From NCBI GenBank assembly GCA_037916085.1, contig JBAIYC010000456.1, positions 1 to 34,384 of the forward strand: a stretch of DNA of 34,384 bases, given 5' to 3'. The translations under genes were made by a program, and so were the position numbers. Within the stretch, counting starts at the first letter, position 1. Each line of letters opens with the position of its first letter. The DNA is from Nitrospirota bacterium (GTDB lineage Bacteria > Nitrospirota > UBA9217). This document shows, piece after piece, positions 1-34,384 of the stretch. Below the pieces are notes generated by a model that searched no databases, was not told the origin of the DNA, and saw nothing but the letters and a program-made list of their open reading frames with translations.

Positions 1-20
1 CTGCCGGTTGAGGAGTGAAC

Positions 21-1370
21 ATGTCCAAGAGCATTCTGATCGTGGAAGACGAAGAAACGCTGAGGGAGTCGATCAAGCGGATCTTCACGAAGGAAGGGTA
101 CGTAGTCGAGGCTGTGGATTCGGCCGAACGGGGCCTGGCCCTACTGGAGTCGAACCTCTACGATGTCATCATCTCCGATATCATCCTCCCGGGCATGGAC
201 GGGATTGAGATGCTGACCAAGGTGAGGGAGCACCTGCCGGACCAGATCTTCATCATCGTGACGGCCTATGCCTCCCTCGACACGTCCGTGAAGGCCCTTC
301 GCGCCGGGGCCTACGACTACATCATGAAGCCGATCATCCACGAGGAGATTAAGCAGGTGGTCCGGAATGCGCTCCGTCAGAAGACCCTGCAGGCGGAGAA
401 CGTGCTGCTCAAGCGCGAGATCGCCAGGGAACACGATTTCAGCAGCATCATCGGCGAGAGCCCCGCGCTCAAGAGCATCCTCGCCGAGGTGAAGAAAGTG
501 ACGGACACGCGCAGCAACGTCCTGCTCCTGGGCGAGACCGGAACGGGCAAGGAGCTCTTTGCGAGGGTGATCCATCACAACAGCTCGCGCCGGGACATGC
601 CTTTCGTCCCCATCAACTGCTCAGCCATCCCGGAGAACCTGCTGGAGACCGAGCTCTTCGGCCACGTGCGGGGCGCGTTCACGGGTGCGGTCGCATCCAA
701 GAAGGGGCTCCTCGAGGAGGCGGAGGGAGGGACGGTGTTCCTCGACGAGATCGGCGACATGGGTCTTCCGCTCCAGGCCAAGGTGCTCCGCGTCATCGAG
801 GACCAGGTGATCCGCCCCGTGGGGAGCACGAAGGGGACGAAAGCGGACATCCGCTTCATTACCGCCACGAACCGGGACCTTCGCGCCGCAGTGCGTGACG
901 GCGTCTTCCGCGAGGACCTCTATTACCGCATCAACGTCATCACGCTCCAGATCCCGCCGCTCCGCGAGCGGAAGGATGACATCCGGTCCCTCGTCCGGTA
1001 CTACCTCGATCGCTACAGTCAGGATATGGGAAAGATGGTGCGCGAGATCGAACCTCCGGCCCTGGAAATGATGGTGAACTACCTGTGGCCGGGCAACGTC
1101 CGGGAACTCCAGAACGTCGTGGAACGGGCCATCATCATCGCTGACGGCGACTGTATTACCGCCGACTGCCTCCCCGAGGGCATCAAGGGAGACGGGTCGT
1201 TCCACGAGGAGGTCTTCGACAAGAAGCTCACCATCGAGGACTACACGAAGGCCTTTATCGTGAGGTACCAGAAGCAGTTCAACGAGCAGCAGATCGCCGA
1301 CATGCTGGGGATCACGCGCAAGTCGCTCTGGGAGAAGCGGAAGAAGTGGGGGATTCCGAGGGAGCGATAG
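21..1370 (+). CDS. Sigma54-dependent response regulator (NtrC/AtoC family: receiver + AAA+ + C-terminal HTH)
   Basis: Receiver (ILIVEDE...DIILPGMDG), Walker A GETGTGKE, intact GAFTGA loop, Walker B VFLDEIG, WPGNVRELQN, Fis-like HTH (IADMLGITRKSLWEK). ATG at 21 follows AGGAG. Confidence 0.95.
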   Translation: MSKSILIVEDEETLRESIKRIFTKEGYVVEAVDSAERGLALLESNLYDVIISDIILPGMDGIEMLTKVREHLPDQIFIIVTAYASLDTSVKALRAGAYDYIMKPIIHEEIKQVVRNALRQKTLQAENVLLKREIAREHDFSSIIGESPALKSILAEVKKVTDTRSNVLLLGETGTGKELFARVIHHNSSRRDMPFVPINCSAIPENLLETELFGHVRGAFTGAVASKKGLLEEAEGGTVFLDEIGDMGLPLQAKVLRVIEDQVIRPVGSTKGTKADIRFITATNRDLRAAVRDGVFREDLYYRINVITLQIPPLRERKDDIRSLVRYYLDRYSQDMGKMVREIEPPALEMMVNYLWPGNVRELQNVVERAIIIADGDCITADCLPEGIKGDGSFHEEVFDKKLTIEDYTKAFIVRYQKQFNEQQIADMLGITRKSLWEKRKKWGIPRER

Positions 1371-1484
1371 GAACGGGTTGATTGCCCATGTGCCGGATGC
1401 ATACGTGATTCATGGGGCCGCGTTTGCCTTTTCGGACAGATGCGGCTTTGCTGTTTTGAGGCATCTTCGAGGGCAACGTTACTC

Positions 1485-1513
1485 TTGCAATTCGCACGAT
1501 CCTGTACTATCTT
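1485..1513 (+). promoter_or_regulatory. Putative sigma70 promoter
   Basis: TTGCAA (1485-1490), 17 bp spacer, TATCTT (1508-1513) in the intergenic region before the IMPase gene. Confidence 0.45.
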
Positions 1514-1709
1514 CGTGACAGGAAAGCGAGGCCCGGTTCGAGCTCGCTTCCAGGAAGAGCGGCGATGTCTGCTGGGAACGGGCCCGGTAGAGGAGAGGGG
1601 CAGGGGCTGAGTTTTGGCCGCGACCCCAGCGGGAGCCGCGGATCCAGGCTTGATTCTGGCGTTGAGAGAGATTCAATGCCACATCCCTGATCTTATTTCA
1701 TGATCGGAA

Positions 1710-2528
1710 GTGAACGTGGACAATCAACAATGGCTGGAAGTGTTTCAGACGATCGGACGCAGGATGGCGGTCGGAATCGCCGAGTTCCTCTCCCGCGAAG
1801 GCGGAAAAGTGGCCCTCGGGAAGGGCGCAGGGGGGGACAGGACCTTTCCTGTTGACAGGTGGGCAGAGGATATCATCATCGCCGCGCTCGAAGATGTCCA
1901 TCGAAGCGGCGAGCCGTTTACGCTGGTCTCGGAAGAGGCGGGCGTCCGGAAGTTCGGCGAGGGGAAAGCGGTTGTGCTCGTCGACCCCATCGACGGGAGC
2001 AACAATGCGAAGAACGGGGTGCCGTTCTATGCCACCTCCCTCGCGCTGCTTTCCGACGACAAACTGTCCGATCTGGCCGTGGGGTACGTCATGAACCTAG
2101 CGAGCGGCGACGAGTTCTGGGCGGTCCGAGGCCGCGGGGCGTATAAGAACGGATCGCGGGTCAGGACGCCGGCGACCGACAGCATCACGATCGTGGCCTA
2201 TGAGGCATCGAGACCGGAGACGGACATTCCACGCGTTCTGCCGCTCCTTCAGGCCGCGAAACGCACACGGTGCTTCGGTTCGACGGCGTTGGACCTCGCC
2301 TACCTCGCGTCGGGGGCCATCAGCGTTTTTACGACGGCCACTGCGTCGAGGACCTTCGACTACGCGGCCGGCATGCTGATCCTTGAAGAGGCGGACGGCG
2401 TGATCACCGATATCGAGGGAATATCGCTCGACCACATCACGGCGGGCCTGGACCGGACCGTGCCGCTTCTCGCGACCAAGAACGACGCAACGCATGTGCG
2501 GGCGCTGTCGCTGCTTTCTGGCCGGTAA
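1710..2528 (+). CDS. Inositol monophosphatase / FBPase-IMPase family protein
   Basis: GxGAGGD...VDRWAE, VSEE, VDPIDGS metal-binding motif, GSTALDLAYLA, DYAAG. GTG start at 1710 or 1716. Confidence 0.88.
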   Translation: MNVDNQQWLEVFQTIGRRMAVGIAEFLSREGGKVALGKGAGGDRTFPVDRWAEDIIIAALEDVHRSGEPFTLVSEEAGVRKFGEGKAVVLVDPIDGSNNAKNGVPFYATSLALLSDDKLSDLAVGYVMNLASGDEFWAVRGRGAYKNGSRVRTPATDSITIVAYEASRPETDIPRVLPLLQAAKRTRCFGSTALDLAYLASGAISVFTTATASRTFDYAAGMLILEEADGVITDIEGISLDHITAGLDRTVPLLATKNDATHVRALSLLSGR

Positions 2529-2538
2529 GGCCGCAGTA

Positions 2539-2567
2539 TTGACATCCCCGGTGAATTATGTAATCAT
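2539..2567 (+). promoter_or_regulatory. Putative sigma70 promoter of the MglA-like gene
   Basis: TTGACA (2539-2544), 17 bp spacer, TG-n-AATCAT (-10 at 2562-2567). Confidence 0.55.
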
Positions 2568-2573
2568 GCATTT

Positions 2574-3503
2574 ATGGCACTAGTGAACCACACGACCCGC
2601 GAGATCAACGCGAAGATCGTCTACTACGGGCCCGGTCTCTCGGGAAAGACCACCAATATCCATTTCATCTACCATCGTATCTCTCCGACGCAGCGAGGCA
2701 AGCTTATTTCGCTCGCAACGGAGATGGACCGGACGCTCTTCTTCGACTTTCTGCCCGTGGAACTTGGCTCCGTAAAAGGCTACCGCGTCCGGTTCCACCT
2801 CTATACAGTGCCCGGCCAGGTCTTCTACAACGCCACGCGCAAACTCGTGCTGAAGGGCGCTGACGGTGTCATCTTTGTCGCCGATTCCCAGCGGTCGATG
2901 CTCGACGCGAACTTGGAGAGCCTGTCGAACCTCCACGACAACTTCGCCGAGATGGGCATCGACCTCTCGGATTTCCCCGCTGTGCTGCAGTTCAACAAGC
3001 GCGATCTGCCTGACGTGATGACCCTGGACGAGATGAATGCCAAATTGAATCCCCGGAAGGTGCCATTCTACGAGGCGGTCGCCATGAACGGGGACGGTGT
3101 GCTCAAGACCTTCGCCGCCATCTCAAAGCTCGTGCTCCAGGACATGCAGAAGCACCCCGAGCGGCATAATTTCTCCGTCGGTGACATCGCGGAAAAATCC
3201 GAGGAGCCGGCGCCGGCATCGCCGCTCCCGATGCCGTTACCGGCAGCGTCAGCGGAACCGACGCTGCCTGACGCGCCTCTTGCCGAGGCGAAACCGGAGA
3301 TAGCTGCGCTCGAAAAAACGGTCGAGCGTGGTTTCCGGGTCGAACTCGGCAAGGCCGCGCTCGAGGAAGGGCAAATCGTTCTTCCCTTCGAGCTCCGGTC
3401 GCGGGAGGTGAAGGAAAAGTATCAGCTCCGCGTGACGATCAATGCAAACGAACCGGCTTCCAAGCGGTTCAAAGTGCTCGTCAAGGGCTTCAAGACGGAG
3501 TAG
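2574..3503 (+). CDS. MglA-family small GTPase with C-terminal extension
   Basis: REINAKIVYYGPGLSGKTTN (G1), RTLFFDFLP, YTVPGQ (MglA-type G3), NKRD (G4); then a Pro/Ala-rich linker and an extra C-terminal segment. Confidence 0.9.
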   Translation: MALVNHTTREINAKIVYYGPGLSGKTTNIHFIYHRISPTQRGKLISLATEMDRTLFFDFLPVELGSVKGYRVRFHLYTVPGQVFYNATRKLVLKGADGVIFVADSQRSMLDANLESLSNLHDNFAEMGIDLSDFPAVLQFNKRDLPDVMTLDEMNAKLNPRKVPFYEAVAMNGDGVLKTFAAISKLVLQDMQKHPERHNFSVGDIAEKSEEPAPASPLPMPLPAASAEPTLPDAPLAEAKPEIAALEKTVERGFRVELGKAALEEGQIVLPFELRSREVKEKYQLRVTINANEPASKRFKVLVKGFKTE

Positions 3504-3526
3504 CCCATGAACGGCCTGAGGCTCCC

Positions 3527-4216
3527 ATGTCCAAGGTAACCGCATTGATCCCGGCGGCCGGGATGGGCAGGAGAATGGGGCGGGCCGTTGCGAAGCAGTT
3601 CCTACCTCTCGGCGACAAGCCGATGCTCGCCCACACGCTCCTCGCCTTTCAGCGGTCGACCGATGTCGATGAGATCATCCCCATCCTATCCGAAGACGAT
3701 ATGGAACACTGCCTGCGGGACGTGATCGAGGCGTTCCATATCACGAAGGTGAAGACGCTCGTAGTGGGGGGCAGAGAACGGCAGGACTCGGTCTATAACG
3801 GGATCAATAGGCTTGAAAAGGACGCCGCCGTGGTGCTCGTGCACGACGGTGTCAGACCTTTCGTGACCGCTGCAATGATCAAGGAGTGCGTCGACCGCGC
3901 GCGGAAAGGCGAGTGCGTCGCAGTCGGCGTCCCCTTGAAGGATACGATCAAGGAGGTAGGCGACGACGGCTCGGTGCGACGGACCTTGGAGCGCAGCAGG
4001 CTCTGGGCCATTCAGACCCCCCAGGCGTTCCCCGCCAAGGTCCTGAAGAAGGCCTATGAGGAGTGCTATAAGAAGAAGATCGTGGGAACCGACGACGCGA
4101 TGCTCGCGGAGCGAGCCGGAAACAGGGTAAGGGTGATCATGGGCAGCTACGAGAACATTAAAATCACGACCCCTGAAGATCTGGTCCTTGCTGAGGAGAT
4201 ATTGAAGAGACGATGA
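3527..4216 (+). CDS. ispD: 2-C-methyl-D-erythritol 4-phosphate cytidylyltransferase
   Basis: [50 protein letters not shown]; adjacent to ispF. Confidence 0.96.
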
Positions 4217-4692
4217 CGATGCGGATCGGGACAGGATATGACGTCCATCGCCTCGTAGCCGGGAGGAAGCTCATCGTCGGAGGCGTGGACATCCCCCATG
4301 AACAGGGGCTGCTCGGGCACTCCGATGCGGATGTGCTGCTCCATGCGATCTGCGATGCCCTTCTCGGCGCGGCCGGCATGGGCGACATCGGCAAGCATTT
4401 TCCGGACACCGATCCCGCGTATAAGGGAATATCGAGTCTTGCACTTCTTGCGGAAGTGCGGCGTCTTATTGCACGTTCGGAATATCATGTGAACAACATA
4501 GATGCCACGATCGTCGCCGAACGCCCGAAGATGTCGGCCTATATTCCCGAAATGGTCGCGAACGTCGCTGCGGCGGCTGGCGCCGACCCGTCGGCGGTGA
4601 ACATCAAGGCGACAACGACGGAAGGACTCGGTTTTGCCGGCAGGGGAGAAGGGATCGCCGCCTATGCTGTCTGCACGATCGCCAGGCCCTGA
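4213..4692 (+). CDS. ispF: 2-C-methyl-D-erythritol 2,4-cyclodiphosphate synthase
   Basis: [46 protein letters not shown]; ATGA overlap with the ispD stop. Confidence 0.97.
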
Positions 4693-4720
4693 TCGTAGTG
4701 ATCGTGAGGAAGGAGGGAAC

Positions 4721-5290
4721 ATGAACGGAATCTTCAAAAGAAGGGGGCTTCTGTTTGTTGCAGCTGTCCTCTTTTTGTGCGTCACCGCCTTCGCGCAGGA
4801 GGAGAGCGGGGGACTCTATAAATGGACTGACAAGGACGGCGTTGTCCATGTGACGGACAGCTTGGACAAGGTGCCGAAGGAGTATCGTACCAAGATCCAG
4901 CAGCCCGAGCAGGGAGCAACACGCGGTAATGTTGAGATCGAATCACAATCGCCTGCGACGTCTCCGTCGCCGGTCCAAGGAAGCGGCAACGACGCCGCGC
5001 TCAAGGCCCAGTGGCAGTCAAGGATGCTCAACGCCAAACGCCAACTGCAGTATGCCGAGGAAAAATACCAGCAGCTGTATAAACGCAAGAACGACCTTCA
5101 AGCTCAGTGGGGTTCTTATGGCCCGGCGCTGCCTCCCCAGCAGGTACTGGACGAGATGAAACAGCTGGACAATGAGATGGCGAACGCAAAATCAGAGATA
5201 GACAGTGCCCGAGATCAGATCGACAACGTTATCCCTGACGAGGCACGACGGGCAGGCGTGCCACCCGGCTGGCTCCGAGAGGTCGAGTGA
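4721..5290 (+). CDS. Exported DUF4124-like protein with coiled-coil C-terminus
   Basis: ATG 4721 after AGGAGG; signal-peptide-like N-terminus ending AFA; LYKWTDKDGVVHVTD motif; helical C-terminus ending DEARRAGVPPGWLR. Confidence 0.8.
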   Translation: MNGIFKRRGLLFVAAVLFLCVTAFAQEESGGLYKWTDKDGVVHVTDSLDKVPKEYRTKIQQPEQGATRGNVEIESQSPATSPSPVQGSGNDAALKAQWQSRMLNAKRQLQYAEEKYQQLYKRKNDLQAQWGSYGPALPPQQVLDEMKQLDNEMANAKSEIDSARDQIDNVIPDEARRAGVPPGWLREVE

Positions 5291-5329
5291 AGATGATCAA
5301 AGAAGTCTCCGCCAGAAGACAGTTTGCAA

Positions 5330-5989
5330 ATGAGTGACACGATACGAAAGATCCGGAAGGACTTCCGTGCAGCATTATCCATGGACCCGGCTGCCACAAG
5401 CAAGTGGGAAGTGGCGCTTACGTATTCGGGGTTCCACGCACTGCTTCTCTCCCGGCTTGCGCACTGGCTGTGGAAACGCCGCGTACCGTTTGTTCCTCGT
5501 GCGTTGTCGCAGTTCGCGCGGTTCCTCACTGGTATCGAGATCCATCCCGGTGCGACGATCGGGGCGGGGCTGTTCATCGACCACGGAATGGGCGTTGTCA
5601 TCGGCGAGACCACCGAGATCGGCGATAACGTCACTTTGTTCCAGGGCGTGACCTTGGGCGGCACGGGAAAACAACGCGGCAAACGTCACCCCACTCTGGG
5701 CAGCCATGTGGTTGTTGGCGCGGGGGCCAAGGTGCTGGGTCCCATCACCATTGGGGACTATGTCAAGATCGGCGCGAACTCGGTGGTGCTCCAGGACGTC
5801 CCGGACCATTCCACGGTCGTCGGCATTCCTGGCAGGATCGTGCGGATCAAGGATGAGCGTGTCGCCGACGAGGCTCTCATGGACCACATTCATATCCCTG
5901 ATCCGATTGCGGACAGATTCATCGATCTTCAGGTTCAGATTGACGCTTTGAAAAAGGAACTGGAGAACATCAAAGAAACGGGACGTTAG
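5330..5989 (+). CDS. cysE: Serine O-acetyltransferase
   Basis: [49 protein letters not shown] hexapeptide-repeat region. Start (ATG 5330) is approximate. Confidence 0.95.
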
Positions 5990-6053
5990 ATCCACAGCAA
6001 GATCGATATTGTCCTTTGCGTGGAGCCGTTCTTTCCCACCGCTCTCATCCTTC

Positions 6054-6479
6054 TTATTCGTTCACGATTCGGTAGCTGTGCGTGATCGTCCCCGCCTTCG
6101 CGAGGGTCGCTCCGACGGAACAGTACTTGTCCAAGGACAGTTCAATGGCCCGTTCGACCGCATCAGCCTGGACGTCCTTCCCCGTGACGACATACTCGAT
6201 GTGGACCTTTCTGTAGATCTTCGGATAGTCCTCTGATTTTTCTCCCTTCACGTTCATCTCGAGCCCGGAAACGGCCTGTCGCTTCTTTCGAAGGATCGAG
6301 ATGACATCCATGCCCGTGCATCCGCCAAAGCCTACGAGCAACAGTTCCATAGGACGGAAACCGCTGTTGTGCCCTCCTGCAGCATCATCGGCGTCCATGA
6401 GGAGGGAATGACCGGAACTTGCCCTTCCGCTGAACTCCATATCCGTTTCTTTTGTCAGCCTTACCTTTGCTTCAACCAT
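6054..6479 (-). CDS. OsmC/YhfA-family protein
   Basis: RPMELLLVGFGGCTGMDV and SLDKYCSVG carry the two conserved Cys; ATG at 6479 preceded by GGAGG. The longer ORF start at 6608 runs through AT-rich non-coding DNA. Confidence 0.9.
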   Translation of the reverse strand: MVEAKVRLTKETDMEFSGRASSGHSLLMDADDAAGGHNSGFRPMELLLVGFGGCTGMDVISILRKKRQAVSGLEMNVKGEKSEDYPKIYRKVHIEYVVTGKDVQADAVERAIELSLDKYCSVGATLAKAGTITHSYRIVNE

Positions 6480-6602
6480 GTTTGTCCTCCCGTGCATAGA
6501 AAGTGATGTGATGATAGCACAAATCCCGAAAATCCATACATGCGTTTTAGGTGATAATGCCAAAAAATACCGCCCCGAATTTTGTGAACGTATATTATTC
6601 AA

Positions 6603-6615
6603 TATCAAAATGTTA
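6603..6615 (+). promoter_or_regulatory. IHF-consensus site 1
   Basis: TATCAAAATGTTA matches WATCAANNNNTTR. Confidence 0.4.
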
Positions 6616-6635
6616 TCTATGGATAGACATCTATG

Positions 6636-6653
6636 TTTGGTATAGTTACCAAA
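6636..6653. promoter_or_regulatory. Perfect palindrome, candidate transcription-factor/enhancer site
   Basis: TTTGGTA-tagt-TACCAAA, about 85-100 bp upstream of the sigma54 motif. Confidence 0.4.
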
Positions 6654-6686
6654 AGAACATCATAATGACAAGATTTGTAATTTATT

Positions 6687-6699
6687 TAACATTCTGATT
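6687..6699 (-). promoter_or_regulatory. IHF-consensus site 2
   Basis: Minus strand AATCAGAATGTTA matches WATCARNNNNTTR; lies between the palindrome and the sigma54 motif. Confidence 0.4.
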
Positions 6700-6736
6700 A
6701 TACAATGAATAAATTGTGTAATTATACAACTGGCAC

Positions 6737-6752
6737 TGGCAATATAATTGCA
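6737..6752 (+). promoter_or_regulatory. Putative sigma54 (-24/-12) promoter facing dsrA
   Basis: TGGCAA-TATAA-TTGCA versus consensus TGGCAC-N5-TTGCW; correct GG-N10-GC spacing, one mismatch. Confidence 0.55.
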
Positions 6753-6856
6753 CACTGATATGTTTCATGTTGTGTTAGTATTCAAACTCAAGAATTACCA
6801 ATAGTTACACAAATCTATCGTGATTAGGTGTTTATGAGACAATAAGTTTTTCTTAT

Positions 6857-6885
6857 TTGACAAAAGAAGTCCTTTGCTGAATACT
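6857..6885 (+). promoter_or_regulatory. Putative sigma70 promoter facing dsrA
   Basis: TTGACA (6857-6862), 17 bp spacer, AATACT (6880-6885). Confidence 0.5.
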
Positions 6886-7186
6886 TCACTACCTCTTAAG
6901 CATAAACATGTGCATTTGCTTTGAGCACCTCTGCATCATTTGTTGCGGCATATCATCTCTTTTTCGACATCCGTGAATATCGCTTCCGCATGACCGACTC
7001 AGCGTGGGAAATGCGGCTTGCGTACTTAATTCATACCATCTGCAGCGAAAGGGGGAGGCCTCATCACGCATATCTGAACACAGCCGTAAGCGATCCCAGT
7101 AATACTCCAGATACGACGCCGATGCAGCGGTTTTTTGCAGCACATCCCACAATTCATTCAGCACAATTCCTGAAGGAGGGTTCCAC

Positions 7187-8365
7187 ATGAGCAAAGATGC
7201 AAAGACACCAATGCTTGACGAGCTCGAAAAAGGTCAGTGGCCGAGTTTTGTGAAAGAGATCAAGAAGGCCGCAAAGAAGAGCAATACGGCACAGGACCTG
7301 CTCGGCATACTGGAGAGATCCTACAAGGACAAGGTCACCCACTGGAAGCATGGCGGTATCGTGGGCGTCCTCGGTTACGGCGGCGGCGTCATCGGCCGCT
7401 ACTGCGACCTTCCTGAAGAGTTCCCCGGTGTGGCACATTTCCATACCGTGCGCGTCAATCCGCCGTCAGCATTCTTCTATACCTCAAAGGCTATGAAAGA
7501 GCTGTGTGACATCTGGGACAAGTATGGCAGCGGCCTCACCAACCTGCACGGTTCCACGGGCGACCTCGTGTGGCTCGGCACCCAGACCGACAAGCTGGAG
7601 CCCATCTTCTCGGAGATCACGGCGAAGGGCTGGGACCTGGGAGGTTCCGGCTCCTGCCTCCGTACCCCGAGCTCCTGCGTCGGCATGGCCCGCTGCGAGT
7701 TCGCGAACATCGACACCATGTCGATCTGCCACGAAATGACCCACGCGTTCCAGGACGAGCTCCATCGTCCGGCATTCCCCTACAAGTTCAAGATCAAGGT
7801 CTCCGGCTGCGCCAACGACTGCACCGCGTCGATCGCCCGCGCCGACCTGTCGATCATCGGCACATGGAAGGACAATATCCGGATCGACCAGGCTGAGGTG
7901 AAGAACTATGCCAAGAGCATGAACATCGCCGAAGAGGTCGTTGGGATGTGCCCGACCAAGTGCATGAGCTTCGACGGCAGCAGCCTGAAGATCAACGACA
8001 AGGACTGCAACCGCTGCATGAACTGCATCAACCGGATGCCGAAGGCTCTCCGCCCTGGCATGGAGAAGGGTGCAACCATCATGCTCGGCGGCAAGGCCCC
8101 GATCGTGACCGGCGCGCTCATGAGCTGGGTCATTGTCCCGTTCATGAAGCTCGAAGCCCCCTATGACAACCTGAAAGACCTGATCCGCAAGGCTTGGGAG
8201 TGGTGGGATGACAACGGCAAGAACCGCGAGCGTATCGGTGAGCTCGTCGACCGCCTCGGCATGCGCTCCTTCCTCGAGGCAACTGGTCTTCCGCCCGTGC
8301 CGCAGATGGTGAAGGCACCGAGGACCAACCCGTACGTGTTCTGGGCACCGGGTGAAGTGAAGTAA
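7187..8365 (+). CDS. dsrA: Dissimilatory sulfite reductase alpha subunit (reductive type)
   Basis: [37 protein letters not shown], siroheme/[4Fe-4S] ligands CVGMARC and [15 protein letters not shown], ferredoxin domain CPTKC/CNRCMNC; AAGGAGG RBS. Confidence 0.98.
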
Positions 8366-8412
8366 TCTCTCACACTACCTATCGAGAATTCTATCAAGGA
8401 GGAAGACCTAGA

Positions 8413-9486
8413 ATGGCTGACAAACCGAAGAGAATAACGGACCTTGGTTCACCCGATTATCATAAATTCCTTCCCCCGGTGATCGCGAAGAACTACGGGA
8501 AGTGGAAGTATCATGAAGTCATCAACCACGGAACGATGAAGCACGTCTCTGAGACGGGTGACGAACTCTACACCGTCCGCATGGCCACGCCGCGCCTCGT
8601 GAGCACGGACTTCATTCGCGAGATGTGCGACATCGCGGAGAAGTACAGCGGCGGCCATCTCCGCTGGACGACCCGCCACAACGTCGAGTTCTTTCCCGAG
8701 AAGGGACAGGTGGACGCCCTGGTCGCCGACCTCAAGAAGCGTGGCCACCTCGTGGGCGGCATCGGCTACGGTATCAGCAACGTGGTGCATACGCAGGGCT
8801 GGGTGCACTGCCACACGCCCGCGACCGACGCCTCCGGCGTCGTGAAGGCGGTCATGGATGAGCTGCATGAGTACTTCACGACCAAGAGCCTTCCGGCACG
8901 CGTCAGGATCGCGCTCGCCTGCTGTCTGAACATGTGCGGCGCCGTGCACTGCTCCGACATCTCGATCCTCGGCATCCACCGCGTGCCTCCCAAGGTGAAC
9001 GAGGCGACGCTCGCGAACCAGTGCGAGATCCCGACGACCATCGCCTCCTGCCCCACGGGCGCCATCAGCCCGAACCCGGCGACGAAGGCCGTGAAGATCA
9101 AGGAAGAGCGCTGCATGTACTGTGGCAACTGCTATACGATGTGTCCTTCTCTCCCGATCGCAGATGGCCACGGAGACGGTATCTCCATCTGGGTGGGCGG
9201 CAAGGTGTCGAACGCCCGCGGCGTACCCCGCATGTCGAAGCTGGCGATCCCGTTCCTCCCGAATAATCCGCCGCGCTGGCCAGAGGTCGTGAAGGCCGTG
9301 AAACACCTCGTCGAGGTCTATGCGGCGAACGCGAAGAAGCACGAGCGCATGGGCGAGTGGATCGAGCGGATCGGGTGGGAGCGGTTCTTCAAGCTCACCG
9401 GCCTGCCGTTCACGTATCAGCACATCGACGACTTCACCTTTGCGCGCGATACGTTCCGGATGACCCCCACCTTCAAGTGGGAATAG
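8413..9486 (+). CDS. dsrB: Dissimilatory sulfite reductase beta subunit
   Basis: [75 protein letters not shown]. Confidence 0.98.
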
Positions 9487-9497
9487 TGTGTTGTGAT

Positions 9498-9531
9498 GCC
9501 GGCCCCGGTGGTTCGACCGGGGCCGGTTTTT
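9498..9531 (+). terminator. Intrinsic terminator-like hairpin between dsrB and dsrD
   Basis: CCGGCCCCGGT-ggttcg-ACCGGGGCCGG (11 bp perfect stem) followed by TTTTT. Confidence 0.7.
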
Positions 9532-9569
9532 GCGCTCCAGCAACCTAATCTTTCTACCAGGGGGAAATC

Positions 9570-9800
9570 ATGGACGCCCAGGAACTGCAGAACAAGATAT
9601 ACGAATATGTTCAGACGAACATGGGAAAGAAGAAGCTGAAGGCCGGGGACATCAAGAAGACGATGGTCGCTGCGGGAGCCACTGACGAAGAGGTGAAGGC
9701 CGCGATCCGAGAACTGGTCGACGGCGGCAGGCTGGTCTATTCGTACTTCGGCGGCAGCTTCATCGAAATTCCTCACAAAGAAGGTTCCGCCAATCCCTAG
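9570..9800 (+). CDS. dsrD: DsrD-like small winged-helix protein (non-canonical)
   Basis: 76 aa, directly after dsrB; DsrD-like layout (KIYEYV..GKKKLK..D...VKAAIRELVDGGRLVY) but YSYFGGSF instead of the usual YWSSGST. Confidence 0.75.
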   Translation: MDAQELQNKIYEYVQTNMGKKKLKAGDIKKTMVAAGATDEEVKAAIRELVDGGRLVYSYFGGSFIEIPHKEGSANP

Positions 9801-9802
9801 GA

Positions 9803-11197
9803 ATGGCGATTCTTCCGAGACTGGTTATCTCAGCAGTGCGGGGAGGGCTTGGCAAGACAACGCTCTCCCTCGGGATCATTGCAGCATGGCGGAGCTGGGG
9901 CAGGATTGTTGTCCCCTATAAGAAGGGTCCGGACTTCATTGATGCTGGATGGCTCGGGGCTTCGGCGGGGAGATCCTGCCATAATCTCGATCTTTTTCTG
10001 ATGGAAGAGGAGACCATCCGCAGATCCTTTGTCCGGTACAGCAGAGGGGCGGATGCGGCGGTCATCGAGGGCAACAGGGGTCTCTTTGACGGCGTCGACG
10101 AGTCGGGCGCGTACAGTACGGCGCGGCTCGCAAGGGTTCTCGGCGCTCCTGTGATTCTGATCGTCGACTGCACCAAGTCGTCCAGTACCGTCGCAGCGGT
10201 CGTGCTCGGCTGCCGGCAATTCGATACGGCAGTGACCATCGGCGGGGTCGTTCTGAACAACGTGGCGTCCGGGAGGCAGGAATCGGTCATCCGCAAGGCC
10301 ATCGCGCAGAGCAGCGGCGTCCCGGTGGTGGGTGCCGTTCCCAGACTGCGGCGGGGTGAATTCCCCGAGCGGCACATGGGGTTGACACCTTTTCATGAGC
10401 ACCCCGATGTTGAGTCCGCCATTGCCGCGTCGGCGGCAGTTGCGAAGCAGTATCTTGATCTTGATGGGCTTTGGCGAATCGCAGGGGAGGCCGCCCCGCT
10501 CCGTCCGTATCAGGATGCGGCTTGGGATCGAGAATCCGGGGACCGGCCGCTTATCGGTGTCATCCGGGACCGGGCCTTCCAGTTCTACTATCCGGAGAAC
10601 CTGGAAGCTCTCGAACGTGCAGGTGCGGATGTACTAGAGATCAATGCGCTGAGAGACCGGCTTCTTCCGGACATCGACGCGCTCTATATTGGCGGTGGTT
10701 TCCCGGAGACGCAGGCCGCAGAGCTGGCCGCCAACACGTCCTTCTGCAGTTCGCTTCGGGCCGTTGCGGAATCCGGGCTCCCGGTCTACGCGGAGTGTGG
10801 GGGGCTCATCTATCTGGGAAGGAGCCTTCGCGTCGGGGATGTGGTCCATCCCATGACATCGGTGCTTCCGGCGGATTTCATTCTGGAAAAGAGACCGCAG
10901 GCGCATGGCTACACGGTCCTTGAAGTAAGCGGTGCCAATCCGTTCTTTGACAGGAACAGCACGGTGCGGGGCCACGAGTTCCATTATTCGCGGATCGTGA
11001 ACATCGACGAATTGCCTGGCATGGTCTTTACCATGCGCCGCGGAAAAGGTATCGACGGCACCCGGGACGGAGTGGTATATAAAAACGTACTGGCGACGTA
11101 CACCCACATTCACGCCTTGGGAACGCCCCAATGGGCGGCCGCGATGGTGTCGCGTGCGAGAGTATTCCGGGAGCGGAAGATCAAGAAGGTGCAGTAA
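9803..11197 (+). CDS. dsrN: Siroheme amidase DsrN (cobyrinate a,c-diamide synthase homolog)
   Basis: GGLGKTT, KKGPDFID, IEGNRGLFDG, ERHMGL, AFQFYYPEN, GGGFPE, YAECGG, GHEFHYS; position within the dsr cluster. Confidence 0.92.
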   Translation: MAILPRLVISAVRGGLGKTTLSLGIIAAWRSWGRIVVPYKKGPDFIDAGWLGASAGRSCHNLDLFLMEEETIRRSFVRYSRGADAAVIEGNRGLFDGVDESGAYSTARLARVLGAPVILIVDCTKSSSTVAAVVLGCRQFDTAVTIGGVVLNNVASGRQESVIRKAIAQSSGVPVVGAVPRLRRGEFPERHMGLTPFHEHPDVESAIAASAAVAKQYLDLDGLWRIAGEAAPLRPYQDAAWDRESGDRPLIGVIRDRAFQFYYPENLEALERAGADVLEINALRDRLLPDIDALYIGGGFPETQAAELAANTSFCSSLRAVAESGLPVYAECGGLIYLGRSLRVGDVVHPMTSVLPADFILEKRPQAHGYTVLEVSGANPFFDRNSTVRGHEFHYSRIVNIDELPGMVFTMRRGKGIDGTRDGVVYKNVLATYTHIHALGTPQWAAAMVSRARVFRERKIKKVQ

Positions 11198-11550
11198 TGA
11201 GGGAAGAGGGAAAGTCGGCCCCTAGGTGCCCGTTCTGCGGTTCTGATCTGATGCGGCCATCGGAAATAACCGTTGGCGACGCGGAGCAATCGACAGGCGG
11301 CACCTGCTCGTGCGGGGCCCTCTTCCTGGTGGATCCGACAGGCAAAAACGTCGGCACCATGATGGCTCAGGCCCTCAACATGATGACGGAAGAGCTCAAG
11401 AAGGGCATCGGCGAACTGGTCCCTGATGAGGATTATCAGGATGCAGTCCTCAGCTACGACTGGAGGACGCACCGCTCAACGGGGGTCAGCCAAGGCTATA
11501 TGGACGGCTACGGCAGGCTCTATATCTTCAAGATCAGGAAGAACCCCTGA
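11197..11550 (+). CDS. Hypothetical protein with CxxC...CxC putative metal-binding motif
   Basis: ATG 11197 overlaps the dsrN stop (TAATG); 117 aa with CPFC and CSCG; fills the gap to dsrC. Confidence 0.8.
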   Translation: MREEGKSAPRCPFCGSDLMRPSEITVGDAEQSTGGTCSCGALFLVDPTGKNVGTMMAQALNMMTEELKKGIGELVPDEDYQDAVLSYDWRTHRSTGVSQGYMDGYGRLYIFKIRKNP

Positions 11551-11692
11551 CCGGCTGCGGCAGCGGATGCGAAGAGATGCAGCAGCATTCGGCAAGCGAC
11601 CGTATTGATCGTGCATCGATCATGCGATTGTCATTAGGACACAGAGACGCGTATGAAACGCGTCCGTGATATTTCAGAAAGGGGAAAGAAAC

Positions 11693-12028
11693 ATGGGAAC
11701 GATTACAGTAAAAGGCAAGACGATTGAAGTGGATGAGGACGGTTTCTTGGCCAACCTGGACGATTGGAACCTGGATGTGGCCAACTATTTTGCCGAGGTG
11801 GAAGGCATCGCGATGACCGAGCAGCACTGGGAAGTCGTCAACTTCCTTCGCGACTACTACAAGCAGTATCAGATCGCTCCGATGATCAAGATCCTGGTGA
11901 AGGAGATTGGCAAGAAGCTTGGTCCGGACAAGGGGAACACCAAGTACCTCTACGAGCTCTATCCGGGCGGACCGGCAAAGCAGGCCTGCAAGATCGCCGG
12001 TCTTCCGAAGCCGACCGGCTGCGTATAG
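11693..12028 (+). CDS. dsrC: Sulfur carrier DsrC
   Basis: VDEDGFL..DW, HWEVV.FLR.YY, C-terminal CKIAGLPKPTGCV with both cysteines (Cys-X10-Cys), which marks a true DsrC rather than TusE. Confidence 0.96.
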   Translation: MGTITVKGKTIEVDEDGFLANLDDWNLDVANYFAEVEGIAMTEQHWEVVNFLRDYYKQYQIAPMIKILVKEIGKKLGPDKGNTKYLYELYPGGPAKQACKIAGLPKPTGCV

Positions 12029-12151
12029 ACTTCTAAACACCTGCGTTGCTGTCATGCTTGGGGAGCGGCGTGTGCTTCTGACCCGGCTTGCGGGATTCGT
12101 CTCGGGACAGCCGCAGGGTACTCATTCATCTGTTGAGGAGGAGCTGGCAGC

Positions 12152-12337
12152 ATGATCATGGTAATGGTTGACAAGAACAAATGCGACGGCGACGGCACCT
12201 GCGTCAATGTCTGCCCCCAGCAGGTCTTCAAACTCGAGGGCAGCAAGGCGGAGCCGGTCAATATGTCCGAATGCATCAATTGCCAGACCTGTGTGGAGAA
12301 CTGCCCACAGCAGGCGATTACGGTGCAAGAGATGTAA
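12152..12337 (+). CDS. Dicluster ferredoxin (7Fe/8Fe type)
   Basis: CDGDGTCVNVCP (CxxDxxCxxxCP) and CINCQTCVENCP; GGAGGAG upstream. Confidence 0.93.
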   Translation: MIMVMVDKNKCDGDGTCVNVCPQQVFKLEGSKAEPVNMSECINCQTCVENCPQQAITVQEM

Positions 12338-12359
12338 ACAACACATGCTTCAGGCAGGA

Positions 12360-12394
12360 AGGGGATAGTTGATGAAATTATCCCCTCTTTTTTT
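12360..12394 (+). terminator. Intrinsic terminator-like hairpin after the ferredoxin
   Basis: AGGGGATAGTT-gatga-AATTATCCCCT (one G-U pair), then C and seven T. Confidence 0.7.
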
Positions 12395-12426
12395 CTCTTA
12401 ACTCACTATCGCAGGGAGGTGATTCT

Positions 12427-12726
12427 ATGAAATTGGCCGCTTTCTTGAGTGACTGGAGAAGGACGGAGGACTCGCTTGAGCGTATCAAGGCGGAGAAGCT
12501 GGGCGTGATCCTTGTCGGGAACGGGATCTACCATGCTGTGATCAAGGAAGGCGGGAAGGACTCCCCAGTGCTGTCGAAGGCAGGAGCCACTTTCTACGCG
12601 CTTTCCGATGATCTGGAGACCCGCGGATACACCGCGGCGAACGTGAATTCGAAGGTGAAGCTCATAAGCTACGGTGACATCGTCGATCTCATCATGAGCG
12701 AGTACGAGAAGACCGCGTGGCTGTAA
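12427..12726 (+). CDS. dsrH: DsrH/TusB-family sulfur relay protein
   Basis: 99 aa; ILVGNGIY, FYALSDDLETRG, ISYGDIVDL...W pattern of DsrH/TusB; no cysteine. Confidence 0.8.
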   Translation: MKLAAFLSDWRRTEDSLERIKAEKLGVILVGNGIYHAVIKEGGKDSPVLSKAGATFYALSDDLETRGYTAANVNSKVKLISYGDIVDLIMSEYEKTAWL

Positions 12727-12765
12727 TTCTTCAGGGGATACTCATTTTAGACAAGGGAGGACCAA

Positions 12766-13125
12766 ATGGCTGAACTTACGATTGGTGTTTTCTCATCCCT
12801 CGTTGGTTCCATGTCGCTTGATTTTTCTTTCAAGCTCGCCGAAGCGGCGATGGCCAAGGGCCACAAGGTGAACATGTGGCTTTCCGGAAATGCGGTGATG
12901 ATGGCAAAGAAGGGCCAGAAGGCATTCAAGGATTATTCGCACAACGAGAAACGAATGAAGGAACTCATCGGTAAGGGCATGGAGATTACGGTGTGCGAGG
13001 CCTGCGCCGAGGCAAGAGGCTATCACAAGGAAGATACGCCGGAAGGAATGAAGCGCGCCAGCATGGACTGGTATCTCGCGAAGACCGTCAAGACCGACCG
13101 TCTTTTCCACATCGGAGGTGAGTAA
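12766..13125 (+). CDS. dsrE: DsrE/TusD-family sulfurtransferase
   Basis: LAEAAMAKGHKVNMWLSGNAV; ITVCEACAEARG carries the Cys at the active-site position, within a CxxC. Confidence 0.8.
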   Translation: MAELTIGVFSSLVGSMSLDFSFKLAEAAMAKGHKVNMWLSGNAVMMAKKGQKAFKDYSHNEKRMKELIGKGMEITVCEACAEARGYHKEDTPEGMKRASMDWYLAKTVKTDRLFHIGGE

Positions 13126-13538
13126 TGGGCGCAGTCAAATTGTTGTTCGTTGTCCAGAGGCCGCCGTACAAGAGCGAGAACCCCCGTCTGGCCCTCACCC
13201 ACGCCATCGCGAGCCAGACTGCCGAGATTTACATGGATGAAGGGGATTCCGTTGTACCCACTGTCGTGCTCGTGGGCGACGGCGTGCTGAATGCGGTCAA
13301 GAATCAGCAGGCAATGAAGCTCTACGGGGTCACGAGCACCGAGAGCCACATTAAGAACAGCCTACTCATCGATATGCCGATCTGGGTCTGCAAGGAGGAT
13401 ATGGCGCGCCTGGGGCTCAAAGAAGACCAGATGATCACGGACGCCGAGGAACTGGGCGCCGAGCTCAAGACGAAGTTCGTGTCCTACGCGGATATCCAGA
13501 AGGAAATGGAGTCAGTAAAACACTTGCTGTTCTTCTAG
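13125..13538 (+). CDS. dsrF: DsrF/TusC-like (DsrE-superfamily) protein
   Basis: LLFVVQRPPYKSE, VVLVGDGV..AVKNQ, IWVCKEDMARLGL; TAATG coupling to dsrE. Confidence 0.72.
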   Translation: MGAVKLLFVVQRPPYKSENPRLALTHAIASQTAEIYMDEGDSVVPTVVLVGDGVLNAVKNQQAMKLYGVTSTESHIKNSLLIDMPIWVCKEDMARLGLKEDQMITDAEELGAELKTKFVSYADIQKEMESVKHLLFF

Positions 13539-13564
13539 CCGCAGGGGGGGAGCGGTTTCAAACG

Positions 13565-14080
13565 ATGACGCTGAAGGATGTGCTCAAACAAAAGAAACCT
13601 GCTATCGTACAGAAGTGGTTTGATGCTGCCCTGGCAAATTACCACAGGGACGCCCAGGGGCTGTTGCGGAAGACCAAAGCGCAGTTCACGAATCCCGTCG
13701 GCTTCGACCTGGCACAGGGGCTTGACGGGCTCTTCGATGCCCTCCTGCAGGGAATGATCTCTGACAATGTCTCGACGTTCCTCGATGCGATCGTCAGGAT
13801 CCGTGCGGTCCAGGATTTTGCACCATCCGAGGCACTGGCGTTCCTGCTGCGCATCAAACAGATCGTGCGGGAAGAGCTGGATCAGGAAACGCTCGCTGAG
13901 GCCCGTATCCTGGACGCATTAGCTGCGTTTGACGGCGCTGCCGACGACCTGGCTCTCTATGCCTTCGACCTGTACATGCGCTGCCGGGAGAAGATCTACG
14001 ATCTCAAGGCTCAGGAGGCGCGGAACCTGACGTACCGGCTGCTCCAGAAAGCGCAATCGATCGAAGAAAAGAAAGAATAA
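13565..14080 (+). CDS. dsrT: DsrT (RsbRD N-terminal domain protein)
   Basis: IVQKWFD...Y, FTNPVG, IVRIRAVQDFAPSEAL.F, AFDLYMRCREKIY; directly precedes dsrM. Confidence 0.92.
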   Translation: MTLKDVLKQKKPAIVQKWFDAALANYHRDAQGLLRKTKAQFTNPVGFDLAQGLDGLFDALLQGMISDNVSTFLDAIVRIRAVQDFAPSEALAFLLRIKQIVREELDQETLAEARILDALAAFDGAADDLALYAFDLYMRCREKIYDLKAQEARNLTYRLLQKAQSIEEKKE

Positions 14081-14130
14081 CGCAAGTCACGACGGCAGTA
14101 TCTTGATCTCTTACGAAACGAGGTAACGCT

Positions 14131-15126
14131 ATGAAAGCCATCGTATCATTCATTGCAGTGCTCCTGCTGGTGGCGATCGGCTACATGGGGGGGAGTGCGG
14201 GGAGCGCGACGAGGTTCCTGCTCGGCGTGGTCGTCCCGTATTCGGCGTTCGCGATCTTCGTCGTGTTCATGATCGTGCGCATCCTGAAGTGGGCCAGTTC
14301 GCCGGTGCCGTTCCGCATCCCGACCACGACGGGGCAGCAGAAATCGCTGCCGTGGATCAAGGACAGCAAGATTGAAAGTCCGTCCACGGGCCTGGGCGTC
14401 ATCGTCCGTATGGCGTTGGAGGTCCTCGCATTCCGCTCGCTCTTCCGGAACCTCAAGACACAGACATACGAGGGCGGCAGGCTCGCATATGGCGAGGCCA
14501 AGTGGCTCTGGATGGCCGGTCTGGCCTTCCACTATTCCTTCGCCATCATTCTGTTCCGCCATCTGCGGTTCTTCATCGAGAAGGTTCCTGCATCCGTCCA
14601 GCTGGTCGAGGGTCTCGACAGTTTCCTGCAGATCGGCGCGCCGCTGCTCTACCTGACCGACGTCGCTTTGCTTGCCGCAGTGACCTATCTGTTCATACGG
14701 CGCGTCGCTCTCCCGCAGGTCAAGTACATCTCGCTGATCGCCGATTATTTCCCGCTTTTCCTGATTCTCGGGATCGGCGTGACCGGTGTGCTCATGCGGT
14801 ACTTCACCAAGACCGATATCGTGAGCGTGAAGATGCTTGCCATGGGCCTGATCAGCTTCAGTCCGACTGTGCCTGAGACGATTGGCCCCATGTTCTTCAC
14901 TCACCTCCTCCTGCTCTCGGTCCTGTTCGCCTATTTCCCCTTCAGCAAGCTGGTCCACATGGGCGGCGTGTTCCTGAGCCCCACGCGGAACATGGCGAAT
15001 AACAATCGCATGAAGCGGCACATCAACCCCTGGAACTATCCGGTTCATGTCCACACCTACGAGGAGTACGAGAACGATTTCCGGGACAAGATGAAAGAAG
15101 CCGGGCTTCCGGTAGAAAAGGAGTAG
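14131..15126 (+). CDS. dsrM: DsrM membrane cytochrome b (NarI family)
   Basis: Multiple TM segments; PVPFRIPTTTGQQKSL, FRSLFRN, FHYSF..RHLRFF, YFPFSKLVHMGGVFLSPTRN. Confidence 0.96.
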   Translation: MKAIVSFIAVLLLVAIGYMGGSAGSATRFLLGVVVPYSAFAIFVVFMIVRILKWASSPVPFRIPTTTGQQKSLPWIKDSKIESPSTGLGVIVRMALEVLAFRSLFRNLKTQTYEGGRLAYGEAKWLWMAGLAFHYSFAIILFRHLRFFIEKVPASVQLVEGLDSFLQIGAPLLYLTDVALLAAVTYLFIRRVALPQVKYISLIADYFPLFLILGIGVTGVLMRYFTKTDIVSVKMLAMGLISFSPTVPETIGPMFFTHLLLLSVLFAYFPFSKLVHMGGVFLSPTRNMANNNRMKRHINPWNYPVHVHTYEEYENDFRDKMKEAGLPVEKE

Positions 15127-15128
15127 CC

Positions 15129-16748
15129 ATGTCAAAACTTCCGAAACCAGCTGAACTGGCGAAAGTGTCGTACAACGTACCGGCTACCGACTGGATGAAT
15201 ACGCCCGTCGAGTTCAAGCCCGGCATGTACTGCCACGGCTCGAAGCCCAAGAGCCTGGAGATTGTCGGATTTCCGAATCCGCGCGACTGGAGGCCTGCGG
15301 ACGCCGACTGGAAGCTCCCGGAGAACTGGAAAGAGATCATCATCGAGGGAATCGCGGACAGGCTCAAGAAGTACCGGTCTTTTCGGCTCTTCATGGACAT
15401 CTGCGTGCGCTGCGGCGCCTGCGCCGACAAGTGCCATTTCTTCATCGGCACCGGTGACCCCAAGAATATGCCGGTGCTCCGCGCCGAGCTGATCCGCTCG
15501 GTCTATCGGAAAGAGTTCACGAAGGCCGGCAAGATCCTGGGCCGGATGGCAGGGGCCCGGGACCTGACCCTCGACGTGCTCAAGGAGTGGTGGTACTACT
15601 TCTATCAGTGCACCGAATGCCGCCGCTGCTCGGTCTTCTGCCCCTACGGTATCGACCAGGCGGAGATTACCATCATCGGCCGAGAGCTGCTCAACCTGCT
15701 CGGTCTGAACATCGAGTGGATTGCGGGTCCTGTGTCGAACTGCTACATGAAGGGCAATCACCTAGGCCTCGAACCGCACACCATCGTCGGCAATCTCGAC
15801 TATATGCTGGACGACATCGAGACCGTTACCGGCAAGCGGATCAAGCCGAGCTTCAACCGAAAGGGCGCTGAGATTCTTTTCGTGACGCCGTCGGGCGACC
15901 TTTTCGCGGACCCTGGCACCTACACTTGCATGGGCTACCTCATGCTCTTTGAGGAACTGGGCCTGGACTACACCTGGAGCACCTATGCATCAGAAGGCGG
16001 GAACTTTGGTTTCTTCACCTCCAACGAGATGGGGAAACGCCTCAACGCCAAGATCTACGCGGAAGCCAAGCGGCTCGGCGTAAAATGGATCCTTGGCGGC
16101 GAGTGCGGCCACATGTGGCGCGTTCTCACGCAGTACATGGACACCTGGAACGGCCCGGCCGATTTCCTCGAGGTCCCGAAATCGCCCATAACGGGCACCG
16201 TCTTCGAGAACGCAAAGTCCATGAAGATGGTCCATGTCGCGGAATTCACCGCCGACCTGATCAGGAACAACAAGCTGAGGCTCGATAAGTCAAGGAACGA
16301 TCATCTTACGGTCACCTGGCACGATTCCTGTAACGTTGCGCGCGGCATGGGCATGCTGGAGGAGCCGCGGTATGTGCTTCGGAACGTGGTGAACAACTTC
16401 GTCGAAATGCCGGAAGACACGATTCGCGAGAAGACCTTCTGTTGCGGCAGCGGTACGGGCTTGAACGCGTCGGAGAACATGGAAATGCGCATGAAGGCCG
16501 GGTTCCCCCGGGCGAACGCGGTCAAGTTCGTCAAGGATCACTACGGTGTCAACATGCTTGCCAATGTCTGCGCCATCGACCGTGCCTCGCTCAAGGCCCT
16601 CATGGACTACTGGAATCCCGGCGTCGGCGTGTGCGGTCTGCATGAACTGGTGGCGAACGCCCTGGTCATGAAAGGGGAGAAGGAGCGTACGACCGACCTG
16701 AGAGGCGAGCCCCTTCCGTCCGCCGCTGCGAAGGAGGAAAAAGCCTAA
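15129..16748 (+). CDS. dsrK: DsrK Fe-S protein (HdrD-like)
   Basis: CVRCGACADKC, CTECRRCSVFCPYGID, ASEGGNFG, GECGHMWR, HDSCNVAR, FCCGSG, VCAIDR. Confidence 0.97.
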   Translation: MSKLPKPAELAKVSYNVPATDWMNTPVEFKPGMYCHGSKPKSLEIVGFPNPRDWRPADADWKLPENWKEIIIEGIADRLKKYRSFRLFMDICVRCGACADKCHFFIGTGDPKNMPVLRAELIRSVYRKEFTKAGKILGRMAGARDLTLDVLKEWWYYFYQCTECRRCSVFCPYGIDQAEITIIGRELLNLLGLNIEWIAGPVSNCYMKGNHLGLEPHTIVGNLDYMLDDIETVTGKRIKPSFNRKGAEILFVTPSGDLFADPGTYTCMGYLMLFEELGLDYTWSTYASEGGNFGFFTSNEMGKRLNAKIYAEAKRLGVKWILGGECGHMWRVLTQYMDTWNGPADFLEVPKSPITGTVFENAKSMKMVHVAEFTADLIRNNKLRLDKSRNDHLTVTWHDSCNVARGMGMLEEPRYVLRNVVNNFVEMPEDTIREKTFCCGSGTGLNASENMEMRMKAGFPRANAVKFVKDHYGVNMLANVCAIDRASLKALMDYWNPGVGVCGLHELVANALVMKGEKERTTDLRGEPLPSAAAKEEKA

Positions 16749-17179
16749 TGAAGATCTATAACGGTGGAACCATATTCATGCTGATCGCCGTTTTCCTGGT
16801 AATCGCCCTCTTTCCGTTCTACAACAACGTGGGGAAGGTGAATGCCAAGCCTGAGCCGAAGACGGACACCCCCGAGATCCTGAAATATCAGCAGGAGCAC
16901 GGCGGCAAGAAGGAGTGCGTCGAGTCGAAGGAATGGATGCGCGGCGAGCACATGCAACTCCTCAACCAGTGGCGCGACTCCGTGGTCCGCGACGACAACC
17001 GCGTCTATGTGAGCAACACGAACCACAATCCATTCAATATGAGCCTTCAGAACGGTTGCATGAAGTGCCACTCGAACAAGAAGAAGTTCTGCGACGAGTG
17101 CCACAACTACCTGTCGGTGAAGCCGTACTGCTGGGATTGCCACATCCAGCCCGTGGAAAAGGAGGAGGGAAAATCATGA
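16748..17179 (+). CDS. dsrJ: DsrJ triheme cytochrome c
   Basis: N-terminal hydrophobic anchor; CVE...MR.EHM.LL..WRD.VVR; three CxxCH (CMKCH, CDECH, CWDCH). Confidence 0.95.
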   Translation: MKIYNGGTIFMLIAVFLVIALFPFYNNVGKVNAKPEPKTDTPEILKYQQEHGGKKECVESKEWMRGEHMQLLNQWRDSVVRDDNRVYVSNTNHNPFNMSLQNGCMKCHSNKKKFCDECHNYLSVKPYCWDCHIQPVEKEEGKS

Positions 17180-18021
17180 GCATGGATAGGAGACAGTTCC
17201 TGAAGTACTCCGGCATCGCCTCCATCCTTGGGTTTGGCGCGTCGGTCGCATCTGCAACGAACCTGATCACGGGGAAGCAGTTGCTTCCGCCGCAGGTGAG
17301 CATGAACAAGGAGGCACTTCGGGCCAAGCGCTGGGCCATGGTCGTGGATATGAGCAAGTTCAGGACCGAAGAGGACTTCCAGAAGACCATTAGCGCCTGC
17401 CATACGATCCACAATGTGCCTGACTTCCGCAAGCCCGATGGGAGCCCCGACAAGAAGTTCGAGGTCAAGTGGATCTGGAAGACGACCTACGAAAAGGCCT
17501 TTCCTGGCATGGAAAGCCAGTACCAGGGTGAGCACGTGAAGGACATGCCCTTCATGGTGCTCTGCAACCACTGCACCAACCCGGCGTGCGTTCGGGTTTG
17601 CCCGACCAAGGCAACTTACAAGCTGCCTGACGGCGTAACCATGCAGGATATGCATCGCTGCATAGGCTGCCGGTTCTGCATGGCAGCCTGCCCATACGGG
17701 GCGAGGAGCTTCAACTGGATCGATCCCCGCAGGGCGCCGAACCTCGATCCTGCGAAGGGCGGCAAGGTGAATCCCGAATATCCCACCCGCACCAAGGGCG
17801 TGGTCGAGAAATGCACCTTCTGCACCGAGCGTTTGGCGGTCGGCAAGATGCCGGCCTGCGTCGAGGCTGCCCCGGCAGGCGCGATGCTCTTCGGCGACCT
17901 GGAAGACCCGAACTCCGAGATCCGGAAGATCATCGGGGAAAAACTCACGATCCGCAGGAAACCGGAGCTGGGAACTGGGCCGGCGATCTACTACCTGATC
18001 GGAGGTGGCGAACATGCTTGA
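17176..18021 (+). CDS. dsrO: DsrO periplasmic Fe-S protein
   Basis: ATG 17176 (ATGA overlap with dsrJ); Tat motif DRRQFLK; CNHCTNPACVRVCP, CIGCRFCMAACP, KCTFC. Confidence 0.95.
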   Translation: MSMDRRQFLKYSGIASILGFGASVASATNLITGKQLLPPQVSMNKEALRAKRWAMVVDMSKFRTEEDFQKTISACHTIHNVPDFRKPDGSPDKKFEVKWIWKTTYEKAFPGMESQYQGEHVKDMPFMVLCNHCTNPACVRVCPTKATYKLPDGVTMQDMHRCIGCRFCMAACPYGARSFNWIDPRRAPNLDPAKGGKVNPEYPTRTKGVVEKCTFCTERLAVGKMPACVEAAPAGAMLFGDLEDPNSEIRKIIGEKLTIRRKPELGTGPAIYYLIGGGEHA

Positions 18022-19186
18022 GAAAGCACTGGAAGGCAGCAAGAAGTACTGGGCGTGGGTGTTCTTCCTCGGCATCTTCGCCCTGAGCGGCACTTACTGG
18101 TACATCCGCCAGTTCAATGAAGGACTGGGTCTCACCGGCATGCACCGGGACGTGTCCTGGGGTCTCTACATCGGCCAGTTCACCTTCCTGGTCGGCGTTG
18201 CGGCCTCGGCCGTGATGCTTGTGATCCCCTATTATCTTCACGACTTCAAGAAGTTCGGCAAGATCGTGATCCTCGGCGAGTTCCTGGCCATCGCGGCGGT
18301 CACTATGTGCATCCTCTTTATCTTCGTGGACATGGGGCAACCGATCCGCATCATGAACGTTATCCTGCACCCCACGCCGAACTCGGTCATGTTCTGGGAC
18401 TCCGTGGTGCTCTCCGGCTACCTCTTCATCAATGCGCTGGTCGGCTGGGTGACCCTGGGCTCGGATAAGAAGGGCGTGCCTCCTCCAAAGTGGATCAAAC
18501 CCTGGATCTACCTCTCGATCCCCTGGGCCATCAGCATCCATACGGTGACGGCGTTCCTTTACTCGGGCGTCCCAGGCCGTCACTTCTGGCTCACGGCGGT
18601 CATGGCTGCCCGGTTCCTGGCCTCGGCATTCGCCGGCGGTCCGGCGCTGCTCATCATCCTTGCGCTGATCGTTCGCAAGGTGAGCAAGTTCGACGCGGGC
18701 AAGGAGCCTATCCAGGCGGTGAGCCGCATCGTAGCCTATGCCATGTTCGCGAATGTCTTCCTCCTGGGCCTCGAGTTCTTCACGGCGTTCTACAGCGGCA
18801 TCCCCGGTCACCAGCATCCTTTTATCTATCTCTATAAAGGGCTGGAAGGCCACAGCGAGCTTGTCCCGCTCATGTGGACGTCGTCGATCCTTGCGGCCAT
18901 ATCGCTGGTCATGCTCTGGGTCCCAGCGGTACGCCGGAACGAAGGGTCGCTCGTTCTTGCCTGCATCATGCTGTTCGCGTCGCTCTGGATCGACAAGGGC
19001 TTCGGCCTCATCATCGGCGGTTTCGTGCCGAACCCCTTCGAGGAAGTTAACCCCTATTGGCCGACCTATCCCGAGACGATGATTACTATTGGCGTGTGGG
19101 CGGTCGGGTTCCTGGTGCTCACGTTCTTGTACAAGATTGCCATCTCGGTGCGGGAACAGACAGCAGGAGTGGAAATCGAGCACTAA
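18014..19186 (+). CDS. dsrP: DsrP integral membrane protein (NrfD/PsrC family)
   Basis: MLEKALEG, TGM.RDVSWGLYI.QFTFLVGVAASAV, SIPWA.SIHTVTAF, ARFLASAF, WIDKG. Confidence 0.95.
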   Translation: MLEKALEGSKKYWAWVFFLGIFALSGTYWYIRQFNEGLGLTGMHRDVSWGLYIGQFTFLVGVAASAVMLVIPYYLHDFKKFGKIVILGEFLAIAAVTMCILFIFVDMGQPIRIMNVILHPTPNSVMFWDSVVLSGYLFINALVGWVTLGSDKKGVPPPKWIKPWIYLSIPWAISIHTVTAFLYSGVPGRHFWLTAVMAARFLASAFAGGPALLIILALIVRKVSKFDAGKEPIQAVSRIVAYAMFANVFLLGLEFFTAFYSGIPGHQHPFIYLYKGLEGHSELVPLMWTSSILAAISLVMLWVPAVRRNEGSLVLACIMLFASLWIDKGFGLIIGGFVPNPFEEVNPYWPTYPETMITIGVWAVGFLVLTFLYKIAISVREQTAGVEIEH

Positions 19187-19212
19187 GCGTGCTTTACTGA
19201 ACAACCCCCATG

Positions 19213-19247
19213 AAGGCCCACCTCGACACAGGGTGGGCCTTTTTTTT
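19213..19247 (+). terminator. Intrinsic terminator closing the dsr cluster
   Basis: AAGGCCCACCT-cgacaca-GGGTGGGCCTT followed by a T run. Confidence 0.85.
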
Positions 19248-19272
19248 GGCCGCAACTATGCTCCATTCCCGT

Positions 19273-19301
19273 TTGACTTCACCGGGGGGATAGTTTATTA
19301 T
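19273..19301 (+). promoter_or_regulatory. Putative sigma70 promoter
   Basis: TTGACT (19273-19278), 17 bp spacer, TATTAT (19296-19301); GAGG RBS and ATG at 19323. Confidence 0.65.
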
Positions 19302-19322
19302 CAGCCGTACATAGAGGACAGC

Positions 19323-20378
19323 ATGCAGAACATCTCATCGTTCAAAGAAGGCGACTGGGTTGACGAGACCTATCTCGTCGTTGGAAAGACGATCTCCATA
19401 GCCAAGAACGGCGTTACCTACCTCTCTGTGAAACTCTCGGATAAGACCGGCGAGATCGACGGGAAGTTGTGGGACAATGCCGAGGAGATCGCAAGACGCT
19501 TTGAGCGCGAGGACTTCGTACGGGTCAAGGGCGTTGCCGCCAACTATCAAGGCCAGATGCAACTGAAGATGAAGGGCCTGGAGAAGGTCGATGATGCCAA
19601 GGTCGAACTGGCGAATTTCCTGGAAACGTCGCAGCGCGACCCTGAGGAGATGGTCAGGGAACTCGTAGGCGCCGCGGCAAGCCTCACGAACGTCCACCTG
19701 CGGCAACTCCTACAGGCGTTCCTGAACGACAAGGCATTTATGGAATCCTTTCGGCGTGCGCCAGCAGCGAAGACCCTTCACCACAACTATGTCGGCGGCC
19801 TCCTCGAGCATATCGTCGAACTTATCGCGCTCTGCCGCGACGTGGCGAGACACTTTCCCGGCATTGACGTGGAACTTCTGACGATTGGCGCCTTTCTTCA
19901 CGACATTGGCAAGGTGCGTGAGCTATCGGTGCGGAAGTCCATCGAGTATACGACGGAAGGCCGGCTTCTGGGTCACATTTCCCTGGGCTACGAGATGCTT
20001 GTCGAGAAGATCGATGCCATTGGCGGATTCCCGCCCGAGCTGGCAATGCTGCTCAAGCATATCGTGCTGTCCCACCACGGGGAATACGAGTTCGGATCAC
20101 CGAAGCGGCCAAAGATCCAGGAGGCGATCATCGTCAATTATCTCGACGACCTTGCCGCCAAGATTGGCAATTTCCGGTCGATCCTGAAGAAGGAAAACGT
20201 CGGCGAGGGGGATTGGACGGGCTACAACAAGATGCACGAACGGTACCTCTATCGTCAGGCTTCCTATGCGGACGAAGAGAAACCGTCTGGTACGGGAAGA
20301 CCGGCCGGAACAGGACCGGCGAAGAAAAGATCGTCCGGTGGTCAGGAGGGGACCGGAAGCCTGCCCCTCGATATTTGA
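19323..20378 (+). CDS. 3'-5' exoribonuclease YhaM/Cbf1 family (OB-fold + HD domain)
   Basis: L.DKTGEIDGKLWD OB-fold; PAAKTLHH...GGLLEH, LHDIGK, GHI, HHG.YEFGSP, YLDDL. Confidence 0.9.
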   Translation: MQNISSFKEGDWVDETYLVVGKTISIAKNGVTYLSVKLSDKTGEIDGKLWDNAEEIARRFEREDFVRVKGVAANYQGQMQLKMKGLEKVDDAKVELANFLETSQRDPEEMVRELVGAAASLTNVHLRQLLQAFLNDKAFMESFRRAPAAKTLHHNYVGGLLEHIVELIALCRDVARHFPGIDVELLTIGAFLHDIGKVRELSVRKSIEYTTEGRLLGHISLGYEMLVEKIDAIGGFPPELAMLLKHIVLSHHGEYEFGSPKRPKIQEAIIVNYLDDLAAKIGNFRSILKKENVGEGDWTGYNKMHERYLYRQASYADEEKPSGTGRPAGTGPAKKRSSGGQEGTGSLPLDI

Positions 20379-20428
20379 ATCCGAGAAACTTCTCGAACCA
20401 ACGTCTCCGGTGAACGAAAAAACAGAAC

Positions 20429-21334
20429 ATGCTGAATGTCATTCGCTCCATACGAGATGGTCTTTCGAAGACGCGGAAGAGTCTTGGCGACAAGATCGGT
20501 TCTCTGGTTCTCGGGGAGAAGATCGACGCGTCGCTCCTGGACGAACTTGAGACGGCGCTCATCGCATCTGATGTTGGGACTCAGACGACATCCGTCGTGC
20601 TGGCCGACCTCAGGGAGCGGTTCACGAGGAAGGAGCTGACGACGAACGATCAGGTCCGTGATCGTCTCAAAGAACTGCTGATCGAGATCCTGTCGACGAA
20701 GATCGAGGGGCTCCGCATTACGGCGATCCCGTCCGTCATCCTCATGGTTGGAGTCAACGGGACGGGAAAAACGACGACCATCGGAAAACTAGCGAACCGT
20801 CTTCAGGCCGACGGGAGGAAGGTCATGCTTGCCGCTGCCGATACCTTTCGGGCGGCGGCTGCGGAGCAGCTCTCGATCTGGGGCGAACGGAACAATGTGC
20901 CGGTCATCAAGCACAAGGAAGGCGCCGATCCGGGCGCCGTCGTTTTCGATGCGGTCTCCGCAGCGAAGGCCCGGGGAATGGATGTCCTTCTTGTGGATAC
21001 GGCAGGGAGGCTCCACACCAAGTCGAACCTGATGGAGGAGCTCAAGAAGGTCCGCCGGATACTGGAACGAGAGCTTCCCGGCGCACCCCACGAGACCCTC
21101 CTGGTGCTGGATGCAACCACGGGCCAGAACGCCCTCGCTCAGGCCAGGCTGTTCCATCAGGCTGTCGGGATAACCGGCATCGTGCTCACCAAGCTTGATG
21201 GGACGCCCAAGGGAGGCATTGTATTTGCCATCACTCGTGAACTGTCCCTGCCCGTGAAGTACATCGGGGTGGGTGAGGGCATCGATGACCTGCGTGACTT
21301 CGATCCCCGGGAGTTCGTGGAAGCGATCTTCTGA
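20429..21334 (+). CDS. ftsY: SRP receptor FtsY (NG domain only)
   Basis: GLSKTR, GVNGTGKTTTIGKLA, DTFRAAA.EQL, DTAGRLH, TKLDG..KGG, GVGEG.DDL..F. Confidence 0.97.
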   Translation: MLNVIRSIRDGLSKTRKSLGDKIGSLVLGEKIDASLLDELETALIASDVGTQTTSVVLADLRERFTRKELTTNDQVRDRLKELLIEILSTKIEGLRITAIPSVILMVGVNGTGKTTTIGKLANRLQADGRKVMLAAADTFRAAAAEQLSIWGERNNVPVIKHKEGADPGAVVFDAVSAAKARGMDVLLVDTAGRLHTKSNLMEELKKVRRILERELPGAPHETLLVLDATTGQNALAQARLFHQAVGITGIVLTKLDGTPKGGIVFAITRELSLPVKYIGVGEGIDDLRDFDPREFVEAIF

Positions 21335-21412
21335 CGGAGTACATTCATCATTTAGCGATGGGGCGTTCCGTCACACGTTCCGTTCGCTGCCTGCTTGATT
21401 GCCGGTGTTGCC

Positions 21413-21694
21413 ATGGAAACAATCCAGGTTGAGATATTCGGTCAGAAATACAGCCTCAAGGGCGGCGCTGATGCCGAGTATATCCGGGAACTGGCCGATG
21501 TGGTCGATTCACGTATGAAGGATGTGCAGAGAGGGACCGGCACCGCCGACGGTTACCGTATTGCGATACTGACCGCGCTAAACCTGGCTGATGAGCTCTA
21601 TCGCTTGCGGTCTCAGCAGGAAGCACTGCAGAAGACGGCCGATGGAGCGCTAAAACGTCTACTGGAACTGATGCCTGTAAATCCATCTCCTTGA
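21413..21694 (+). CDS. zapA: Cell division protein ZapA
   Basis: VEIFGQKYSL, YIRELA.VVD.RM, AILTALNLADEL; upstream of 6S RNA as is typical. Confidence 0.92.
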   Translation: METIQVEIFGQKYSLKGGADAEYIRELADVVDSRMKDVQRGTGTADGYRIAILTALNLADELYRLRSQQEALQKTADGALKRLLELMPVNPSP

Positions 21695-21795
21695 TAAGGG
21701 CAGACAGATCATATTTCATAGATGCAATAAGTTTTAACCAATTGATAGTTTGATGATTTCTATCGATGTTCAGCGAGTTGATCATTACTTTGACC

Positions 21796-21824
21796 TTGCG
21801 ATTTTTTTTGCTTTTTGGTATATA
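21796..21824 (+). promoter_or_regulatory. Putative sigma70 promoter of 6S RNA
   Basis: TTGCGA (21796-21801), 17 bp spacer, TG-g-TATATA extended -10 (21819-21824). Confidence 0.55.
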
Positions 21825-21837
21825 TAGCCATAGAGAA

Positions 21838-22020
21838 AAAGTCCCCTGCTTTGCGCGTGACTGATATAACTTGTACCTCGTAAAAAATTTCTTTGGGAGC
21901 TATCCCCGGGAAAGGGTGAGCATGCCCAGGTTGGACTGGGTAGCCTAACTTTCCTTTATGGCGCCCACCTGGTAACCGCCAGGTCCAAGTTATCAGCACG
22001 GCAAAAGTGGGGGATTCTTT
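21838..22020 (+). ncRNA. ssrS: 6S RNA
   Basis: The 5' arm GTCCCCTGCTTTGCGCGTGACTGATATAACTTGTACCT pairs imperfectly along its length with the 3' arm AGGTCCAAGTTATCAGCACGGCAAAAGTGGGGGAT; A-rich central bubble; about 180 nt; located between zapA and rarA/rny. Ends approximate. Confidence 0.85.
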
Positions 22021-22483
22021 TTTGATATCCTAATTAAGAATATCCTAAATAACAATACGAGAAGGGGTGTTCATCCCCGCCCTGAACATAAATCATATTT
22101 CTGCGCAAAGAAGGAGCCAGTAAGGAAGGCTCCGGCGCTTTGAAAGTGGAACCGCACCAGCGACCTTGAAACGACGAGAAGTGCAGTCCCAGGCTCTCTG
22201 TTGTTGCCGCACGAAACCTGATCACCAGCAGAACCGTATGAATTCCATGGGGAGTTTCGATCATCATATTTCCGGGCATGGCAGCGAACGATATTCGACG
22301 GTCTCTATTGATCGTCGGGGGGCAGGGTACGCGTTGTCTCAGCCCCCGGCCGGGCCCTTGGGTGTGGAAGCTCCTCTTCGCCGATCAACGATTCACTTTC
22401 GGTAATCATGCGGTGATGTCGCCAGCCTGAACAGGTTTTGCGCTGTCCACTTTCACAGTCCCTCCGCCTTCCCGAAACATCTC

Positions 22484-23827
22484 TTGGGTACAAAGAAGCA
22501 GCTCTCTAGCCTTTCTTCGGTCAGCCTTGAACCGTCATCACAGGCTCCCCTCGCGTGGAGAATGCGGCCGCGCACGCTATCGGAGTTTGCCGGTCAGGAG
22601 CATATCCTTGGCCCCGGCAAACTGCTTCGGAGGGCCATCGAGGCGGACCGGTTCACGTCGCTGATCCTCTACGGACCGCCCGGCTCCGGGAAGACCGCTC
22701 TGGCCCATCTTATCGCAGAACAGAGCCAGGCCCACTTCATCCCCCTGAATGCCGTGACCGCGGGGGTCGCAGATGTCCGCCGGGTGACCCAGGAGGCCGG
22801 CGAAGAGCGTGCACGGAGCGGCAGACGGACCATCGTGTTCATCGATGAGATCCACCGGTTCACCCGCGTCCAGCAGGATGCTCTGCTTCCCGATGTCGAA
22901 CGGGGGACAATTACGCTCATCGGTGCGTCGACGCAGAATCCCTTCTTCTCCATCATTCCGGCGCTCTCTTCGCGTTCCCAGATATTCGAGTTCAAGCCGT
23001 TGGAGAACGGGGACCTGAGCCGTATCATCGAACGCGCGCTGTCCGATCGAGAACGGGGTTTGGGCAGCAGGAATGTGGAACTGACCGGAGAGGCGCGGGA
23101 CTTCATCATTGCGCGGGCGGGTGGCGATGCGAGGAGAGCGCTGAACGCCCTCGAGCTGAGTGTGCTGTCCACGGCGCCGGGGCCGGATGGCAGGACCTTT
23201 GTGGACCTGGCCGTGGCCGAAGAATCGATCCAAAAGAAAGCGCTGGTCTACGACGAGGATGAACACTACGACACCATCTCGGCGTTCATCAAGAGCATGC
23301 GGGGCAGCGACCCTGATGCTGCGCTGTACTGGCTGGCGAAAATGGTCGCCTCCGGCGAGGATCCGCTCTTTCTGGCGCGCAGGATCGTAATCGCGGCGAG
23401 CGAGGACGTGGGGAACGCCGATCCCCGGGCACTCGTCGTGGCCACGGCGGCGTACCAGGCCGTCGAGCGGATCGGCATGCCCGAAGGCGCAATCCCTCTG
23501 GCTCAGGCAGCGATCTATGTAGCATCGGCTCCCAAGAGCAATGCTTCGTACCTCGGGATCAAGGCCGCGATGAAGGACATCGAGCAGGGGCAGGTCATGC
23601 CCGTACCGGACCACCTGAAGGATGCAAGCTACCGGGGGGCGGCGCGACTGGGACGGGGAAAAGGCTATAAGTACCCGCATGATTATCCCGGCCATTATGT
23701 TGATCAGGATTATCTCCCGCAGAAGCGGGTCTACTACCGGCCGACGGAGCAGGGCGAAGAAAGACGGATCCGAGAACGCCTTGCCGGGCTGAAAAAATAC
23801 AGCCAGGAGGAAGGAAAGCATGATTGA
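22484..23827 (+). CDS. rarA: Replication-associated recombination protein A
   Basis: [62 protein letters not shown] start uncertain. Confidence 0.95.
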
Positions 23828-25376
23828 GTACGTCGTCGTAGCGATTGTGTGCCTCGCAGCGGGGGCCGGCGTCGGCCTGCTGCTGAAGGGGAAGGCCGCC
23901 GCAGGCAGGGTCAGGGATGCCGAATCAGAGGCAGCAAAGATCGTATCCGCCGCCGAACGGGAGGCGGAGACGAAACGCAAGGAAGCCGCGCTCGAGGCAA
24001 AGGACAAGATCTACCAGGCGCGGACAGAATTCGAGAAGGAGACACGGGACAAGCGCCAGGACCTGCAGAATCAGGAGCGCCGGCTGACGCAGAAGGAAGA
24101 ACATCTGGAAAAGAAGGCCGATGCGGTTGAGAAGCGCGAGTCAGAAGCCGCGAAACGCGAAAAAGAACTGGTAAACCGGGAGAAGGTAGCGCAGGAGAAG
24201 GAGGAGCAGTTTGAAAGAGGGCTCCGCGAACAGCGCCAGATGCTCGAGAAGATCGCCAGCATGACTGCCGAGGAAGCCAAGCGCCAGCTCATGGTGTCGA
24301 TGGAGGACGAAGCCAAGTTCGAGGCCGCCAAGACGATCAAGCGGATCGAGGACGAAGCCCGGGACGAAGCTGACAAGAAGGCCAAGCATATCATCAGCGC
24401 CGCGATTCAGCGCTATTCCAGCGATTATGTCGCGGAGGCGACGGTCTCGGTGTTGAACCTTCCGAACGATGAGATGAAGGGCCGCATCATCGGCCGCGAA
24501 GGCAGGAACATCAGGGCCATCGAAGCGGCGACCGGCATCGACCTTATCATCGATGACACCCCGGAGGCGGTGATCCTGTCCTGTTATGATCCGTTCCGGC
24601 GGGAGATCGCGAAGCTCACCATCGAGCGTCTTATCCAGGACGGCCGGATCCATCCCGCGCGCATCGAGGAGATCGCGGAGAAGGTCCGCAAAGAACTCGA
24701 AGTGACGATGAAGGAGGAGGGCGAACGGGCGGCTTTCGATCTCGGGATCCACAACCTCCATCCCGAGGTCATCAAGCTCATCGGCAGGCTCAAGTACCGG
24801 ACAAGCTATGGCCAGAACATGCTGATGCATTCACGCGAGGTCGCTTATTTCGCCGGGATGCTTGCAGCGGAGCTGGGGTGCGATCAGAAGCTTGCCCGAC
24901 GGGCGGGCCTGCTCCATGACCTCGGCAAGGCGGTGGACCATGAGGTCGAAGGAACCCATCCGGTCATCGGCGGCGATCTTGCAAAGAAGTACGGCGAGAA
25001 CCAGAAGGTCATCAATGCGATCCTGACGCACCACGGGGACGGAGAGCCGAACTGCGTTGAATCCGTGCTGGTGGCCGCTGCGGATGCTCTATCGGCCGGA
25101 CGGCCGGGCGTTCGGCGAGAGACGCTCGAGAGCTATCTCAAACGCCTGGAGGCGCTCGAATCGACAGCGAACTCCTTCAAGGGAGTGGAGAAGTCCTACG
25201 CGATCCAGGCCGGCCGCGAGATCCGCATCATCGTGAAGCCGGAAGACCTATCGGATGCCCATGCCGCCCAGCTCTCACGGGATATTGCGAAGAAGATCGA
25301 ACAGGAGCTGTCCTATCCCGGCCAGATCAAGGTGACGGTAGTGCGGGAAAGCCGGTATGTAGAGTACGCGAAATAA
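23820..25376 (+). CDS. rny: Ribonuclease Y
   Basis: N-terminal TM helix, coiled coil, KH domain [16 protein letters not shown] domain [18 protein letters not shown]. Confidence 0.97.
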
Positions 25377-25474
25377 GGATTACGGATGGCAGGCCGCGGA
25401 CATTCAAACAACAGACAACTTATTTTGATTCAGTCTGTCGTCTGGCGTCTGTCTGCTGAATGTCTGGAGGTTCT

Positions 25475-26254
25475 GTGAAGGTCCTTTTCATCGGGGACAT
25501 TGTCGGCGAACCGGGCAGGAAGATCGTGAAGCAACTTCTGCCCGAGCTCGTGCGCGCTCATGTTCCCGATCTCGTCATAGCGAATGGCGAGAACGCAGCC
25601 GGAGGGTTCGGGATCACGCCGATCATCGCTGACGAGCTGTTCTCCCTAGGCATCCATGTTCTGACGTCAGGCAATCACGTCTGGGATAAGAAGGACATCG
25701 AGCCCTATCTCCCGAAGCAGGACCGTTTGATCCGGCCGGCAAACTATCCCGAAGGAAGCCCTGGTTTTGGAAGCGTCGTGGTGTCTACCGACAGCGCCGG
25801 AAAGGTTGCGGTCCTGAACCTCGAAGGCCGTGTCTTCATGTCGAACCTCGATGATCCTTTCCGGAAAGCCGAGCAGGAGATCGAACGGCTGCGGAAGGAG
25901 ACGCGCGTCATCCTCATCGATTTTCACGCCGAGGCGACGTCGGAGAAGGCCGCGCTCGCGTGGTACCTGGACGGGAAGGCGAGCGCCGTGGTCGGCACCC
26001 ATACCCATGTCCAGACGGCGGACGAGCGCATTCTGCCGGGCGGAACTGCGTTCCTGACGGACGTCGGGATGACCGGTCCGACGGATTCCGTGATTGGCGT
26101 AAAGAAAGAGGATGCCATCAGCAGGTTCCTGACGCAGCGACCCCACAAGTTCGAGATCCCCAAGGGACCGGCCCATCTGGACGGAGTCGTTATCGACATC
26201 GACCAGAGGTCAGGAAAGGCAAAGGCAATCGAACGGATCAAGATCCGGACCTGA
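25475..26254 (+). CDS. YmdB-like metallophosphoesterase
   Basis: FIGDIVG, NGENAAGG, SGNHVWD, RPANYP, DFHAEATSEK, GTHTHVQTAD, TDVGMTG; GTG 25475 after GGAGG; follows rny. Confidence 0.93.
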   Translation: MKVLFIGDIVGEPGRKIVKQLLPELVRAHVPDLVIANGENAAGGFGITPIIADELFSLGIHVLTSGNHVWDKKDIEPYLPKQDRLIRPANYPEGSPGFGSVVVSTDSAGKVAVLNLEGRVFMSNLDDPFRKAEQEIERLRKETRVILIDFHAEATSEKAALAWYLDGKASAVVGTHTHVQTADERILPGGTAFLTDVGMTGPTDSVIGVKKEDAISRFLTQRPHKFEIPKGPAHLDGVVIDIDQRSGKAKAIERIKIRT

Positions 26255-26302
26255 AACGGAAAATGGCGGGGAGTCGCGGATGCCGCCGCACGTCACACTT
26301 CC

Positions 26303-27496
26303 ATGCAAAGCCATATCCTCACCGTCACGCAACTGACCCGCCAGATCAGGGACCTTCTTGAAGGGACCTTCTCCGAAATATGGGTGGAAGGGGAGATATC
26401 GAACCTGACCGCCCCCCAGTCCGGCCACATTTACTTCACGCTGAAGGATGAGCAAGCCCAGATCCGGGCCGTCCTCTTCCGGTCTTCGCAGCGGCACCTC
26501 AAATTCACGCTCCAGCACGGCATGCGGGTCATCTGCCGCGGGAGGGTGAGCGTCTATGAACCGCGAGGGGAATACCAGGTCATCGTGGAGTACATCGAGC
26601 CAAAGGGGGTCGGTGCGCTGCAGAAGGCCTTCGAGGAGCTCAAGGCGCGGCTCGAACGCGAAGGGCTTTTCAACCTCGACCGAAAGCGTCCGCTGCCGGT
26701 CCTGCCGAGCAGAATCGGTATCGTGACGTCACCGACCGGTGCGGCGATCCGTGATATTTTACGGGTCATGCGGCGGAGGCATCCACGCATGGGGGTCCTC
26801 GTGTACCCGGTGCCCGTCCAGGGCCCTGCTGCAGCCCCGGCCATCGCCGAGGCCATCGGCTATTTCAACCGCGAGAAGTGCGTGGACGTGATGATCGTGG
26901 GACGGGGCGGGGGATCGCTGGAGGACCTGTGGGCTTTCAATGAGGAGGCCGTTGCACGTGCCATCTACGCCTCCCGGATACCCGTCATCTCGGCTGTCGG
27001 GCATGAAACGGACTATAGCATCGCCGATTTCGTCGCCGATCTTCGGGCGCCAACACCCTCGGCTGCCGCTGAGATGGTTGTGGAGAGCGAGGAACACCTG
27101 CGTAGCGCCGTGCATGGCCTGCTGTCACGCCTCACGGCGGCGGTCCGTTCCGAAATGGAGCAGGTCCGCATCCGGCTCGACCATGCGATCCGGCTGCTGG
27201 GGGACCCGCGGAAAAGGACACAGGAGTACGGCCAGCGTATCGATGAACTGCAGGCCCGGCTGGCGTACGGTCTTCGAAACGTGCTGCGGCAGGGGAGAAC
27301 GAGACTGGGTTCGATGACCGCCGCGTTGGACCATCTGAACCCGCTGGGAATCCTCTCCCGGGGATACAGCGTGACGAGGCGGGAGCCGGCAGGGACCATC
27401 ATCAAGAACGCAGGGGATGTGCTTCCCGGAGACAGGATCAGGACGCAGGTGTTTAAGGGAGTGATCGTCTCGCACGTCGAAGAACGGAAGGAATGA
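26303..27496 (+). CDS. xseA: Exodeoxyribonuclease VII large subunit
   Basis: WVEGEISN, SGH.YFTLKD, TSPTGAAIRD, GRGGGSLEDLWAFNEE, SAVGHETD, APTPSAAAE. Confidence 0.97.
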   Translation: MQSHILTVTQLTRQIRDLLEGTFSEIWVEGEISNLTAPQSGHIYFTLKDEQAQIRAVLFRSSQRHLKFTLQHGMRVICRGRVSVYEPRGEYQVIVEYIEPKGVGALQKAFEELKARLEREGLFNLDRKRPLPVLPSRIGIVTSPTGAAIRDILRVMRRRHPRMGVLVYPVPVQGPAAAPAIAEAIGYFNREKCVDVMIVGRGGGSLEDLWAFNEEAVARAIYASRIPVISAVGHETDYSIADFVADLRAPTPSAAAEMVVESEEHLRSAVHGLLSRLTAAVRSEMEQVRIRLDHAIRLLGDPRKRTQEYGQRIDELQARLAYGLRNVLRQGRTRLGSMTAALDHLNPLGILSRGYSVTRREPAGTIIKNAGDVLPGDRIRTQVFKGVIVSHVEERKE

Positions 27497-27718
27497 TCAC
27501 GCGCCGGACGTGGGCTGTTCGAAGATGATCGGCGGGAGCATGGTATCCGTGCCTGAATGCGTGATGACCTTGCCTTTCTTCACCCGAACATAGATTTCGA
27601 TGCTTTCACGGACCATCTCGCGGACGCTCTTCTGGGTGAGCGATTCCAGATCACGGAGGGCCCTCACGTGCTCGTGGTCAAGACAGAACTCGCTTTCCTT
27701 CGAATCATCAGTCATCAT
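27497..27718 (-). CDS. Small ribbon-helix-helix (CopG-like) protein
   Basis: AAGGAG RBS; fits the xseA-xseB gap without overlap; strand-helix-helix pattern SEFCL-DHEHVRALRDLE-KSVREMVRESIEIY. Confidence 0.6.
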   Translation of the reverse strand: MMTDDSKESEFCLDHEHVRALRDLESLTQKSVREMVRESIEIYVRVKKGKVITHSGTDTMLPPIIFEQPTSGA

Positions 27719-27828
27719 GTCTCCTTCATAAGGCCGGGGCTCTTATCACTGGAAGGCGCGGCAGGTTCCCGGCGCAAACAAGACCGTGTTCTGTTCTTCT
27801 CGTCAACCCCGGGAAGGGCTGATTTGCC

Positions 27829-27857
27829 TTGTTTTTCAAGGGAGCTGCCGATATAAT
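27829..27857 (+). promoter_or_regulatory. Putative sigma70 promoter for xseB-ispA-dxs
   Basis: TTGTTT (27829-27834), 17 bp spacer, TATAAT (27852-27857). Confidence 0.55.
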
Positions 27858-27900
27858 GATGCTCATGCCCGGCGTTGCCGGGTTGCGGGAGATCGTCCTC

Positions 27901-28131
27901 ATGGCGGAAAAGAAATTCGAGACGGCAATGGCGCGTCTCGAAGAGATCGTTAGCGATCTTGAAAAAGGTGATATCCCCCTGGATCAGTCGCTGAAGCTCT
28001 TTGAAGAAGGGGTCAAGCTTGCCCGTCTCTGCCAGACCCGGCTCCAGGAGGCCGAACGGAAGGTCGAGATTCTGCTGAAGGACGCGGCCGGCAATCTGGT
28101 CAAGAAGCCCTTCGAAGAAGAGGAAGCATAG
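27901..28131 (+). CDS. xseB: Exodeoxyribonuclease VII small subunit
   Basis: FE.AM.RLEEIV..LE.G...LD.SL.LFEEG..L...C...L..AE.KV; ATG 27901 after GGGAG. Confidence 0.95.
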   Translation: MAEKKFETAMARLEEIVSDLEKGDIPLDQSLKLFEEGVKLARLCQTRLQEAERKVEILLKDAAGNLVKKPFEEEEA

Positions 28132-28137
28132 CAGGCC

Positions 28138-29034
28138 ATGGCCGTCGATATCAAAGCATATCTCGCAAAGAAGCGCGCTGCTGTCGACGGGGCGCTTGAG
28201 TCGCTGGTACCGCCGCTACGAGCCTATCCTCCGAAGGTGTTCGAGGCGATGCGCTACAGCCTGTTCGCCGGCGGGAAGCGGGTCCGGCCGGTCCTGGCCT
28301 TAGCATCGGCCGAGGCCCTGGGCGTCAGGGACGCCGGACTCCTGCCGATCGCATCGTCGCTCGAGCTGATCCATACCTACTCGCTCATCCACGACGACCT
28401 TCCTGCCATGGACAACGATGATTATCGGCGGGGGCGGCCGACGTGCCACAAGGTCTATGGCGATGCGATCGCCATCCTCGCCGGCGACGGCCTGCTGAAC
28501 ATGGCCTTCGAGACGCTGTCCGATCCGCGCCGGCTCAAGGCGGTGCCGTCGAAACGGCTGGTCGGGATCATCCGCGAGATCTCCCGCGCATCGGGGTGCT
28601 TCGGAATGGTCGGCGGCCAGGTCGTTGACATGGAGTCGGAGGGCAAGGACGTCGATCTGGCCACGCTGGAATACATCCACACACACAAGACCGGCGCCCT
28701 GATCCGCGCATCAGTGCGGGTGGGCGCGCTCTATGCAGGAGCGTCGGAGACGCGTCTCCGGTCGCTTACGCACTACGGCGAAATGATCGGCCTTGCATTC
28801 CAGATCGCCGATGATATCCTTGACCTCACGGGCACGCAGGAGGAGATCGGCAAGGATGTCGGCAGCGACCTGAAAAAGGGGAAGACGACCTATCCGAGCT
28901 TTTACGGGCTGGACGAATCCCGCCGCCGGGCGCGAGAGGTTACGGAGCGAGCCGTAGCCGCGCTGCGCGGTTTCGACAAGAAGGCAGATCCCCTGCGGGA
29001 ACTGGCGAAGTATATCGTGACGAGGGTCAGCTAG
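28138..29034 (+). CDS. ispA: Farnesyl/geranylgeranyl diphosphate synthase
   Basis: [49 protein letters not shown]; xseB-ispA-dxs order. Confidence 0.93.
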
Positions 29035-29069
29035 GCACCGCAGGAAAGATGCATCACCGAGGTACGATC

Positions 29070-30992
29070 ATGATACTTGATTCGATCAACCGTCCATCCG
29101 ACCTCCGCAATCTCCCCGAGGGAGACCTTCCGGCACTGGCCGAAGAGATTCGCGAGACGATCGTCGGCACGGTCTCCCGGACGGGAGGCCACCTCGCGCC
29201 GAGCATGGGCGTCGTGGAACTGACGATCGCGCTTCACTACGCCTTCGATACGCCACAGGACAAGATCGTCTGGGATGTGGGGCATCAGGCCTATGCGCAC
29301 AAACTGCTGACAGGCCGCAGGGACCGGTTCGCCACCCTCCGGCAGTACGGGGGCATCAGCGGGTTCCCGAAGCGCGAGGAGAGCGACTGCGACCACTTCG
29401 GCGTGGGCCACGCCAGCACGTCGATCTCCGCGGCGCTCGGCATGGTCACCGCCCGGGACATCAAGCAGGAGCAGCACCGGGTCATTGCGGTCATCGGCGA
29501 CGGATCGATCTCGGCGGGCCTTGCCTTTGAAGGTCTGAACCAGGCGGGGCACCTCCAAAAGAGCCTGATCGTGGTCCTCAACGACAATGAGATGTCGATC
29601 TCGCAGAATGTGGGGGCATTATCGGCCTACCTCAATCGGATGATGACCGGCAATTTCTACACCAGGCTGCGGCGCGAGACCAAGCAGTTCCTCCAGGGCA
29701 TTCCCCGCGTCGGGGCATCCATGTTCCAGATCGCAAAGAAGGCTGAAGAATCCATCAAAGGCCTCGTCGCGCCCGGTCTCCTCTTCGAGGAACTGGGGTT
29801 CCAGTATGTGGGACCCATCGACGGCCACCGCATCGACCATCTCCTGGAGACCTTCCGGAACATCAAGGACTTCACCTGGCCCGTACTGGTCCATGTGATC
29901 ACCAAGAAGGGAAAGGGGTGCGAGTTTGCCGAGTGCAATCCCTCGCAGTATCACGGCGTTCCTCCCTTCGATCCCGAAACGGGGAAGCCGGCGGCGAAGA
30001 AGCAGATGGTCATGAGCTACACCGAGGTGTTCGGCCAGACGATGCTCAAGCTTGCCGAGGACAATGACAGGGTCGTTGCCATCACGGCGGCCATGTCGGA
30101 CGGCACGGGGCTGGAGAAGTTCTCCACGCAGTATCCTGACCGTTTCTTCGATGTCGGCATCGCAGAATCGCACGGAGTGACCTTCGCCTGCGGCATGGCT
30201 GCCGAGGGGCTACGGCCGGTAGCGGCCATCTACTCGACCTTCATGCAGCGGGCCTATGACCAGGTGATGCATGACCTCTGTCTCCAGAAACTGCCGGTGA
30301 CGCTGGCCCTGGACCGCGCGGGGCTGGTGGGGGAGGACGGGCCGACCCATCATGGCGTTTTCGATCTGGCATATCTCCGCCATCTCCCGAACATGGTGGT
30401 GATGGCGCCGAAGGACGAGAATGAGCTGCAGCATATGATCAAGACCGCTGTGGACTACGACGGTCCGGCAGCAGTACGGTATCCGCGGGGGACGGGAATC
30501 GGCGTCCCGATGGATCAGGAGCTGAAGGACATCGAACTGGGCAAGGGAGAGGTGCTGCGCGACGGCGGGGACCTGGTGATCGTCGCTATCGGGAACATGG
30601 TGAAGCCGTCGATGGACGCCGCGGAGCGACTGGCGGCAGAGGGGATCTCCGCAGCCCTCGTGAACGCGCGGTTCGTGAAACCCCTGGACGAGGAGCTCAT
30701 TCTGGGGCTTGCCAGGAGGACAGGGAGGATCGTCACCGTGGAAGAACATGCCCTCCAGGGAGGGTTCGGGAGCGCGGTGCTCGAATGTCTCGAGAGCAGT
30801 CGCGTATCGGGCATCAAGACCTTCCGCATCGGGCTTCCCGACCGGTTCATCGAGCACGGAGCGCAGGCGATCCTCCGGCAGCGGTACGGCCTTGACGCCG
30901 AGGGCATCTACGGCGCGGTGAAGGCCTTCCTGGAGAAGACGAGCCTGAAGGCTGTCGCGCCCGTAGTGAACTTGAAGATGAAGGACGCCTGA
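29070..30992 (+). CDS. dxs: 1-deoxy-D-xylulose-5-phosphate synthase
   Basis: [60 protein letters not shown]; ATG 29070 after GAGGT. Confidence 0.98.
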
Positions 30993-31037
30993 AGTCAGCG
31001 CGGATGTGGGAATGCCGTTTGCGGAATTGAATCCAGG

Positions 31038-31074
31038 AAGGGCGCCGGAAGACATTTCGGCGCCCTTTGGTTTT
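31038..31074. terminator. Terminator hairpin between convergent dxs and DUF2845-like gene
   Basis: AAGGGCGCCGGAA-gaca-TTTCGGCGCCCTT followed by TGGTTTT. Confidence 0.7.
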
Positions 31075-31083
31075 GCCGCGGGC

Positions 31084-31683
31084 TCAGCGGACGCCGTATT
31101 TGCCGGTCCGCACGTCAACAACCCTGCCGTTCCGGAACGTGATGATCCGCATGAAGCGCTGGGGGCCGAAATTGTAGGTCCATTCTTCTACGGTCACGAC
31201 GACCTTCCGGGATCCGGTCGCGCCCATCGGCTGCCACAGCTCCTCATCATGGGAGGTCCGGTAGAAGGGCTCGCCGCACTTGTTCAGCACGTCCACCTGG
31301 GTGTCGCCGGTTGAAATGATGCGGTCGCCGCACTCGGGCTTCGCTGTATCGCTGTCCCTGGGCAGCCCGTACTCGCGACCAGTCCGGACGTCAGTGACCA
31401 CACCGTTGCGTATCGTGACGATACGGAGCAACTGCTGAGGTCCGAAATCATAGGTCCACCTCTCCACGGTGACATAGGTTTGCTGCCTCAGGCCTGCCGC
31501 CGGCCGTTCGGTGAGCTCTTCCTGGTGCGATTCCTTCCAGGCAGGCTGTCCGCATTTGACGACGAGATCGACGACAGAATCCCCCGTGGAAACGATGCCG
31601 CCCTCGCAGGAGATGCTCGAAGCGCCCGCTGCCGTCGGAAGGACGCCGACCAGAGCGATAAGAAGCAAAGTCCGCAGCAGCAT
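31084..31683 (-). CDS. Exported protein with two tandem DUF2845-like domains
   Basis: ATG 31683 after AAGGAAGGGG; signal peptide MLLRTLLLIALVGVLPTAAGA; two copies of C...I.STGD...D...KCG.P....V.VE.WTY.FGPQ...RI....NG.V.DVRTG. Confidence 0.82.
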   Translation of the reverse strand: MLLRTLLLIALVGVLPTAAGASSISCEGGIVSTGDSVVDLVVKCGQPAWKESHQEELTERPAAGLRQQTYVTVERWTYDFGPQQLLRIVTIRNGVVTDVRTGREYGLPRDSDTAKPECGDRIISTGDTQVDVLNKCGEPFYRTSHDEELWQPMGATGSRKVVVTVEEWTYNFGPQRFMRIITFRNGRVVDVRTGKYGVR

Positions 31684-31778
31684 GAAATTCCCCTTCCTTG
31701 CCCGGACCTTCACGGGCCTGGCATCATTATAGCGCTGCATGCGGCAAATTGCTGCTCTTCCATCCCGCCGGTGCCGTT

Positions 31779-34384
<2,606 letters not shown>

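Follow-up and report, generated by a model that had tools for sequence, protein, structure and literature searches.

A divergent DsrEFH-like gene trio within a reductive-type dsr cluster of a soil Nitrospirota bacterium and its possible role in sulfane-sulfur transfer

Does a sulfite reductase gene cluster of the reductive type, found in an uncultured soil Nitrospirota bacterium, also encode a relay that delivers sulfane sulfur to the pathway? The source is a metagenome-assembled genome with 86% completeness and 4.6% contamination, and the window (the whole stretch of DNA analysed) is 34,384 nucleotides long. Positions 7187-19186 hold one cluster in the order dsrA-B-D(like)-N-orf-C-fdx-H-E-F-T-MKJOP, with all sixteen genes on the + strand according to ORF calls and translations, as the original prediction had described it. 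The features are as follows.

7187..8365, + strand: dsrA, dissimilatory sulfite reductase alpha, 392 aa (TIGR02064, 562.9 bits; cut-off 392.85)
8413..9486, + strand: dsrB, sulfite reductase beta, 357 aa (TIGR02066, 496 bits; cut-off 341.5)
9570..9800, + strand: dsrD-like small winged-helix protein, 76 aa (Pfam DsrD, 18.2 bits; gathering score 24.2)
9803..11197, + strand: dsrN, CobB-type a,c-diamide synthase, 464 aa, name taken from cluster position (NF002204, 424.7 bits)
11197..11550, + strand: conserved ORF, 117 aa, CxxC...CxC (no family found in Pfam or NCBIfam profile searches)
11693..12028, + strand: dsrC, 111 aa from an internal ATG (TIGR03342, 165.7 bits, cut-off 53.5; PF04358, 159.1 bits)
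12152..12337, + strand: 2x[4Fe-4S] ferredoxin, 61 aa (PF00037 and PF12838)
12360..12386, + strand: terminator-like hairpin separating fdx from H (11-bp stem and a following T run; seen in a consensus scan only)
12427..12726, + strand: DsrH-like subunit, 99 aa, no cysteine (PF04077, 42 bits)
12766..13125, + strand: DsrE-like subunit, 119 aa, Cys77 and Cys80 in CExC (PF02635, 53.1 bits)
13125..13538, + strand: DsrF-like subunit, 137 aa, Cys89 (PF02635, 36.7 bits)
13565..14080, + strand: dsrT-like gene, 171 aa, name resting on position (sole family match Pfam PF14361 RsbRD_N, 69.7 bits)
14131..15126, + strand: dsrM (NF038037, 526.3 bits; cut-off 300)
15129..16748, + strand: dsrK (NF045796, 733.1 bits; cut-off 400)
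16748..17179, + strand: dsrJ (NF038038, 165 bits; cut-off 100)
17176..18021, + strand: dsrO, start placed at the MSMDRRQFL twin-arginine motif (NF045797, 281.9 bits, cut-off 200; the match covers the long ORF from residue 88 on)
18005..19186, + strand: dsrP (NF045798, 479.1 bits; cut-off 350)
19212..19242, + strand: terminator-like hairpin closing the cluster, 12-bp stem with 7 GC pairs and a T run (consensus scan only)

The core genes look reductive in type. Window DsrA matches the A. fulgidus and D. vulgaris DsrA structures in the PDB (541 and 516 bits, respectively), and in the tree window DsrAB clusters with D-bearing Nitrospirota (clade support 100%), separate from in-phylum DsrAB of oxidative-context clusters; the oxidative clade, an outcome named beforehand as refuting, is not where it falls. 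The DsrA motif invoked in the original prediction also holds within these data, with WKHGG...IGRY in all 10 DsrA sequences compared from outside the oxidative part of the tree and W[LKQ]-G...IAR[YF] in three oxidative-context sequences. A D-like ORF was found for 8 of those 10, and a homologue is present in 28/29 loci searched, 3' of dsrB where position was examined. The claim of a dsrD gene thus stands for a D-like gene following dsrB, but the window protein scores below the Pfam gathering score and matches PDB 1ucr at E 0.45 only; 12 of its 15 aligned relatives match Pfam DsrD at E<=0.01. The start codon (ATG) of the conserved ORF overlaps the dsrN stop, and tblastn places the ORF in the dsrN-dsrC interval of 46 of 49 close loci and of five diverse ones. 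DsrC ends in CKIAGLPKPTGCV, retaining both C-terminal cysteines, and a dsrT-like gene is 5' of dsrM in every lineage examined. Of the genes the original prediction proposed to look for elsewhere in the genome, aprBA-qmoAB, sat and eight TusA homologues were found, along with narG. Named relatives of this Nitrospirota group have been read as sulfate reducers (PMC5812927), and published work assigns their dsrAB to the reductive branch.

H-E-F occupies the same site in 43 of 49 loci from independently assembled relatives and is thus not an assembly accident; the other six are cut by a contig end or lost to the coverage filter (<60%). Contigs from a soil RNA library match 11999-12336 (2 mismatches), at the ferredoxin gene, and 13383-13639 (0 mismatches), spanning the F/T junction, which is weak evidence of expression because such libraries can contain DNA.

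By sequence comparison, the trio is a divergent DsrEFH lineage largely restricted to Nitrospirota. In hhalign, H, E and F pair one-to-one with the canonical, dsr-linked DsrH, DsrE and DsrF of the phylum (probabilities 95.4%, 97.4% and 93.6%; identities 32%, 28% and 28%, respectively). Like type I DsrEFH of Allochromatium vinosum (2HY5), it comprises three small subunits of the DsrE fold from adjacent genes, with one-to-one profile homology, a two-cysteine DsrC encoded close by and similar sizes (119, 137 and 99 aa for E, F and H vs ~130, 132 and 101-102 aa for the 2hy5 chains). Window E Cys77 aligns with the sulfur-binding Cys78 of A. vinosum DsrE, and C77 and C80 are invariant in 21/21 sequences. 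Unlike type I, the genes run H-E-F rather than E-F-H and share their cluster with a D-like gene, dsrT and dsrAB of the reductive type, with no dsrL; E has CExC where in-phylum canonical E has CVAA, and F has an invariant cysteine (C89, 17/17) where canonical DsrF has Asp. The best PDB match of the H profile is A. vinosum DsrH (2hy5_C, E 2.1e-7), but DsrH Cys20, essential in vivo in that organism (PMC3397948), aligns to Leu, and 20 H sequences contain no conserved Cys. All three proteins pass the Pfam DsrH/DsrE models but fail the NCBIfam TusB/D/C-DsrH/E/F equivalog cut-offs (H 44.9 < 49.2, E 24.3 < 89.25, F 31 < 94.15). The DsrEFH-type trio of the original prediction is borne out, with the DsrE active cysteine and near a two-cysteine DsrC, but it is not canonical DsrEFH, since H lacks the essential cysteine and the equivalog cut-offs are failed.

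Structure prediction (AF2) gave E a pLDDT of 87.6, with YchN 1jx7 and DsrE 2hy5_A as top folds; by sequence E is nearer YchN (1.4e-5) than DsrE (0.011). E. coli YchN, which matches E best both by single sequence and by structure, likewise has CxxC at the active-site position, but 1jx7 consists of six copies of one chain whereas E is one of three different operon subunits. We know of no function for YchN. The cysteine-free H, the failed cut-offs and the proximity of E to YchN count against a relay. F, whose start shares 1 nt with the E stop, found no match in a sequence search of the PDB, and its model (pLDDT 69.4) has DsrF 2hy5_B as top fold match (E 5.9e-6). A complex model that sets F against E and H scored 0.79, compared with 0.39 for the best control (58 of 80 solved complexes attain the mark, as do 2 of 110 mismatched pairs), with partner pLDDT of at least 90 and at least 92% of contacts common to runs. 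The model supports a predicted heterotrimer, as likeness rather than binding because a like complex is already solved.

Across the phylum, the link of the trio to dsr genes and tusA recurs in several lineages while its exact position varies, so that positional conservation, a check named in the original prediction, holds for the association and not for the site. Of 20 diverse loci, 19 have H-E-F as a unit. Dsr genes lie within a 20-kb stretch in 10 of these 19, in three arrangements, and none was found within 10 kb in the other nine. A CPYP-bearing tusA homologue is directly 3' of F in 17/19 and yedE is 3' in one; outside the source family the unit is H-E-F-tusA, and in the window neither gene adjoins the trio. 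Among 401 sampled phylum genomes, a strong E orthologue is present in 150 of the 202 with dsrA and in 7 of the 199 without (hand count), an association confounded by shared ancestry. Four of the seven genomes with the trio and no dsrA match are at least 96% complete; these seven genomes and the nine loci distant from dsr also speak against the relay reading, as does the lack of an adjoining tusA or yedE in the window. In one genus with small, partly closed genomes, dsrABD is present and the trio missing in 13/14 genomes, and the trio is therefore dispensable for the core reductive pathway.

In line with the original prediction, no dsrL was found in the window or the 86%-complete genome, and no gene exceeded the cut-off in 64 family genomes (63 relatives and the source). 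The cluster ferredoxin holds two 4Fe-4S motifs, and among the 19 diverse HEF loci, 11 have a homologue of it next to dsrP or the trio. From this gene neighbourhood we only infer that the ferredoxin may replace DsrL.

Two published groups resemble the cluster. Type II DsrEFH/YTD clusters (cable bacteria, Desulfobacterota, Nitrospirota), as described in PMC13293266, resemble the window trio in co-occurring with reductive dsrAB and in keeping the fold and the active cysteine at low identity to type I; tusA, or once yedE, 3' of HEF units outside the source family is the synteny described there, and 'subtype 1' is mostly from Nitrospirota and nearest type I. The window subunits differ in being type-I-sized, in the position of the active cysteine (77 vs 67) and in having no tusA or yedE in the window, a comparison made with the published description. 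The same genome carries a separate yedE-linked trio (101, 92 and 62 aa) on contig C282, whose F- and H-like proteins have no detectable similarity to their window counterparts (6% and 1% in hhalign). Mixed or 'transitional' dsrD+dsrEFH+dsrL clusters (described in PMC11406059 and PMC6018805) also combine a D-like gene with an EFH-type trio, and DsrA of the in-phylum mixed-cluster family f3 is 60-66% identical to window DsrA. These clusters have canonical EFH with the H cysteine, upstream of dsrAB, whereas the window has the divergent H-E-F; they always have DsrL (DsrL-like 597 bits, NF009410), which was found in none of the 64 source-family genomes.

We favour, as rather probable, a persulfide relay from TusA through DsrE to DsrC that would bring sulfane sulfur into a reductive-type Dsr pathway, serving the oxidation or disproportionation of sulfur. 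What the analysis shows is homology, cysteine conservation, synteny and a phyletic link; we infer that sulfur is transferred, in which direction, and what the ferredoxin does. H, E and F would form a heterotrimeric (or hexameric) DsrEFH-type persulfide carrier, loaded at DsrE Cys77 by a TusA-type protein, and from there the sulfur would pass to DsrC, whose gene lies two genes upstream, at its penultimate cysteine. Sulfur in the zero-valent state (persulfide, polysulfide, S0) would thereby enter reductive-type DsrAB/DsrMKJOP. Loaded DsrC might be oxidised to sulfite by DsrAB in reverse, with AprAB/Sat continuing to sulfate (sulfur oxidation, or the oxidative half of disproportionation) and electrons leaving via the cluster ferredoxin and DsrMKJOP instead of DsrL; otherwise it might be reduced to sulfide by DsrMKJOP. 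In the source family the relay genes would have been relocated into the dsr operon between dsrC-fdx and dsrT, with tusA staying elsewhere in the genome. Transfer from DsrE Cys78 to DsrC has been reported in vitro (PMC3397948), as has TusA to type II DsrE to DsrC in 2026 for an organism with reductive DsrAB (PMC13293266); against this reading, PMC13293266 and PMC8794893 state that reverse operation of reductive-type DsrAB has yet to be demonstrated at the enzyme level.

The trio could instead be purely reductive, acting as a chaperone or buffer that protects DsrC trisulfide or persulfide or draws sulfane sulfur off it, or passing external S0 or polysulfide via DsrC to DsrMKJOP (sulfur respiration) with no oxidation. 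The cluster partners all look reductive (D-like gene, dsrT, DsrAB clade), no dsrL was found in the genome or family, and the named relatives are interpreted as sulfate reducers (PMC5812927). Nevertheless we regard it as unlikely: in both characterised systems, as reported, DsrE is the donor and DsrC the acceptor, not the reverse (PMC3397948, PMC13293266), and 13 of 14 genomes of a dsrABD genus lack the trio. The tusA/yedE linkage points to sulfane-sulfur import, which fits reduction and oxidation equally.

That the trio descends from the canonical DsrEFH of a mixed D+EFH+L ancestor and is now decaying or neofunctionalised, no longer a sulfur relay, seems improbable to us. The lost H cysteine, the 28-32% identity to canonical subunits, the missing dsrL and the EFH-AB-D-L retained in sister group f3 would fit such decay, but mean column identity of H, E and F across families is 67-73%, the E and F cysteines are invariant, every ORF is intact, tusA linkage is kept in 17/19 loci, and fold and interface are confidently predicted. 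Purifying selection on a cysteine-bearing active site favours a working sulfur carrier. Least credible is a TusBCD-type relay for tRNA 2-thiouridine or other biosynthetic sulfur trafficking, placed near dsr by chance or shared regulation. Fold family and heterotrimer architecture are common to E. coli TusBCD (2D1P), TusD Cys78 is the equivalent of the window E active site, PDB matches include TusB 2d1p_C and TusD 2d1p_A, some database sources name E 'tRNA 2-thiouridine synthesizing protein D', and nine of 19 diverse loci are not beside dsr genes. Yet all three proteins fail the TusB/C/D equivalogs, the adjoining DsrC has both cysteines as in dissimilatory DsrC, the trio is fused into the dsr operon throughout the source family, and the setting is dissimilatory sulfur metabolism; dsrA is present in 150 of 157 carriers (hand count), and because the trio tracks dsrA in the phylum, a housekeeping tRNA function is argued against.

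The cluster had been proposed as an undescribed system, which does not hold, as the concept is already published: dsrD and dsrEFH in one genome, including Nitrospirota, in 2018-2024 (PMC6018805, PMC11406059), and a second DsrEFH type with reductive dsrAB, including Nitrospirota, in 2026 (PMC13293266). Such pairings have lately been described in further "sulfate reducers" and may give these organisms a capacity for sulfur oxidation too.

The metagenome-assembled genome (MAG) carrying the window is 3.17 Mb in 510 contigs, with 86% completeness and 4.6% contamination. Sixteen plus-strand ORFs lie between 7187 and 19186, in the order dsrA, dsrB, a dsrD-like ORF, dsrN, a small ORF, dsrC, a ferredoxin gene, H, E, F, dsrT and dsrMKJOP, where H, E and F (the trio; 99, 119 and 137 aa) are the DsrH-, DsrE- and DsrF-like subunits. 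DsrA (562.9 bits), DsrB (496 bits), DsrC (165.7 bits) and DsrM, K, J, O and P scored above curated cut-offs, and both C-terminal cysteines are present in DsrC. The dsrN product is a CobB-type amidase, the ferredoxin encoded 3' of dsrC is a 61-aa 2x[4Fe-4S] protein, and the protein preceding dsrM contains an RsbRD_N domain, the name dsrT being given from position. The flanks are housekeeping genes, no mobile-element genes were found among the ORFs scanned, and GC falls to about 0.50 upstream of dsrA (about 5000-8000). Features of the cluster and its flanks are as follows.

15-6608 and 19089-34153: flanks, with genes for a sigma-54 response regulator, an inositol-monophosphatase-family protein, ispD, ispF, cysE, a YhaM-like nuclease, ftsY, a rarA-like gene, RNase Y and dxs, and on the minus strand an OsmC-family gene and atpD
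9509-9525: weaker terminator-like hairpin 3' of dsrB (consensus scan only)
11197-11550, plus strand: conserved 117-aa ORF with CxxC...CxC and no known family, its start overlapping the dsrN stop
11646-11664: weak terminator-like hairpin 5' of dsrC (consensus scan only)
19212-19242: strong terminator-like hairpin closing the cluster (consensus match only)

Another weaker terminator-like hairpin, also a consensus match only, lies 3' of the ferredoxin gene, and the weak hairpins hint that dsrAB, D-N-orf, C-fdx and H-E-F-T-MKJOP could be separately tuned transcription units. The 117-aa ORF lies between dsrN and dsrC in further families of the phylum as well as in the window's own.

DsrAB was placed in a concatenated maximum-likelihood tree computed under LG+G4 from 38 rows and 750 columns, with the very divergent second copy in the window's own genome as root; all its reference sequences came from same-phylum clusters recognised by gene context. 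Oxidative-context references came from families f2 and f6 (EFH-C-AB-L or N-AB-C-MK-L-EFH, no D), while f3 clusters are EFH-AB-D-L and those of f16 and f28 are ABD without the trio. Window DsrAB fell in a 28-tip clade with 100% support, made up of 25 trio-bearing tips, two of f16 and one of f28; the f2/f6 DsrAB formed a separate clade, also with 100% support, and the sister of the window's clade was f3 + f26 (69% support). Besides exceeding the curated cut-offs, DsrA and DsrB thus stand apart from the oxidative-context enzymes, in agreement with the reductive type assigned in the original prediction, and the DsrA motif on which that assignment drew does separate the groups in the DsrA alignment. 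Against the PDB, window DsrA scored 541 bits to the A. fulgidus enzyme and 516 to that of D. vulgaris.

The gene after dsrB had been called dsrD. A 76-aa ORF of fitting size is in place there and recurs in 28 of the 29 loci searched, downstream of dsrB wherever position was inspected, but its Pfam DsrD score of 18.2 bits is below the gathering score of 24.2 (PDB 1ucr, E 0.45), and we call it D-like. Twelve of 15 aligned members match Pfam DsrD at E<=0.01, and the window ORF is 46-47% identical to the D-like ORF after dsrB in a genus without the trio. Given this recurrence and these matches, the dsrD absence published for most Thermodesulfovibrionia is probably a sensitivity artefact.

H, E and F all passed the Pfam DsrH/DsrE models and failed the NCBIfam equivalog cut-offs for TusD/DsrE (24.3 < 89.25), TusC/DsrF (31 < 94.15) and TusB/DsrH (44.9 < 49.2). 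In orthologues aligned from 19 genomes of other families, E Cys77 and Cys80 (CExC) are invariant (21/21 sequences), as is F Cys89 (17/17); no conserved cysteine column was found in 20 H sequences, and window H has no cysteine at all. The best PDB match of the H profile was A. vinosum DsrH (2hy5_C, 2.1e-7), whose Cys20 aligns to Leu, and the E profile matched YchN (1.4e-5) ahead of DsrE (0.011), with E Cys77 aligned to DsrE Cys78. Sequence and profile searches of the PDB with F gave nothing useful; DsrF came up by fold search only, 2hy5_B being the top match of the F AlphaFold model (pLDDT 69.4). The E model (pLDDT 87.6) had as top folds YchN, a DsrE-family protein of Syntrophomonas and DsrE 2hy5_A, the last with TM-scores of 0.79 and 0.73 by query and target length, respectively. 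One-to-one hhalign to the canonical dsr-linked subunits of f2, f3 and f6 gave match probabilities of 97.4%, 93.6% and 95.4% at 28%, 28% and 32% identity for E, F and H, respectively, and a local tblastn segment reached 37% over 72 residues. In that canonical in-phylum set E carries VVCVAAAKRRG, H has an invariant Cys18, and F has Asp at the site of the window-type F cysteine. The original call of a DsrEFH-type trio is upheld by homology subunit by subunit and by the retained DsrE cysteine, but not by the curated equivalog models or by H, where the cysteine is missing.

In a model of the three-chain complex, F scored 0.79 against E and H (best control 0.39), on a measure whose mark was reached by 58/80 solved complexes and 2/110 mismatched pairs; the partners had pLDDT of 90 or more, and 92% or more of contacts were common to the runs. 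Since the DsrEFH (2HY5) and TusBCD (2D1P) complexes are already solved, this shows that the predicted assembly resembles solved complexes, and is a statement of likeness, not of binding.

The nearest E proteins (65-97% identity) belong to Nitrospirota and Thermodesulfovibrionales MAGs and to Candidatus Magnetoovum, and a homologue search with a distant E gave matches with MAG names only. The order and place of H, E and F are unchanged in 43 of 49 loci of named MAGs, the other six being cut by contig ends or below the coverage filter, and these 43 concordant independent assemblies rule out a chimeric contig. One of the 49 loci (L082), titled as a Betaproteobacteria MAG, carries the same Nitrospirota-type cluster at 84-97% protein identity; the contig was probably mis-binned, and gene transfer is the less likely cause. 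The trio's position in the cluster is conserved among close loci but differs in other families, where dsr genes show three arrangements. In 20 loci from 19 genomes of other families, H-E-F forms a unit in 19, the 20th being a lone second E copy, and dsr genes lie within a 20-kb stretch in 10, with the trio after dsrP-fdx and convergent, after dsrP-fdx and co-directional, or, once, immediately upstream of dsrA. In 17 of the 19 H-E-F loci of other families the gene directly 3' of F encodes an 82-aa TusA homologue bearing a CPYP motif, and in one of them a YedE transporter gene comes next; no tusA was found at this position in the window or its family, where dsrT directly follows F.

Across 401 genomes of the phylum an E-like match of some kind occurred in 222 and a strong one (E<=2e-27, hand count) in 157, and dsrA (E<=1e-60) in 202. 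Strong E and dsrA occurred together in 150 genomes, dsrA only in 52 and the trio only in seven, four of these at least 96% complete; such counts describe the sample and are not a test, related genomes not being independent. In a genus whose genomes measure 1.5-2.0 Mb and are in several cases closed, dsrA is present in 14/14 and the trio in 1/14, so the trio is dispensable for a dsrABD-type system.

Titles of the named relatives' MAGs point to aquifers and groundwater, and sequencing runs holding the window stretch are labelled soil or rhizosphere. Four soil RNA-library contig sets hold pieces of the cluster, among them a 338-nt contig covering 11999-12336 (2 mismatches) and a 257-nt contig covering 13383-13639 that spans the F/dsrT junction (0 mismatches); DNA carry-over is possible in such libraries, and the contigs do not give transcript structure. 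Over most of its length, 12382-13209 (H and E) included, the cluster has little or no cover in the four sets, which is uninformative either way. In the available portions of PMC5812927 and PMC11033732, the named relatives' DsrAB lies on the reductive bacterial branch and they are treated as likely sulfate reducers, with the three relay genes unmentioned.

The absence of dsrL holds as far as the queries can see in the window's genome and 64 family genomes. With NCBIfam NF009410 (cut-off 516), the best matches in the window's genome were NfnB (392 bits) and a GltD-like fusion (268 bits); both, also raised as Pfam Fer4_20 candidates, were set aside, NfnB lying beside an NfnA-like gene and the fusion in a glutamate-synthase context. 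None of the 64 family genomes, 32 of them at least 90% complete and at most 5% contaminated, reached the cut-off. Proteins of about 700 aa in the family came near it (450-469 bits, below 516) but adjoin metF/metV and were rejected as DsrL, the metF and metV labels being read by eye at the two loci inspected (L116 and L118, of relatives G024 and G095). These GltD/DsrL-like proteins could easily be mis-annotated as dsrL.

The protein encoded after dsrD in f3 scored 597 bits on NF009410. Loci L108, L109, L114 and L115 of this family read dsrC-MK ... dsrEFH (canonical) - HEAT-repeat gene - dsrAB - dsrD-like - DsrL-like - rubrerythrin-like - nfnAB - tusA, with the HEAT-repeat and rubrerythrin-like labels read by eye. 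Such clusters exemplify the published 'mixed' gene set within the phylum, and their DsrAB is sister to the window's clade. Published genomes with both D and EFH are all reported to have DsrL in the available portions of PMC11406059, whereas DsrL was not found in the window's lineage.

A search of the rest of the genome found sat, aprBA-qmoAB and eight TusA homologues, genes for which the original prediction had called for a search, together with narG. Two non-identical copies of aprA-qmoA-qmoB, both truncated at contig ends, lie on contigs C473 and C194; the genes may be duplicated, or the bin may combine two strains, the genome's contamination being 4.6%. Further loci are listed here by contig.

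C282:8063-10079 (-): yedE, then a DsrE-like ORF (101 aa) and two smaller ones (92 and 62 aa); YTD / DsrEFH type II layout with no tusA between
C431, about 3864-4193, and C311, about 235-1307, then 1371-2600: third E-F-H set, on two contigs that overlap
C425:29-1234 (-) and C450:6316-7860 (-): second, very divergent dsrA/dsrB/DsrC-like set, split across two contig ends
C97:407-3955: respiratory nitrate reductase NarG (1500 bits, above cut-off)
C377:2981-4096: distant NrfA-like multihaem protein (153 bits, below cut-off)

The C282 E gave a 94% match to window E (hhalign), and the two small C282 proteins showed no similarity to window F and H (6% and 1%). This E type occurs in 115/401 phylum genomes and in 52/63 family genomes, so most relatives carry both systems. 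The third-set DsrE-like ORF has an in-frame TGA exactly at the active-cysteine position (RVDI-TGA-TGC), which suggests a possible selenocysteine from the sequence. Next to it come F-like (117 aa) and H-like (93 aa) proteins and an SQR-like flavoprotein, which the type III SQR selenoprotein model scores at only 92.9 bits. C431 also encodes a TusA-DsrE fusion and ORFs read by eye as selD and an ArsR-type regulator. The second dsrA scored 318 bits, below cut-off, and is 36% identical to a canonical DsrA; the second dsrB scored 377 bits, and the DsrC-like protein ends ...CKLAGLPKPPHC. This set may be contamination; two dsrA matches are also seen in a few relatives. NarG and the NrfA-like protein are possible electron sinks for sulfur oxidation.

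H-E-F is best read as a DsrEFH-type persulfide relay attached to a reductive-type Dsr system, a reading drawn from homology, the conserved cysteine, the tusA/yedE/dsr linkage and two characterised precedents (PMC3397948; PMC13293266). In such a relay, sulfur would pass from TusA to E-Cys77 and on to DsrC. A tRNA-thiolation role, as served by the TusBCD relay of E. coli, was rejected: the trio scored below all TusB, TusC and TusD equivalog cut-offs (NF010035, 33.9 < 104; NF001238, 25.2 < 79; NF001237, 19.1 < 92) and tracks dsrA in the phylum. Like canonical A. vinosum DsrEFH (type I), the window has three adjacent genes of DsrE-, DsrF- and DsrH-fold, each homologous to its counterpart, keeps the sulfur-binding Cys78 of DsrE as E Cys77, and is predicted from the model to form a heteromer. 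Type I, however, has a conserved DsrH cysteine where window H has none, and DsrH Cys20 is essential in vivo in A. vinosum according to the available portions of PMC3397948. Type I also accompanies oxidative-type dsrAB and dsrL without dsrD, whereas the window has a DsrAB placed outside the oxidative-context clade, together with a D-like gene, and DsrL was not found.

Type II (the YTD cluster) is described in the available portions of PMC13293266 by less than about 30% identity to type I with the same fold and active cysteine, by reductive dsrAB and by tusA + yeeE/yedE synteny, membership being set at >80 bits on the authors' three HMMs. The window trio resembles it at 28%, 28% and 32% identity to the canonical subunits with fold and active cysteine kept, and shares an operon with reductive-type dsrAB (150/157 phylum carriers have dsrA by hand count); the tusA/yedE synteny is absent from the window and family, though tusA follows F in 17/19 loci of other families, with yedE next in one. 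Against the portions of that source available, the odds that H-E-F is its 'type II subtype 1' are roughly even. Net flux could run towards oxidation or disproportionation, or else towards sulfur reduction; the extra cysteines may have a role, the complex would have to work without the H cysteine, and the ferredoxin might replace DsrL, as the original prediction had suggested. The strongest form of the proposal seems unlikely to us: that the trio is a third DsrEFH lineage (CExC in E, a catalytic-looking F cysteine, a cysteine-free H), wired into the reductive dsr operon of a widespread soil/aquifer Nitrospirota family without TusA or DsrL and making DsrAB/DsrC/DsrMKJOP truly bidirectional and ferredoxin-coupled. 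If it were true, supposed sulfate reducers would oxidise or disproportionate sulfur, for example with nitrate via the genome's NarG.

As an undescribed system the cluster is new only in part. In the available portions of the literature, dsrD and dsrEFH have been reported in one genome, and DsrEFH-like transferases in organisms with reductive DsrAB have been taken as sulfur-oxidising capacity in 'sulfate reducers'; the concept is thus in print, but the H-E-F cysteine pattern and its insertion into a dsr operon without tusA and dsrL were not found described in the literature searched, so far as the sources are available. Nor was the H-E-F unit inside reductive dsr clusters found there as a type of its own, and a one-sentence remark in PMC11033732 is the sole related text. 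The trio's distinct cysteine pattern is a natural experiment on the role of the DsrH cysteine in canonical DsrEFH.

Metagenomic genomes are widely sorted by gene-content rules, with dsrD taken to mark a reducer and dsrEFH + dsrL an oxidiser. The window's lineage breaks these dsrD/dsrEFH sorting rules, and standard models largely miss this, its D-like and E-like proteins scoring below curated cut-offs. If the relay really loads DsrC, sulfide or S0 could return to sulfate in soil- and aquifer-type habitats; such recycling, if true, would matter for cryptic sulfur cycling and for the reading of dsrAB surveys.
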